Source: an uncultured Bacteroidales bacterium (GTDB lineage Bacteria; Bacteroidota; Bacteroidia; Bacteroidales; WCHB1-69). Taken from it: a stretch of DNA of 64,000 nucleotides. This document shows positions 1 through 64,000 of the stretch, piece by piece. The stretch is taken from assembly GCA_934699095.1 (NCBI GenBank), contig CAKUVI010000003.1:233076-297075 (forward strand). Direction: 5' to 3'. Position 1 is the stretch's first letter. Each line of letters begins with the position of its first letter. A program made the translations under genes and the position numbers. The notes under the pieces are model-generated. The model did not search any database and was not told the origin of the DNA. It was given only the letters and a program-made list of their open reading frames with translations.

Positions 1-2258
1 AGACGAGGTTTGAGGACATTGAGGTTGTAATTCTCTTTCTTTGCCGGATTTGTCTTCAAAGAACCAAGATAGAGTTCCACAAATTCTTTCATTTCCTTTT
101 CATCATAGTTTCCAACGAAGAAGAAATCAAAATCTGCAGGATTTGCAAAGCGTTCTCTATAGATCTGCACGGCACGGTCGAAATTAACCTGGCCAAGATA
201 ATTTTCATCCCATGAGAACATCTGTTTCATATATGGATCATGGTTCATGGCAGCGTCTAAAAATTCACCCAAATATTTATACATCGGTTGAACTTGGATC
301 ATTTTCAATTGTTCTTTAGTTTCATCCATAACGAGTTCAAAAGCGTTAGGATCGATGCGAGGATTTGTGAAGAAAGCATTGAGGTATTGGAAGAAGAATT
401 CCAGGTCTTTTGGAGAAGAGGAGCCGCTGAATCCTTCAGAAAGCAAACTTATTTCAGGAGTGAGGCCGACAGCCTTACCTTTCATCTTCTTGCTCAATGT
501 ATTGAAGTCGATTTCAGAAATACCGCCGCGGTCGATGATTTCGGTGGCAAAATCTGCAGAAGCAAGGTCTTTTATGCCATAGAGTGACTTGCCACCCTTA
601 CTTGATGCTGAGAACAGGATTTCATCATTCTTATAGTCTGTTTTTTTCAAATAAACAGTAATACCATTGGAGAGAGTCCATTTTTCGGCGCCAACTGCAT
701 CAATTTTCTCAACATTTGTAACCTTACCAGCCTTCAGATTCTCTTTTTCAAGAATTTCTTGATCTTTGTATGTGTCAACATAAGGTTCAACGTTTGCCAA
801 AGATTTGTCGTTGATAATTGAAAGGATTTGTTCTTTTGAAGGAACGTTCACGCCATCTTTATCTGGGGCAGTAACGAGTGCAAAGATATTATCTTCGGTA
901 ATCCAACCTTTAGCCAAGGCATTGATTTCTTCGAGAGTTATATTCTCTATCAATTTTTTAGCGTAGGTGTTTTCGCGTTTTGCACCAGGAATCGGGTCAT
1001 TACGGAGGAAGTTGTTGATGTATTGCGTTGCGAAGCGGGCTGATTCTGTTTTGTCAACCTCTTTGGCAGCGCGGTCATAATCCTCAAGGAGCTCCTCTTT
1101 TGCACGGTCAAGCTCTGTTTGCAAAAATCCATATTTCAGGACACGGTAATCTTCGCGCATAAGTACTTGCAATGCTTCCGGAACGCGGTTTTCTTTTGCA
1201 ATAGCTTGAGAACCATACATATCAGTATTTCCAATGAATTCACCATAACCTGAAGATGCACCCATAAACGGACATTTAGGATCCTGTGTCATCTCAGCGA
1301 AGCGAGCGTCAAACATTGTGTTGAAGAGATCGATGCAAAGTTGTTTACGAAAATCGCCAATGGTCTTCATTGCGAAATGAGGGTGCTTGCGGATAATCAT
1401 GATCTGGTTGCCTGAAGCCTCCTTGTCGGTGCAAACTGATACCAACGGCTCTTTATTTGGAGCAAAACCGTAGGTCTCTTTTTTGCGAGGATTCTGTTTA
1501 GCCGGGATATTTCCGAACATTGTCTTGATCTTCTGCTCAACCTCTTTCACATTGATGTCACCAACAACGATTACAGCCTGCAAATCTGGACGATACCAAT
1601 CATGGTAGAAATCTTTAATAGTTTGATAATCAAATGTTTGAAGAATACTCAGTAATCCGATTGGCATACGGTCGGCATAGCGTGAGCCCTTCATCAAGAC
1701 AGGCCAATACTCTTTGCTTATACGATCGTCAGCGCCAAGACCGAGGCGGTATTCTTCAATAATCACACCGCGTTCCTCATCTATTTCCTTGTTGTCGTAG
1801 AGTAATCCTGCAGCCCATCCTCTTAAAATCTTAAGACCAAGATCAATATTAGCAGGATCGTCGAGCGGCATAGGAATCATATACACAGTCTCATCAAAGC
1901 TTGTATATGCATTCAAGTCGGCTCCAAAAACAACGCCTTTGCTACGAAGATGATCAACAACAGAGTTGCTCGGGAAGCCTTCTATACCATTGAAAGCCAT
2001 GTGCTCAGTGAAGTGAGCAAGACCGCGTTGGTCTTCATTTTCCTGATTTGATCCGGCATTTACAGCCAAACGAAACTCAACTCTGTCTTTAGGATAGGAG
2101 TTATGACGTATGTAATATGTCAAACCATTATCCAATTTACCAATTGTGACATTCGGGTCAGCCTTGATTGGATCATTGAGATTCAAATCACCACTTTTCT
2201 GTGCAAAAATTGCGACTGCACTGAAAAGTATCATCGATAACATTAAAATTTTTTTCAT
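1..2258 (-). CDS. M16 (pitrilysin/insulinase) family zinc peptidase, secreted; partial, C-terminus runs off the window start
   Basis: Own translation of the minus strand from ATG at 2256-2258 gives signal peptide MKKILMLSMILFSAVAIFAQ, then ...QRGLAHFTEHMAFNG (inverted HxxEH zinc motif). The frame stays open to position 1, so it is absent from the complete-ORF track. Confidence 0.85.
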   Translation of the reverse strand, partial: MKKILMLSMILFSAVAIFAQKSGDLNLNDPIKADPNVTIGKLDNGLTYYIRHNSYPKDRVEFRLAVNAGSNQENEDQRGLAHFTEHMAFNGIEGFPSNSVVDHLRSKGVVFGADLNAYTSFDETVYMIPMPLDDPANIDLGLKILRGWAAGLLYDNKEIDEERGVIIEEYRLGLGADDRISKEYWPVLMKGSRYADRMPIGLLSILQTFDYQTIKDFYHDWYRPDLQAVIVVGDINVKEVEQKIKTMFGNIPAKQNPRKKETYGFAPNKEPLVSVCTDKEASGNQIMIIRKHPHFAMKTIGDFRKQLCIDLFNTMFDARFAEMTQDPKCPFMGASSGYGEFIGNTDMYGSQAIAKENRVPEALQVLMREDYRVLKYGFLQTELDRAKEELLEDYDRAAKEVDKTESARFATQYINNFLRNDPIPGAKRENTYAKKLIENITLEEINALAKGWITEDNIFALVTAPDKDGVNVPSKEQILSIINDKSLANVEPYVDTYKDQEILEKENLKAGKVTNVEKIDAVGAEKWTLSNGITVYLKKTDYKNDEILFSASSKGGKSLYGIKDLASADFATEIIDRGGISEIDFNTLSKKMKGKAVGLTPEISLLSEGFSGSSSPKDLEFFFQYLNAFFTNPRIDPNAFELVMDETKEQLKMIQVQPMYKYLGEFLDAAMNHDPYMKQMFSWDENYLGQVNFDRAVQIYRERFANPADFDFFFVGNYDEKEMKEFVELYLGSLKTNPAKKENYNLNVLKPR

Positions 2259-2288
2259 AGAGTTATTGTTTTATTAAAATTTATCCTA

Positions 2289-4925
2289 TTATTTCAATTT
2301 TGACAGCTGTTCTTTGATAATTCTGATTTTTTCTTCAGCGTCGGCCTGTTTTTTGCGCTCTATATCAACAACTTGTTGAGGTGCATTATTCACAAAGCGC
2401 TCATTGGAAAGTTTTTTCAATACATTTTGAAGGAAACCCTCTGCGTATTTCAAGTCATTTTCTAACTTTTTAATCTCCTCAGCTGCGTCAACAAGACCGG
2501 TGAGAGGAACCGAGTATTGAACATTATTTTCGATAAATGAAGCACCATCAACATCAGTATTACCCTTATATTCAATGCTTTCTATATTACACAATTTAGC
2601 GATAACGGCATCAAATTCCGGTTCTGAAGATGATTGCTCCGCGTAAACGTTTAATTTAAGGGCGTGTTTCTGGGCAATATTTTTTTCGTTGCGAACCCTG
2701 CGCACCTGTTCAATGACCTTGCGTGCATCAGCGAACTCAGCGAGCAGTTGATGGTCTGCCGGGCCAACTTCAGGCATTGATGTAAGCATTATTGACTCGT
2801 TTTCCTGTCGTTCGCGCAAAGAATGCCACAATTCCTCAGTGATGAACGGCATAAACGGGTGCAGGATCTTCATCAAAGTTTCAAAAAGGTCAACAATTTC
2901 GCAATATGTTTTGCCATCAATTGGTTTCTGATATGCAGGTTTTACAACTTCAAGGAAGCAGGAGCAGAAATCGTCCCAAATAAGTTTATAGACAGACATG
3001 AGGGTTTCAGAGAGGCGGTAACGTTTAAAATTCTCTTCAACTTCGGCCAGCACCTCATTGATTCTGTTCTGCATCCATTTCACCGCGGTGGCGGTGTGCA
3101 ACGGTTGTGCGATATTTTGGTCTATCTCCCACCCTTTCACCAGTCTGAAGGCGTTCCAAAGCTTGTTACTGAAGTTTCTGCCTTGTTCGCAGAGGGATTC
3201 GTCAAACAGAAGGTCGTTGCCGGCGGGCGAGCTCAGCAGCATTCCGAAGCGCACGCCATCGGCGCCGTATTTTTCCATCAGCATAATAGGGTCGGGCGAG
3301 TTTCCGAGCTGCTTCGACATCTTCCGGTGCAGTTTGTCGCGCACGGTCCCGGTGAAATATACATCCTTGAAAGGAATCTGTCCGCGCCACTCGAGGCCGG
3401 CCATAATCATGCGAGCAACCCAGAAGAAGATGATGTCGGGAGCCGTAATCAGAGCGGATGTCGGGTAATAGTACTTTATTTCGGCATTCTCCGGATTGCG
3501 GATACCATCGAACACAGACAAAGGCCACAACCACGATGAAAACCAAGTGTCCATAACATCTTCATCCTGTTTCAGATCGTTGATGGTCAGATTAAGTTCA
3601 GGATATTTCTGACGGGCGATGTTCAGAGCCTCGTCCACGTTGTGGGCTACTACAAACTCATGGTTTGGCAGATAATATGCAGGAATGCGGTGGCCCCACC
3701 AGAGCTGACGACTTATGCACCAGTCTTTGATGTTTTCCATCCAATGTGAGTATGTGTTTTTAAACTTTTCCGGATAGAAATTGATTTCACCGTTCATGAC
3801 AGCATCCAAAGCCGGTTTTGCCAACTCACCCATCTTGCAGAACCATTGCATCGACAATTTTGGCTCAATGACCTCATTAGTGCGCTCTGAGAATCCTACT
3901 TTATTTACATAATCTTCGATTTTCACAAGATTTCCAGCCTTTTCCAACAGCGGAATGATAGCCTCACGAGCCTCGAAGCGGTCCATACCAACCAAGAACT
4001 GGGCATTCTCGCTCAAGGTGCCGTTATCATTGAATATATTTATGGTTTCAAGATGATGTTTTATCCCGAGGTTGTAGTCGTTGATATCGTGGGCAGGGGT
4101 GATTTTCAGTGCACCTGTGCCGAACTCGCGTTCAACATATTCGTCATAAATCAACGGAATGGATCTGTTTACGAGAGGCACGATAGCGCGTTTGCCTTTG
4201 TATTTGGCATAGCGTTCATCGTCGGGATGCATGCAGATTGCAGTATCACCGAGGATGGTTTCAGGACGAGTAGTGGCGATAGTGATGTATTCGTTTTCTT
4301 CACCTTCAATCTGGTATCTTACATAGTAGAGTTTTGATTGAAGCTCCTTGTAGATCACTTCCTCGTCAGAAACCGCTGTCAGTGCTTTCGGATCCCAATT
4401 GACCATGCGCACGCCGCGATATATTTTCCCTTTGTTGTAGAGATCCACGAAAATGTCTGTTACTGCCTCAGACAACTCCGGGTCCATGGTGAACTTCGTG
4501 CGTTCCCAATCGCAGGATGCGCCCAGCTTGCGGAGTTGTTTCAGGATGATGCCTCCGTATTTCTCTTTCCATTCCCAAGCGTGTTTCAAGAACTCCTCAC
4601 GTGAGAGGTCTTTTTTATCAATTCCCTGCTCCTTGAGATAATTCACGACCTTAGCCTCTGTGGCTATCGATGCATGGTCGGTGCCGGGCACCCAGACAGC
4701 GTTGAAACCTTTCATGCGGGCGCGGCGCACAAGCACATCCTGTATTGTGTTGTTGAGCATGTGACCCATGTGGAGCACACCCGTCACATTTGGCGGCGGA
4801 ATCACTATCGAATATGCCGGACGTGAATCGGGTTCCGAGTGGAACATCCGGTGGTCGGTCCAAAATTTATACCACTTATCTTCAACCGCAATAGGGTCAT
4901 ATTTAGTGTTAATCTCTGTTGCCAT
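2289..4925 (-). CDS. valS: valine--tRNA ligase
   Basis: 878 aa. Class I HIGH-type motif ([15 protein letters not shown]), KMSKS-type motif (KMSKQLGNS), C-terminal coiled coil. Confidence 0.97.
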
Positions 4926-5082
4926 TTTTATAATATACTAATAATCAATAATTTACCAAGAACACTTCTCCAAAGTGCATAATTTGGCAAATATACGATT
5001 TTTTACTAAAGCATGATAATTTATTTTCACTGCAGCACTGTGGCGCTCACAACGTGATTATACGAGTGGAGGACATTGTTCA

Positions 5083-5577
5083 TTATAGCAACTTCATGGC
5101 TATTTTCGCACAGGCTTCAGCATCGGCCAAGGCGTGGTGGTGGTTCTCCATCGGGCAACCGCAAGCAGCAGCCACAGTGTGCAGCTGGTGATCAGGCAGA
5201 CTGCGTCCGAAGAAGCGTCGCGCCGCCCTGCATGTGCAATGAAACTCATAATCGGGATAATCCATCTGATAGACTTTGAACACAGCCTTCAAACATCCTT
5301 CGTCGAACGGACTGTTATGTGCAACCAACGGCAAACCCTCGATGAGAGGCTCGACTTTATGCCATACCACAGGGAATACTGGCGCATCATCGGTGTCTTC
5401 ATGACCAAGGCCGTGCACACGCTGGCAGAACCAGGCATAATAATCCGGCTCAGGTTTGATGAGACTGTAGAAAGTGTCCGTTATCACGCCACCGCGCACC
5501 ACTACCACGCCCACACTGCAAACACTGCTGCGCTGCCCGTTGGCAGTCTCAAAATCTATGGCAGCAAAATCGTTCAT
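5083..5577 (-). CDS. DnaQ-like 3'-5' exonuclease domain protein
   Basis: 164 aa. Exo I motif AIDFETAN and Exo III motif HHALADAEA. Confidence 0.8.
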   Translation of the reverse strand: MNDFAAIDFETANGQRSSVCSVGVVVVRGGVITDTFYSLIKPEPDYYAWFCQRVHGLGHEDTDDAPVFPVVWHKVEPLIEGLPLVAHNSPFDEGCLKAVFKVYQMDYPDYEFHCTCRAARRFFGRSLPDHQLHTVAAACGCPMENHHHALADAEACAKIAMKLL

Positions 5578-5651
5578 TTCTTCATTTGGAATTGAGGCTG
5601 CAAAAGTCGTAAAAATTTGCTAATCTGCAACAGGAAAATGCCTTTTTCAAA

Positions 5652-7760
5652 CTAATCTCTGCCTCTCAATTTCACACCTACGAAAAAACAGCGCGGCATC
5701 TTTGGACCATATATGTACCCAGAATCCCGCATAACACCCACATCCAAGTCTTTTTGATATGAGTTAGTTATGTTATTCACACCTAAAGAGACTTGAATAT
5801 TAAATATATCACGTTGATTCTCCGAATTATTTTTACTCAGTTTCACGCCGAATTCGTATGACACTTGGGCATTTAGCACAAAGAACGTCTGTGACTTCGT
5901 AAGAGATGACATTTCAGCTTCATGTGGCACCAACATCGGACCTGTCAGATTTCCGGAGAGATTCAGTGTCAGTTTTTTCCAAGGATTACTTTCAGCTATA
6001 AAATATCCGTAAACCTGCGGTGTGCGAAGCATCCTGATCTCGGGTGCTGCTTCGTCACTCCATTGTATCGCTGAGTTGTAGCGGCTTATCTGCCAAGTAG
6101 CTCCCACCTGTAACATCAAATAGCGGCGCCAGCTGATCTTTATTGCCTGATGAACACCGGCAACATATCCCTTGTCGGCGTTATATCGTTCCGACACTTC
6201 CACGCCTTCTGCTGTTTCATATCTTCTTTCGGCAAAGATATCATTTAGAAATGTGTAAAATAACTCTGTTGTGAAATCAGCATCGACTCCGCCCCTGTTC
6301 ATGCAGTAATCTGCAGAGACAGAAGCACTGTGCGATCTTTCCTCCCTCAATCCGTCAGCAAGTCTGCTGACTATTCTTTCACCATCGGCCAACATAACGT
6401 GAAGGTCCTCGTCATAGTTTTGAGGCGGTCTGAAACCCATGGCGTAATTTACTCTCAGCGACAAACTTCTAATTGGATTATATCTGATGTTCACTCGTGG
6501 AGAGACAATAATCCTGCTAATCAACGAATGTTTGTCAGCACGGACACCCGCCAACAAGGACCACTCTTCGTTTTTCCATTCGTTTTGAGCATAAAGTCCG
6601 ACGATATTGACATTTTGCTGTAAATATTGACTATGTTCTGGAATGGAATCGGATAGCATATCAAAATTGTATTCCGCTCCGACTGTCAAAGACGCTGGCA
6701 TAAACCAAAGTGTGTCAAAATGGAATCGCCACAGACCGCCTGTTGACAGAGTGAGATTGTGAGTATATCCATAGGATTTCAGGGCTTCGGCCTTTTCCTC
6801 CTCTCCGCCTTCCATGCAGCCTCCGTAGTAGCTGTTTCTCTTCACATTTTGTAGAGCGAGGTACGTTTCCACGTGCTGGTGACCAAAATCGATGTGGTAG
6901 TCGATATTTCCGCTATGAATAAAGTGGGATGCGCCTTCTGATATATCAGACATGTGAGGCTGAAGGTCCAATTTGTTTCCGCCCCTGTGCTCATCCGAAA
7001 CATAATTATATCTGATGCTGAGTTTTGAAAGTTTTGTAGGTCTTACGAAGGCATTGAAACCTAATGAGAGATTATTCAATTTGGGGATGTCGCTATAGAG
7101 GTCTTCATTATGGTCGTATGCATCGCGATGGCGGTTTTGAGCGAAAAGGTAAAGACCTGCAGCATTATTTCTGGTCACAGCGGATGCGTATGCATGGGTC
7201 ACATTGTCGAAAGCATTTGCCAGGTTGATGTTGGTTATGGTGTGGCCTATGCCGCCGCCGTTTCTATATGCCTCCTTTGTTATCACATTTATAATGCCGC
7301 CGACAGCCGAAGCACCGTACAGAGCGCTTCCGCCGCCCCTCATCACCTCTATTCTATCAATCATCTCGACTGGTATTTGTTCCAATCCATAAACACCAAT
7401 AAGAGAGGAAAAAATAGGTTTAGAATCAATCAATATCTGTGAGTAATGACCATCAAGACCATTGATACGCACCTGAGTAAAACCGCAGTTTTGGCAATTA
7501 TCCTCTACACGTACACCGGAAACAAAATCTAAAGTTTGCGCCAAACAAACCGAATTTGTGGAATTCATGGTCTTAAGAGTGGCAATATCCACCAATGAAG
7601 GGGCTTGCCTCCGTAATGTGCGCTCCCTGTTTGATGATATTGTTATCTCTTCTATGTGGATTGTATCATGATTTTGACTGTGTGATATTTCTTGCGCTCG
7701 TACACACAACGCGCTGATCCATAGTACTATGGAAAGTGAAAATCGTATTATTTTTTTCAT
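5652..7760 (-). CDS. TonB-dependent receptor (plug plus beta-barrel)
   Basis: Plug-like region (IEVMRGGGSALYGASAVGGIINVITK) followed by a long barrel. The start was moved from the ORF-track position 7832 to the ATG at 7758-7760, which gives signal peptide MKKIIRFSLSIVLWISALCVRAQ. The plug contains a CQNCG (CxxC) motif. Confidence 0.9.
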   Translation of the reverse strand: MKKIIRFSLSIVLWISALCVRAQEISHSQNHDTIHIEEITISSNRERTLRRQAPSLVDIATLKTMNSTNSVCLAQTLDFVSGVRVEDNCQNCGFTQVRINGLDGHYSQILIDSKPIFSSLIGVYGLEQIPVEMIDRIEVMRGGGSALYGASAVGGIINVITKEAYRNGGGIGHTITNINLANAFDNVTHAYASAVTRNNAAGLYLFAQNRHRDAYDHNEDLYSDIPKLNNLSLGFNAFVRPTKLSKLSIRYNYVSDEHRGGNKLDLQPHMSDISEGASHFIHSGNIDYHIDFGHQHVETYLALQNVKRNSYYGGCMEGGEEEKAEALKSYGYTHNLTLSTGGLWRFHFDTLWFMPASLTVGAEYNFDMLSDSIPEHSQYLQQNVNIVGLYAQNEWKNEEWSLLAGVRADKHSLISRIIVSPRVNIRYNPIRSLSLRVNYAMGFRPPQNYDEDLHVMLADGERIVSRLADGLREERSHSASVSADYCMNRGGVDADFTTELFYTFLNDIFAERRYETAEGVEVSERYNADKGYVAGVHQAIKISWRRYLMLQVGATWQISRYNSAIQWSDEAAPEIRMLRTPQVYGYFIAESNPWKKLTLNLSGNLTGPMLVPHEAEMSSLTKSQTFFVLNAQVSYEFGVKLSKNNSENQRDIFNIQVSLGVNNITNSYQKDLDVGVMRDSGYIYGPKMPRCFFVGVKLRGRD

Positions 7761-7797
7761 ATCTGTTACATATAGTGCAAAACAAGCCAAGACCACT

Positions 7798-7819
7798 CTG
7801 AAGAAATAAATTTCTTCAG
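7798..7819. other. Perfect inverted repeat CTGAAGAAAT-AA-ATTTCTTCAG between the small His/Cys protein gene and the TonB-dependent receptor gene
   Basis: Read directly: 10-nt arms at 7798-7807 and 7810-7819. It lies in the 87-nt intercistronic gap and has no flanking T-run. Confidence 0.4.
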
Positions 7820-7847
7820 ACAGTCTCAACAATTAAAACCCGTCCTG

Positions 7848-8213
7848 TTACAATTGTAAAACAGGGGGTGCACGCAACAGACAGACGCCCGTCTTGCCAA
7901 GGTAGGTAAAGGGGGCCTCTAATACAAAAAAAATGTTTATTATGACACTTTCTACGGCATCTACATAGGTGTCTGGCAACAAAAACCGTTCCTGGTTACT
8001 GTTACAGATGGCACATGACGAGCAGTTGTCGGAGTCATCAAAATAAATGACAGTATGTGACAGTTTATGATGAGACATAGTCTGCCCATCTAACGGGCAG
8101 ACTATGTCTTCTGCATTTTTCCAATGATGATGGTGGCCTGCCTTAACTCCTAACGCAACAAGAAACAGCGTAAGAAGAAACAATGATGTTGTTTGTCGCA
8201 GGCGGTAATTCAT
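7848..8213 (-). CDS. Small N-terminally membrane-anchored His/Cys-rich protein, function unknown
   Basis: 121 aa with an ATG start. Hydrophobic N-terminus (SLFLLTLFLVALGV) is followed by HHHH, SHHKLSH, CSSCAIC and a C-terminal APP. It lies immediately upstream of the TonB-dependent receptor on the same strand. Confidence 0.5.
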   Translation of the reverse strand: MNYRLRQTTSLFLLTLFLVALGVKAGHHHHWKNAEDIVCPLDGQTMSHHKLSHTVIYFDDSDNCSSCAICNSNQERFLLPDTYVDAVESVIINIFFVLEAPFTYLGKTGVCLLRAPPVLQL

Positions 8214-8233
8214 TATTAGAATCCGATATATGT

Positions 8234-8737
8234 CTATTTAATTCCGAGCTCTTTTTTTACGGCGGCAGTAATATCATCAGTGTCGGTATGGTAAGCACAC
8301 ATTGTTACATCAAACACATAGTTGTATTTACCATTTTCGGCAACCACTTTGATAGCCTCCTTAAGTTTGTCTTGAAGAGGTCGTATCAACTCCATCTGTT
8401 TGTTTTGGATATCCATTTCGCTTGAGGACACAAAATCTTGAAGGCGTTCATAGAGTTTACGGAGTTCGTCTTCTTTTACTTTAAGTATTGCAGCTGAAGT
8501 TGTGGTAGTGGCTAATTTCTGATAGTCCTCCTGTTTTTTCTTAAGTTCGTCAGCCATCTGCTGGCCCACTGCTTCAAGTTCCTGTTGGTAATCAACGATC
8601 GCCTTTTGAATAGAGTCAACGCCGGGCATCTCCTTCATTATGGCGCCATAATCAACATGTGCGAACTTGGCTTTTTGAGCAAAGCCTGTGTGCACGAGGA
8701 ACAGGGCTATAGCGCATATTAGAATTACTCTTTTCAT
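8234..8737 (-). CDS. OmpH/Skp family periplasmic chaperone
   Basis: 167 aa. Signal peptide, coiled-coil rich (QQELEA...KKKQEDYQK), C-terminal ...DITAAVKKELGIK. Downstream of bamA. Confidence 0.85.
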   Translation of the reverse strand: MKRVILICAIALFLVHTGFAQKAKFAHVDYGAIMKEMPGVDSIQKAIVDYQQELEAVGQQMADELKKKQEDYQKLATTTTSAAILKVKEDELRKLYERLQDFVSSSEMDIQNKQMELIRPLQDKLKEAIKVVAENGKYNYVFDVTMCAYHTDTDDITAAVKKELGIK

Positions 8738-8747
8738 CTTTCCGAAA

Positions 8748-9245
8748 TTACTTGATGCCTAATTCTTTTTTCACCATCGGAGTGATATCATCACTATTGG
8801 AGTAGTAAAGAAGTGTTGATGTATCGAAAACGTAGGTGTAGTTGTTTGCCTTGGCAACCTTGTCTATTGCATTATGGATAGCATCCTGGAAAGGTTTGGC
8901 AAGCTCATAGCGTTTGTTTTCGAGATCTTCCTGTACTCCGGCTTGGAATTCCTGAATTCTTGCAGCCAGATCGTTGAGCTCTTTCTCACGCATTTGGCGC
9001 ACTGTGGGCGACATGGTTCCAACTTCACGGTCGAACTTGTCTTTCTTGGTCTGGAATTCGGTAACCATATTGTCATATTCGGCCTGTAATTCCTGTTGGA
9101 AAGCCATAAGCTTAACCTGCATGGAGTCGATGCCTGGCATAACTTCCAATATTTCACCTGAGTTCACGTGACCATATTTTTGGGCATTGGCCACTTGCAC
9201 TGAGCATATTGCGATTACCGCAATGATCATTAAGAATCTTTTCAT
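8748..9245 (-). CDS. OmpH/Skp family periplasmic chaperone (tandem paralog)
   Basis: 165 aa. Same architecture and the same C-terminal motif DITPMVKKELGIK as the neighbouring gene. Confidence 0.85.
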   Translation of the reverse strand: MKRFLMIIAVIAICSVQVANAQKYGHVNSGEILEVMPGIDSMQVKLMAFQQELQAEYDNMVTEFQTKKDKFDREVGTMSPTVRQMREKELNDLAARIQEFQAGVQEDLENKRYELAKPFQDAIHNAIDKVAKANNYTYVFDTSTLLYYSNSDDITPMVKKELGIK

Positions 9246-9269
9246 AACTCTTTTATCCGAATTTAATTA

Positions 9270-9803
9270 TTAATCATCTAAATTATTACTGCCTGATATG
9301 CCCATTTTTTGAAGGACTTCAGCATTGATATCCCATTTCGGGTCGGCATAAATGATAGTGAGGTCGCCGGCTGTGTCGAAGACGAATGCAAAACCCTTCT
9401 CCTTAGCATAGTCATTCACAGCGTTGATAACACGGTCTTGGATAGGTTTCACCAACTCCTCGCGTTTTTTAAAGAGGTCGCCATCCTGACCGAAGCGCTT
9501 TTTCTGCAGATCTTTGGCGGCTTTTTCCTGTGCTATGATGGCCTCTTCGCGACTTCTTTTAATCTGTTCCGGCAAAGTTATCGACTCTACCTGATAGCGT
9601 TTGTACATGGAGTCGATCTTGGAGAATTTGCCTTCGATTTCCTTCTGCCACTGCACTGCCACACGGTCTAACTCGGCTTGTGCCTCTTTGTATTCAGGTA
9701 TCTGTGAAAGAATATATTCGGAATTGATATACGCATACTTCTGCGCAAAGCCGAACATCATCATCATTGAAAATAATACTGTGAAAAGAAGTTGTTTTTT
9801 CAT
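9270..9803 (-). CDS. OmpH family outer membrane protein/chaperone
   Basis: 177 aa. Signal peptide and coiled-coil composition; first gene after bamA. Confidence 0.8.
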   Translation of the reverse strand: MKKQLLFTVLFSMMMMFGFAQKYAYINSEYILSQIPEYKEAQAELDRVAVQWQKEIEGKFSKIDSMYKRYQVESITLPEQIKRSREEAIIAQEKAAKDLQKKRFGQDGDLFKKREELVKPIQDRVINAVNDYAKEKGFAFVFDTAGDLTIIYADPKWDINAEVLQKMGISGSNNLDD

Positions 9804-9856
9804 CTCTTTATATTTTATTTATGCGTTTCGTAAGACATTAATTCAGAGCAACAAGT

Positions 9857-12472
9857 TTAATCTATGGATTGGTTTATTGAGATGTGGAACTGGCTTCCCC
9901 AGTTTTTGGACGACATTCCCGGCACAGGGTCGAAGCCGTAGCCCCAGTCGAAGCCGAGCAAACCGAACATAGGCAGGTAAACTCTTACGCCGACACCTGC
10001 AGACTTGTACATATCGAACGGGTTATAGTCACGGATATTCAGCCATCCCTTGCCGGCCTCAGCGAAGGCGAGCAGATATACGGTGGCTGACGGATTCAAA
10101 GTTATCGGGTATCTCAGTTCTGCGGTGAACTTGTGATAAAAGGCAGCACCTACGCTGTTTCCGTTCACGTTTGGAGAAAGCACAGCGTCCTCATATCCGC
10201 GCATACCTATGATCTCACGGCCATCGTAAGTGAATGTTGACATACCATCGCCGCCAAGATAGAACCTGCCGAACGGAGAAACGCCTACCTCCTTGTTATA
10301 ACTACCCATAAATCCGGATTTCAACCTGACATTGAGAACCAGATTGTCGTAAATTCTCGTAAACCATGACACATTGAATTTCCACTTATGGAATTCGAGC
10401 AACTTGTATTTCTCCTGGTCTGTGGCCTGCGAATAGTCTTTGTGATTGAACAAAGAATACGGCGGTGTAAGCTGCATCGTGAACGAAATCTCAGAACCCT
10501 CACGCGGATAAATCGGAGCATTCACAGAGTTTCTTGCAATCGTCAGTATATAGCTAATACTGTGGGCATAACCGGACTTCATGATGAAATACGGCCAATT
10601 ATGGACGTTGTAATACTCATACGACAAAGTGTGCGACATCTGGAAATAATCGTCAGGCCACTTGAGTTTGCTTGCCAAAGACAAAGAAGCACCCGCCAAC
10701 TGGCTGCACTGATAAGACTCATGCTTCTTGGCGTAACCGTTGGTCTGCTTTTGATAGTAAAGTCCGAATGTGAGTGCATTTGGTTTCTTTCCGCCTAACC
10801 AAGGCTCAGTGAATGAGAAGTTATAGTATTGGTACCACTTCGAGCTTACAGAAACGTTCAGTGATATACGCTGTCCATCACCACCCGGAATTGGCGTCCA
10901 GGCATCTTTCTTGAACAATTTCTTAGTTGAGAAATTGTTGAAGGTGATGCCGGCCGAGATGACAAAGCCCGTAGCACCATAGCCAGCCGACAAAGACAAT
11001 TGGTCGGAGGTGGTCTCTTCGACAACATAGTTGATGTCAACGGTGCCGTCGGTCTCGTTAGGCTTCGGCTGCACGTCCATCTTCTCCTGGTTGAAATAGC
11101 CCATCGACATGAGCACTTGCTGCGAACGTATGATATCAGCACGGTTGAACAGTTGTCCAGGAATGGTGGTGAGCTCCCTCAGAATCACATTGTCATTGGT
11201 CTTGGTGTTGCCAATAACCCTGATTGTGTTGTATTTTGCCTGCTTTCCTTCCCTGATTCTGACCTCTATGTCTATTGAGTCGTTTTCTATGCCAACTTCA
11301 ACTGGATTTGCGCTGAAGAAGAGGTAGCCGTTGTTCATGTACAACGAAGCAATGTCTTCACCATCCTCTTTCATAGTGAGATTTTTGGTCAGCAACGACT
11401 GATTATAGACATCACCTTTATTGATGCCCAACAGCTGTTGCAACAACTCGGTAGGATATTTTGTATTACCAACGAAAGAAATATTCCTGAAATAGTATCT
11501 GTCACCCTCATTCACATCAATATCGATGTACATATTGTTCTTTTTCAGGTAATAAGTGTCTTTCACTATTACCGCATCGCGATAGCCAAGCTCGTTATAC
11601 TTGTTGATGAGGTTCACCTTATCCTTCTCGTAGCTCTCTTTGATGAATTTTGAAGGTTTGAAGATTCTAAGCTTTACACGGTCGGCAAAATACTCGTCCA
11701 AGTGATCTTTTATGTCCTTCGACTGATAGTAGCCTTTGTGTTTCAGTGCGTATTTGATAGCTGTGTCAGCCTTATACATAGGCATGAAACGGAAACGTTC
11801 TTTGGTCTCTTTCATGGAGCGCAGCAAAACGGCGTCTGTAACCTCTGTATTTCCGTTGATATTGATTTTGTCGATCTTGACTTTTTTCGACTTTTTGATA
11901 TCGAAGAGAAGAGTGACGGCATTTTTGACCTTTTCGTCAGGCAGTTCCTGAATATCTATGTCACAGCTGTAGAAACCTTTGTCTATGAAGTATTTGCGAA
12001 TAATATTCTTGCAAGTTATCTTCATATTGTCGTTCACAATATTACCTTGTGAGATGCTGAGTTTCTCGCGGAGTTCGTTTTCCTCGCTCTTGGTGGTGCC
12101 TTTGAAGCCGAAAGCGCTGAGGCGTGCGCGGTCCTCAAGACGGACATCAAGGAAGATCAGATTGCCCTGAATTCTGGTGGCAGAAATCTCAACATCTTCA
12201 TAAAGACCTGTATTCCAAAGGTTTTTAACAGACTTGGAGATTGCCTCGCCAGGTACTTCAATAATATCGCCGACATGGAAAGAGAGCAAGCGCGACTCCA
12301 ACGGAGCGGTTCCGGAGGAGGTGATTCCGCCCACCTCGTACTTTTTTGGAGATGAGTAGTCAATCTTGACGATTGTGTCGGAAGCAGTACCGCCCACAAT
12401 GATTTGCGAGCGCACCTCAAGTGCCAATGAACACAGGATCATCAATATTGCTATATATCTAACTATTCTCAT
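9857..12472 (-). CDS. bamA: Outer membrane protein assembly factor BamA
   Basis: 871 aa. Signal peptide, repeated POTRA-like segments, C-terminal beta-barrel rich in aromatic/Gly residues. Shows the conserved uppS-bamA-ompH synteny. Confidence 0.93.
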   Translation of the reverse strand: MRIVRYIAILMILCSLALEVRSQIIVGGTASDTIVKIDYSSPKKYEVGGITSSGTAPLESRLLSFHVGDIIEVPGEAISKSVKNLWNTGLYEDVEISATRIQGNLIFLDVRLEDRARLSAFGFKGTTKSEENELREKLSISQGNIVNDNMKITCKNIIRKYFIDKGFYSCDIDIQELPDEKVKNAVTLLFDIKKSKKVKIDKININGNTEVTDAVLLRSMKETKERFRFMPMYKADTAIKYALKHKGYYQSKDIKDHLDEYFADRVKLRIFKPSKFIKESYEKDKVNLINKYNELGYRDAVIVKDTYYLKKNNMYIDIDVNEGDRYYFRNISFVGNTKYPTELLQQLLGINKGDVYNQSLLTKNLTMKEDGEDIASLYMNNGYLFFSANPVEVGIENDSIDIEVRIREGKQAKYNTIRVIGNTKTNDNVILRELTTIPGQLFNRADIIRSQQVLMSMGYFNQEKMDVQPKPNETDGTVDINYVVEETTSDQLSLSAGYGATGFVISAGITFNNFSTKKLFKKDAWTPIPGGDGQRISLNVSVSSKWYQYYNFSFTEPWLGGKKPNALTFGLYYQKQTNGYAKKHESYQCSQLAGASLSLASKLKWPDDYFQMSHTLSYEYYNVHNWPYFIMKSGYAHSISYILTIARNSVNAPIYPREGSEISFTMQLTPPYSLFNHKDYSQATDQEKYKLLEFHKWKFNVSWFTRIYDNLVLNVRLKSGFMGSYNKEVGVSPFGRFYLGGDGMSTFTYDGREIIGMRGYEDAVLSPNVNGNSVGAAFYHKFTAELRYPITLNPSATVYLLAFAEAGKGWLNIRDYNPFDMYKSAGVGVRVYLPMFGLLGFDWGYGFDPVPGMSSKNWGSQFHISINQSID

Positions 12473-12502
12473 TTTAAAAAGTCGGCAAAGATAGTGTTTT
12501 TT

Positions 12503-13225
12503 TTAATGTGTTCGGACCTGTTCGCCTGTTTTTCCGAACCGGCGTTCACGCTTTGTAAACTGTTCAATTATCTCATGAAGATGTTCTTTTCTGAAGTCTG
12601 GCCACATGACTGGAGAGAAATAGAGTTCGGCGTAAGCGATCTGCCACAGCAGGAAGTTGCTGATTCTCACATCCCCTCCTGTTCGGATCATGAGATCCAC
12701 GTCAGGAATTTGGGGATTGTAAAGGTGAGAAGAGACAGTGGATTCGCTGATATCATCGGAACTCATTTCTCCGCTCTTGACCTTTTCGGAAATTTTTTTG
12801 ACAGCGTCAACTATTTCTGAGCGTCCACTGTAACTGATAGCCAGGACAAGAGTGAGTCTTGAGTTTTCTGCCGTCTGTTCAACAGCTTTGTGAAGCGATT
12901 CCTGGCAATCTTTCGGGAGCATTTCAACTCTGCCAGAGGTCATCAGACGGATGTTGTTTTTCATCAGCATCGGCACTTCGTTAGCAATGGCAGAGGTGAG
13001 CAGTCGCATCAGAGTGTCAATCTCTTCTTTCGGACGGTTCCAATTTTCTGTGGAGAAAGTGTAGAGTGTGAGGTACGGAACGCGGGCTTCGCATGCGCCT
13101 TCGACAACGCTTCTTACCGCCTCCACGCCGTGTTTGTGACCATACGCACGCTCCTTGCCCTGCTGCTGGGCCCATCTTCCATTACCATCCATGATGATGG
13201 CTATGTGGTTCAGTGTTCTCTCCAT
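12503..13225 (-). CDS. uppS: Isoprenyl transferase (undecaprenyl-diphosphate synthase)
   Basis: Motifs HIAIIMDGNGRWA and IRTGGDVRISNFLLWQ. Confidence 0.93.
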   Translation of the reverse strand: MERTLNHIAIIMDGNGRWAQQQGKERAYGHKHGVEAVRSVVEGACEARVPYLTLYTFSTENWNRPKEEIDTLMRLLTSAIANEVPMLMKNNIRLMTSGRVEMLPKDCQESLHKAVEQTAENSRLTLVLAISYSGRSEIVDAVKKISEKVKSGEMSSDDISESTVSSHLYNPQIPDVDLMIRTGGDVRISNFLLWQIAYAELYFSPVMWPDFRKEHLHEIIEQFTKRERRFGKTGEQVRTH

Positions 13226-13234
13226 AAACGACGG

Positions 13235-14098
13235 CTATCTTCTTTTTCTGGGTTTCTTAATATCGCAAGTTGAATTCACGTTTCCGAATTTGACAGTAAA
13301 GGTGACGCCTGCGAAGGAATAAATGTCGTGTGTGGTGGGGTTTCCACGCTGCTCATCAGCCTGGTGCAACGGCAGGTTCATGCCATTGCCATCAACAAGC
13401 TCAGGTGTTCTGTCGGCCATGTCAGCGACTATATCACCACGCTGCTCGCGAAGAAGGTCGTTGTCGTAATATCTGCCGCCAACATCATCAAGATAATCGG
13501 TGAAGGTGTACCTGAATCCCCACTCAGCACCAATGCAGAAATACCTGCCAATGTTAAAACGAAGCCCGATACCAAAAGGTATTGCGAAGTGCGTGAGTGA
13601 ATACTTTTTCGGCATACCTTCCAAACCCTGGCCTTCAGTTCCCAAACTTTGCAGTTCATATACTGTACCGTCAGTATAGGCTGCCTTGGGATCAAAGGAG
13701 AAGATGGTGGCACCAGCATAGATATATGGTGCAAAGTGGTTCTTGCCCGTGGAATTGTAGAGTTTGAGGAAATTAAGCTCGGCGGTTATGGAAAATTCGG
13801 TGATAGGAGCCCAAAAGCTGAGATTTCTTTCGTAGCCGCCGTTCGTGACTTGGTCGCTGCCCGCAACCTTTCCGAAAAGGAAATCTCCCTTCAGTGCCCA
13901 TCGCGGTGACAGGTTATAGCGATAAACTATGCCGCCGGCTAACTGCGGCTGCGCAAACAACCGGGAAGGATTAAGCTCTCCGAGATAGAAAGTGGTTCCC
14001 ACACACGCCCCTATCTCTGAATTCTGGGCAACAATCCTGTCAGGCAACAGCATTGTCAAAACCAATGCCACGGCTATAAATAGATGATTCTTTTTCAT
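13235..14098 (-). CDS. Outer-membrane beta-barrel protein (DUF6089-like)
   Basis: 287 aa. Signal peptide and alternating aromatic/Gly beta-strand pattern. The position next to uppS matches what I recall as Bacteroidota synteny. The family name is from memory and was not searched. Confidence 0.6.
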   Translation of the reverse strand: MKKNHLFIAVALVLTMLLPDRIVAQNSEIGACVGTTFYLGELNPSRLFAQPQLAGGIVYRYNLSPRWALKGDFLFGKVAGSDQVTNGGYERNLSFWAPITEFSITAELNFLKLYNSTGKNHFAPYIYAGATIFSFDPKAAYTDGTVYELQSLGTEGQGLEGMPKKYSLTHFAIPFGIGLRFNIGRYFCIGAEWGFRYTFTDYLDDVGGRYYDNDLLREQRGDIVADMADRTPELVDGNGMNLPLHQADEQRGNPTTHDIYSFAGVTFTVKFGNVNSTCDIKKPRKRR

Positions 14099-14163
14099 TC
14101 GTTTCTGCTTTTACAAACCGCAAAAATACAAAATTCTACTCAAACAAGTTGTATTTAATTTCT

Positions 14164-14643
14164 TTATTTCACAATCGTGACAACGGCAATGGCGGCTATG
14201 CCTTCGCCACTGCCCGTGAAACCCATCTTTTCGTTAGTCTTGGCTTTCACTGAGACCCTGTCGGCAGTGACGCCCAGAAGAGTGGCCAAACTACCGGTTA
14301 TCTGCTCGTTGAAAGCTTTTAGTTTTGGCAACTCCAGAACCAATGTGCAGTCAAGATTGTTCACATTCCATCCCTTTTCGTGGATTTCATTCACTACCAT
14401 TGACAGCATGACTGCACTATCGGCATTTTTCCACTTGTTGTCGGTGTCGGGAAACAATGTGCCAATATCCTTCATACCGGCCGCACCCAACACGGCGTCA
14501 CAGACGGCATGTATAAGCACGTCACCATCAGAATGAGCATCCAAACCGAGATGATAAGGTACAGTAATGCCCCCGAGAACCAAAGGTCGGCCGGGGGCAA
14601 ATCTGTGTGAATCGTATCCTATTCCTACTCGCAAATCATTCAT
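14164..14643 (-). CDS. ispF: 2-C-methyl-D-erythritol 2,4-cyclodiphosphate synthase
   Basis: Motifs IGYDSHRF and HSDGDVLIHA; 159 aa. Confidence 0.95.
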   Translation of the reverse strand: MNDLRVGIGYDSHRFAPGRPLVLGGITVPYHLGLDAHSDGDVLIHAVCDAVLGAAGMKDIGTLFPDTDNKWKNADSAVMLSMVVNEIHEKGWNVNNLDCTLVLELPKLKAFNEQITGSLATLLGVTADRVSVKAKTNEKMGFTGSGEGIAAIAVVTIVK

Positions 14644-14644
14644 A

Positions 14645-15892
14645 CTATCTGTATCTTCCCTGCTGCTTTATCTCATTTTTATTCGTGGAGACAAAATCAA
14701 GATTCAACGTGAAGCGCAATGTGTTTGCAAGCGGATGCTGTTGCTTTGTTGCTATAAGATAGGAAATATCAATGCCGAATACTGTGTACTTTATTCCGGC
14801 ACCGACTGATATAAACTGGCGATTTCCTTTGTATTGGCTTTCATGAAAATATCCCATTCTTACAAAGAAAAGATCGCGGTAGCTGTATTCAGCACCAAGA
14901 GCCCAAATAATCTCACGCATCTCCTCCTTAAAGCCACCAGGAGCGTCGTAAAATGACTGAATCATACCTTGTGGAACTGAAACGTCAGGATTTTTACCGT
15001 ATTCTATGATAGGATTTCCAGCCTCATCGTAAACTATTCCACCATTGATTGAATCAATGAGGTATTTGGGATTTGTAGGAACCAACAATTTATTGATTTC
15101 ACCATTGAGTGTCAATTTGTTATAACCGTCGAAATCCATCTCGTAACCGATACCGAGCTTCAAATTCGTCGGAAGGAAGTCGCGGCGCAATGTCCCTGAT
15201 GAATATGACATCTTGTTACCCATGTTTGAGATTGTCAAACCGGCACGCAAAGTCGAGTTGTTGAAGGCTTTTACATCGAAATCCTGCTCGTAAAACAATG
15301 AGAGGTCGGCAGCACCTGCCAAGCCGGCTTTCGTCTCCTCACCGCCGACTATCTGCCCCGCTGTAAGGTTTGAGTAGATGAAACGCGGAGTGATTGCGAT
15401 TGACAACTGGTCGATCAACTTACGTGAATATGTGAAGTCTATCGCAAATTCATTAGGATTCTGACTGCTGATGAAAGCGCCTCCCTCGTCCATGAAATCA
15501 ATGTTACCCAAAGAGAAGTAACGCAATGAAGCCGCAATTGCATCCATGTCTGTTATCTTCCAATAACCTGTGAGATATGCAAGGTTGATATCATTGATCA
15601 AATGCTTGATCCATGGGCTGTATGACATGCTGAAACCGAACTTGTTGTCGTTGAAGACATACTTTGCGGGATTGTAACTCTGTGAGTTACCGTCAGCTGA
15701 CGTGGCACATCCAATGTCACCCATGGCACCGGCACGTGAATCAGGAGCGATTGTGACGAACGGAACCGCCGTGGTGATACAGTTCAAATCCTGACCCAAA
15801 TATGTGTGTCCATTACCCGACTGAGCGTTGACTTGAGTTGTTAATAAGAGTGTTAAGACAATTAACGGAAAAGCAATTTTGATCTTTCTCAT
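14645..15892 (-). CDS. porV: T9SS outer membrane channel/shuttle protein PorV (LptO)
   Basis: 415 aa. N-terminal signature ITTAVPFVTIAPDSRAGAMGDIGCATS...NSQSYNPAK and a beta-barrel body; adjacent to porU. Confidence 0.88.
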   Translation of the reverse strand: MRKIKIAFPLIVLTLLLTTQVNAQSGNGHTYLGQDLNCITTAVPFVTIAPDSRAGAMGDIGCATSADGNSQSYNPAKYVFNDNKFGFSMSYSPWIKHLINDINLAYLTGYWKITDMDAIAASLRYFSLGNIDFMDEGGAFISSQNPNEFAIDFTYSRKLIDQLSIAITPRFIYSNLTAGQIVGGEETKAGLAGAADLSLFYEQDFDVKAFNNSTLRAGLTISNMGNKMSYSSGTLRRDFLPTNLKLGIGYEMDFDGYNKLTLNGEINKLLVPTNPKYLIDSINGGIVYDEAGNPIIEYGKNPDVSVPQGMIQSFYDAPGGFKEEMREIIWALGAEYSYRDLFFVRMGYFHESQYKGNRQFISVGAGIKYTVFGIDISYLIATKQQHPLANTLRFTLNLDFVSTNKNEIKQQGRYR

Positions 15893-16070
15893 GTTTTGTT
15901 TTTACTGTTTATTATTTTTTATTATTTCCTTTTAAAATTAAAAATCTAAGCGTTAACGTACTTTTTTGAACTTTATTATATTTTCCGAGAAAAAAATCGT
16001 CAAACATTTCAATGTTGTCCTTAAATTATTTATTATCAGTGTTTTACATAATAGAACAACAAATAATAGA

Positions 16071-19000
16071 CTACAGAATAACAAGTTTTTCTATAACCTG
16101 AGCAAATTTATTTTCAGAGTTTTTGACTGTAATCCGATACAAATAGGTGCCTTTGGCAACCTTGTCGCCGAAATCGTCAAGACCGTCCCATGAAATCGGT
16201 TTTGACCTGCTGCCTTCTATATATTGATTGTCGAAGATTGTCTTGACCAATTTTCCCGAAATGGTGTAAATCTGAATTTTAATGTCGAAATTATCGGCAG
16301 ACTGGTTATGCTCGAAATAGAAATCGGTGTGTGTGGTGAAAGGATTGGGATAATTGAGCACATGGCTAAGTTCCAGCCTGTTGTCGTTTGACACCCGGAA
16401 TGAGAGGGTTTGTTCTGCGCTGTTATTGTTGATGTCCCAAGCCCTCAAAGTAAGAGTATGGTCTCCTGGTTGCAGATCTTGGAGATTGTACCTGACAATA
16501 CCGCAGTTGAAGCTGTCTTTCTCGGTTTTATAGTAGTCGTTGAGTATTATCTTGTTGTTTGTTGCATTGTCGAGCACTGCTATCAAGTCGTGCCCGATGC
16601 CATTGCCGGTGGTGTTTATCCCGAAATTATCTGAAATTCTGGCTATCAGCACAGGGTCCGGGTTTGTAATTCCTCCATCAACAAAGTCGAAATCATTGAG
16701 ATAGAGCTCTATTTTGGGTTTCTCGTCATCTTTCATGCCAGCAGTGTCGGTGCCGCCTATCAGAAAGTCGGTAAAGGCGCCCGCAGCGTCTTCAGAGTTG
16801 TTGTGGGCGTAATAGCTGATCTTACCATTGCCAAAAGTGTAGTCTATGTCTTTCGGTACATAGAAACTGAAGTTGAAATATCCGTTCTTCACAGAAGAAT
16901 TGCCTCTGAAGAGCACACTTTTCTGGGTTTTAAACTCAAATTGCTCGCTCTCAGGGTCGTTTGCCAAAGTCTTTGTCAGCAACTCTTTGTCATAAATCGA
17001 TGGAAAAATACTTCCGTTGAAGTCGGTAAGGATATTGTTGTTTGCATCCTCGATATGACCGGCAACGGTAACTTTGGAGAGTGCTCGGATAGTGTCTGTT
17101 TTGTCGTTTGGTGAAAAATGATTGATGGAGTCAGTCACAACCTTATATTGGGGAATCGGCAGCCGCATTGAAGGGTCGCCCAAAACCACAAACATGGCCA
17201 AATTGATTTTGCTGCCGCCATACTTGTTTTTTGCTTTTCTGTTGAGATTTCCAACAGAGACATTCTGTTCGTCGTCTTTATCGAAGATGAGGGAGAAGAT
17301 ATTGATGCCGAAATTGTTGTTTGGCGACGACCAGGCTTCTCTGCTGGCAGCTATCACGGCAGCCGCGCCGCCTTTGTTGTTGAAGTAAATCATGTCAGAT
17401 GGCGAAAGTACGTCACGGTCGTAGTAGGCAAAGGTGCACGAGAGAGACAACAAAACCGGCATGTTGAACTTGTTGGTCCATTTCTGGATGTCAGTTGCTT
17501 CCAAGACGCGCTCTGCAGCCCAGCCGTCTTTGCCGCTGTGCCCGATATAGGTGTACACAAGGGCGCCGCGGTTCATCCTGTTGTTGATGTCGGCCACTGC
17601 ACTCGGATAGCGCTGCCCGCCGGCATTGGAAACCTGCTGATATGCATCCAAATACATCTTGTCAAAGTTTATGTTTACATTTTGGCGCGCCACTATCTTG
17701 GAGAAGGTGTCGGCATGAAAGATGAAATCGTTGGCATTTTCATCATCGGCCACAAAAGCCATGACATTTCGCCAATCGCCCAAATTTGAAATCTGCGACG
17801 AATTCTCGGCAACCAGATTCCTGCGTTCCGTGTATCTTATGCTTTTGTCAACAGCCGTCGCTGCCTGAGACTGGTTTGCACAGGGGATTCTTCCTATTCC
17901 TATGTCGATGAGTCCAGAAGCGTTGAACCCCTCCTCATCATCCAACAATCCGAAATTGTCATCATTTGAATAAAGATAGTATTCTGAAATGACACCATTT
18001 GAAGCATAATACTGATAATTAGGCACATAAATAGATGTTCCTTGAACAATTCCTCTATAATCATAATTCGGACGTCCAAAAAGGAGCAGGTATTTCGGAT
18101 AGTTCTTGCCTGTTTTATCGTAAATCATCTTCACATAATCACGAATGGCTATAGGATCTTGTGAACCACTTGAAAACTCATTGTAAATCTGCTGCGGGGT
18201 CACCACCTTCACGCTCAAGTTGTCATTTTCCATCCTGAATTGTGCCAATCTGTTGGCTTGCGACATGAAATCCGGATGGGCAACAATCACCATGTCAACA
18301 CCTTCGGTGGCGTGGAGATTCTGGTTTGCTACCGCATTCAAAGGCGTCACAGATTTGTATTTTGAGCCGTCGAAGACCACAAATTCGCGCAGATCAGTCG
18401 TCTGGGCGTTGAAATAATTGTTCTGACCGTCATTCTGAAGAGATATCCTCACAATCTCTGACGGATTTGTAACATCCCACACCACAGCAGATTGTGAAAC
18501 GCCCGACAAAACGAACTTGGTTATGTTTCCATCCCCTACAGACGAGACGTTGCGGAATTGGGTCTGACCATCAAGAATGGCAATCCTGCACGGAAACTCA
18601 ATTTCTATCCAATCTAAATAGGAAGTTGCCGAAGCTGTGGGTTTTGAGTATGACAAATTGACTCTCAGATTGTTGGAAGAGATGGAGAGGGGCAAGGTGC
18701 CGGAAGTGATTCTGGCTATGGTGGTGCTTGTGGGGGCTGTAAGGGCTACGTTTCCTATCTGAACCTGGTTAGCGCTCACCGTAAGATGCGACATCACGGT
18801 GGCTGTTGATGCTGCACGCACGGTTATCCTTCCCCCGCCTACTGGCACTGATGGCAGCTTGAAGTTGTAATCCCTGCTCAATGTCACGTCAAAACGGTCG
18901 CCGAACCAATCCTTGCCTGACTCACACATATTAAGGAGATCGGTTTCATAAAAGTCAAAAAAATTGAAATCCTCAACAGTCCTATTAGCCTGCAGATTGC

Positions 19001-19907
19001 TATTGTCAACTGTCTGTACACGTTTTTTTTCTCCCTTACCGACTGTTTGTGTGACAAAATAGGCTGAAGCAGTGGAATACACATTAAAGGTATGTGAGAA
19101 TCTTTGGGTTTCCTGATTATATGAAACAGTATGAGGAGACAATCCATAGAAGAGGAAATAGTCGCCTTCGTCAAATTTTCCATCATCGCCGTCATGAAGC
19201 ATAATTGGGATTTCCTGTAGGTCGTCGATGCGTTGCGCCGAGTTTGCCTCCGGAAGCATCCTGCCGCCATTACCGAAAACTGCTATCTGCTGGGAATTGA
19301 TAGGGTCGGACATACCCATTGCCAACAGGTCGCTGTGGGTAACCTTGTAAATGCCCGTTTCGGAAACAGAAAAATTATACCACTGACCGGTTGCAAGCAC
19401 CGATTGAGACGCATAGCCGCGCTTTGTGCGGACAAAATCAAATTCCGAGCCGACAATCTCTAACGATATGGATTTCAACAACTTATATTTTCCTTGAGCC
19501 GTTCTGACTATTGGTATGAACGATATCTGCACATATCTTTTTTCACGGTCACAGACTGGCAAAACCTCAATATTCAGGGTATCGGAAAGAAAATAATCAG
19601 GAATTAACGACGACTTGTCGGAAGGGAGGTCTGTATATTCTTGGGACAACACCCTGTAAGAAAAATTTGTGAATTTTTTTTCAACAGACAATTTTTCATA
19701 AAAAGAGGGTAAAGTAGGATTTTCTTGGGTAAAAATCGCGTTTTCAAAAAAGAGACAAGAGGCCGACTGACCGTCTGGAAAAGTGTAAGATATAGGGTCA
19801 AGCCAATTGAAAGAGTATGATTTCGTAATTGTTTGAGCTTGATTATCAACAAGATACAAAAAAAATACGAAGAATAAGAAAAATTTTACCCAAGAATTAG
19901 AATTCAT
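16071..19907 (-). CDS. porU: T9SS C-terminal signal peptidase/sortase PorU (C25 gingipain-like)
   Basis: 1278 aa. Signal peptide, large C25-like central region, CTD-like tail (NYPNPFTTHTDFYF...GTYLYRITVKN...KLVIL). Located upstream of porV. Confidence 0.88.
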   Translation of the reverse strand: MNSNSWVKFFLFFVFFLYLVDNQAQTITKSYSFNWLDPISYTFPDGQSASCLFFENAIFTQENPTLPSFYEKLSVEKKFTNFSYRVLSQEYTDLPSDKSSLIPDYFLSDTLNIEVLPVCDREKRYVQISFIPIVRTAQGKYKLLKSISLEIVGSEFDFVRTKRGYASQSVLATGQWYNFSVSETGIYKVTHSDLLAMGMSDPINSQQIAVFGNGGRMLPEANSAQRIDDLQEIPIMLHDGDDGKFDEGDYFLFYGLSPHTVSYNQETQRFSHTFNVYSTASAYFVTQTVGKGEKKRVQTVDNSNLQANRTVEDFNFFDFYETDLLNMCESGKDWFGDRFDVTLSRDYNFKLPSVPVGGGRITVRAASTATVMSHLTVSANQVQIGNVALTAPTSTTIARITSGTLPLSISSNNLRVNLSYSKPTASATSYLDWIEIEFPCRIAILDGQTQFRNVSSVGDGNITKFVLSGVSQSAVVWDVTNPSEIVRISLQNDGQNNYFNAQTTDLREFVVFDGSKYKSVTPLNAVANQNLHATEGVDMVIVAHPDFMSQANRLAQFRMENDNLSVKVVTPQQIYNEFSSGSQDPIAIRDYVKMIYDKTGKNYPKYLLLFGRPNYDYRGIVQGTSIYVPNYQYYASNGVISEYYLYSNDDNFGLLDDEEGFNASGLIDIGIGRIPCANQSQAATAVDKSIRYTERRNLVAENSSQISNLGDWRNVMAFVADDENANDFIFHADTFSKIVARQNVNINFDKMYLDAYQQVSNAGGQRYPSAVADINNRMNRGALVYTYIGHSGKDGWAAERVLEATDIQKWTNKFNMPVLLSLSCTFAYYDRDVLSPSDMIYFNNKGGAAAVIAASREAWSSPNNNFGINIFSLIFDKDDEQNVSVGNLNRKAKNKYGGSKINLAMFVVLGDPSMRLPIPQYKVVTDSINHFSPNDKTDTIRALSKVTVAGHIEDANNNILTDFNGSIFPSIYDKELLTKTLANDPESEQFEFKTQKSVLFRGNSSVKNGYFNFSFYVPKDIDYTFGNGKISYYAHNNSEDAAGAFTDFLIGGTDTAGMKDDEKPKIELYLNDFDFVDGGITNPDPVLIARISDNFGINTTGNGIGHDLIAVLDNATNNKIILNDYYKTEKDSFNCGIVRYNLQDLQPGDHTLTLRAWDINNNSAEQTLSFRVSNDNRLELSHVLNYPNPFTTHTDFYFEHNQSADNFDIKIQIYTISGKLVKTIFDNQYIEGSRSKPISWDGLDDFGDKVAKGTYLYRITVKNSENKFAQVIEKLVIL

Positions 19908-20055
19908 TTATCGTTATTTTAATTAGACGAAGATGCAATTTTCTAAACGAAACGACGTTAAAAATATTGCGGTGCAAATGTAACAAAACTAAAGTTACTT
20001 GCGTTTAAAAGAACTGATATTTTTGTATCTTTGCCCGCTTATATAAAAAAGTAGT

Positions 20056-21135
20056 ATGAAAAGACTAAAGATTGCCATATTGACTATTGTGATCGCGGTC
20101 ATGGGAGTGACTGCAAATGCACAGGATGCGATGTTTTCACAGTATTTCGCCAATCCGTTGTATTTGAATCCGGCATTCGCAGGCACCAATGTATGTCCGC
20201 GACTCGCGTTCCACTTCCGCGACCAGTGGCCGGCGGCACCAGGCACATTCATGACATACACAGCCTCTTACGACGAGCACTTTGACAAGATTTCGGGCGG
20301 TGTCGGCATATTGTTGTTCGGCGATCGTGCAGGTCAGGGCGGCATCATAAACACCTACACAGCAAGCGCAATGTACTCCTTCAAGCTGAAGGTTGCGAGG
20401 AATTTCAACATGCGTTTCGCATTGCAGGCCACCTATGAGAACCGCGGGTTAAACTGGGAGCAACTCACCTTCGGTGACATGATTGACCCAAAATATGGCT
20501 TTGTATATCAAACATCAGAAGTACAACCCGACAAACTCACAATCCACTCTTTTGACATTGCGGCCGGCTTCTTAGGCTACACCCCGCATCTGTATTTCGG
20601 CATGGCTGTGCACCACATGGTTCCGGTTATCGGTGCAAGAGGCTTCATCTCCGACGGTCTTGGCGCCTACGATTACAGACCTGTCAAATGGACAGCCCAT
20701 GTGGGCGGCTACTTCGACCTTAAAAGAAAGAGCAGAAAAGAGACTTCATTCGGTGATATCTCAATCAGCCCTAACTTCATATACCAACACCAACAGCACT
20801 TCAACTATTTCAGTGAAGGCTTCTATCTCAACTTCTACCCATTCACAGTCGGCACTTGGTTGCGCCACGGCCTGACTTACAAAGGCAGCGTTTATGAGGG
20901 AATGGACGAAGACGGCAATCCTATCCTGACGCCGCAATCATTCCACAACATGGACGCCTTGATTGTCATGTTCGGCATTGAACACGAATGGTTTAAAGTG
21001 GCATATTCATACGATATAACAATCAGCAGACTGAAGAATGCCACAGGCGGCAGCCACGAAGTTTCCGTACAGGTCCTTCTCCCTTGCCCCAACAAACGCA
21101 AAGCTCTCAAAGATCTTAAATGCCCGTCATTTTAA
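20056..21135 (+). CDS. PorP/SprF family T9SS membrane protein
   Basis: 359 aa. Family signature MFSQYFANPLYLNPAFAG directly after the signal peptide. Confidence 0.85.
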   Translation: MKRLKIAILTIVIAVMGVTANAQDAMFSQYFANPLYLNPAFAGTNVCPRLAFHFRDQWPAAPGTFMTYTASYDEHFDKISGGVGILLFGDRAGQGGIINTYTASAMYSFKLKVARNFNMRFALQATYENRGLNWEQLTFGDMIDPKYGFVYQTSEVQPDKLTIHSFDIAAGFLGYTPHLYFGMAVHHMVPVIGARGFISDGLGAYDYRPVKWTAHVGGYFDLKRKSRKETSFGDISISPNFIYQHQQHFNYFSEGFYLNFYPFTVGTWLRHGLTYKGSVYEGMDEDGNPILTPQSFHNMDALIVMFGIEHEWFKVAYSYDITISRLKNATGGSHEVSVQVLLPCPNKRKALKDLKCPSF

Positions 21136-21161
21136 TAATTTATTAGAAAAACACTTTAACA

Positions 21162-22658
21162 ATGAATACAGCAAAGAAATTATTTGGATTATTCGCCGTT
21201 GCAGCACTCTTGCTTAGCATGTCTGCCTGCAAAAAACAGAAATCGGCAACCACCGGCTGGAACTATAACGATGCCAAAAACGGTGGCTTTGAAGTAGCCC
21301 CATTTGAAGAACAAGCCACCGGTCCCGGCCTTGTCTTCATCGAAGGCGGATCTTTCGTGATGGGACAGATGGAAGAAGACGTGATGAAAGACTGGAACAA
21401 CACTCCTCGTCGCGTTTCTGTGGCTTCATTCTATATGGATGAATGCGAAGTGGCCAATGTCGATTATCTCGAATATCTCCATTGGCTCGAAAGAGTGTTC
21501 ATCCCTCAGGATTTGAAAGTCGTTTACGACAACGCCCTTCCTGATGAGAACGTTTGGCGCGACCGCCTCGGCTACAACGAGCCGGATGTAGAATACTACT
21601 TCCGCCACCCAGCCTACAGATACTATCCTGTAGTAGGCGTAAACTGGCTCCAGGCAACCAACTATGCAGCATGGCGTACAGACCGCGTAAACGAACAGAT
21701 TCTCGTTGACCGTGGCTATATCGAATTCGCCGAAACTCCTTCTGCAGAAGGTTACTTCAATACAGACGCTTACCTTACCTACGAATCATACGAGGCTGAA
21801 GGCCAAAAACGTCTTAGATACATCTCCAGCGGTGAATACCGTAATGTGAAAATGGAAGACGGTATCCTCCTTCCTAAATATCGTCTGCCCACCGAGGCTG
21901 AATGGGAATACGCTGCCTACAGCACTATAGGCAACACCCTCAACGAACGTGTCCTCGAACGTAAAGTTTACCCATGGAACGGTCAACAACTTCGTACCGA
22001 AGATAAAAAATACTATGGCGACTTCATGACCAACATGCGCCGCGGCCGCGGTGACCTCATGGGCGTTGCCGGACACCTCAACGACGGCGGCTTCAAAACA
22101 AAAGACGTCAAAACCGACTGGCCTAACGACTACGGCCTATACCACATGGCTGGTAATGTCGCTGAATGGGTTATGGACGTTTACAGACAAAGCTCTCACG
22201 ACGACGTTACCGAATTCAACCCGTTCCGTGGTAACTACTTCGAAACCAAAAAACTCCTCGAAGACGGTACCGTTGCCGAACGCGACAGCGTGGGTAAAAT
22301 CCCTATGGTTCCTGTCTCTGACTTCAAAAACGACAGAAGACGCAACTACCGCTCAGCCGACAACAAGAACTACCTCGATGGCGACTGGCAGTCACTGAAA
22401 AACATGGACGACTGGACTAACGCCACCACAAACACAGAAGCTACCGATATCATGTATGCCAAAACAGCAAACAACTATGACTTCTCACTTGTTAGCGACC
22501 ACGCTCGAGTTTACAAAGGCGGCTCTTGGAGAGATATCCCTTACTGGTCTTCTCCAGGCTCAAGACGCTACCTCGACGAGGATGAAGCAACCGACTATAT
22601 TGGCTTCCGCTGCGCTATGGCAAGAGTCGGAACACAAAGCCAAGGAAAAAGAAAATAA
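21162..22658 (+). CDS. gldJ: GldJ-like lipoprotein (GldJ/GldK-PorK family, FGE-sulfatase/SUMF1-type domain)
   Basis: 498 aa. Lipobox LLSMSAC, then TTGWNYNDAKNGGF...GLVFIEGGSFVMG...SFYMDECEVANVDYLEYLHWL. The N-terminus resembles GldJ more than GldK. Confidence 0.75.
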   Translation: MNTAKKLFGLFAVAALLLSMSACKKQKSATTGWNYNDAKNGGFEVAPFEEQATGPGLVFIEGGSFVMGQMEEDVMKDWNNTPRRVSVASFYMDECEVANVDYLEYLHWLERVFIPQDLKVVYDNALPDENVWRDRLGYNEPDVEYYFRHPAYRYYPVVGVNWLQATNYAAWRTDRVNEQILVDRGYIEFAETPSAEGYFNTDAYLTYESYEAEGQKRLRYISSGEYRNVKMEDGILLPKYRLPTEAEWEYAAYSTIGNTLNERVLERKVYPWNGQQLRTEDKKYYGDFMTNMRRGRGDLMGVAGHLNDGGFKTKDVKTDWPNDYGLYHMAGNVAEWVMDVYRQSSHDDVTEFNPFRGNYFETKKLLEDGTVAERDSVGKIPMVPVSDFKNDRRRNYRSADNKNYLDGDWQSLKNMDDWTNATTNTEATDIMYAKTANNYDFSLVSDHARVYKGGSWRDIPYWSSPGSRRYLDEDEATDYIGFRCAMARVGTQSQGKRK

Positions 22659-22679
22659 TACATATAACTAATTAATCAC

Positions 22680-22713
22680 CAAGCTCTTCCTAATATGGAA
22701 GAGCTTGTTTTTT
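22680..22713 (+). terminator. Rho-independent terminator after the gldJ-like gene
   Basis: CAAGCTCTTCC-TAATAT-GGAAGAGCTTG (11-bp stem) followed by TTTTTT. Confidence 0.8.
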
Positions 22714-22722
22714 CTATATTCT

Positions 22723-24105
22723 ATGCTAAACTTCAAACCCATTAATATCAACGATAAATATATTATCGACCCCTATCTTAAGAAAAACTCACAAACCTGC
22801 GACAGAAACTTCACTAATCTCTTCTGCTGGCAACATTTCTACAACACCCAATGGACCATTGCTGACAACTGGCTAGTATTGCGCGCCTGCATAAATGGCG
22901 AACGCCGCATGGCCTACATAACCGTCTCTGACAAAGACAACCCTGACTACTGCTCAATAATTCCCACATTGCTCGAAGACGCCAAAAAAAATAATCAACC
23001 ACTCACCTTGATGGGACTTACTGATGAAGAGTGCCGATTACTCGAAAACTGCTGCAAACACGAGTTTATCTTCGATAAAAACCGCGATTTTGCCGATTAT
23101 ATCTACAAATCAGAGAACCTTAATTCCCTGAGAGGAAGAAAATATGCACAAAAACGCAACCATGTAAACAAGTTCAAGTCGCTATACAACTATCACTACG
23201 AACCCATCTCCAAAGCCAATATTGCTGATTGCCTGCAATTGGAGGAATCATGGATTCAACAACATCCTAACGATGAATCCGCCAAGGCAGAAAACTTGGT
23301 TATAAAGAATGCACTCGGACATTTTGAGGAACTAAACCTCATAGGTGGCGCACTTTACGTTGAAAATCAGATTGTTGCGTTCACCTACGGTTCGGAAATA
23401 AATGAAACGATGTTCTGCACACACGTGGAAAAGGGAGACATTAACTACGAAGGCGTTTACCAAATGATCAATTACCTCTTCGCCCAGCATCTCCCTGAAA
23501 AATATCAGCTGATTAACAGAGAAGAAGACATGGGATTACCGGGACTAAGGAAATCCAAAATGTCTTACGAACCCGAAAAATTAGGTTATAAGACAACAGC
23601 CCTTCTCATGAACGACGATATGCACGACATTATCAACATCTGGCATAAATGTTTCGGAAATGAGGATGATTCGGTATATCAATTTCTGTCACGCTATTAC
23701 TTTGAGCACTGCTCCTTCGTGGAAAATGTCAATAACCACATAGTTTCAATGCTGTTCATGATACCCTGCAACACAAAATCCGGAAGTGCAGCATATTTGT
23801 ATGGCGTGGCCACAGATCCGGAATTCCAGCACCGCGGCTACTCATCGAAACTGATGTCGAAATTTATAGAAAAATGCAAAAACGACGGCTTTGATTTTAC
23901 GTTCCTTATACCTGAAAAGGAGTCTCTTGCAGATTTTTACGCAAAATTCGGTTATATAAAAACGTCGAAATTAGTGGAATTCAACAGCGACCTCAACCTC
24001 GGCACAGGCATACCCGAAAAGGATATTGCACTGGTTCTGCCGCTGAAAGAGAGTTTTACTATTGACGATTTAGATGATACAATATCTTGTACTCCAATGC
24101 TTTAA
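22723..24105 (+). CDS. DUF2156 (MprF C-terminal-like, aminoacyl-tRNA transferase fold) fused to a GNAT N-acetyltransferase domain
   Basis: DUF2156 hallmarks QKRNHVNKF, HVEKGD and INREEDMGLPGLRKSKMSYEP. C-terminal GNAT motif A is GVATDPEFQHRGYSSKLM. The start was moved to the ATG at 22723 because the ORF-track TTG start at 22705 lies inside the terminator hairpin. Confidence 0.7.
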   Translation: MLNFKPININDKYIIDPYLKKNSQTCDRNFTNLFCWQHFYNTQWTIADNWLVLRACINGERRMAYITVSDKDNPDYCSIIPTLLEDAKKNNQPLTLMGLTDEECRLLENCCKHEFIFDKNRDFADYIYKSENLNSLRGRKYAQKRNHVNKFKSLYNYHYEPISKANIADCLQLEESWIQQHPNDESAKAENLVIKNALGHFEELNLIGGALYVENQIVAFTYGSEINETMFCTHVEKGDINYEGVYQMINYLFAQHLPEKYQLINREEDMGLPGLRKSKMSYEPEKLGYKTTALLMNDDMHDIINIWHKCFGNEDDSVYQFLSRYYFEHCSFVENVNNHIVSMLFMIPCNTKSGSAAYLYGVATDPEFQHRGYSSKLMSKFIEKCKNDGFDFTFLIPEKESLADFYAKFGYIKTSKLVEFNSDLNLGTGIPEKDIALVLPLKESFTIDDLDDTISCTPML

Positions 24106-24107
24106 AA

Positions 24108-24554
24108 CTATTCAACCTTTTCAAGGTTCACTCCCTTGAACTTCATGACTTCCACCTTGTCTGCCAACAGCACGAGCTGGTCGCCTGTTATCTGATAATG
24201 GTTAATATCCATTTTCAATGCGTTCAAAAACTGCTTCTCAACAGACATCTTGTCACAAAGTCGCTTCGTTGCACCTTTATACTCAATTGAAATTTTCTGC
24301 TTTCTGAGCAACTGATAATCGCCGAAAAAGCTGTTACAGCCCAAGCATCCGCTGATAGCACCGTTCGTATCAAAAGTTATGAATGGATGAAGAGCATATT
24401 CATTATTAATATCTTCATTTTCAATTGAGACCAACATCCATTGGGGGCCGATTAAAGGCATATTGTTTGAGTTTTTAGCCTCTTTGGAAGATTTACAACA
24501 TGAAAATGAAAAAACGAGTGTCATCATTATTAAAGAATAGACTATCTTTTGCAT
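24108..24554 (-). CDS. META (HslJ-like) domain lipoprotein
   Basis: Start set to the internal ATG at 24552-24554, giving MQKIVYSLIMMTLVFSFSCC (lipobox). The body resembles a META domain (CNSFFGDY...GATKRLC). This start removes the overlap with engB. Confidence 0.6.
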   Translation of the reverse strand: MQKIVYSLIMMTLVFSFSCCKSSKEAKNSNNMPLIGPQWMLVSIENEDINNEYALHPFITFDTNGAISGCLGCNSFFGDYQLLRKQKISIEYKGATKRLCDKMSVEKQFLNALKMDINHYQITGDQLVLLADKVEVMKFKGVNLEKVE

Positions 24555-24558
24555 AATT

Positions 24559-25170
24559 TTATATTTGATTCTTATAATTGTTATTAATTTCTTCGATATA
24601 ATCAAGTATTTGGTCCTTTCCATCACCGGTAACAGCGGATGATTTGAAAATAGGCGGAAGTTCCTCCCACGTCTCCGACAAGATATTTTTCATCTTTTGA
24701 ATAGTTGAAGTTGCTTTGCCCAAAGATATTTTGTCGGTTTTTGTATAAATAATGGCAAAAGGAATTCCATTTTCACCAAGATTATTGATAAAGTCAATAT
24801 CTATCTGCTGTGGTTCGATACGTGCGTCAACGAGGACGAACACCAATTGTAGATTTTCGCGGAAAAGCAAGTAATCGGAGATCATTTTCTGCCATTTTTC
24901 GCGAATAGTTTTGGATATTTTGGCAAAACCGTATCCGGGAAGGTCAACCAAATACCAATTATTATTGATCACAAAGTGGTTAATAGTCTGTGTTTTTCCG
25001 GGTTTCGACGAGGTTTTTGCAAGAGATTTGTTATTAACTAACATATTGATAAGCGATGATTTGCCCACATTTGAGCGCCCGATGAAGGCATACTCAGGCA
25101 TATTGGCTTCCGGGCATTTGCGCCAATCGCTTTCGCTTTGCAGATATGTGGCAGTTTTTATCAGCATCAT
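24559..25170 (-). CDS. engB: Ribosome biogenesis GTP-binding protein YihA/EngB
   Basis: G1 motif [18 protein letters not shown] and TKTDK. Confidence 0.9.
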
Positions 25171-25171
25171 A

Positions 25172-26515
25172 TTATCTTCTTGCCAACCATTCGTTGGGGT
25201 TTACGTATTTATCGTTTTTCCAAATCTCAAAGTGAAGTTCGTAAGTATTTGAGGTATTGCTTTTTCCAATAGTTCCGATAGTTTGTTTTGTAGAAACCTT
25301 GTCACCTTTTTTCACCTTTGTGTTTGAGAGGTTTTGATAAACTGTGAGATACTCGCCATGCCGAATCATGACGACAGTGGTTCCCATAATATTCATGACG
25401 CTGGTGACCACACCGTCGAAAACGGCGCGGGCGGAGGTTCCGGCCTCGACCATAATGTCGATTCCGTGATTTTCAATCTGCACTGACGGTACATCAGGGT
25501 GCGAATAGTTGCCGAAATCACTCACTTTGGCTCCCTTGGCGACAGGCCATGGCAAACTGCCTTTGTTATTTACAAACGAGGCGTTCAGACTTTTCTCCTC
25601 GGGAGTCATGGCGATAGCAGTCGTGGCGCGGGGGGTTGCAGATGTGGTTGATGAAGCTGACCCACTTGCAGCACTCGCAGTTCCAGTGGTGGAAGTGTTA
25701 GATTTTGTGCTTTTTTTGGCCCTTTCGGCATTGGCCTTGGCAATCTCGGCCTTTACAGCCCGCTGAATGGCCGCGTCTATCTCCCGCCGTTTCTGCTGCT
25801 TTGCCTTCAGATCGGCACTCAACTTCTGCGACTCTTTCCTTAGCTTTTCTGCATTCCGTGTTTTTTTCAGTCTGTCTGATTCCAGATTTTTAATCTCCTG
25901 CTCTTTCGATGACAGGGTGTTGAGTTTGTCATTTCTCAACAGCACAATCTCCTCGTTCTTTTTAGTAAGCTCATCGGTGGCTTTGGAAATCTGTTCTGAT
26001 TGTTCCCTTATGCTTTTCGAGAAGATATTATAGTAGCGCATACGCCTGAACATCTGTGAAAAGTCGTCTGCGGAAAGAATAAAGGTGATCTTGTCGAGAA
26101 GTCGCCTGTTTCTATATGCGTTATATACAATCTGTGCATAGTCGGCCTTCATATATGAGAGACGCTTTTGCAACTGTTTCAGCTCCTTTTCATTCTGCTC
26201 TTGTTCGTCATCCATCTTTATGATCTGGGAGTTCAGATTGGTGATCATCTGTTCCCTGTTGCTGATCTGGCGACGCAAAAGAGCGGCCTGTTGCACTGCT
26301 GCTTTCTGGTTCGATTCAGTTTTTTTTAGGAGTTTCTGCGTGTTTGCGATGTCATTTTCTATTTTCTGCCTGTCTTTTTTCAACTGCGAACTGCTCTTCC
26401 CCGTCTGTGCACTCACACAAACAGGCAGCAGCATTACCAACACCAAACAGACATAAAAAACTGTCTGCAAAAGACATCCTCTTCTAAAACTCATCATTTT
26501 ACATTTAACCTGCAA
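25172..26515 (-). CDS. Murein hydrolase activator EnvC-like / M23 family peptidase
   Basis: Signal peptide, long coiled coil, S/T-rich linker, C-terminal LytM/M23 domain ([20 protein letters not shown]...ELHFEIW). The exact start is uncertain; several Met residues lie near 26497-26515. Confidence 0.8.
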
Positions 26516-26599
26516 AATTAATAGTTATTGCAGATTTATTTTTTTGATATTGCAATATTTATTAACATTAAAACGTTGATGCATGGCAAAAAAGTATAA

Positions 26600-27199
26600 A
26601 TGGACATTATAGAAATAATTGGAGCTCTGATAGGATTGGCCTATCTGGTATTGGAATACAAGGCCAACGTGTGGCTGTGGCCGGTTGGAATAGTCATGTC
26701 TCTGTTCTATGTGGTGATTTACATTAACGGGAAATTTTATGCAGATGCCGGTCTGCAAATCTATTATATCTGTGCAAATATCTATGGTCTTGCACTTTGG
26801 ACTTACAAAAAGCACCACAAAACTGAAGAAATAGAATCAAAAAAAGAGAATTTTGCCATCTCTAAAACTCCGAAGAAGAGGATATTCCCAATAGCTGCAG
26901 TTGCTCTCGCACTGTGGGCGGGATTCTATTTTATTTTGAAAAGTTTCACCGACAGTCCTGTACCGGTTGGCGACGCCTTCACCACATCACTGAGCATTGT
27001 GGCAACCTGGATGCTTGCCCAAAAATATGTGGAGCAATGGATACTTTGGATTGTGGTTGACGTGATTTCAGTGATTTTGTACTTCTGGAAAGGCCTTTAT
27101 CCCACAGCAATTCTGTACGTTGTTTACGTGGTGGTGGCCACAATGGGCTACTTCAACTGGAGAAAACAGATGAAGCAGGAACAACTCGAAGGTCTATAA
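26600..27199 (+). CDS. pnuC: Nicotinamide riboside transporter PnuC
   Basis: 199 aa polytopic membrane protein with a PnuC-like N-terminus (IIGALIGLAYLVLEYKANVWLWPVGIV). Confidence 0.8.
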   Translation: MDIIEIIGALIGLAYLVLEYKANVWLWPVGIVMSLFYVVIYINGKFYADAGLQIYYICANIYGLALWTYKKHHKTEEIESKKENFAISKTPKKRIFPIAAVALALWAGFYFILKSFTDSPVPVGDAFTTSLSIVATWMLAQKYVEQWILWIVVDVISVILYFWKGLYPTAILYVVYVVVATMGYFNWRKQMKQEQLEGL

Positions 27200-27898
27200 T
27201 TCCATATTGTTTTTCTTGAAATAGTACCTTATCATCGCGTCCGGGTCGCGCACGCTCTTCTGCAGCCATTCAAAGTAAAGCTCCTCGTTCTCATCTTCCG
27301 AAAGATGCCAGTCAACATCTGAGCGGCGCAGTTTTTCCGATGTGTGCGACAATATTATTGCGGCAGAATTCGAGATGTTGAAACTCTCCGTAAAACCATA
27401 CATGGGAATCAGCACGTTGACATCAGCCAATCGTTTGGCCTCCTCCGACAAGCCGGTCAGTTCGGTGCCGAACATATATGCAACTTTCTGTTCTACAGGT
27501 ATATCGAAGATGGTCCTGCGTTTTTCGTCAGGAAGCGTGGCAGCCACAAGGTAGCCTCTACTGTGCAACTTGTCAATACAAGTCTTCACATTGTTTTCAT
27601 CTGCATCATGACGATATTCGTTAATCGTAAGCCATTTGTCAGCTCCCATGCTTATGTCTTTGTGAACTTCAAATTCATTACGGCTCTGCAACACGTGCAC
27701 ATCCTGTATTCCGTAACAGTCGCAGGTGCGCAACACAGCACTGATGTTCTGCGTCTGATACAAGTCTTCCAAAACCACCGTTATGTGCCGTGTCCTGTTT
27801 CCAAGAACCCTTTGAATGGTGGATTTTCGCACATCAGAGACAAAAGTTTCCAAATAATCAATTAATTTTTTACGCAGTTTTTTATCTTCAATATTCAT
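27194..27898 (-). CDS. SpoU/TrmH family RNA 2'-O-methyltransferase
   Basis: 234 aa. SpoU-type motifs (ITVVLEDLYQTQNISAVLRTCDCYG, FGTELTGLS, IPMYGFTESFNISNSAAI). Confidence 0.8.
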   Translation of the reverse strand: MNIEDKKLRKKLIDYLETFVSDVRKSTIQRVLGNRTRHITVVLEDLYQTQNISAVLRTCDCYGIQDVHVLQSRNEFEVHKDISMGADKWLTINEYRHDADENNVKTCIDKLHSRGYLVAATLPDEKRRTIFDIPVEQKVAYMFGTELTGLSEEAKRLADVNVLIPMYGFTESFNISNSAAIILSHTSEKLRRSDVDWHLSEDENEELYFEWLQKSVRDPDAMIRYYFKKNNMEL

Positions 27899-27911
27899 TT
27901 TTAAAAAGCAC

Positions 27912-27937
27912 TAAAAAAAGCCCTTAGAAAAGGGCTT
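27912..27937 (-). terminator. Rho-independent terminator of hup
   Basis: AGCCCTT-AGAA-AAGGGCT hairpin. On the minus strand it is followed by a T-run (plus-strand A-run at 27913-27919). Confidence 0.7.
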
Positions 27938-27962
27938 TTCCGTATCATAAAAAATTAACTTA

Positions 27963-28232
27963 CTATTTCATGTTGTTGAAAGCAGAACCAGCTTTGAACT
28001 TAACAACCTTCTTGGCAGCGATTTTGATTTTCTTGCCAGTACGAGGATTGTGACCTGTTCTTGCCTTACGATCTGCTACACTGAATGTACCAAATCCAAT
28101 CAAGGAAATTTTACCACCTTTTTTCAGAGTTTCTTCTGAGGATGCAATAAAAGCCTCTAAAGCTGCTTTAGCTTGAACTTTTGTCAAATCGGCTTTTTCT
28201 GCCATTGCGCTGATTAATTCATTCTTATTCAT
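27963..28232 (-). CDS. hup: HU family DNA-binding protein
   Basis: 89 aa. MNKNELISAMAEK...GFGTFSVADRKARTGHNPRTG. A candidate Bacteroidetes -7 box (TAAATTTG on the minus strand, plus coordinates 28274-28281) lies upstream. Confidence 0.93.
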   Translation of the reverse strand: MNKNELISAMAEKADLTKVQAKAALEAFIASSEETLKKGGKISLIGFGTFSVADRKARTGHNPRTGKKIKIAAKKVVKFKAGSAFNNMK

Positions 28233-28374
28233 TGTGTGAAAAATTTAAAAAAGGTTAATATTAAATTGAGCTACAAATTTAGAAAAAATTGTAAAATAGA
28301 GCAGTTATTATAAAATTGTGAATATTTATGGAATTTTGTTTATAAGCATCTATAATTTTGGGCAAAATATTACA

Positions 28375-29337
28375 CTATTCAAGAATATTTGTGTAATTTT
28401 CAAATCTGAAACCTTTCAGAAATTCTTCCACCGACATTCTTTTTTTGCCCTCAATTTGCAAGGTTTTGACAAAAATATCGAAATTTTGGGTTGAAATCGT
28501 CATCATTTTTGGCAAAATAACATTAATTGTTCCAGGTTTGGTTTGACTTTTATGTTCAGAGACCTCGATTTCAAAAAATTTCAAAACCTTATGCTTGTTA
28601 TCGGAGAGTTGTTTAAGGAAGGAGAAAGCTGCCGGATAGGGAGAAAGCGCGCGCACATGGTTATAAATCACTTCAGCGTCATTGTCCCATTTGATATGCA
28701 TATCATCTTTAAAGATTTTCGGGGCTGATTTAAGCGAGTCAGAGGCAGTTTGGGCAATGGGGGTAGTGGTTCCGGAGGCCATCTGATCTAAAGTCTTCAC
28801 AGCGATGGCGGCACCTTCAACCATAAGTTTGTCATGAAGAGTTTCGGCGTTATCATCGTGAGTGATAGGCACTTCGGTTTGGTTCAGGATTGCTCCGGTA
28901 TCGGTATGTTCGTCCAACAGAAAAGTTGTAACACCAGTCATAGTCTCACCGTTCATGATAGCGCGTTGAATAGGGGCGGCACCGCGATATTGTGGCAACA
29001 GTGAGGCATGGACATTGAATGTTCCCATAGGCGGAATCTGGTAGATACATTTAGGCAGCATACGGAAGGCCACAACCACAAACACATCAGCCTGATAATC
29101 ACGCAGGTCTTCAACGAGAAGATCGTCTTTGAGTTTTTCGGGTTGAAGAAGTGGAAGATTATGTTTCAGGGCATAATTCTTGACATCTGAAAAGTGCATT
29201 TGCTGACCGCGTCCGGCGGGTTTGTCGGGAGTGGTGACCACGCACACCACATCGTGGCCGGTGGCACGGATAGCGTCAAGTGTGGCAACGGCAAATTCCG
29301 GTGTGCCCATAAACACCACTTTCAGTTTCCTGTTCAT
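28375..29337 (-). CDS. fmt: Methionyl-tRNA formyltransferase
   Basis: VVFMGTPEFAV and HASLLPQYRGAAPIQ. Start set to the internal Met (MNRKLKVVF), which removes most of the overlap with ribH. Confidence 0.92.
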   Translation of the reverse strand: MNRKLKVVFMGTPEFAVATLDAIRATGHDVVCVVTTPDKPAGRGQQMHFSDVKNYALKHNLPLLQPEKLKDDLLVEDLRDYQADVFVVVAFRMLPKCIYQIPPMGTFNVHASLLPQYRGAAPIQRAIMNGETMTGVTTFLLDEHTDTGAILNQTEVPITHDDNAETLHDKLMVEGAAIAVKTLDQMASGTTTPIAQTASDSLKSAPKIFKDDMHIKWDNDAEVIYNHVRALSPYPAAFSFLKQLSDNKHKVLKFFEIEVSEHKSQTKPGTINVILPKMMTISTQNFDIFVKTLQIEGKKRMSVEEFLKGFRFENYTNILE

Positions 29338-29822
29338 AGAGACTCTACCATTTTTAACATTTTGAGACATGAGATGGCACCTTCAACACCTTTGTTGCCA
29401 TGAATTCCGCCTGAGCGTTCTTCGGCCTGCCGCATGTCATTAGTTGTGAGCACGCTGAAAATCACTGGTTTCGAAAACTCCAGACCGACTTTCATAATAC
29501 CATCGGCAACTGCCTGAGATATGAATTCAAAGTGTCGGGTCTCGCCTTGGATCACACATCCAATGCAGATAACAGCATCAACATTAGTATATTTTAGCAT
29601 CCATTCGGCCCCGAGGGGAAGCTCAAAGCTGCCCGGCACATGATGAATACTGATAAAATCATTGGTAATCCCATACTTGTTGAGTGTTTCCACTGCGCCA
29701 CTTAAAAGAGAATCGGTAATGTGGCTGTTCCATTCGCTAACCACAATACCGATTCTTATATTTTGCGCAGAAGAAAACTCAAATGGGGTAAATTCCGACA
29801 GGTTTTTCTTCTTTTCAGTCAT
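29334..29822 (-). CDS. ribH: 6,7-dimethyl-8-ribityllumazine synthase
   Basis: RIGIVVSEWNSHIT and VPGSFELP. Start set to the internal Met (MTEKKKNL). Confidence 0.92.
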   Translation of the reverse strand: MTEKKKNLSEFTPFEFSSAQNIRIGIVVSEWNSHITDSLLSGAVETLNKYGITNDFISIHHVPGSFELPLGAEWMLKYTNVDAVICIGCVIQGETRHFEFISQAVADGIMKVGLEFSKPVIFSVLTTNDMRQAEERSGGIHGNKGVEGAISCLKMLKMVESL

Positions 29823-29826
29823 AAAA

Positions 29827-30531
29827 TTATTTTGAAGCTTTAGCTTTTGCTCTTTCTGCGTATTGAGCAACGCTCATTCTGTTATATTCGTTATAGAAAT
29901 CTTTTTCAATCTTGTTATAAGTATCAAGAGCTTTGTTCCAGTCACCTTTGCGCTCATACATTTGGGCGAGTTTGAAAAGGGTAATAGGGGTGAAGAAAGG
30001 ATCCTTGCTCTTGGCAGCTTTCTCGTATTGGCTGATAGCCTGAGCCTCGTCACCATTGTCGTCGTAGATGTCACCTATGACTGCTTGGCATGCATACCAA
30101 AGTACATCTTCTTTCTTTTTGAATTTTTTGAGATATTCAAGAGCCTCGTCTTTTTGTCCGAGTTTGAGGTAAGTCAAACCTGCATAATAATTGGCAGTGT
30201 TTGCAGTTCTTGTGATTTTGTAATTGCTTGCGATATCGAGAAAGCCGTCGTTTTCGCCGTCGCCTTCGAGAGCCAGTTTAAGAGAAGCGGTGTCGCCCTG
30301 AACAAACCATTGGATGGGTTGGGTAATTTGGGCAGAAGCTTCCTGGTTTTTCTTCTGCAAATAGAATCTGTTGAATGCCATCAATGCAAGAACAATCACC
30401 AATATTCCTATGATAACACCATAAATGATGTTTTGGTATTTGTTAAAGAAAGCGAGAGTCTTGGTTACAAAATTTTCATTTTCCTGCACAAGCTCTTCTT
30501 TTTTTGAGCCTAATTTTTCAGTGTTTGCCAT
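29827..30531 (-). CDS. Membrane-anchored tetratricopeptide-repeat protein (YfgM-like)
   Basis: 234 aa. One TM helix (IIYGVIIGILVIVLALMAF) followed by TPR-like helices. Confidence 0.65.
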   Translation of the reverse strand: MANTEKLGSKKEELVQENENFVTKTLAFFNKYQNIIYGVIIGILVIVLALMAFNRFYLQKKNQEASAQITQPIQWFVQGDTASLKLALEGDGENDGFLDIASNYKITRTANTANYYAGLTYLKLGQKDEALEYLKKFKKKEDVLWYACQAVIGDIYDDNGDEAQAISQYEKAAKSKDPFFTPITLFKLAQMYERKGDWNKALDTYNKIEKDFYNEYNRMSVAQYAERAKAKASK

Positions 30532-30617
30532 ATTTGATTACATAAATTTTTAGGGTCGCAAAGATATACTTTTTTTTAATGCGATTTAAATTGAAATTTC
30601 AATTTTTTCAACGGGTA

Positions 30618-30938
30618 CTAAACCAAGGTCACCGCAGTACCGGAAGCGGTCACCATAAGCATCCCGTTGTTCTGTCCCAGAACCTCGTAGTCAACATCGA
30701 TTCCGACTACGGCGTTAGCACCCATGGAAGAAGCGCGTTCCTCAAGTTCCTTTAGTGCTTTTTCACGAGCTTTCAGGAGTTCGTTCTCGTATGAGCCCGA
30801 GCGCCCGCCAACGATATTCCTGACTCCTGCAAAAAAGTCCTTAACAAAGTTAACTCCGGTGATCACCTCACCGAAAACCACACCGTGGTAATTCACAATC
30901 TGCTTGCCTTCAACGGCATTTGTCGTAGTAAGTATCAT
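30618..30938 (-). CDS. YbjQ (UPF0145) family protein
   Basis: 106 aa; [13 protein letters not shown] motif. Confidence 0.85.
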
Positions 30939-30985
30939 AGTTTCAAAATTTTTGCAAAAATAACAATATTGAATATATGTATGTA

Positions 30986-32371
30986 CTATCTCTTCTTAAA
31001 AAAACTGAATTTTTTTAATTCCAACTTAGAATCATCAAACCTGCCAGCTTCCGGCAAGTCGCCCTTATGGCAGAGATAATAATCGTGAACTTCCTTGTCG
31101 GTGAAGCTCACATGTCTGTAAAAATAGCAATAAGCAATGGTTGAATACTCACGCTGCATCTTCTCACTCACGCTTATTATCGAATGTTCCGGTATTTCTG
31201 GGAGTATTTTTTGCAAATCGGTGATTATATCTTTATCCCTCTTTATCTGCTTGTAATTAAAGCTGTTAAATGTTACGGCCAAAGAGATCAGAAACAGTGA
31301 AACAACGTTGAAATAAAGTTTGAAGTTTGGTTTCATTTTCCAATTCAGCAGTACAGGCTGCAGCACCAAAGCAAGCGACAATGCAGCAAAAGGATATACG
31401 GTGAGAATGTAAAAGTCACGCTGTTTGAGACTCAGCATCATCGGGAGCACCCCGCACAAAGACAACACCAGGAGTGCAACAGCCGTGTTCCAATCAACAC
31501 TACCCCAAAAACTCTTTTTGCTTTTTATATGGATAGCCAAATGGAGAAGAACAACAATAACTACTGGGATTATCATTTGAGTGATGAATTTCCAGACAAT
31601 GAAAAATCGGGAATCCACCACCTGCCTTTGTTTTATGCTCTCCACAACCTGCAACTGATAGTATGTGGTCGCATAATGGAAAGCCTTTGGGTTCAACAGT
31701 AATAAAAAGGCCAGTGGAAGCAAAAGTGAAGTGACAAGCACAATTGTATCTACGGCGGCCCTTTTAATAGGGATTTTCCGGGCAAAAAGAGACCAAACAA
31801 CAGGCATTGCGAGGGGATACAGTCCCGTGAATCCCTTAGTTAACACAGTCAAGAAGAGAGAGAATCCTGACAGGACCAAGAACATGAACCTTTTTTCACG
31901 CAGACTCATCAAATAGAACAACACAGAGGAAACAACGAAAACCGCCATGGTGTTCTCAAGCAGGTTGTTAACCGAGCCCCATGAAACTATTGGGATCATG
32001 ACATATATGAAAAGCACGAAAGGGAAGTGTCGTCGCTCACCGCCTATCTCCCTCCAGATGAAAAACATCATAAAAGCCACAATGAAGTACGTAAAAAGGG
32101 AATAAAGTTTAGCGACGAAAAGGGTATTCCCGAAATGGAAAAAAAGCGACTCCAATCCAAGTGCCAAAGGTGGGTGCCCATAAAACTCCACATTATTAGT
32201 GACGGTGAACTGTGGCTGCCAAAAAGTCCCGAGTCCCTCTGACAGGTTCCTTGAGATTGTTGCATAATACAATCCATCCATAAACATGCCTTCTGTCAGG
32301 AACTTGTCGGAGATCAACAAGAAAAAAAGAGCTATCACAAAAAGGTAGCCAAAGAAATTCCGTCTCATCAA
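30986..32371 (-). CDS. ArnT/PMT-like (GT39/GT83-type) polytopic glycosyltransferase
   Basis: 461 aa with more than 10 predicted TM helices. N-terminal region is [22 protein letters not shown]...YGHPPL. Family-level call only. Confidence 0.6.
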
Positions 32372-32463
32372 ATTACCAATCTAAAAAGAAGGCACAAAAA
32401 TAAAAAATTTACCATTAAAAAATTGTACATTTGCGCTCCTTTTCACAAACACAATTGCGAGTT

Positions 32464-32934
32464 ATGAAGATAAGACTTATATGGGTTGGCAAGACAGACG
32501 GCGACATCTTTGACGAAGCCATAAAGTCATATTCTAAGAAAATCACATCATATTTTCCTTACGAAACCGTTGCAGTGCCATACTTGAAAAATGCCAAGAG
32601 CATGTCGGAGGAGGAGCAGAAGAAGCGTGAGGGGGAGATGATTTTAAAGAAGATCGAGAATGAAGATTATGTGGTATTGTTGGATGAGCGGGGAAAGGAA
32701 TTCACCTCTGTTCAATTCTCCGACTTTGTGCAGCAGCGCGCAAATTCAGGATTAAAGACACTGACATTTGTGATTGGCGGAGCGTACGGTTTTTCAAAAG
32801 ATGTCTATGCGCGCCAGAACGCACAAATAGCGCTTTCAAAACTCACATTCCCGCATATCATGGTCCGTTTGGTTTTCGCCGAACAACTGTATCGCGCATG
32901 CACAATACTCCACAACGAGCCATATCACCACTAA
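32464..32934 (+). CDS. rlmH: 23S rRNA (pseudouridine1915-N3)-methyltransferase RlmH
   Basis: MKIRLIWVGKT...FVIGGAYGF...LSKLTFPH. Start moved to the ATG at 32464. Confidence 0.9.
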   Translation: MKIRLIWVGKTDGDIFDEAIKSYSKKITSYFPYETVAVPYLKNAKSMSEEEQKKREGEMILKKIENEDYVVLLDERGKEFTSVQFSDFVQQRANSGLKTLTFVIGGAYGFSKDVYARQNAQIALSKLTFPHIMVRLVFAEQLYRACTILHNEPYHH

Positions 32935-32946
32935 AAGCATAAAACT

Positions 32947-34071
32947 ATGGATAACACTGAAACACGCAGGCATCTGCACTCGATAGCTGAACCTTCAAAC
33001 GAAGAGAAGTGCACATCCTCGTTTATAGTCGAACAGTTAGAAAACACTACTCCAACTAAAATCAGAAGATTCGGGAGCGGGCATCACATACTTGCCGAGT
33101 ACGATTTTGGCCACGGAGGCTCCACGGTTTTGTTGCGCGCCGACATGGACGCGGTGTGCGTGCAGGAGAGCTCTTCACTACCCTACCACTCGCTGCAGGA
33201 GGGAGTTTCGCACAAATGCGGTCATGACGGGCACAGCACCATACTTTTGGCCGTCGCAGAGATGCTGAGAAAAAAACCGCTGCCAAGAGGCAAAGTTCTG
33301 CTGCTTTTTCAGGGCGCCGAAGAGACCGGCAGCGGCGCACAGGAAATCCTGAGTGACGGCATGCTTTCGGAATATGATATTGAACACGTGTATGCCCTGC
33401 ATAACATCCCGGCCACCGAGAAAAACACAATAATCTGCAAACCGAACAGTTTCACCTGCTCTGTGGTCAGCTGCGAAATAACACTCAAAGGGAAAACCGC
33501 CCACGCCGCAGAGCCGTGGAACGCCGTATCCCCTTTTGAAACAGCCAACAACATCACCGAATTTGTCATGTCACTTAACAACAACAATATTGACAGCGAT
33601 GATTTCTGCGTGGCAACACTTATAGAATTCAGAATCGGTGAGAAAGCCTACGGCGTGGCAGCGGGAAACGGCGTGCTACGCTTCACCATACGCACCAAAT
33701 CCGATCCCTTGCTCAAGGAGATAAAAAGACAAATTGTGGAAGTTGTCAATACTGAAACCGCAAAAATCCATGGTTTAGAAAGCTCTGTCAACTGGATAGA
33801 ATACTTTGCCGCAACCGACAACGCCGCAGAGGCCGTGGATACCATCATGCAATCTGCAAAAAAACTCGGTCTTACATATATCGACAAACCTGAACCTTTT
33901 TTCTGGGGCGAGGATTTCGGACTCTTCACGCAACACTACACCGGCGCGCTGTTCGGATTGGGCTCAGGCATCGACCAACCCCCGCTACATCACCCGGATT
34001 TTGATTTCCCCGATGAAATAATTGAGACTGGGGCCGAGATGTTTTACGAATTGGCAAGTCGCAGCGTTTAA
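32947..34071 (+). CDS. M20 family amidohydrolase
   Basis: 374 aa. Metal-binding motifs HKCGHDGH and QGAEETGSGA. Confidence 0.85.
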   Translation: MDNTETRRHLHSIAEPSNEEKCTSSFIVEQLENTTPTKIRRFGSGHHILAEYDFGHGGSTVLLRADMDAVCVQESSSLPYHSLQEGVSHKCGHDGHSTILLAVAEMLRKKPLPRGKVLLLFQGAEETGSGAQEILSDGMLSEYDIEHVYALHNIPATEKNTIICKPNSFTCSVVSCEITLKGKTAHAAEPWNAVSPFETANNITEFVMSLNNNNIDSDDFCVATLIEFRIGEKAYGVAAGNGVLRFTIRTKSDPLLKEIKRQIVEVVNTETAKIHGLESSVNWIEYFAATDNAAEAVDTIMQSAKKLGLTYIDKPEPFFWGEDFGLFTQHYTGALFGLGSGIDQPPLHHPDFDFPDEIIETGAEMFYELASRSV

Positions 34072-34077
34072 CCACCG

Positions 34078-34785
34078 TTAATCGTGAAGATAATGTTCTA
34101 AAAGAACAACATCTTCACGCGTGGTGAGCTTGATATTTCGTCTGTCACCCGCCACTACCGCTATTTCAACTTCAGGAAGATAGCGTTTTACCATGCCGCA
34201 GTCATCGGTGATACCTGTCTGGGGATCTGCGAGATACCTTTGATATGCCTCCCGTATCACATTGAAGGAGAAAGCCTGTGGAGTCTGGGCCATATACATC
34301 ATGCTTCTTTTGGGTATTTCCCTGACAAGCCGCGTGTCCTCCCCCACATTGAAGATCGTGTCTGTTGCGGGCACTGCCACCGCCACCGCCTCATACCTGT
34401 CAAGTGCCTTCACTGTGTCTTCGATGATTCTTAAACTCACACAAGGCCGCGCCGCATCATGAAAAATCAGGTTAACATTTTCTGAATCACAGGCATTTAC
34501 GGCGTTGAACGTAGAATCAGTTCGCTGGTCGCCTCCGCTTATTAACTTTGTAACCTTCTTCCACGAATTCTTGTTCACAATACTTTGCATTTCTGCAAGA
34601 TGTAACGGGTTCATCACAATCCAAACCTCGGCAATTCCCCCGGATTTTTCGAAGGCTTCAATCGAATATTCGATAATGGATCGGCCGTTGATTTTGAAAA
34701 ACTGCTTAGGCAGTTCATGTCCGAAACGGCTGCCACTGCCGCCTGCCAAAACAATTGCTATATTCCTTTTGGAAGAATTCATCAC
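34078..34785 (-). CDS. ispD: 2-C-methyl-D-erythritol 4-phosphate cytidylyltransferase (IspD/TarI family)
   Basis: IAIVLAGGSGSRFG...PKQF and HDAARP. Confidence 0.85.
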   Translation of the reverse strand: MMNSSKRNIAIVLAGGSGSRFGHELPKQFFKINGRSIIEYSIEAFEKSGGIAEVWIVMNPLHLAEMQSIVNKNSWKKVTKLISGGDQRTDSTFNAVNACDSENVNLIFHDAARPCVSLRIIEDTVKALDRYEAVAVAVPATDTIFNVGEDTRLVREIPKRSMMYMAQTPQAFSFNVIREAYQRYLADPQTGITDDCGMVKRYLPEVEIAVVAGDRRNIKLTTREDVVLLEHYLHD

Positions 34786-34791
34786 AGAGTC

Positions 34792-35736
34792 TTATTCCGT
34801 AGGCAGAGCCTTGAAACCTTCGCCCATGATTTCCGCACTGTCGATGATATTCACGAAAGCCGTCGGATCAATATTGTGAAGGTTGTTTTTCAACTTGATA
34901 AAATCGGCACGTTCGAGTGAAACGTAGATCATACTGCGCTCTGCGCCGCCATAGAGGCCTTTGCCCACAAACAGCGTACCGCCGCGTTTGAGGTCGTTGA
35001 GAATAAATTGACGCATATTCTCGACGTTGTTGGTCACAATGTAAACCGTCTTATACGTTTTCATGCCTTCAACAATGAGGTCGATGATCTTACCTTCTAT
35101 ATAAATAATGATGATAGAGTATATAGGCAGACGTATCTGCTTGAAAGCGATGAGAGTTGTGAGTGTAATGATGGAGTCAACGATTATAACCAGGGTTCCA
35201 AGTGATATCTTAGTGTATTTGTGAATAATCATGGATATGATGTCACTGCCTCCTGAGGTTGCGCCGGAACGGAATATCAAACCGATGGCTACACCGTAAA
35301 TCACACCCGCAACCATAGTGTTCAAGAAGTAATCTGGCATGAAGAACATATCGCTGTGAGGTATCTGAACCATGTTCGGAAGGGCTTGTGAAGCGTCAAC
35401 AATACCCTCGTGAATCACAGGATTGTAGCCCCATAAAGTCTCAATAACCCATGTGAAAGCAAAAATCAAAATTGTAGAGAGGACGGTCTTGAACCCGAAG
35501 CGCGGACCCAGAATCCATGTGCCGATGAGCAGAAGAGGTATGTCCATACAGATTGCATAATAACTGATCTTCCAAGGGAAAACTGTGTTCAAGACGTTCG
35601 ACAAACCATAGGTGCCACCGGGTGCCAAAAGGTAAGGATTCACGAACATGACGTCACCGACTGCGAAGATAAAACTGCCGGCAATCAACAGTAAGTATGC
35701 GATAATCTGCTCTTTAACTCTATTTTTCTGTACCAT
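34792..35736 (-). CDS. YitT family membrane protein (DUF2179 C-terminal domain)
   Basis: Polytopic N-terminal part plus a soluble C-terminal domain. Start set to the ATG at 35734-35736 (MVQKNRVKEQ); the ORF-track start is a TTG. Confidence 0.8.
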   Translation of the reverse strand: MVQKNRVKEQIIAYLLLIAGSFIFAVGDVMFVNPYLLAPGGTYGLSNVLNTVFPWKISYYAICMDIPLLLIGTWILGPRFGFKTVLSTILIFAFTWVIETLWGYNPVIHEGIVDASQALPNMVQIPHSDMFFMPDYFLNTMVAGVIYGVAIGLIFRSGATSGGSDIISMIIHKYTKISLGTLVIIVDSIITLTTLIAFKQIRLPIYSIIIIYIEGKIIDLIVEGMKTYKTVYIVTNNVENMRQFILNDLKRGGTLFVGKGLYGGAERSMIYVSLERADFIKLKNNLHNIDPTAFVNIIDSAEIMGEGFKALPTE

Positions 35737-35920
35737 TTCTTTGTCTTTTTTGCGGCCGCGAAAGTACAAATATTTTCGTTAGCCTCCACTGCTGTCTGAA
35801 CTTATAATTGTTGAAGAATTAAAAATCTTTCAAACCTGAATAATAATAAAAAAAATTACCTTTGCGTTGTAAAACTAATTGGCAGAATCGATGTCATATA
35901 TAAACATTAACACTGGTCAG

Positions 35921-36289
35921 ATGTTCAGAAAATTGCTGAAAATTTCAGTCTTTATAGCGACTGTTGTCGTCATGGGTGGTTGCGACACGCTCTTCGGTGG
36001 TCAGAAGTTCGACAAAACACTGCTGTCGGGATATTGGGTGTCGGGCACCGTGCACCAATATTTTGCCCCCGAGGGCACTGGCTACACCTGGGACACCGAC
36101 GACGACGTCACCGAAGAGGAAGCACAACGTTTTACATGGACTTTGGACAAGACCCAACTGACACAAATACATCAAATGGAGATGGGTGGCAATATCCCAA
36201 AAACCTACACCGTTACCAAATTGAACGCCACTTTGTTGGAATACCACGATGACTATGGCAAATATTATTCATTTACGAAGGAAAAATGA
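35921..36289 (+). CDS. Small lipoprotein, function unknown
   Basis: MFRKLLKISVFIATVVVMGGC (lipobox). Its stop overlaps the start of the next gene (ATGA at 36286-36289). Confidence 0.5.
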   Translation: MFRKLLKISVFIATVVVMGGCDTLFGGQKFDKTLLSGYWVSGTVHQYFAPEGTGYTWDTDDDVTEEEAQRFTWTLDKTQLTQIHQMEMGGNIPKTYTVTKLNATLLEYHDDYGKYYSFTKEK

Positions 36290-39200
36290 AAAAGATTCTA
36301 AAAATATCGGCAATCGTCCTTTCTTCTGTGGTGGCATTGTTTCTCATTGCCTTCTCCGTTGTATGTTTTAACATTTTTTCACCCTCCAAGCTGACGAAAA
36401 TTGTCAATAACAACGCTGACAAATTTCTGACCTGTGACTTCAGCATAGACAGGGCGGAATTAACTCTTTTTAAGACGTTTCCGAAAGTGGGAATCGATTT
36501 GCAAAACACAACCTTAGTGAACAACGACACACTACTGCACGCCAAAAACCTGATAGCTTCTATCGATGTCAGGGAGTTTCTGCGCAATAAAAGAGTCATC
36601 GTTCACGATTTTTTCCTCGACGATGGCAACGTGAACATTATCATCGATGAAAACGGAAATCCCAACTACAACGTGCTGCGCTCCGACAACAGCGATTCCA
36701 CCTCAAATTTCAACTATTTTATTGACTTAAAAAAAGTTAAGACAAAAGACGTTGACTTAAGCTACAACAACCGTCAATCGAACCTTGCCGCCTCACTGAA
36801 AAAAAGCGACATCCTGCTCAAGGGCAGCTATAACGAAAACGTGGCCGACGGCACCCTCTCCCTCCAAGCCGACAAATTCGCACTTCTGGCTAAAGACAGC
36901 TCCAGAATATCCTTCACCGGTGACGACATAGCCCTTGACTTTGACGGCAGTTTAACAGATTTTAATACAATTGCTGGCGACTTGTGTATAGATTTGAAGA
37001 AATCAGTTGTTGACCTTGACACCAACCGCTACGTTGACACCCTTGACCTGCACCTGAAATCCGATGTCAACGCCGACCTGTCTGTATGGAGCCTTGCATT
37101 GGCAGACGCAGAATGCAGCATCGGCGAATGCGACTTCAAACTCTCGGGCAATGCGCACAACAACGAGGAGAAAAACGCAATTGACATAGATTTCAACTAC
37201 GAGACGCCAAGCTGGGACATCGACGAGGTGATTCCGAAAATCCCGAGAGCCATCATCGGTGATGTCTTGGACGACATGGAACTCCACGGCAAAATCGCCC
37301 TTGCCGGGAAAGTAATCGGCCTATACAATGACACCCTTTGGCCTTACATCACATCAGATATCGCCGTAAAAAATGGTGAGTTAAGAAAAGCCGACCTGCC
37401 ACTCTCTTTCCAGAAAATCGACGCCTTGCTCGACCTCGACATGGACCTCAACAACCGAACCAATGTCAATATTAAGTCTCTGACAGCCACCACAAAAAAA
37501 CGAAACAAACTTTCCGCTACAGGCTCTATCAAAAATCTGTTCGGAAAAATGCTCTTCGACCTCGTGGCATCAGGCAACCTTCATATCACCGACTTTACTG
37601 AATTCTTGCCCAAAGACTTTACAAAATATGAAGGCCTGGCAGACATAAAAATGAAGACAAACTTCGACTATGACTCTGACAAAGGGTTCTCCGTAGCTGA
37701 CATGACAGCCGACATGGACTGTAAATTCACTAATTTTAACATTCTTTACCATGACACAACATCCATCTCCTCCCCTTTCCTGACAGCCAAAATAAAATTT
37801 CCGATACAAGAAAGACCTTACAAGATAGATGAATGGCTCAACGCAAAAGTAAACGCGGGCAAATTGGAGATTAAAAACCTCTCGGATCTTGCCATCACAG
37901 CCTCTGATGTCAATTTAGATGCATACACTAACGACCTGTTAGACAGCACTGTTGATCTCAAATTTGCAACCACTTATGACATATCTAACTTCAATCTTGA
38001 CCTTGATACTGTAAATGTTAACCTCAACTACCCTAAAGGCAAGTTTGTAATGTCAGACGAAGATCATTTCATTATTGATTATCAAGGAAATACAGCTCGT
38101 GTGAAATCGGGTCAGACCGTCAACTTTGTCACCGACAATCTGAATCTCAAGGCTAAAGCCGCCTACAAAGACAACGAAGAGAACATTATTTTGCAATGGT
38201 CGCCGGTTGTCACCCTGAAAATGACAAACGCCAATTTAGGCATCAAAGACATAGATCATCATTTGGTATCTCCTCAACTTGACATTGATTTCAACACCAA
38301 AAAATGCGAGTTAAAAAAAGTTAATGCAAAGTTTGGCGAGTCGGATGTGGCACTCAACGGGACAATAACAGGCATTGAGGATTTCATAAAAGAGACCGGA
38401 CTGTTGAAGGGCAACCTCAACCTTACAGCGAACTATCTGAATCTGAACGAAATACTTGACGTCATCGATGGTTTGGGCGCGCCTGACTCACTGAGTGAAC
38501 AAGCCCAATCAATGAAAAGCAACAAAGAAGATGTACCTTTCATTGTGCCATTCGGAATCGACATGAGTATGAAAACCACAATAAAAAAAGCTTTGGTTGA
38601 AGACGTGGAGTTTCGGAATATAGCAGGCCAAGTGTATGTCAAGGACGGTGTTTTGGTGTTGGAGGAAATGGGTCTCACCAACGATGCCGCAAAAATGCAG
38701 CTGACCGCCATGTACAAGACCCCGCGTCTGAACCACCTCTTCCTCGGTTTCGACTTCCATCTTCTTGACATCAAGATAGATAAACTGATAGCAATGATAC
38801 CTGATGTGGACACTATCCTGCCGATGCTGAAATCTTTCAGCGGCAATGCCGAATTCCATTTCGCGGCAGAGACTTATCTGAAATCTAACTACGACATCAA
38901 ATTCTCAACCCTGCGTGGCGCCGCTGCCATAAACGGCAAGGATTTGGTCGTTCTCGACAATGAAACTTACCGCAACATCTCCAAAAAACTGCTCTTTAAC
39001 AAGAAAACAGAGAACAAAATCGACAGCTTATCCACCGAAATCACCATCTTCAAAAATGAAGTTGACGTCTATCCGTTCTTGGTTTCCATTGACAAATACA
39101 GCGCAATAATATCCGGACGGCACAACTTGGACATGACCTACGACTACAACATCTCACTTGTCAAACCCGTCAGAATCGGTCTTGACATTATCGGCATGCC

Positions 39201-39342
39201 CGACAAACTCAAGTACAAAGTTGGAAAGGCAAAATATGCCAACGACTTCAAACCTGAGCGCAAAAAAGTTGTGGAAAGTAAAATAATGGAGCTGAAATCT
39301 CTTATTAACAGCACATTAAGAAGTAACGTAAAGGCACAATAA
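36286..39342 (+). CDS. AsmA/TamB-like large envelope protein
   Basis: 1018 aa. A single N-terminal TM anchor followed by a long beta-rich repetitive body typical of the AsmA-like family. Family-level call only. Confidence 0.65.
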   Translation: MKKILKISAIVLSSVVALFLIAFSVVCFNIFSPSKLTKIVNNNADKFLTCDFSIDRAELTLFKTFPKVGIDLQNTTLVNNDTLLHAKNLIASIDVREFLRNKRVIVHDFFLDDGNVNIIIDENGNPNYNVLRSDNSDSTSNFNYFIDLKKVKTKDVDLSYNNRQSNLAASLKKSDILLKGSYNENVADGTLSLQADKFALLAKDSSRISFTGDDIALDFDGSLTDFNTIAGDLCIDLKKSVVDLDTNRYVDTLDLHLKSDVNADLSVWSLALADAECSIGECDFKLSGNAHNNEEKNAIDIDFNYETPSWDIDEVIPKIPRAIIGDVLDDMELHGKIALAGKVIGLYNDTLWPYITSDIAVKNGELRKADLPLSFQKIDALLDLDMDLNNRTNVNIKSLTATTKKRNKLSATGSIKNLFGKMLFDLVASGNLHITDFTEFLPKDFTKYEGLADIKMKTNFDYDSDKGFSVADMTADMDCKFTNFNILYHDTTSISSPFLTAKIKFPIQERPYKIDEWLNAKVNAGKLEIKNLSDLAITASDVNLDAYTNDLLDSTVDLKFATTYDISNFNLDLDTVNVNLNYPKGKFVMSDEDHFIIDYQGNTARVKSGQTVNFVTDNLNLKAKAAYKDNEENIILQWSPVVTLKMTNANLGIKDIDHHLVSPQLDIDFNTKKCELKKVNAKFGESDVALNGTITGIEDFIKETGLLKGNLNLTANYLNLNEILDVIDGLGAPDSLSEQAQSMKSNKEDVPFIVPFGIDMSMKTTIKKALVEDVEFRNIAGQVYVKDGVLVLEEMGLTNDAAKMQLTAMYKTPRLNHLFLGFDFHLLDIKIDKLIAMIPDVDTILPMLKSFSGNAEFHFAAETYLKSNYDIKFSTLRGAAAINGKDLVVLDNETYRNISKKLLFNKKTENKIDSLSTEITIFKNEVDVYPFLVSIDKYSAIISGRHNLDMTYDYNISLVKPVRIGLDIIGMPDKLKYKVGKAKYANDFKPERKKVVESKIMELKSLINSTLRSNVKAQ

Positions 39343-39346
39343 ACTA

Positions 39347-39934
39347 TTATTCTTCCTTGTTAAGTTCGTTAAAACAGTGGCGGCAGAGCGGCACATAGGC
39401 GTCTTTTTCGCCAAGAAGCACCTGACTCTGACTTGCTACGATGCGGTGCGAATATTGCGCAAGGTCGCCACACTGAGTGCAGATAGCATGTTGCTTGCTG
39501 ACGTATTCGGCGACCGCCATCAACTTGGGCATCGGACCAAATGGATTTCCCTTGAAATCCATATCTAACCCGCTGACAATCACGCGTATGCCTGCGTTTG
39601 CGAGTTGATTGCAAACATCAACTATGCCATCATCGAAGAATTGCACCTCATCAATGGCTACCACCTGCACCGTGCTCATGTTCACATACAACAGAATCTC
39701 AGAAGAGTTGTTGACGGGAGTCGAAATACGGGAATTCTCATTATGAGACACCACATCGTTCTCGTCATAACGCGTGTCTATGGCCGGCTTGAAAAGCTCG
39801 ATCTCCTGGTTGGCGAACTCCGCACGACGTATCCTCCGCAGCAACTCCTCCGTCTTGCCCGAAAACATTGATCCACAGATCACTTCTATCCATCCTCTCT
39901 TATTATTTCTACTCGCTTTATTTTCTAAAAACAT
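39347..39934 (-). CDS. tdk: Thymidine kinase
   Basis: P-loop [14 protein letters not shown] and a C-terminal zinc ribbon (CTQCG...CRHC). Confidence 0.93.
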
Positions 39935-40033
39935 TTTAAAAATAGTTGTTGAAGAATTTAGTATTTTTGCAGATTTTTAGGACTGCAAAGTTAATATATT
40001 TGTAGGTTTTTTTATCGCTAAAAATTTCAAAAA

Positions 40034-41119
40034 ATGAACGACACATATAACAAACTTTCTGAATTGATTGATAACTGCTTGTCTTTCAGCGTTGAAGACA
40101 ACAAAATGGCTCTGATTGAGAAAGAAATTATCCTCGAAAAGATCAGAGACCTTTACGTTATGGTCGCCAAAGCTGAAACCGAAGAATACAAATCAGAGGC
40201 TGGCGCCAGGGAGGAATGCCCCACTGACAACGACAAACAGGAAAAGGCCTTCATTGCTGAGAATGTTCCTTCCCAGCCCAAACGAGAATACACCAAGGCC
40301 AAAACCCTTGAGGAAGATGTTGATCTGTTTTTCGACACAGAACACGAAAGTTACAACAACACCGAAGTTCAGGAAGAATTAGAAAAAATAGAGGCCGAGA
40401 TTCATACCGAACAGCAAAAGCCCGAAATCGAAGCCCAACAAATGAAGACTGACATTCCAACTCCCGAGCCAATAATTGAGGAAGAAGCAAAGGAAGAGGA
40501 CATATTCGACAATTTGGAACTTGAGACCGAAATAGTTGTTGATGATGTCATTAAAGACGATTCATCAGAACTTTTCTCTGAAGAGGAAATCAAAATAAAC
40601 CTTGAGCCTGAAAAGCCTGTTGAGGCACCTAAACCGGAACCTATAACAGAAAAGCCTGTTAAAACAGCTGAAAAGCCGGAGCAAAAGCAACAAGCCCCTG
40701 TGAAACCCATGGTTCAGAAAGATGTCAAAAAGCAATATGAACCCAACGATGAGGATGACATCATGCATTTTGCTCCAAAAAGACAAAACGCTCCCAAACC
40801 CCAGCAGCAAACCCAACGCTCACTGAACGACCTTTTCAATGAATCCAGGGAAGACAACTCTATCAGCGGACAGTTCCAACGAGCCAAGGTTGGCGATTTG
40901 ACCAAGGCAATCTCAATAAACGACAAATTCACTTATATTAAAGAGCTCTTCCACAACAGGGGAGAAGATTTCAGCGACGCAATAAAAAAACTCAACGACT
41001 GCAAAAATTTGGGTGACGCCTTTGACTGTTTGGAGGAACTGAAACAGAAATACTACTGGGATTCCACATCTGATGCGTATCTCTCATTCTGCGACCTTTT
41101 AAGAAGAAAATATTCATAG
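40034..41119 (+). CDS. Hypothetical protein with an acidic low-complexity centre and a structured C-terminal domain
   Basis: 361 aa. The E/K/P-rich middle part is followed by about 100 aa of ordinary composition. No recognisable motif. Confidence 0.5.
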   Translation: MNDTYNKLSELIDNCLSFSVEDNKMALIEKEIILEKIRDLYVMVAKAETEEYKSEAGAREECPTDNDKQEKAFIAENVPSQPKREYTKAKTLEEDVDLFFDTEHESYNNTEVQEELEKIEAEIHTEQQKPEIEAQQMKTDIPTPEPIIEEEAKEEDIFDNLELETEIVVDDVIKDDSSELFSEEEIKINLEPEKPVEAPKPEPITEKPVKTAEKPEQKQQAPVKPMVQKDVKKQYEPNDEDDIMHFAPKRQNAPKPQQQTQRSLNDLFNESREDNSISGQFQRAKVGDLTKAISINDKFTYIKELFHNRGEDFSDAIKKLNDCKNLGDAFDCLEELKQKYYWDSTSDAYLSFCDLLRRKYS

Positions 41120-41131
41120 AATCAACGCCTT

Positions 41132-42019
41132 ATGTTATTACAAACTCTTTGCACTATAACTTGGAAAGTAAATCCGGTGGCCTTCCATATCGGTTCCGTG
41201 GAAGTGAGATGGTATGGGATTCTCTTGGCTTTAGGCTTTCTTTTGGCTTACTATACTCTCCAAAAAATTTTCAAAACCGAAAAATTATCACAAAAACTCC
41301 TTGATAAGATATCAATCTGGACAATAGTATGGACTATTGTAGGACTACGATTGGGGCATTTCCTGTTTTATGAACCTGAAATGTTCAAGACTGCTCCGCT
41401 TCAGATCCTGCTTCCTGTAGATGAAAATTGGCATTTTATCGGATATCAAGGACTTGCGAGTCATGGTGGGGTTATTGGTATTTTCGGTTTCCTGATTTAT
41501 TATTGTTGGAGACACAAAATCAATTTTTTATGGATTCTTGACAGGTTGGCCATTGCTGTGCCTATTGCCGCGTCATTTGTCAGAATCGGCAACCTTATGA
41601 ATCACGAGATAGTTGGCAGCATCACAAACGTGCCATGGGCTTTCGATTTCATTTACGGCGGATTTGGCATCGCTGGAACTTTCCGCCATCCCGCACAACT
41701 CTATGAGTCAATTGTTTACCTATCTGTATTCATAGGGCTCGCCATTTATTATTTCAAGTTTGCCAAGGGCAAAGTTGCGGCAGGTCGCACTTCCGGAATC
41801 ACCCTCACTGTAATATTTGTGGCACGCTTTATCATTGAGTTCTTCAAAGAGGTTCAAGTACAATCCGAGATGGACCATGTTCTCAACAACGGCCAATGGC
41901 TCTCGATACCTTTCATCGTGGTGGGCTTAGGACTCTTGATTTACTCCTTCGTGAAAAAATCTTATCCGGAGTGCCAATACAAAGAAGAACTTGACATGGA
42001 AGAGAAGAAAAAGAAATAA
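41132..42019 (+). CDS. lgt: Prolipoprotein diacylglyceryl transferase
   Basis: Polytopic protein with VRWYGILLALGF and HPAQLYES motifs. Confidence 0.9.
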   Translation: MLLQTLCTITWKVNPVAFHIGSVEVRWYGILLALGFLLAYYTLQKIFKTEKLSQKLLDKISIWTIVWTIVGLRLGHFLFYEPEMFKTAPLQILLPVDENWHFIGYQGLASHGGVIGIFGFLIYYCWRHKINFLWILDRLAIAVPIAASFVRIGNLMNHEIVGSITNVPWAFDFIYGGFGIAGTFRHPAQLYESIVYLSVFIGLAIYYFKFAKGKVAAGRTSGITLTVIFVARFIIEFFKEVQVQSEMDHVLNNGQWLSIPFIVVGLGLLIYSFVKKSYPECQYKEELDMEEKKKK

Positions 42020-42063
42020 TTTTTCTTCTGTAAAAATCATTTAACAAGAAAATAATCACACAA

Positions 42064-43218
42064 ATGAATAGAAAATTTAACAAGGATATTTCAGACGAAG
42101 ATTTTGCGCCTAAACGTGCAAGAGACAGAAAAACGGAAAGACGTTCAAATGACGGTGGAAAACGTTCGTCGTTCTCGAAAGACCGCGGCAGAAGGTCAAG
42201 AAAGTTTGACGACAGCGATTCAGAAGACAGCTTTGAAGGCAATGGCAGAAAGCGTGACTACGGTCGGAAGCGTCCGTCAGGTCGTGGTTTTGACAAAGGC
42301 AAGAGAGGCGAAAGGTCGTTTAAACGAGGTTTTTCAGAGCAGGAATCCACAAGGCCACGCCGTAAGAGAAACGTAATTGCAGAATCGGAGATCCTGACAG
42401 AAATAATGGATCGCAGAAGAATGGAAGGACGTACCACACCCCGTAAACAGAAGGTGTTGTCGCTTGAATTTGAAGAAAAGCATGGTCCTATCAGACTCAA
42501 CAAATACATCGCCAATGCCGGGATCTGCTCACGACGTGAGGCTGATGTCCTGATCTCTGCTGGAGCCATAACAGTGAATGGTGAAGTTGTGACGGAAATG
42601 GGTCACAAGGTAATGCCGACCGACGAGGTGCGCTATGGCGACAAGGTGCTGCAACGCGAGAAGCCTGTTTACGTGTTGCTCAACAAACCAAAGGATTATA
42701 TAACCACCACAGACGACGAGCGCAACCGCGCCAACGTCATGGACCTCGTGCGCGATGCCTGTGAAGAGCGCATCTACCCCGTTGGCCGCCTCGACCGCGA
42801 CACCACAGGACTGCTGCTCTTTACCAATGATGGCGACCTGACAAAAAAACTCACCCATCCAAGCTCAGCCATTGAAAAAACCTACGCTGTTGAACTTGAC
42901 AAGAACTTCGCCGCCGTTGATATGGATATGCTCCGCGAAGGCATCGAACTCTCCGATGGCAAAATCACACCAGATGACGTTCAATTTGTGGACGACAGCA
43001 AGAAAAACATCGGAATAACCATCCACTCGGGCAAAAACCGCATCATTAGACGTATTTTTGAATCCCTTGGTTATGAGGTTGTAAAGTTAGACCGTGTCAT
43101 ATTCGCTGGACTTACCAAGAAAGATCTGCCACGTGGCCATTGGCGCTTCCTCACAAAGAAAGAGGTCGCTTTCCTGAAGATGCTCTCTTCAAAAAAACCT
43201 GACACTAAAAATGAATAA
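42064..43218 (+). CDS. rluB: RsuA/RluB family pseudouridine synthase with a basic N-terminal extension of about 115 aa
   Basis: S4 domain (IRLNKYIANAGICSRREADVLI) and catalytic motif VGRLDRDTTGLLLFTNDG. Confidence 0.85.
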   Translation: MNRKFNKDISDEDFAPKRARDRKTERRSNDGGKRSSFSKDRGRRSRKFDDSDSEDSFEGNGRKRDYGRKRPSGRGFDKGKRGERSFKRGFSEQESTRPRRKRNVIAESEILTEIMDRRRMEGRTTPRKQKVLSLEFEEKHGPIRLNKYIANAGICSRREADVLISAGAITVNGEVVTEMGHKVMPTDEVRYGDKVLQREKPVYVLLNKPKDYITTTDDERNRANVMDLVRDACEERIYPVGRLDRDTTGLLLFTNDGDLTKKLTHPSSAIEKTYAVELDKNFAAVDMDMLREGIELSDGKITPDDVQFVDDSKKNIGITIHSGKNRIIRRIFESLGYEVVKLDRVIFAGLTKKDLPRGHWRFLTKKEVAFLKMLSSKKPDTKNE

Positions 43219-44455
43219 CATAGAGATAATGTCGCCTGTAGGGTCTTACGAGGCCCTGTCAGCCGCCATCGCCGCCGGTGCCGGCTCCGTATATTTCGGT
43301 GTGGGTGCTATGAACATGCGTTCGAGATCCGCCGCCAACTTCACTCTTGAAGATCTCGCCAATATAGCTGACATCTGCCGGAAAAACAACGTCAAAAGCT
43401 ACCTCACTGTCAACACTATCGTCTATAACGACGAAATTGAACAGATGCAGGAATTGGTCAGCGCGGCAAAAAGATGCAATGTCACTGCAATCATCGCTTC
43501 TGATATGGCCGTGATAAGCTATGCCATGAAAATAGGCGTGGAAATCCACCTATCCACCCAATGCAACGTGACCAACATAGAGGCCGTTGAATACTACTCC
43601 AAGTTCGCAGATGTGATAGTGCTCGGAAGAGAGTGCAACCTCAGACAAGTCGCAGATATCTGCTCGGAAATTGAACGACGGAATATTGTTGGCCCTAAAG
43701 GCGAGAGACTTAAAATCGAAATGTTTGTCCACGGTGCACTCTGTATGGCGGTTTCCGGAAAATGCTACCTCAGCTTGGACAATTTCAACTACCCTGCCAA
43801 CCGTGGCGCCTGCCTGCAACCCTGCCGCCGCGCCTATAAGGTTCAGGATGCTGAAAATGAGATTGAACTTCTGATTGACAACAAATACATTATGTCGCCA
43901 AAAGACCTTTGCACTATCGGTTTCTTAGACAAGATTGTGAAAGCTGGTGTTTCCGTGTTGAAAATCGAAGGTCGCGGCCGCTCGCCAGAGTATGTGAAAG
44001 TTGTTACAGAATGCTACCACGAAGCTTTGCAAGCCATCAGCAACGGCACGTTCGACAGAGAGAAAACCGACGCTTGGATGACACGTCTCCGCAGTGTGTA
44101 TAACCGCGATTTCTGGGACGGTTATTACCTTGGCCGCAAAATGGGCGAATGGACCGAGCGTTATGGCTCACAAGCTACCCGCGTGAAACTTCACGTAGGA
44201 AAAATCACCAACTACTTCGCCAATATCAACGTAGCAGAAGTATATATGGAGACCGAATCCTTGTCTGTTGGCGACGAAATCCTTGTCATCGGTCCTACCA
44301 CAGGCGTTTACAATGACAAAATAACTGAAATAAGAGTGGACGACAAACCGGTTGAAACTGTTGAGAAAGGTGTCTATTGCTCAATAAAGACAAAATCTCT
44401 GGTACGCAGAGGCGACAAGGTTTACAAATGGATTGAGGTTGCCGACGAATTTTGA
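43211..44455 (+). CDS. U32 family peptidase-like protein
   Basis: 414 aa. U32-type conserved region (EMFVHGALCMAVSGKCYLS, PCRR). TGA stop at 44453-44455 directly precedes a terminator. Confidence 0.85.
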   Translation: MNNIEIMSPVGSYEALSAAIAAGAGSVYFGVGAMNMRSRSAANFTLEDLANIADICRKNNVKSYLTVNTIVYNDEIEQMQELVSAAKRCNVTAIIASDMAVISYAMKIGVEIHLSTQCNVTNIEAVEYYSKFADVIVLGRECNLRQVADICSEIERRNIVGPKGERLKIEMFVHGALCMAVSGKCYLSLDNFNYPANRGACLQPCRRAYKVQDAENEIELLIDNKYIMSPKDLCTIGFLDKIVKAGVSVLKIEGRGRSPEYVKVVTECYHEALQAISNGTFDREKTDAWMTRLRSVYNRDFWDGYYLGRKMGEWTERYGSQATRVKLHVGKITNYFANINVAEVYMETESLSVGDEILVIGPTTGVYNDKITEIRVDDKPVETVEKGVYCSIKTKSLVRRGDKVYKWIEVADEF

Positions 44456-44475
44456 TTTTCACCTTTATATATAAT

Positions 44476-44506
44476 AAAAAAGGCGGTCAATCGACCGCCT
44501 TTTTTC
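44476..44506. terminator. Bidirectional rho-independent terminator between convergent genes
   Basis: AAAAAA-GGCGGTC-AATC-GACCGCC-TTTTTT. Confidence 0.85.
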
Positions 44507-44523
44507 TATTGTAGTGTCCTAAG

Positions 44524-46800
44524 TTACTTAACGATGAACTTTTGGATATTGCTGCCATTTGTTGTATTCAAATGGAGGAAGTAAACACCCTTTGCAAAAT
44601 CGTTCACAGAAATTTGGTATTTCTGAACGCCACCGTCGTGGTTGATTTGTTCAGTATAAACTGTTCTGCCTGTAAGATCAACGATTTCAGCAGAAATTGT
44701 CTGAGCGTCAGCACTTACTTCAATTGTCATGTTTGTAACTGCCGGATTAGGATAGATGTTTACGTCAAAATCTTCAATATTGTTGATACCTGTGTTTTCG
44801 CCCCAATATTGGAATTCAAAACCAGTGCCTTGGTATTTGTTATCAGAAGCGAAGCGGATTTTGAATCTGCCTGTCTGAGCACCTGCAAGCATAACGGTAG
44901 GAACATCTGCAGTATAGTAGCTGACTGGGAGGTTATTGATATCATAGTGGGCGATAAGTTCGCGAGTTTGAGCGTTCTTATAATAGTAAATATCTACAAA
45001 ATCACCAGATTTAAGATCAAACTTATTGAAGGTATAGATGAGACGGTTTGTATATTTGAGGTTAAGATCATACTCACAAACGTTAGAAGCGCGGTATTCG
45101 TCATCGCTGATAGCGTTGTTTGGCTTGTCGGTGAGAATAGCGGTTTGGTCTGTAAGTGTCAAGTTTGTACAAGCGGCCTTGCTGAAGCTGTTAACTCTAT
45201 AGCTCAACACGAAGCCGTAATCGGTTTCAGAATTTGCAGTAGATGTGAAGACAACGAGAACGCTGTCAGCATTTACTGTAATGGCAGCAGGAAGTTGGTT
45301 GCCTGTGAAATCACCTTGTGTGCCACCATCGAGGTTAGTGTAATCGCTGCAAGCAGCCATAAGATAATTGCCGCTATACTCTTGTTTGATACCGGAAGCA
45401 GTTGTACCGCCGTTGTAGATTGTAACTTTGTCGCCGGCTTTAACTTTAAGTTTATCGAAGCTCAAAACATAAGATGTTGCATCCGGACAAGCGAGAATCC
45501 ATTGACGATTTGAGTTTTGGGCATATTTCATATTGCCTGCGCCATCGCTGATAGTACCGAAGCTTGCTGTAACGCGTTTGAAGCTTTCAGCTGGTTTAGC
45601 AATTGCTGCAGAATCAGGCATAAGGTTGATCATCATAGCGTTAGAGCCAGCCTCGTTGAATGTACCGGAGCTGTGGGTGTTCTGTTTGTTGATGAGATAC
45701 CAACCGTTATCTTGGCCAGCCCAACCCCAGTTAACATGGAAATAGGTAGCGTTACCGATAGTTGTGTAACCGTCAACGATCCATGCGTGACCGCCAGCAG
45801 AAGCACTGCGACCTGAGAAGAACAGAGGACGACGTGCATCCAATTCTGCTTTTGCCTTATTTTCCCACAAATACATCAATGAGTCGTTTGAAATAACATC
45901 GTTGATGTTTTGGAATTGAGAATTTGAATTGAAGAAGAAGTTATTTTGAAGAGCGGCCATAGCATATTCGGATTGAGTACCAGAGCCATCCCAGCCATAA
46001 CCCATACGTGTAGAAACACCGCAATGATAGATCAATTTTGAAAGCTCACCGTCATATTGGGTAAGTGAGTTTGCCATTGCATCATAGTCATAGTTGGATG
46101 CGCTGTAGTTAACAGTTTGTGCGGGATAAGTATAGATAACTTCACCTGTTTCATCATCATATTCACGTGGAATATAAGAAACGATACCATAACCGTTTTC
46201 AGGATAACGGTAATAGAAAAGGATATTGGTCATAGTGAGGGCCACACAACCAACAGGGGTGTGGAAATCGTCGTCGTATGAATTCTTTGGATTGTAAGGG
46301 CAGCTTGTGTTGTAATATTTTTCCTGAGTCCAGCGGGTTGTAACCAAAGGTTCAACTGCAGGAGCGCCCTTTGTTGAGAAAGGTTTGAAATCGCTTGCAA
46401 GGTAGTGGTTCCAGGAATTACGAACCTTGAGTGCACTTTCAGGGTTAGTAAGAAGTCTGGAGATGTCTTGCTTATACTGTTCTGTGTACAAGTCTGCGCC
46501 AGTACCTTTTGTGAAGTTGCTTTCCAAAGAGAAGGCCAATACAGGGTTAGCCAGATCTGTTGCAGAAACAATCATGAAGCCTTGGTTTCCAACCTTGAAT
46601 TGATAATAGACAGGAGTGCCGTCAACAGAATACTCGGTATTCACTAAAACGATCTCCATCTGGTTAGCTCTTGTAGCACCAACTCGTTCGGTGAGGAAGT
46701 TTTTAGATGCTTTCATTGCATCTTCCACGGGAATTACGTTAACTGCGTAACTCATCATGATAAACATCAGTAAAGATGCCAAAAGTGTAATTTTCTTCAT
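44524..46800 (-). CDS. C10 (streptopain-like) cysteine peptidase with two CUB-like domains and a T9SS C-terminal sorting domain
   Basis: 758 aa. Signal peptide and propeptide/inhibitor-like N-terminus. Catalytic Cys context PVGCVALTMTNILFYY; catalytic His context AGGHAWIVDGY. CTD is NIYPNPAVTNMTIEV...GVYFLHLNT...QKFIVK. Confidence 0.85.
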   Translation of the reverse strand: MKKITLLASLLMFIMMSYAVNVIPVEDAMKASKNFLTERVGATRANQMEIVLVNTEYSVDGTPVYYQFKVGNQGFMIVSATDLANPVLAFSLESNFTKGTGADLYTEQYKQDISRLLTNPESALKVRNSWNHYLASDFKPFSTKGAPAVEPLVTTRWTQEKYYNTSCPYNPKNSYDDDFHTPVGCVALTMTNILFYYRYPENGYGIVSYIPREYDDETGEVIYTYPAQTVNYSASNYDYDAMANSLTQYDGELSKLIYHCGVSTRMGYGWDGSGTQSEYAMAALQNNFFFNSNSQFQNINDVISNDSLMYLWENKAKAELDARRPLFFSGRSASAGGHAWIVDGYTTIGNATYFHVNWGWAGQDNGWYLINKQNTHSSGTFNEAGSNAMMINLMPDSAAIAKPAESFKRVTASFGTISDGAGNMKYAQNSNRQWILACPDATSYVLSFDKLKVKAGDKVTIYNGGTTASGIKQEYSGNYLMAACSDYTNLDGGTQGDFTGNQLPAAITVNADSVLVVFTSTANSETDYGFVLSYRVNSFSKAACTNLTLTDQTAILTDKPNNAISDDEYRASNVCEYDLNLKYTNRLIYTFNKFDLKSGDFVDIYYYKNAQTRELIAHYDINNLPVSYYTADVPTVMLAGAQTGRFKIRFASDNKYQGTGFEFQYWGENTGINNIEDFDVNIYPNPAVTNMTIEVSADAQTISAEIVDLTGRTVYTEQINHDGGVQKYQISVNDFAKGVYFLHLNTTNGSNIQKFIVK

Positions 46801-46887
46801 ATTCTATAGAATTTTATTTATAATTATTCTTTACGTAATATAGCCGCAAAAATACAAAAAACAAAAATACAAAAGCATTTTGCATTC

Positions 46888-46920
46888 ATAAAAAAAAGCG
46901 ACCTTTTTTTTGTCGCTTTT
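46888..46920 (-). terminator. Probable rho-independent terminator of the flavin oxidoreductase gene
   Basis: The minus strand reads AGCGAC-AAAAAAAAG-GTCGCT followed by a T-run. The stem is short, so confidence is moderate. Confidence 0.55.
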
Positions 46921-46929
46921 TGGGAGTGT

Positions 46930-48177
46930 CTATCTGTTATTTTCGATTTTCAATTCCGCTTTTTCAATCTCTCTTTGAAGGTTATGCGGTAGGTTTTCTT
47001 TCATGCACTGATGGCATTTCATATCAAGAGTGTACATCCTTCCGATGCAATAATTAGAGTGTTTGCAGCCGCTTTTGGTCACCTCTCCGGAGTGTAGTTT
47101 GTTGACAAAATCCGTGTCGTGAACCAGTGCCCTACCCATCTGGAATGCGACGAAACCTGAGTCGAGAACTTTTTCCATATCTTCCTTTTTAACCATACCG
47201 CCCACATAGATAAGCGGGAGTTTAAGTGCGTTGCGGAATTTCATTGCTGTATCGTAGAAATACGCATCCTTGTAAGGAACGGTAGGGATTACTATTCTGC
47301 CACCGATATGCAATCCGAGTTTCAGCCACCAGAATTTTTTCATGTCCATATAGTGGGCGAGGGTTTTGAGAGGCATGGCACCGCGCATCACCTCCATCGG
47401 CGCTTTGCTGACGAACCCGGCGGTGAGCACAAGCGCATGTACGCCAAGTCTTTCGAGCTCCTGCGCAACCTTTATGCATTCGTCAACTTGAATACCACTC
47501 CTGAACCCGTCATACATATTGGTTTTCACCACTATGGCCATATCGTCTTTGGCTTCCTGCATAACCCTGGAGATCACCATACGCATGAATCTCATTCTGT
47601 TTTCGAGGCTGCCGCCGAACTCATCCTTGCGATGGTTGGTATATGGCGACAGAAATTGGCTGATAAGATAGCCGTGTCCAGCGTGCACTTCGATGCAGTC
47701 GAAGCCGGCGCGCCGGCACAGATCAACGGCCTTCCCGAAATCATCCACTATCTGGTTAATGTCCTGCTTGGTCATCTTGCGAGTGAATGTAGGGGAATAG
47801 AGGTTGAAACGACCCGACGGTGAGAGCGGTTTTTCACCGCATGTTGACCTGTGAGTCATGTTACCGCAGTGTCCGATCTGTATCGAGGCTTTTGCACCTT
47901 CGGCGTGGATTGCGTCTGTCATGGCCTTGAGCTCCGGCACTATCTCCTCCCTCAACCATAACTGACCGTCGAACGACAAACCGCTGCGGCTCACTGATGC
48001 ATAAGCCACAGTGGTCATCCCTATCCCGCCCTTCGCAACAGCGGTGTGGTAGTCAACCAACATCTTTGTCGGACGGTTTCCAAAAGCCATATTTTCGAAA
48101 GCTGCCGAACGTATTGTTCTGTTCCTCAATGTTATAGGACCAATCTGACAAGGTGTGAAAATTGTAGATTCTATCAT
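46930..48177 (-). CDS. NADH:flavin oxidoreductase (Old Yellow Enzyme family) with a C-terminal 4-Cys motif
   Basis: 415 aa. OYE TIM-barrel motifs (GFDCIEVHAGHGYLISQFLSP) and a C-terminal CKHSNYCIGRMYTLDMKCHQC. Confidence 0.85.
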   Translation of the reverse strand: MIESTIFTPCQIGPITLRNRTIRSAAFENMAFGNRPTKMLVDYHTAVAKGGIGMTTVAYASVSRSGLSFDGQLWLREEIVPELKAMTDAIHAEGAKASIQIGHCGNMTHRSTCGEKPLSPSGRFNLYSPTFTRKMTKQDINQIVDDFGKAVDLCRRAGFDCIEVHAGHGYLISQFLSPYTNHRKDEFGGSLENRMRFMRMVISRVMQEAKDDMAIVVKTNMYDGFRSGIQVDECIKVAQELERLGVHALVLTAGFVSKAPMEVMRGAMPLKTLAHYMDMKKFWWLKLGLHIGGRIVIPTVPYKDAYFYDTAMKFRNALKLPLIYVGGMVKKEDMEKVLDSGFVAFQMGRALVHDTDFVNKLHSGEVTKSGCKHSNYCIGRMYTLDMKCHQCMKENLPHNLQREIEKAELKIENNR

Positions 48178-48187
48178 TGTTTTTGTA

Positions 48188-48967
48188 TTAAATTAATTTC
48201 GGAAAAACGGTAATTGCGTTTTCTGTGGTCTGCTCCATCACGGTCTGCACTGAAACTCCGAATACTTCAGCCACTTTTTGTGCAATCAAAGGGATATAGC
48301 TGCTTTCATTCGGAGTACCGCGATGAGGTGTGGGGGCCAAGTAGGGAGCATCGGTTTCAAGCACGATATTTTCTAATCCCACAACAGGCAGCAATTCCTG
48401 TAGTTTGTTGTTCTTGAAGGTCACGATGCCTCCCACGCCTATCATGAAGCCGTGTTTTTTGGCCCACTCGGCCTCTTGTATTCCGCCTGAAAAGCAGTGC
48501 AGAACGCCCTTGACGCTTCCCACATATTTGTTCAGAATGGGAATGGCTTCACTGTAGGCATTGCGGATGTGCAGAGAGAGAGGCTCCTGACGGTCACGCG
48601 CCCAGTCCAGCTGGCGCCTGAACACGATCTGCTGCTCCTGTTCGAAATCCCTGTCATAGTAATAATCCAAGCCGATCTCCCCTATGCCAACATAGTTTTT
48701 GTCATCAATATGGTTTTCCAATTCAGCCAAAACCTCTTCATAGTTCTCCCTCACATCTGAAGGGTGAAGACCCACAAGTCCATACACATTTTCAGGAAAC
48801 AGGTCAACAGCCTCGGCGATGAGTGGAGGTGTAAGACCATCAACACCGGCAAGTATGATCTTTTCCACCTTGGCATTTATGGCGCGGTTAATAACCTCTT
48901 CCAAGTTTTCGGGATAATACTCCCTGTAGAGATGGGAATGTGTGTCAACAAAAAAATTGTTATTCAT
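48188..48967 (-). CDS. tatD: TatD family metal-dependent hydrolase
   Basis: VDTHSHL and ETDAPYL. Start set to the ATG at 48965-48967 (MNNNFFVDTHSHL). Confidence 0.9.
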   Translation of the reverse strand: MNNNFFVDTHSHLYREYYPENLEEVINRAINAKVEKIILAGVDGLTPPLIAEAVDLFPENVYGLVGLHPSDVRENYEEVLAELENHIDDKNYVGIGEIGLDYYYDRDFEQEQQIVFRRQLDWARDRQEPLSLHIRNAYSEAIPILNKYVGSVKGVLHCFSGGIQEAEWAKKHGFMIGVGGIVTFKNNKLQELLPVVGLENIVLETDAPYLAPTPHRGTPNESSYIPLIAQKVAEVFGVSVQTVMEQTTENAITVFPKLI

Positions 48968-48969
48968 AA

Positions 48970-49482
48970 TTAAAAACGATATCTTACTCCGAAGGCGACA
49001 TTGAAAAGATTTGTGGCAAAATTGCCTTGTCTTAAACCGAAGACGTTTATCATAGGACGCCAATCAAGGCTCAAGTTGAGCGGAATATTGAATTTATACT
49101 CAAGTCCCAACTGTCCGCCAATGGGAATGCCGAAACGGCTGTAACCCATAAGGTCGTAATATTCTCCATAGCCGTAGCTGATGCCGGCGGCTACACCGAT
49201 ATACCACCCGAAACCATACTTGAGTTCACGCAGCCAGTCGTATGCCGCAACAGCCTGCAAACGACCGTAGCGATAGATCTCTGTCCCGGTTTTTGTATTC
49301 ACTATCCTATGGGTGATGAACGGAGTGACACCAAGATCCACTTCCAACATATTGCCGCCTAACAAGTGCTGGTAGGAAGCCTCAAGATTGTAGCCCACCC
49401 TCGCACCGATGGCTCTCGGCTGCGCGTTTAATGTGAACACCACGGCAGACATGACAAACAAAAAAACAATTGCTCTTTTCAT
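48970..49482 (-). CDS. Small outer-membrane beta-barrel protein
   Basis: 170 aa. Signal peptide ending NAQ|PRAIGARVGYN and C-terminal ...FGVRYRF. Confidence 0.6.
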   Translation of the reverse strand: MKRAIVFLFVMSAVVFTLNAQPRAIGARVGYNLEASYQHLLGGNMLEVDLGVTPFITHRIVNTKTGTEIYRYGRLQAVAAYDWLRELKYGFGWYIGVAAGISYGYGEYYDLMGYSRFGIPIGGQLGLEYKFNIPLNLSLDWRPMINVFGLRQGNFATNLFNVAFGVRYRF

Positions 49483-49504
49483 AGATTTTAATGGAATTTA
49501 CATT

Positions 49505-49546
49505 AAAAAACTCTGTTAACATCCATATATAGAATGTTAACAGAGT
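49505..49546 (-). terminator. Rho-independent terminator after the upstream beta-barrel paralog
   Basis: 13-bp arms ACTCTGTTAACAT / ATGTTAACAGAGT. On the minus strand they are followed by TTTTTT (plus-strand A-run at 49505-49510). Confidence 0.8.
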
Positions 49547-49586
49547 CATAGCTTTTAACTTATTCGGCTTGTCCGAAATTCATATT

Positions 49587-50087
49587 TTAGTGGAATCTGT
49601 AACGAAGACCAACACCGAAGCTATACAAACCAGCATATGGTCTGTAATAGGTGTTGTTGAATCCCAACACGTTAATCATTGGGCGCCAGTCGATTGTAAG
49701 GTTCAATGGAATGTTGAATTGCCATTCAAAACCGATCTGACCACCGATATTAACACGGAATGGAACAACATCATAATATCTGTAAGCAGAACCGAAACCG
49801 AAACCGATACCTGCACCAGGACCTACGAACCAATTCCAGATACCTTTGATATTGAATGTCCAGTCGAACATAGCGTTGATATCAGCATATCCCCAGTTGT
49901 AACCATTGTAATTTGACCACAAACCGGAAACACCTGCAGTGAGGTCGGTGTACAAATTAGAAGTGATAGAATGTTGATATGAGAATTCTTCATTCCAACC
50001 CAAACGGGCACCAATAGCGCGAGGTTGTGCGAAACCTGCAACGGCAAAAGCGCCGAGAATTACTAATGTAGTTAAAACTTTTTTCAT
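49587..50087 (-). CDS. Small outer-membrane beta-barrel protein (tandem paralog of 48970..49482)
   Basis: 166 aa. FAQ|PRAIGARLGWN..., shared motif FNIPLNL(T/S)(I/L)DWRPMINV, C-terminal GLRYRFH. Confidence 0.6.
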   Translation of the reverse strand: MKKVLTTLVILGAFAVAGFAQPRAIGARLGWNEEFSYQHSITSNLYTDLTAGVSGLWSNYNGYNWGYADINAMFDWTFNIKGIWNWFVGPGAGIGFGFGSAYRYYDVVPFRVNIGGQIGFEWQFNIPLNLTIDWRPMINVLGFNNTYYRPYAGLYSFGVGLRYRFH

Positions 50088-50314
50088 ACTCTTTTAGTTT
50101 TAAAATGTTGAACTGCAAAAATATATTTTTTTTATTATGTTCGATTTTTTTTGAAATTATAGATATAAACAACTAAGATTTAATAATCTATGAGTGTTAA
50201 AGATTGTTAACAAACGAGTTGTGGGATTTTTCAAATTTGAATCCAATATAATTAACATTTTGCCGAGACGCGCCATGACACGTCTCTACTGATGGGAACA
50301 TGGTTTGTAAACCA

Positions 50315-50350
50315 ACAAAAAAGGGAAGCACCATGAAAAGTACTTCCCTT
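50315..50350 (-). terminator. Rho-independent terminator of atpDC
   Basis: The minus strand reads AAGGGAAG-(14-nt loop)-CTTCCCTT followed by TTTTGTT, 24 nt after the atpC stop. Confidence 0.65.
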
Positions 50351-50373
50351 AGAGTAGTATATCGTAACAAAAT

Positions 50374-50610
50374 TTATTCTGCAAGGAGGAGAATTTTGTT
50401 GTTGCTTACCTCCACAACGCCTCCGCGAATATCGAAAAACTGTTCGTTTTGGGCTTCGTCAACGATTTTGACCTTTCCCTCGCGGAGAGCGGACACGAGA
50501 GGCGCATGTGATTTGAGTATTTCAAACAAACCGTCAATGCCGGGGAGTTGCACAAGAGAGACATCACCGGAAAAAAGAGTATTGCTTGGTGTTATAATTT
50601 CCAATTTCAT
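50374..50610 (-). CDS. atpC: F1 ATP synthase epsilon subunit (short form, beta-sandwich domain only)
   Basis: 78 aa. MKLEIITP...G(x)LP(x)H. Lies directly downstream of atpD. Confidence 0.85.
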   Translation of the reverse strand: MKLEIITPSNTLFSGDVSLVQLPGIDGLFEILKSHAPLVSALREGKVKIVDEAQNEQFFDIRGGVVEVSNNKILLLAE

Positions 50611-50616
50611 AGTATG

Positions 50617-52125
<1,509 letters not shown>

Positions 52126-52269
52126 TTATATTTATTGAGTCTATTTTTTGAGCCGCCAAAGATATAAAAATTTTGGAACAACCGAAGACAAAAAAACAAT
52201 AATCTTTAAAATGTTGACATGCACATTTTTTTGAGCCAAAAATTTTTTCAGATTTTTTTTCTAAAAATG

Positions 52270-52299
52270 TTTGTCATATTAAAAAAAAGTGTATTTTTG
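52270..52299 (+). promoter_or_regulatory. Candidate Bacteroidetes sigma-A promoter for tRNA-Gly
   Basis: TTTG at 52270-52273 and TATTTTTG (TAnnTTTG -7 consensus) at 52292-52299. Spacing is 18 nt, and the -7 box ends 17 nt upstream of the tRNA 5' end. Confidence 0.5.
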
Positions 52300-52315
52300 C
52301 AGCCGAATTCAACAA

Positions 52316-52388
<73 letters not shown>

Positions 52389-52389
52389 C

Positions 52390-52424
52390 AAAAAAAAGAG
52401 GGTGCAATTGCACCCTCTTTTTTT
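52390..52424. terminator. Bidirectional rho-independent terminator (tRNA-Gly on plus, LRR cargo gene on minus)
   Basis: AAAAAAAA-GAGGGTGC-AATT-GCACCCTC-TTTTTTT, a perfect hairpin. Confidence 0.85.
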
Positions 52425-52426
52425 CA

Positions 52427-53962
52427 CTATGCCTTTATAAGTTTTTTGCTACACAGAAGTCCTTTCTTGTCGAAAATATTTATCAGATAAATCCCCTTGC
52501 TTAAAGATGATATGTCAACTGAGGCCTTTCCTGAATTCAGACTCTCTCCATACACACATTGTCCGTAAATATTCACAATTTCTATCTTATATTCCGACCT
52601 GAATTCGTCTAACTCTATATTGATATACTTGTCTGCCGGTATGGGATATACCTTGCAACTGCCAGATTCTACATTCTCGATGCCAACACAATCCTCAAAA
52701 ACCAGATTATCATAAGTATTCCAAACGGGAGCGGCCTGATATTCATCTATTTTCTCACATGGAACGCGCACAAGTATTGTGTCTTGCTTGTTGAAAGTTG
52801 TAGGGCTTATTGAAGGAGGTGTCTCGCAGAAAATATTCACTTCCTCCAATCCTCTTGCCAAGGAACTTCTAAAGGCACTATTACCAATATACTCGACCGT
52901 TTGCGGTATTGTGATTTTTTTCAACATCGGTGTCTCATAGAAAGCCAATTTTTCAATTCTCTTAAGATTTGAAGGCAATGAAACACTATCTAAGGATTCA
53001 CAATATGAAAAGCAATTTGAAGATATTGAATCTATACCGTCTGGCAGATCGATTTCTATGAGTCCTGTATTGCTAAAACAACGTGGCCCAACGCTAACAA
53101 GGTTGTCAGGCAAAACCATTGTTTTCAGATTGATGAAGTTCTGGAAGCAGTTTTTTCCTATCACAAGTGGTTCTGTACCTTGTTGGAACACAACATGACG
53201 GCACTCTATGGTGTCATCTAAATAATCGTATGTCAGTTGCTCAATGCTCACCAAAGATGGCGGGAACGCCAGAGTGTCTATGTGTTCGGGCGAAAAGGCA
53301 CATTCGTGGATTTCACGCAATCCGTCGTTGAACGCAATATCAGTCAACGGACAACTGTAAAAGGCCTGATATGGTAATATTGACACGCCAGCTGGTATAT
53401 TAACTTCTTTTATCCCAGAGGATGCAAAAGCCTGAACTCCTATGTGTGTCAGAGACTCTGGGAGCTCTATTGAAGAAAGGGGTATTTGTGAGAAGGCATA
53501 AAAATTGATGCGCTTCACATTGGATGACATCTCGATTTGATTTAACATAGAATGATGGAATGCTCCCGTATCGATAGTTTCTATTGTATTGGGAAGAACA
53601 ACATGTTGAAGGTTCTTTTGCATATAGAAAGCCTCTTTGTCTATGGCGGTCACAGTGAAAGTTTGACCTTCAAACTCAACTGTAGAAGGAATTACCACAT
53701 AGGAGTCATAATCATACAATGGATATACGAAGCCGGATTGTCCCATTTCCCAAGGCATTGTAGGGAAGGGAAGGTTGTGATACACGGAATCGTGGCAACG
53801 TGTTACGGCCACTGTCGGTGTTGTTGTTGAAGTAATACGATAATATAAAGTATCACCTTCAACATTAGCAGATTTGAAATCAAATGAAGGCCACAGATTT
53901 TGCGCCGAAACAGCATAAACACTTGCAACGATAATGCTGATAATGATGACTGTTTTTTTCAT
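52427..53962 (-). CDS. BspA-type leucine-rich-repeat surface protein with a T9SS C-terminal sorting domain
   Basis: 511 aa. Signal peptide and repeated (I/L)xIPxxVxxIgxxAFxxC units. CTD-like tail is KVYPIPADKYINIEL...GIYLINIFD...KKLIKA. Confidence 0.8.
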   Translation of the reverse strand: MKKTVIIISIIVASVYAVSAQNLWPSFDFKSANVEGDTLYYRITSTTTPTVAVTRCHDSVYHNLPFPTMPWEMGQSGFVYPLYDYDSYVVIPSTVEFEGQTFTVTAIDKEAFYMQKNLQHVVLPNTIETIDTGAFHHSMLNQIEMSSNVKRINFYAFSQIPLSSIELPESLTHIGVQAFASSGIKEVNIPAGVSILPYQAFYSCPLTDIAFNDGLREIHECAFSPEHIDTLAFPPSLVSIEQLTYDYLDDTIECRHVVFQQGTEPLVIGKNCFQNFINLKTMVLPDNLVSVGPRCFSNTGLIEIDLPDGIDSISSNCFSYCESLDSVSLPSNLKRIEKLAFYETPMLKKITIPQTVEYIGNSAFRSSLARGLEEVNIFCETPPSISPTTFNKQDTILVRVPCEKIDEYQAAPVWNTYDNLVFEDCVGIENVESGSCKVYPIPADKYINIELDEFRSEYKIEIVNIYGQCVYGESLNSGKASVDISSLSKGIYLINIFDKKGLLCSKKLIKA

Positions 53963-54052
53963 GACAATTAGTTTTTTATGGTTAGTAAATAACTGGATTT
54001 TAATTTATTCTCAAATGCAAAAATAAAAAAATTCACGTTCGACATATATTTA

Positions 54053-55750
54053 TTATTTTTTAATGATTTTCTGATGATAAATGACACCGTTGAGGTCCGT
54101 CACGCGCAGAATATACACCCCTGCGGGGATATTTTGCATTGTTATTACCGTGGTTACGCCATGTTGAAACGCGCCATGTAGAGACGCAAAATTTTGCGTC
54201 TCTACAACCCGACCCTGCAAATCGCACAGCGTGATGGCCGCAATTTGTGCGCCGTCGGTTATTCCCACGTTCAATTCTCCGTCCGTCGGGTTCGGGTACA
54301 CATACAATACTGCATTATCTGCGTTGTTTATTGCAGTCTTCGCGGATTTTGTGCCTCCTTGTGGTTCCTCCGCTGACAAGTCCCCGTCCTCCAGACAGAT
54401 GCCGTGGTAGAAACAGAGCACGCCCTTGGCCATCTCCGAGGCGCGGCCGCTGTTGCGCTCGGCTATCTCCTGCAGCTCCGACTTCTGCGCCTCCGTCATG
54501 TCGCGCCAGTTCACCATCCTGCCGTCCCTGAGCTGCGCCTTCATGGCATGGAACTGAGCGTAGTCGGCGTCCCCGCCTTCGACATCGTCAACCAACCCCA
54601 TCTGGAAGTCGGTCTCCGTCAGCGAGTACCTGTCGGCGATGGGCTGCGCCACGGTGTGCCACTGCTGCAGCGCCCCGAGGTCCAGCACCGTGTCGGCCAT
54701 GATGCCCCGCACCGCCGCGTAATACACCTCCGTCTGCAGAGCCTGATGACCGTCAGCCACGGCGGAGTTCGTTTGGTTCGCACCCGCCGCGTTCACCGGG
54801 AACGGGTGTCCCGGAAATCCCGGCGTAATCCCGCACAACGTTGACGCACAGTTGTTTATAGTCACGTTGTCGGTGCTCTTCATCGTGGCGCCGCCTGTCA
54901 GGTATATGGGGTTGGCCACATTGCCGAAGCTGCCGCAGGCCACCTGAAGCCCGCCATCCGCCCCGCCGTTGTCGCCGCGCACCTGAACCCCGTAGTTCAG
55001 CGTGCTGAAGCTGTTGCGGTATATCATGTTGTCGGCGCTGCCGGAGTTATTCACCATGACACCAGTGGTGCTGCCCACGTTTGCCATCACCAGACCCTTG
55101 AAGAGGTTGCCCTCGACCTTGTAGCCAGAGCAGTTGTTGAGGTACAGGCCCGTGACGAACGGCGGCTGTGAACACGACTGCGTCAGGTCGAAAGTGTCGC
55201 GCGTCACGGTCACGAAGTTGTTGCCGTTGATACGCACGGCCGTGCCGTTGCCGCTGAACTTAGTCTGGTCTATCTCTATCGCGTACTGGTTGCCGCTCGT
55301 GTTGGCCTCTATCGCAGTGTTGAACCCGCTGAACGTGTTGTACCGCGAGTAGCTCTCCGCGCACACGCAGCCGGTGAACACTATGTTCGAAGGGCAGGTC
55401 TTGGTGAGAGTGAAGCCCGCGTCCTGCGCGTATATGCCCCTGTGGGTGGTGAACCCGCCGGCTGTGGCGTCGCTGAAGCCGCTCAGGTTGCCGCGGACGC
55501 TCCCGCCGGGCATCGTCTCAACGTACGGCATGAAGTTCACGGCGCGGCCGTTGTTGCGGAAGGCGGTGTTGGTGGCCTTCACCACGGCACCCGCCTCGGC
55601 CTGCACGGCGCAGCGGGCGTTCTCTATCAGGGCGCCGTTCTTGAGCTCAAGCCAGCCCTGGTTGGCGGCGTTCTGCGAAAGGCCGCCGTTGCCGAGCACC
55701 TGCACACCCTGCCACATCTCGCCCGCACACGCTCGTGAGTGTTCCGCCAT
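54053..55750 (-). CDS. Tail fragment (beta-helix repeats, helical linker, T9SS CTD) of the frameshifted S8 peptidase gene
   Basis: From ACAGEMWQG onward, the 565-aa ORF is residue-for-residue identical to the C-terminal part of ORF 58275..61289. The exceptions are a 39-aa gap and the last 21 or so residues. It has no signal peptide of its own. Confidence 0.7.
   Translation of the reverse strand: MAEHSRACAGEMWQGVQVLGNGGLSQNAANQGWLELKNGALIENARCAVQAEAGAVVKATNTAFRNNGRAVNFMPYVETMPGGSVRGNLSGFSDATAGGFTTHRGIYAQDAGFTLTKTCPSNIVFTGCVCAESYSRYNTFSGFNTAIEANTSGNQYAIEIDQTKFSGNGTAVRINGNNFVTVTRDTFDLTQSCSQPPFVTGLYLNNCSGYKVEGNLFKGLVMANVGSTTGVMVNNSGSADNMIYRNSFSTLNYGVQVRGDNGGADGGLQVACGSFGNVANPIYLTGGATMKSTDNVTINNCASTLCGITPGFPGHPFPVNAAGANQTNSAVADGHQALQTEVYYAAVRGIMADTVLDLGALQQWHTVAQPIADRYSLTETDFQMGLVDDVEGGDADYAQFHAMKAQLRDGRMVNWRDMTEAQKSELQEIAERNSGRASEMAKGVLCFYHGICLEDGDLSAEEPQGGTKSAKTAINNADNAVLYVYPNPTDGELNVGITDGAQIAAITLCDLQGRVVETQNFASLHGAFQHGVTTVITMQNIPAGVYILRVTDLNGVIYHQKIIKK
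54097..55732. repeat. Direct repeat copy 1 (1636 bp) of the GC-rich tail module
   Basis: Matches 58319..60071 at a constant offset of 4222 nt, then 4339 nt after the indel. I found only one mismatch (54117 A vs 58339 G) and a 117-bp gap. Confidence 0.9.
54177..54206. repeat. 30-nt perfect palindrome inside the CTD coding sequence (copy 1)
   Basis: TGTAGAGACGCAAAATTTTGCGTCTCTACA is fully self-complementary. It encodes ...VETQNFASL... on the minus strand. Confidence 0.9.
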
Positions 55751-57803
55751 CGACGATGAGCTTGCCCCCGGGACGGACGACGAGACGGGCGTTGTCAGTG
55801 CAATGGATTGTGGAAGTGATGGTTAGGACAGCACCTGAATCAATAGTGACCACATTTCCTAAAGAACGCTCAATGTCCCACAAGACATTGGAAGTAATGA
55901 CCGTATCTTGGTTGGTGACAGGGTATATTCCCGTGCCCGATGAGGCGATCGGATATATTTCTTTCTCCCTGATCACATATCCGTCATAGCAGATTTTCAC
56001 CTTGATTCTGTTTCCTGTGGCCGGGTACAGGGGACGCACGACCAACGAACCGGTTCCTTGTCCGGATACAATGCTCAAATGCAGGTTGGTCTCCCAAACA
56101 ATTTCATAACCTTCCGGCACAGCGCCTGAAAGCGTGTATGTATATTCATTGCATAACTGCATGGATGACGGTCCGGAAATGGTGTATTCTGTACCGTAAA
56201 TTTTAGCTTCTGCCAAAGCGTGGAATGCATTCACCAGCCCGTAGCCCATTTCCTCATTCCATCTGCCATTGGGGTGAAGGACGGCATCGCTGATGGTATA
56301 GTTATAAGGCCCGACTTTCTGAGCCGTTTTTTCAATAATCTCCTTGACCTGGCTATGGGTCAGGTTGGGGTTGACGGAAAGGATGAGCGCCGCCACGCCT
56401 GCTACGTGTGGACATGCCGCGGATGTGCCGCTGAATAGGGTGTAATTCCCATCCGTTTTTCCTGATGTTCCCATACGGTCTGTCGTATAGACATTTGTTC
56501 CTGGTGCAACAACGCTTAAATCTGATCCATAAGAACTGGCATCATCATTGATGTCAGACGGCCATGGATCGCACGTCTCCACAATGTTGCTTTTCCCTGC
56601 TCTGTTTCCGCATCTGTCAACCGCTCCCACAGCGATGACGCCTGTCCGTGTCGCGGGATATTGCATCTGACTTCCATTATTTCCAGAAGACACTGTTATA
56701 ACGCAGCCCTTGCCTGCTCTGCCTTGCTCCAACGCACTGTCAAATGCCTGATTAATCAGGTCACTTTCCGGCTTACTCCACGATATGCTGAGAATTTGTG
56801 CGCTATATTTCTTCCATGCGGTTTCTATGGCCTTTTTAATTCGCCAATAGCTAAATGTAATGTTGTGTGCATCTCTGGTCACTCTTATGGGAACAATCAG
56901 CGAGTTAGGGGCTATCCCTGCGATTCCCAAACTGTTGTGACTTGCTGCAATAATGCCGGCACAAGCCTGCCCGTGCCATTGTTTGCCCAGGTTTGGTGAT
57001 CCGTTTCCGTACAATTCGGGAAAACCGTGCAAGACTCTGCTTGTACCTAAGGCATTTCTCAAATCTTCGTGATCTTCCACCCCGTTGTCAATGACTGCAA
57101 CTCTGATACTGTCACCAATACTGTTATTGTAATGCTGTAAAAACGCCCACGCTTTTTCAACTTTAATATCGACACCGGGAGTTCCATTTTCCTGCCCGGT
57201 GTTCTCCAATGCCCATTGTAGATCATACCGTGGGTCTATTGTGTTGAGGCTGCATTCCCCGTAAAAATCCGGTGTGGAATAATCCACATACAGGGTGTCG
57301 TACAAGCCGTTAGCAATTTGCATCAAGGAAGTCTCACTGTTGCATACGATTCTATAGACATTTTCTGCGGTATCGTATTGCAGCGTGTAATTGCTGAATT
57401 GCGACAAGAAAGGGACAAGGAAGGAAGTATAAAAACTGTCGCTTTTGAGACGTACATACACCTCGTTCCTAAGCCATATCCGTCGCCCGCTCACCTTTTT
57501 GGCGTAGGTTATGAATGAGATGTCAGAAGAATTGTTGCATATTGTCGGTATAAGTTGCCTAATGGGAATTGTCCTGAGTTTTTCACTGATAATGATGATA
57601 TTGTCGTCGTCTTTCACAAAACTCACGGTGTCTGTTTTGTCTGAAAACATTTCCAAAATTCTATCCACAATCATGTCGTATTGCTCCAAATCTGCCACGA
57701 TGATGTTGACCGAAGTGGAGTCCTCTCGCCAGTAATTTCTTTCCTTGTCCGCAAAATAATAGTTTGTCTGCGCTTGACAAAAATGGAACAGGCACGAGAA
57801 CAC
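55647..57803 (-). CDS. S8 (subtilisin) family serine peptidase head, reading frame broken near 55733
   Basis: Catalytic triad contexts VAVIDNGVEDHEDL (Asp), HGQACAGIIAA (His) and SGTSAACPHVAGVAALI (Ser). The last 30 or so codons are out-of-frame reading of the tail module. The ORF-track start is a GTG. Confidence 0.8.
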   Translation of the reverse strand: MFSCLFHFCQAQTNYYFADKERNYWREDSTSVNIIVADLEQYDMIVDRILEMFSDKTDTVSFVKDDDNIIIISEKLRTIPIRQLIPTICNNSSDISFITYAKKVSGRRIWLRNEVYVRLKSDSFYTSFLVPFLSQFSNYTLQYDTAENVYRIVCNSETSLMQIANGLYDTLYVDYSTPDFYGECSLNTIDPRYDLQWALENTGQENGTPGVDIKVEKAWAFLQHYNNSIGDSIRVAVIDNGVEDHEDLRNALGTSRVLHGFPELYGNGSPNLGKQWHGQACAGIIAASHNSLGIAGIAPNSLIVPIRVTRDAHNITFSYWRIKKAIETAWKKYSAQILSISWSKPESDLINQAFDSALEQGRAGKGCVITVSSGNNGSQMQYPATRTGVIAVGAVDRCGNRAGKSNIVETCDPWPSDINDDASSYGSDLSVVAPGTNVYTTDRMGTSGKTDGNYTLFSGTSAACPHVAGVAALILSVNPNLTHSQVKEIIEKTAQKVGPYNYTISDAVLHPNGRWNEEMGYGLVNAFHALAEAKIYGTEYTISGPSSMQLCNEYTYTLSGAVPEGYEIVWETNLHLSIVSGQGTGSLVVRPLYPATGNRIKVKICYDGYVIREKEIYPIASSGTGIYPVTNQDTVITSNVLWDIERSLGNVVTIDSGAVLTITSTIHCTDNARLVVRPGGKLIVDGGTLTSVCGRDVAGCAGARQRRPFAERRQPGLA

Positions 57804-57829
57804 GGCTATTGTAATTAATCTTTTCGTGA

Positions 57830-58213
57830 TTACCTTTTTTCTATACAGTCTATTTTAACGAAACTAGGACGTAAATGATTGGGGTTGGGCAAGGGATCAA
57901 CCCATAGGTCGAAATGTGGAATCTTAGTGTATGACGCCATGATATCCAATGTGTCATAAACTTGATACTCTTTTGGCAGTTTGCCGACCACCTCAAACTT
58001 GTAATTGTTCAAGTGTTCAACAATCAGATGGGCTATCACCTTATATTGTTTTCCTTCGCAGTACAGGCACGTGGTTTTATAAGGCTCTTTTAAATATACC
58101 AGTTTGCAGGGAGTCATATAGTAGGGATCGCAACTTTGCTGTTTGCATGACGAGAGTCCCATTCCTGACACTATTATCGCTATTGTCAGTAAAATTCCAA
58201 TTTTTCTTTTCAT
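57830..58213 (-). CDS. Cys-rich lipoprotein, function unknown
   Basis: Start set to the ATG at 58211-58213: MKRKIGILLTIAIIVSGMGLSSC (lipobox). The 127-aa precursor has six Cys after the lipobox Cys. Confidence 0.5.
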   Translation of the reverse strand: MKRKIGILLTIAIIVSGMGLSSCKQQSCDPYYMTPCKLVYLKEPYKTTCLYCEGKQYKVIAHLIVEHLNNYKFEVVGKLPKEYQVYDTLDIMASYTKIPHFDLWVDPLPNPNHLRPSFVKIDCIEKR

Positions 58214-58274
58214 AATCTTGATTTTTGTTCTGATGTTTTGCTTGCAAAAATACATTTTTCAAAAACGCAGCCCA

Positions 58275-61200
58275 CTATTTCTTCACCACTCTTCTCACGT
58301 ATTCCTTTCCATCCCAGCCCGTCACGCGCAGAATATACGCCCCTGCGGGGATATTTTGCATTGTTATTACCGTGGTTACGCCATGTTGAAACGCGCCATG
58401 TAGAGACGCAAAATTTTGCGTCTCTACAACCCGACCCTGCAAATCGCACAGCGTGATGGCCGCAATTTGTGCGCCGTCGGTTATTCCCACGTTCAATTCT
58501 CCGTCCGTCGGGTTCGGGTACACATACAATACTGCATTATCTGCGTTGTTTATTGCAGTCTTCGCGGATTTTGTGCCTCCTTGTGGTTCCTCCGCTGACA
58601 AGTCCCCGTCCTCCAGACAGATGCCGTGGTAGAAACAGAGCACGCCCTTGGCCATCTCCGAGGCGCGGCCGCTGTTGCGCTCGGCTATCTCCTGCAGCTC
58701 CGACTTCTGCGCCTCCGTCATGTCGCGCCAGTTCACCATCCTGCCGTCCCTGAGCTGCGCCTTCATGGCATGGAACTGAGCGTAGTCGGCGTCCCCGCCT
58801 TCGACATCGTCAACCAACCCCATCTGGAAGTCGGTCTCCGTCAGCGAGTACCTGTCGGCGATGGGCTGCGCCACGGTGTGCCACTGCTGCAGCGCCCCGA
58901 GGTCCAGCACCGTGTCGGCCATGATGCCCCGCACCGCCGCGTAATACACCTCCGTCTGCAGAGCCTGATGACCGTCAGCCACGGCGGAGTTCGTTTGGTT
59001 CGCACCCGCCGCGTTCACCGGGAACGGGTGTCCCGGAAATCCCGGCGTAATCCCGCACAACGTTGACGCACAGTTGTTTATAGTCACGTTGTCGGTGCTC
59101 TTCATCGTGGCGCCGCCTGTCAGGTATATGGGGTTGGCCACATTGCCGAAGCTGCCGCAGGCCACCTGAAGCCCGCCATCCGCCCCGCCGTTGTCGCCGC
59201 GCACCTGAACCCCGTAGTTCAGCGTGCTGAAGCTGTTGCGGTATATCATGTTGTCGGCGCTGCCGGAGTTATTCACCATGACACCAGTGGTGCTGCCCAC
59301 GTTTGCCATCACCAGACCCTTGAAGAGGTTGCCCTCGACCTTGTAGCCAGAGCAGTTGTTGAGGTACAGGCCCGTGACGAACGGCGGCTGTGAACACGAC
59401 TGCGTCAGGTCGAAAGTGTCGCGCGTCACGGTCACGAAGTTGTTGCCGTTGATACGCACGGCCGTGCCGTTGCCGCTGAACTTAGTCTGGTCTATCTCTA
59501 TCGCGTACTGGTTGCCGCTCGTGTTGGCCTCTATCGCAGTGTTGAACCCGCTGAACGTGTTGTACCGCGAGTAGCTCTCCGCGCACACGCAGCCGGTGAA
59601 CACTATGTTCGAAGGGCAGGTCTTGGTGAGAGTGAAGCCCGCGTCCTGCGCGTATATGCCCCTGTGGGTGGTGAACCCGCCGGCTGTGGCGTCGCTGAAG
59701 CCGCAGCTGTGGAACTCTATCCCGTTGACCTCGCTCATCCTCACATGCTCCGTGAACTCGCAGCCGTTCTCGGCGAAAAGGTTGTCGCCGTCGGTCGTGA
59801 ACGTGCAGTTGCCGAAGCCGCTCAGGTTGCCGCGGACGCTCCCGCCGGGCATCGTCTCAACGTACGGCATGAAGTTCACGGCGCGGCCGTTGTTGCGGAA
59901 GGCGGTGTTGGTGGCCTTCACCACGGCACCCGCCTCGGCCTGCACGGCGCAGCGGGCGTTCTCTATCAGGGCGCCGTTCTTGAGCTCAAGCCAGCCCTGG
60001 TTGGCGGCGTTCTGCGAAAGGCCGCCGTTGCCGAGCACCTGCACACCCTGCCACATCTCGCCCGCACACGCACCGGTCAATGTGCCGCCGTCAACAACCA
60101 ACCTGCCGCCGGGGCGGACGACGAGACGGGTGCCGGGAGCGCAATGCAACGTACCTGTTATCGTCATTGTTTTCCCGTTTTCTATACAGAACGTGTCGGT
60201 AGTGAGATTTGTTTCCACATCAATGACCATGGACTGGCCTTGGATGGTAGTGCCTTCCACCTCGGGAAGCAGACTGCTATAAAAAACGTGAATAGGGCAA
60301 TGCAGGGTGTCATTGTGCTCCAATGTTGAGACCACGACACTGACGACAGCATCGCCTTCGGACAAGGGGGCGACATTTACGACGTTCGGATTGTTTGTGG
60401 GAAGAATTTGGATGTTGTCGCTGCCTAACCATGTCACCGTGGCATTGGTACCCTGCGGAAGATGGAGGGCATATGTTGGGTGTGTGCACAAATGTATATC
60501 GCGTGGGCCTTGAATGTAAGTTTCAATTTCGTTAAGCAAATAATCCACCAAATCATTATCAAAAGTGATGTGTTCCATGTTCTTGTTGAGCGGCCCCCAA
60601 TAGGAATCAAAGGGAATCTTGCCTTCGGCCACTAAATCCCGATTCGACACGTCTGTGGCATAGGGAATAGGCTCCTTGATGTCCAAAACACTGGTGATGG
60701 GCATGAAACAATGGGAGTGTTGATTGATATTGATACTGATAATTCCAAGATATTGCATCCATGAAATCTTATCGGTTAGCATATCAAATGTAGGATACGT
60801 GCATCCTGGGGCAGCATCTATACAGCCCTTATTCCCATTGTTATTAAAAGTCCACGTGATAGGAATTTTTATAAATAAGCCTATGTGACGATTAAGGTTA
60901 AAAACGACCCCTGGTCCTTGACTTGTCATATTATGAATTGAAATGTTGAGCAAATATGGAATCACAAACAATCGGGTTCTTATTGCTATATCCAAAACGT
61001 TTTGTTCAGCATATCCGTTAGGAAGGTTATTTAAACTACCGTTCGAGACAGCCACCTTTCTTAAGGCGGATGGATAGTTTAGACCGGCAATTTGCTGATA
61101 GTATGCGTTGTAAAGCGAACCTGCTTCGCTCATTTTGTGATAGATTAGCATCTGTTTTGCTGCAACGCTGCATAAAGTTTTGTTCCAAAGTTTAATCACA

Positions 61201-61289
61201 GGAGGAATTGGATACTTTCGAAAATAATCCACCATGGCTTGTGCTCCCATGGAAATATTAGCGCCTTGATGGGGGGAGTCAAACGACAC
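58275..61289 (-). CDS. Downstream part of an alpha/beta-hydrolase / Ig-like / beta-helix / T9SS-CTD cargo gene
   Basis: 1004-aa ORF in the same frame as 61290..62564, separated from it only by a TGA. The ORF-track 'M' is a GTG. It begins SFDSPHQGANI and ends with a T9SS CTD (YVYPNPTDGELNV...GAYILRV...VVKK). Confidence 0.75.
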   Translation of the reverse strand: MSFDSPHQGANISMGAQAMVDYFRKYPIPPVIKLWNKTLCSVAAKQMLIYHKMSEAGSLYNAYYQQIAGLNYPSALRKVAVSNGSLNNLPNGYAEQNVLDIAIRTRLFVIPYLLNISIHNMTSQGPGVVFNLNRHIGLFIKIPITWTFNNNGNKGCIDAAPGCTYPTFDMLTDKISWMQYLGIISININQHSHCFMPITSVLDIKEPIPYATDVSNRDLVAEGKIPFDSYWGPLNKNMEHITFDNDLVDYLLNEIETYIQGPRDIHLCTHPTYALHLPQGTNATVTWLGSDNIQILPTNNPNVVNVAPLSEGDAVVSVVVSTLEHNDTLHCPIHVFYSSLLPEVEGTTIQGQSMVIDVETNLTTDTFCIENGKTMTITGTLHCAPGTRLVVRPGGRLVVDGGTLTGACAGEMWQGVQVLGNGGLSQNAANQGWLELKNGALIENARCAVQAEAGAVVKATNTAFRNNGRAVNFMPYVETMPGGSVRGNLSGFGNCTFTTDGDNLFAENGCEFTEHVRMSEVNGIEFHSCGFSDATAGGFTTHRGIYAQDAGFTLTKTCPSNIVFTGCVCAESYSRYNTFSGFNTAIEANTSGNQYAIEIDQTKFSGNGTAVRINGNNFVTVTRDTFDLTQSCSQPPFVTGLYLNNCSGYKVEGNLFKGLVMANVGSTTGVMVNNSGSADNMIYRNSFSTLNYGVQVRGDNGGADGGLQVACGSFGNVANPIYLTGGATMKSTDNVTINNCASTLCGITPGFPGHPFPVNAAGANQTNSAVADGHQALQTEVYYAAVRGIMADTVLDLGALQQWHTVAQPIADRYSLTETDFQMGLVDDVEGGDADYAQFHAMKAQLRDGRMVNWRDMTEAQKSELQEIAERNSGRASEMAKGVLCFYHGICLEDGDLSAEEPQGGTKSAKTAINNADNAVLYVYPNPTDGELNVGITDGAQIAAITLCDLQGRVVETQNFASLHGAFQHGVTTVITMQNIPAGAYILRVTGWDGKEYVRRVVKK
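58319..60071. repeat. Direct repeat copy 2 (1753 bp) of the GC-rich tail module
   Basis: See copy 1. It contains the extra 117 bp (59705..59821) bounded by GAAGCCGC at 59697-59704 and 59814-59821. Confidence 0.9.
58399..58428. repeat. 30-nt perfect palindrome inside the CTD coding sequence (copy 2)
   Basis: Same sequence as 54177..54206. Confidence 0.9.
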
Positions 61290-62564
61290 TCATAACCTGC
61301 AGTTGTGTTTGCCATAGTTGGTGCGGACATCATCCGCATGTTGTTCCATGTAGGCCAAAGCGTAACGAGTGATTTGCCCTCCCATGCTGGGACCTACCAC
61401 CACAATCTGTTCTTTGCTTCCAGATTGTTGTAGCAGTTCGTTTACCTTATTGATAGCGGCAATGCACACCATCGCATTCTCTTCGATGTATGTGCCGCCA
61501 TTGGGAAAATCCAACAACACCACGTCATAGCCTAATGCCAATAACATATCACCCATATTATCGCCATCTGAGAGACCATCCCCTAATTTGTCCCAAAGAG
61601 ACTTTCCGTTCTTCTCATAACAGGTGTCAAAACGTCTGTTGTTCACTGGGTCGAACCCATCAACAATCAATACTGGTTTTCTCAACAACATGTCAGAATG
61701 GGCATAATATATACGGATGTCCCCCCGGCGTGCTGTAAAACTTCCCCCGGCCGAATATGGATAGGCTGGTATGATTTGCCCATTAACGGTTAGGTCTTGA
61801 ATGTATGAATGAGAACTTGTCCCTGATCCCCCATTTCTACTGTTTCTGTCAATTGTGAGTTTGGCGTATGTGGTCAGGGTATCTCCATTGCGGAATATTG
61901 ACGTCATTTTCAATGTTTTTGTTCCTTCTGAGGCATAGACAATCTGGACGGCGGTGTTCAACGCCACATTTCTGTCCCCTTGACCGTCTCCGAAGTCAAT
62001 CACCAAATAACTGACAGGGTTTGTTGTATTGTCAAAAAAGAAATGTCGGTCAATGACAAATCTGACGGAGGTAGAAGTTGAATATTCAACCAACGGTGCC
62101 ATCATAAAAGCAGTGTTTTCATGGAATAAGGAGACGTTTATGGAAGTGTTCTCCCTAAGGACGCTGTCCGCATCGTAGTAAAGTCGTTGTTGCATGGCAA
62201 TGGTGTCGAATGTATTGAAGTTGGCGTGCAACATGCCGATTATGATCGTTGTGCTGTCGGAAGGCAGATTTCTTATTATGCTTCCCACCGAATCGGGAAG
62301 GAACGTGTTTTGCGCCCCTGCGCGGTAAAGTTCGTCGTATGCCATAACGAACTGCCAGTAGTCGCAGGTGTCTGCTGGATGGGGGATGTCTGTTATGTAA
62401 CTGACCAAATTGCTGAACGGTAGTACCCGCTCATACAATATCCCCGTTGAGGTGTGGCTCAAGTCCACGTGCCGGAATACTTCGTTGAAACTCTCGGTGT
62501 AATTCTGCGCAGAAGCTGTTGTAAACACACTGATAACCAAAAGGGTGATAAGGTGCTTTTTCAT
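61290..62564 (-). CDS. Upstream part of the same cargo gene: signal peptide plus alpha/beta-hydrolase (lipase/esterase-like) nucleophile region
   Basis: MKKHLITLLVISVFTTASAQ signal peptide and GxSxG nucleophile elbow VVVGPSMGGQ. It ends at an in-frame TGA at 61290-61292. Confidence 0.75.
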   Translation of the reverse strand: MKKHLITLLVISVFTTASAQNYTESFNEVFRHVDLSHTSTGILYERVLPFSNLVSYITDIPHPADTCDYWQFVMAYDELYRAGAQNTFLPDSVGSIIRNLPSDSTTIIIGMLHANFNTFDTIAMQQRLYYDADSVLRENTSINVSLFHENTAFMMAPLVEYSTSTSVRFVIDRHFFFDNTTNPVSYLVIDFGDGQGDRNVALNTAVQIVYASEGTKTLKMTSIFRNGDTLTTYAKLTIDRNSRNGGSGTSSHSYIQDLTVNGQIIPAYPYSAGGSFTARRGDIRIYYAHSDMLLRKPVLIVDGFDPVNNRRFDTCYEKNGKSLWDKLGDGLSDGDNMGDMLLALGYDVVLLDFPNGGTYIEENAMVCIAAINKVNELLQQSGSKEQIVVVGPSMGGQITRYALAYMEQHADDVRTNYGKHNCRL

Positions 62565-62577
62565 AATTCATTGTATT
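62437..62577. repeat. 141-bp leader/signal-peptide module, copy A
   Basis: Identical to 63173..63313 (offset 736) except for a 27-nt central patch with 12 mismatches. It covers 13 nt of the 5' leader, the start codon, the signal peptide and the first mature residues. Confidence 0.85.
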
Positions 62578-62583
62578 ATGTCA

Positions 62584-63300
62584 TTAATTCTTTTTGCCAA
62601 AATGGTAACGGACGGAAAACACAAACCCGTAATCAAAATAATGGTAAGGATTATTAGAGGAAATGAGGCCTATTCTATTTCCTGGATTCACGCCGTCTGC
62701 TGAATAAATGTTTCCATATCCAAGTCGCGTATCGGTTTGAATAGACATCGGTATCGCATTAAAGAAGTATTCGATACCCAATATGGCCTGAACTCCACTT
62801 TTTAATGAGACTTCACGTTTCCCTGCATCGTGTGGGACTATTCCTCCAACAACTCCTCCACCAGCAATCCAATATGTGTTCGATCTATTTGGAAATTTGT
62901 CTTCAAACAACATATTTACTTTTAATCCGATGTCGCACCCTTCAGGTATTATTGATTTGTGGATGTCAATACCTAGGCCGAAATCCACTTGCAAATGTAT
63001 CTCACGTAATATATTGAACTTCAAAGAGAGACCATCAAACCATATACCAGCACATACTCCCACACTATGCTTGTAGTATTGCGTGTCAGCGGTGTCTGTC
63101 TTACTTACCACTTTGTTGTTCACCCAAGAGCAGTTTGTCGGCAGGTCTTCAGGCGGTAAGTCACGTTCAGATAATATCCCCGTTGAGGTGTGGCTCAAGT
63201 CCACGTGCCGGAACACGCTGTCGAAGGCCTGTGTGTAGCTCTGCGCAGAAGCTGTTGTAAACACACTGATAACCAAAAGGGTGATAAGGTGCTTTTTCAT
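62584..63300 (-). CDS. Small outer-membrane beta-barrel-like protein carrying the duplicated leader of the hydrolase gene
   Basis: 238 aa. The first 45 or so residues (MKKHLITLLVISVFTTASAQ...FRHVDLSHTSTGIL) match ORF 61290..62564. The remainder is Gly/aromatic-rich and ends FVFSVRYHF. Confidence 0.6.
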   Translation of the reverse strand: MKKHLITLLVISVFTTASAQSYTQAFDSVFRHVDLSHTSTGILSERDLPPEDLPTNCSWVNNKVVSKTDTADTQYYKHSVGVCAGIWFDGLSLKFNILREIHLQVDFGLGIDIHKSIIPEGCDIGLKVNMLFEDKFPNRSNTYWIAGGGVVGGIVPHDAGKREVSLKSGVQAILGIEYFFNAIPMSIQTDTRLGYGNIYSADGVNPGNRIGLISSNNPYHYFDYGFVFSVRYHFGKKN

Positions 63301-63313
63301 AATTCATTGTATT
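63173..63313. repeat. 141-bp leader/signal-peptide module, copy B
   Basis: See copy A. Confidence 0.85.
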
Positions 63314-63631
63314 TTATCATCATGTGGACTTCTATTTTTTTACTTCTTTACATTGCCGCCGCCCTTGGTGCGAAGTCCGATTAACATCAAGTTAAGCAAA
63401 CAGCACTGCAAAATTATACATTTTTTTTACCATTTCACCACTTTTTATTCATATTCCTTCCCCTTCTCATCCGCAGCGGTTTGGCTTTTCACAGACGCGT
63501 TGATTCGCGCCTGAACAGGATGGCAGTATTTATTAAGCGCCCTGCCTCAGCGCCTTATCTGAAATAGTTATTCTTATTTAATAGATGTATATGTCTCATA
63601 TTGTTTTAACTTTCAATTATCCCAACAATTA

Positions 63632-63982
63632 TTAATTAATATAGGCTGCCGTTTCGCTGAAAAACAGACCCGAGAAGGTGAACTGCAGGGTAGCAGTGTC
63701 ACGATAGACCATCTGCTCAGGAATGTTCAGAAAGATACGGTTGCCATTTTCGTCCAGATAATCCAACGAACGGTCCGGCATGAGGAAGAAGTCTTCTGAG
63801 GTCAGATCAAACGTGTCGGTTGTAATGGCCGTTAAGTCAGTACCAACCTGTTGAAGCTGGACGGCTGCGATGTTCGTACACTCCCTGCCTGAACCCATAC
63901 AATTAACGTGGACGTAGTGCCCGCTAATCATCACACACCCTTTGCAGTCTTTGCTGTTATGCCCCATATTCATGATAAGCAT
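63632..63982 (-). CDS. Hypothetical Cys-rich protein; frame remains open to the window end, so it may be longer
   Basis: 116-aa ORF. The codons upstream of the Met (T G N P S F) contain no stop up to position 64000. No recognisable motif. Confidence 0.35.
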   Translation of the reverse strand: MLIMNMGHNSKDCKGCVMISGHYVHVNCMGSGRECTNIAAVQLQQVGTDLTAITTDTFDLTSEDFFLMPDRSLDYLDENGNRIFLNIPEQMVYRDTATLQFTFSGLFFSETAAYIN

Positions 63983-64000
63983 GAATGAGGGGTTTCCCGT

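Follow-up and report, generated by a model that had tools for sequence, protein, structure and literature searches.

In the 64,000-nt stretch of DNA analysed here (the window), a 238-aa gene, gene B, a small lipoprotein gene and gene A follow one another on the minus strand (Table 1), with A and B each joining an enzymatic head to a tail that ends in a T9SS sorting domain (CTD). The host is a human-gut Bacteroidales bacterium. Among the effectors that gut, rumen and oral Bacteroidota secrete or carry on their surface, T9SS cargo proteins are the principal ones. T9SS machinery is encoded in the same window (14645-22658), where PorU (1188 bits), PorV (473 bits), PorP/SprF (190 bits) and GldJ (473 bits) were all above cut-off. 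The head of gene A matches PF00082 with 156 bits (cut-off 21.8) over profile positions 1-288 of 288, and its translation contains the S8 triad motifs AVIDNGV, HGQACAG and GTSAACPH. That of gene B gives a marginal PF07819 score on the N-terminal ORF (25.4 versus a cut-off of 24.3) with the GPSMGG elbow present, and homologues at 59-66% identity confirm that it belongs to the PGAP1-like/DUF676 family. An earlier note on this DNA had described the two heads as an S8 subtilase and an alpha/beta-hydrolase, in agreement with these matches.

Table 1. Features of the locus, in window coordinates.
Feature	Position	Strand	Remarks
Gene A tail ORF	54053..55750	-	565 aa from an internal ATG, without signal peptide
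Gene A CTD	~54056-54304	-	
28-nt palindrome in gene A CTD coding sequence	54178..54205		same as in gene B
Gene A head ORF	55647..57803	-	718 aa; S8 subtilase and Ig-like linker; enters tail out of frame, stops at 55647
Gene A frameshift site	55733..55737	-	two bases missing; CAC--GA versus GACCGGT/GACCAGT in copies B, C
Small lipoprotein gene	57830..58255	-	141 aa (127 aa from second ATG); lipobox GLSSC
Gene B tail	58275..60146	-	beta-helix (~360 aa), disordered linker, helical bundle, T9SS type-A CTD
Gene B CTD	~58278-58526	-	
28-nt palindrome in gene B CTD coding sequence	58400..58427		perfect palindrome, GTAGAGACGCAAAATTTTGCGTCTCTAC; encodes VETQNFASL
Gene B, second half of hydrolase head and linker region	60147..61289	-	same frame as upstream ORF
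Gene B N-terminal ORF	61290..62564	-	424 aa; signal peptide, N-terminal domain, first half of PGAP1-like alpha/beta hydrolase; GPSMGG nucleophile elbow
Second, smaller repeat	62418..62584	-	gene B 5' end (20 nt upstream, signal peptide, ~35 codons)
Upstream 238-aa gene	62584..63300	-	N-terminus in common with gene B

By both blastn and global alignment, 1385 of 1386 positions are identical between 54097-55482 and 58319-59704, the sole mismatch in that segment (54117 A/58339 G on the plus strand) corresponding on the coding strand to GTG (Val) versus GCG (Ala). Copy B then has 117 bases more than copy A (59705-59821), equivalent to 39 codons in frame, after which 55483-55732 and 59822-60071 match at 250 of 250 positions. 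The repeat is therefore as the earlier note had it (54097..55732 versus 58319..60071, with one substitution and one 117-bp indel), and so are the lower-identity homology upstream of the tract, which we measured at 71% across 89 nt (55717-55805 versus 60058-60146), and the divergence of the last codons, about 15 at the 3' end of the two tails. Both tract ends fall inside coding sequence.

The earlier note presents the two as T9SS cargo genes; both are broken, however, and would not be working ones. In gene A, head and tail ORFs lie in different frames, and a 2-nt deletion lies immediately upstream of position 55732, where the identical tract begins. Moreover, the 117 bp absent from this copy correspond to a deletion between GCGGCTTC direct repeats that removes a beta-helix rung in frame, and the only canonical start is a GTG that leaves a truncated signal peptide. 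In gene B, an in-frame TGA (61290-61292) cuts the hydrolase fold after 424 codons at a position occupied by Trp in 18 of 18 homologues (motif HNCRLW[VI]SFDSPHQGANI), all of which read through as single proteins of 687-1396 aa; a signal peptide is present, but the TGA separates it from the CTD. Signal peptide and CTD thus occur together in one ORF neither in A nor in B, as they do in a third gene with this tail, gene C (L002), and in an orthologue (L076). We infer that A is a pseudogene by its 2-nt frameshift, 117-bp in-frame deletion and lack of a canonical start for the full signal peptide, and B by a TGG>TGA change at an invariant Trp within the hydrolase fold, with probable loss of function. 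Both sets of lesions have become fixed in the population: the same broken ORFs recur unchanged on 13-14 contigs from three assemblers (the frameshifted 718-aa ORF of A) and on 13 contigs (9+4; the TGA-terminated 424-aa product of B). Because UGA is the leakiest stop codon and is oddly rare as a stop in the window (1 of 40 ORFs), some read-through in gene B is possible. Genome-wide recoding of TGA to Trp was rejected, gene B being the only real window gene with an in-frame TGA, against 193 TGG codons.

An AF2 model of the tail (pLDDT 72 overall) is all beta over residues 1-360, with block pLDDT mostly 75-95, and its Foldseek matches were the tailspikes 6nw9, 2vbm and HK620, polygalacturonases and NosD (E down to 4e-4, TM 0.26-0.35). 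In the model, this part is a predicted right-handed parallel beta-helix of the pectate-lyase-like type; Pfam Beta_helix matches 2 of 38 homologues. At the C-terminus, TIGR04183 scored 42.6 (A) and 35.0 (B) against a cut-off of 23 and PF18962 scored 38.4 (A) and 31.3 (B) against 27, and the CTD aligned in Foldseek with those of RemA, NucA and mirolase (TMt 0.7-0.8). The earlier description of the tail, as beta-helix-like repeats, a helical part and a T9SS sorting domain, thus agrees with both the structural and the TIGR04183 results. Among 38 sampled family members, the heads comprised 21 S8, three M4, two C1, two metallophosphatase, one PGAP1 lipase and one sortilin-like domain, and the CTD was found in 35, so that the arrangement of variable head and constant tail noted previously for this pair is a general property of the family. 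This is a large group of Bacteroidales T9SS cargo proteins with two tandem members at this locus; behind the signal peptide, its members combine an enzymatic head that varies with a conserved tail ~600-630 aa long. The tail is most likely a stalk, adhesin or anchor by which the head would be displayed at the cell surface once PorU/PorV have processed the protein.

The third copy of the tail, at another locus (L002), belongs to an intact 1205-aa S8-tail gene; it is 98.6% identical to that of B across 1798 nt and identical to the A/B tails of assembly L001 for the first 1676 nt, and the heads of A and C, both S8, are only 35% identical. That the tract might be a dispersed sequence, an alternative entertained in the earlier note, holds to the extent of this third copy. 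In a related species (L075/L076), the orthologue of gene A is intact as a single ORF of ~1394 aa, with a head 67% identical to that of A and a tail only 40% identical, and a relative of the C head (P0036) has a head 79% and a tail 40% identical. Other species show the same pattern: in RGIG7251, three tails are 85-89% identical with heads at 26-35%, and in Tb.RUG.192 tails are 90.7% identical with unrelated heads. Identity of at least 99% within the species, compared to 40% with the orthologue, is a concerted-evolution pattern, and it is confined to the tract. Because head and tail differ so in identity to the L075/L076 orthologue, the data support an old paralogous family of tails whose near-identity would be recent. 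The earlier proposal of recent homogenisation within an older paralog pair is upheld as to age and recency and must be widened beyond the pair, given copy C.

We therefore favour, with a probability of about 70%, a reading in which at least three paralogous tails recently underwent gene conversion in a decaying locus, with conversion as the presumed mechanism and loss of function as the presumed state of A and B. The tails of A (S8), B (lipase) and C (a different S8) would have become at least 99% identical over 1.64-1.8 kb through non-reciprocal homologous recombination. The shared tail would also serve as a substrate for rearrangement, since in close relatives this very site shows further decay and a replaced head. 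In two strains ~95-96% identical (L077, L078), nearly the whole GC-rich block is absent, with end points near the tract ends; both keep 63-77 nt of the 5' end of the block and are therefore deletions rather than empty sites. In a ~95%-identical strain, the same B-type 3' end lies behind a different S8 head, which occupies the place of the lipase head. Variants rearranged in the way the earlier note had anticipated are thus present in L077 and L078. Change at the locus is, moreover, templated by paralogues and active: all inter-assembly differences over 10.8 kb fall in repeats, with 9 kb of unique flank invariant, and in one assembly (L066) all 12 differences at 62478-62503 equal the upstream paralogue, which indicates short-tract conversion from the 238-aa gene, whose 5' end (63154-63320) is 88% identical to that of gene B. 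A 9-site patch (55001-55104/59223-59326) has the copy C sequence as its alternative allele; a diversity-generating retroelement was rejected for it, the sites being mostly third codon positions and not adenine-specific. Instead of conversion, unequal crossing-over may equally have acted on the tails, or a recent duplication or ectopic crossover may have carried gene B and the 238-aa gene into the locus; these two genes are missing from the orthologous locus of L075/L076.

How far the identity itself can be trusted depends on assembly. The traceable contigs colinear with the locus (≤0.4% differences) derive from 2x140-bp reads with ~350-bp inserts assembled by metaSPAdes at k≤77, no read pair in these assemblies spans the repeat, and, if the assembly of the window has the same short-read origin, identity deep inside the 1.4-1.7-kb repeat is uncheckable from reads; which head goes with which 3' end was decided by graph heuristics. 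Within each assembly, A and B (and C where seen) carry identical interior variants, which change from one assembly to another with the unique flank constant; because this is the pattern of repeat collapse, true identity between copies may be nearer 99% than 99.94%. Of the 'nucleotide-identical' tails of the earlier note, near-identity thus stands, and exactness may partly reflect collapse. It could be argued further that the identity, and possibly the two-copy layout, arose from short-read de Bruijn collapse altogether, the copies differing more than they appear to or a single tail existing with a 4.2-kb loop, circle or array. MEGAHIT contigs do break in the repeat, contig L069 (4233 nt) closes a 4222-nt loop, and several contigs start beside variable sites (for example 58751/58747 by 58752), suggesting both alleles in one sample. 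Nonetheless, four MEGAHIT k141 contigs stop exactly 141 nt into the tract, and the repeat is therefore real in assembly graphs. The near-boundary features (three head-tail junctions, the 2-nt and 117-bp indels and three distinct 3' ends) were reproduced by three assemblers and in more than 10 samples, counting every variant site still leaves more than 99% identity, a 4.2-kb circle of lipoprotein gene, S8 head and tail would carry no replication function, and tandem or multi-copy tails with contig breaks occur in many other MAGs. We consequently regard an artefactual origin as improbable.

Composition, on which the earlier note is silent, raises a separate question. Tail GC is 58-67%, compared to 44% for the window, and GC3 is 0.86 in gene B (58680-60170) and 0.60 in the CTD part, with a genome value of ~0.5; tail codon usage is dissimilar to that of local housekeeping genes (r=0.48), and 12 of 16 Ile codons in the tail are ATA, an odd preference not seen in the tails of other species. 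These features, together with the absence of nearly the whole block from L077 and L078, would fit a block from a high-GC donor recently inserted into, or replacing the tails of, three genes. However, we found no donor, the nearest non-self tail being 51-58% identical, GC richness begins ~70-90 nt upstream of the identical tract, where A, B and C differ, and the L077 and L078 alleles are deletions. Furthermore, in 40 loci from many gut and rumen Bacteroidales species, GC3 rises at the head/tail boundary from ~0.34-0.49 to ~0.8 within 25 codons of a conserved EMWQG motif, with NNC and NNG codons both contributing; high GC3 is therefore an equilibrium property of the module, which makes a one-off horizontal transfer very unlikely. 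Translational selection for high GC3 was rejected, since ribosomal protein and EF-Ts genes of L076 (GC3 0.72-0.75) avoid NNG (GGG 0, GCG 0.10, TCG 0.04), unlike the tails (GGG 0.20, GCG 0.39, TCG 0.27); because the tails use NNG freely, their bias looks compositional. A shade less probable again than transfer is that the cell maintains the broken A and B as silent partners, giving or receiving sequence, for swapping heads or tail variants into an expressed locus, much as with pilS and vls cassettes or the orphan toxin cassettes of CDI/Rhs systems. Although A and B are inactive, their tails remain uninterrupted reading frames and are identical to that of the intact gene C; the other S8 head at the lipase position, with the same B-type 3' end, and the entirely paralogue-templated polymorphism of the locus point the same way. 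Intact tails are, however, predicted equally well by recent inactivation or conversion, no evidence of an invertase, recombinase or promoter switch was found, the lesions are ordinary ones (a nonsense codon, a 2-nt deletion and deletions at microhomology), and relatives show progressive deletion rather than maintenance.

The identity of copy C to A and B stops 4 nt downstream of the 28-nt palindrome. At least 120 metagenome contigs contain the same palindrome, its flanks being unrelated and without a consensus, and it also lies inside or beside 11 HUH proteins (~190 aa) that match the NCBIfam model REP_Tyr_transpos (NF047646) over most of its length but below its 80-bit cut-off (E 1e-11 to 1e-18). 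Searches of Rfam and the literature found nothing for it. It is a dispersed REP-like element. REP elements are known with REP-associated tyrosine transposases (RAYTs), and Rickettsia palindromic elements are inserted in frame in genes; like these, the palindrome is dispersed, accompanied by HUH proteins and often translated in frame. It differs from REP/RAYT systems in that its sequence is invariant among contigs that span 28-60% GC and many habitats and in that copies lie within the RAYT-like coding sequence itself, and it is much shorter than Rickettsia palindromic elements. A broader extension of the conversion reading, which we consider doubtful as a whole, would be a recombination network of tails in each genome, in which heads are exchanged and copies homogenised, broken copies act as reservoirs, in-frame palindromes mark or promote tract ends and the GC3 step is the long-term footprint of GC-biased gene conversion. 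If true, the network would make this a bacterial example of biased gene conversion that is confined to one module and of unusual strength.

From oral relatives it is already known that one anchoring module can be copied among genes for unrelated enzymes; the present case adds an unusual GC-rich signature. The KLIKK proteases of Tannerella forsythia, paired with potempins, are T9SS cargo of different catalytic classes with a nearly identical C-terminal extension and CTD; their genes are clustered, the start of each protease gene coincides with or closely follows the end of a small lipoprotein ORF (118-152 aa), and their database entries were originally mis-assembled owing to repeats (PMC4404884, PMC9890683). 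Likewise, the S8, lipase and second S8 genes described here have a tail at least 99% identical, and 26 nt separate the end of the 127/141-aa lipobox ORF from the S8 head, a potempin-like position; small lipobox ORFs also lie directly upstream of the head in ~10 loci of the tail family. The C-termini (QKIIKK in A and C, RRVVKK in B) resemble KLIKK without matching the motif, and the best PDB sequence match of the tail, the mirolase CTD 8qb1, reaches only E=0.035. Homology of the lipoprotein to potempins found no support, with no match among PDB sequences including the solved potempins, only four homologues found and an unusable AF2 model (pLDDT 38). The shared module here, of ~600-630 aa (beta-helix, helical bundle and CTD), also differs from the part shared by KLIKK proteases, a 30-aa motif and an 86-aa CTD around a variable region; its heads include a lipase and, family-wide, phosphatases; both window genes are pseudogenes; and the module has a strong GC3 step.

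In Porphyromonas gingivalis, rgpA, kgp and hagA have identical C-terminal adhesin (HA/CAD) repeats across T9SS cargo genes, which have been attributed to recombination and gene conversion, rearrange domains among strains and defeat automated short-read assembly (PMC5266723). Those are cleaved adhesin domains, of a family unrelated to the beta-helix here, and gingipain heads are mutually related and their genes functional. CDI and Rhs polymorphic toxin loci also combine constant and variable modules, a shared recombination handle and promoterless or truncated copies beside full genes, but with reversed polarity (constant N-terminus, variable C-terminal toxin), immunity genes and other secretion systems. 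If unrelated hydrolase genes do indeed copy and homogenise one ~600-aa display module, this would explain how a surface enzyme repertoire is assembled and reshuffled and why short-read MAG assemblies break or go wrong at such loci. KLIKK- and gingipain-type behaviour would then reach past two oral pathogens into a family that counts thousands of representatives. The GC3 step, delimited by the module, lends itself to a natural test for recombination-associated GC bias in bacteria, lipoprotein-protease pairs are candidate new inhibitor-protease systems, and the in-frame REP-like palindrome provides a separate lead on selfish DNA in coding sequence. Plus-strand ORFs inside the tails (146-228 aa) were taken as by-products of high GC.

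The two genes considered here, A (S8 head) and B (PGAP1-like lipase head), lie side by side, and the minus strand carries all genes of their locus. Re-alignment gave the direct repeat between their tails with the coordinates, single mismatch and 117-bp indel that the earlier note had claimed. Specifically, 1385 of 1386 bases match between 54097-55482 and 58319-59704 (plus-strand coordinates; sole mismatch at 54117/58339) and 250 of 250 between 55483-55732 and 59822-60071, with 117 additional bases in copy B (59705-59821) between the two matching blocks. This segment is flanked by the direct repeat GCGGCTTC and encodes a stretch kept in the tail-family consensus, so the deletion in copy A is derived. 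The lower-identity homology upstream of the tract (71% over 89 nt) and the divergent final codons (~15) were likewise recovered, and the proposed families all hold: an S8 subtilase, a PGAP1-like alpha/beta hydrolase with GPSMGG, and a T9SS type-A CTD.

Both genes, taken at first as T9SS cargo genes, are in fact broken. The head ORF (57803..55647) and tail ORF (55750..54053) of gene A are in different frames, two bases being absent directly upstream of the first identical base (CAC--GA vs GACCGGT in B and GACCAGT in a third tail-bearing gene, C); this loss shifts the frame, so that the S8 head ORF ends 33 codons inside the tail. The sole canonical start of gene A, a GTG, leaves a 12-residue pre-sequence, and a full signal-peptide-like RKKVITKRLITIAVFSCLFHFCQAQ is encoded upstream of it without ATG, GTG or TTG; its orthologue in a related species (L075/L076), a single intact ORF of ~1394 aa with signal peptide, has ATG AAA AAG at the equivalent place. 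The gene calls recorded for these WILK20 scaffolds (942 and 953 aa) begin mid-S8 domain, but the frame is open for the full length from a good signal peptide, the truncation being in the gene table and not in the sequence. Gene B is split by an in-frame TGA (61290-61292) into a first part of 424 codons and a second of 1004, at a position occupied by Trp in 18/18 homologues examined (HNCRLW[VI]SFDSPHQGANI); homologues that are not cut off by a contig end run on as one protein, up to 1396 aa long. Identical copies of the frameshifted A product (718 aa) are found on 13-14 contigs and of the B product (424 aa) on 13; the contigs were assembled by metaSPAdes or MEGAHIT or belong to a third scaffold set, and the lesions are thus not sequencing noise. 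General TGA recoding was rejected: the window has 193 TGG codons, and among its real genes B alone has a TGA in frame. As stop codons, the 40 long ORFs of the window use TAA 27 times, TAG 12 times and TGA, which is unusually rare, once. Judged from their sequences, genes A and B are apparently decaying pseudogenes.

Cluster look-ups revealed gene C (protein P0090, 1205 aa) on L002, another contig of the same cohort, with flanks of 42% GC. Behind its signal peptide it has another S8 head, with 35% identity to that of A, followed by a tail that contains the 117 bp, matches the B tail at 98.6% over 1798 nt and ends A-like at its 3' end. Gene C is an intact third carrier of the tract. Gene A and its L075/L076 orthologue share 67% identity over the head and 40% over the tail, and gene C and P0036, a relative of head C, 79% and 40% respectively; in the window species, tails at least 99% identical are joined to three heads that have 35% identity or no relationship to one another. 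On these comparisons, heads and tails have different histories. Similarly, RGIG7251 has three tails 85-89% identical with heads at 26-35%, and Tb.RUG.192 two tails 90.7% identical with unrelated heads, while more than one tail lineage is present in other MAGs. The best reading, to which we give a probability of roughly 0.7, is recent homogenisation of an old, modular tail. The original proposal of recent conversion or crossing-over is partly supported in this form, given heads at 67-79% against tails at 40%, but the genes are decaying, a third copy exists and the assemblies do not establish perfect identity.

The rearrangement through shared tails that had been predicted is present in related strains. 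In L078 (~95% identical), a fourth S8 head occupies the site of gene B, its tail having an in-frame internal deletion and the B-type 3' end, and gene A has lost 3.0 kb at a 6-nt microhomology, so that its helical domain is fused directly to head residue 66; in L077, the interior of the gene C tail has given way to an AT-rich stretch of 78 nt. These variants make the shared module a site of head replacement and deletion. The gene order in L075/L076 is orf116, lipoprotein, S8-tail, so that the 238-aa gene and gene B of the window represent either an insertion in its lineage or a loss in the other.

The near-identity of the tails has to be weighed against the way the related contigs were assembled. 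Traceable contigs colinear with the locus, 233-341 kb long, were obtained from gut metagenomes of the Hadza (2x140 bp reads, ~350-bp inserts, metaSPAdes k<=77), with which the interior of a 1.4-1.7-kb repeat cannot be phased. Over 10.8-15.7 kb, all differences between assemblies fall in the repeats, unique sequence being invariant: a 9-site patch at 55001-55104 is mirrored at 59223-59326, with three more small clusters in the tails. Variable sites besides this patch are 54956/54958, 54530-54584 and 54456. Copies A and B of any one assembly carry the same tail variant, and the alternative allele of the 9-site patch is the copy C sequence. Such co-variation fits true concerted evolution, but it is also expected if assembly collapsed the copies into one graph edge, which for the deep interior of the tract is at least as likely. 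The head-tail junctions of all three genes, both indels (2 nt and 117 bp) and the 3' end that distinguishes each copy are robust, being within read reach of unique sequence and repeated by three assemblers; four MEGAHIT k=141 contigs, moreover, stop exactly 141 nt into the tract. Even counting every variant site as a difference between copies, identity remains >99%.

Paralogue-templated change at this locus is also seen outside the tails. The 5' end of gene B (62418-62584) is 88% identical to that of the upstream 238-aa gene (63154-63320), and in L066, another assembly of the gene B locus, 12/12 differences at 62478-62503 equal that gene, in a patch flanked by common stretches of 76 and 41 nt. 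Because a single 77-mer ties this patch to B-specific sequence, the paralogue-templated change there cannot be a graph artefact, and the pattern indicates what is probably a short gene-conversion tract.

The tails are also anomalous in composition, with 58-67% GC in a window of 44%. Their GC3 is 0.86 (0.84 at four-fold sites; 0.60, below the rest, in the CTD part), whereas the heads lie at 0.50-0.52 and housekeeping genes at 0.51-0.55. With 40 loci aligned at the conserved EMWQG motif, GC3 averages 0.30-0.49 along the head, leaps to 0.77-0.82 in the bin that precedes the motif by 25 codons and holds at 0.63-0.82 up to the stop; nine distant environmental relatives have a small rise only. The GC3 step is a family property, not a local accident. 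Since tails of different species are only ~40% identical, their synonymous sites are saturated and high GC3 must be upheld by a continuing process. Ribosomal protein and EF-Ts genes on L076 reach GC3 of 0.72-0.75 while avoiding G-ending codons, whereas the tails use C- and G-ending codons alike, which speaks for a bias in composition and not for translational selection. The most economical idea for its cause would be a GC bias that accompanies recombination among the multi-copy tails. Despite their high GC3, the window tails (58680-60170 and 54300-55732) use ATA for 12/16 Ile codons; those of other species use ATC, with no ATA preference.

The CTD-encoding part of genes A, B and C contains a perfect 28-nt palindrome, GTAGAGACGCAAAATTTTGCGTCTCTAC, which encodes VETQNFASL in frame. 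Downstream of it, copy C stays identical to A/B for 4 nt, and inside it the L077 variant resumes. The exact 28 nt recur in other species amid unrelated flanking sequence. Members of the tail family have them in frame in the linker that follows the beta-helix, L075/L076 have them between genes upstream of the lipoprotein gene, and they are further present in at least 120 metagenome contigs (28-60% GC), again with unrelated flanks, and in five viral contigs. Of 137 occurrences, 62 are within open frames; 11 are inside ~190-aa HUH proteins (MPNHVHGI ... FGPQSKNLASIIRGFKIGVTK ... YIxNNP) fitting the NCBIfam model for REP-associated tyrosine transposases, and several others inside other T9SS CTDs. 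Rfam and literature searches found no family and no paper with the palindrome sequence. It behaves as a dispersed REP-like element tolerating in-frame residence in coding sequence.

Positions of the genes, T9SS components and palindrome copies
Feature	Position	Sequence
PorV	14645-15892	window
PorU sortase	16071-19907	window
PorP/SprF family protein	20056-21135	window
GldJ	21162-22658	window
758-aa protein with CTD	44524-46800	window
170-aa gene	48970-49482	window
166-aa gene	49587-50087	window
BspA-type leucine-rich-repeat protein with CTD	52427-53962	window
Gene A	54053-57803	window
Palindrome GTAGAGACGCAAAATTTTGCGTCTCTAC in A	54178-54205	window
Gene B	58275-62564	window
Palindrome GTAGAGACGCAAAATTTTGCGTCTCTAC in B	58400-58427	window
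Palindrome GTAGAGACGCAAAATTTTGCGTCTCTAC	5422	L002
Palindrome GTAGAGACGCAAAATTTTGCGTCTCTAC	7444	L004
Palindrome GTAGAGACGCAAAATTTTGCGTCTCTAC	2301	L009
Palindrome GTAGAGACGCAAAATTTTGCGTCTCTAC	8121	L076
Palindrome GTAGAGACGCAAAATTTTGCGTCTCTAC		L079-L203

The tail without its CTD matched 3404 cluster representatives (469 at E<=1e-30), nearly always in the C-terminal half of 700-1700-aa proteins. Heads among 38 sampled members included S8 (21), M4 (3), C1 (2), metallophosphatase (2), PGAP1 lipase (1) and sortilin-like (1), and 35/38 had a T9SS CTD. Among species-representative genomes the hosts are uncultured gut and rumen Bacteroidales, often with 2-4 tail loci per MAG, and many contigs stop within the tail, a signature of intragenomic repeats. 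An AlphaFold model of the tail (pLDDT 72) has residues 1-360 as a right-handed beta-helix, then a disordered linker, residues 398-515 as a helical bundle and 548-631 as the CTD sandwich. Foldseek matched the beta-helix to phage tailspikes, polygalacturonases and NosD, and the CTD to those of RemA, NucA and mirolase, the last being also the best PDB sequence match of the tail (E=0.035). The organism has a T9SS, since PorU, PorV, a PorP/SprF protein and GldJ are encoded in a block (14645-22658) ~32 kb away from the repeat locus.

Among known systems, Tannerella forsythia comes closest with its KLIKK proteases: these six T9SS enzymes belong to different protease classes and share an almost identical C-terminal extension and CTD, their clustered genes each lie behind a small lipoprotein gene encoding a specific inhibitor (potempin), and their loci were at first mis-assembled (PMC4404884, PMC9890683). 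In the window, the S8 head of gene A is preceded, at 26 nt, by a lipobox ORF (127/141 aa), and ~10 other tail-family loci have one ending at most ~35 nt from the head start or overlapping it by a few bases; similarity of the window lipoprotein to potempins was looked for and none demonstrated, and the window C-termini are KLIKK-like, not KLIKK. The identical adhesin repeats common to Porphyromonas gingivalis rgpA, kgp and hagA (PMC5266723) offer a second precedent. Compared with both, the window module is different and far larger, has a wider range of heads and a GC3 step, and both of its copies in the window are pseudogenes. Two parts most merit further work, the GC3 step seen across the family and the REP-like palindrome lying in frame.

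The window encodes further T9SS cargo, namely the BspA-type protein directly downstream of gene A and the 758-aa protein. The adjacent 170-aa and 166-aa genes share an N-terminal motif, AQPRAIGAR.G.N.E.SYQH, after the signal peptide, and look like another local paralogue pair.
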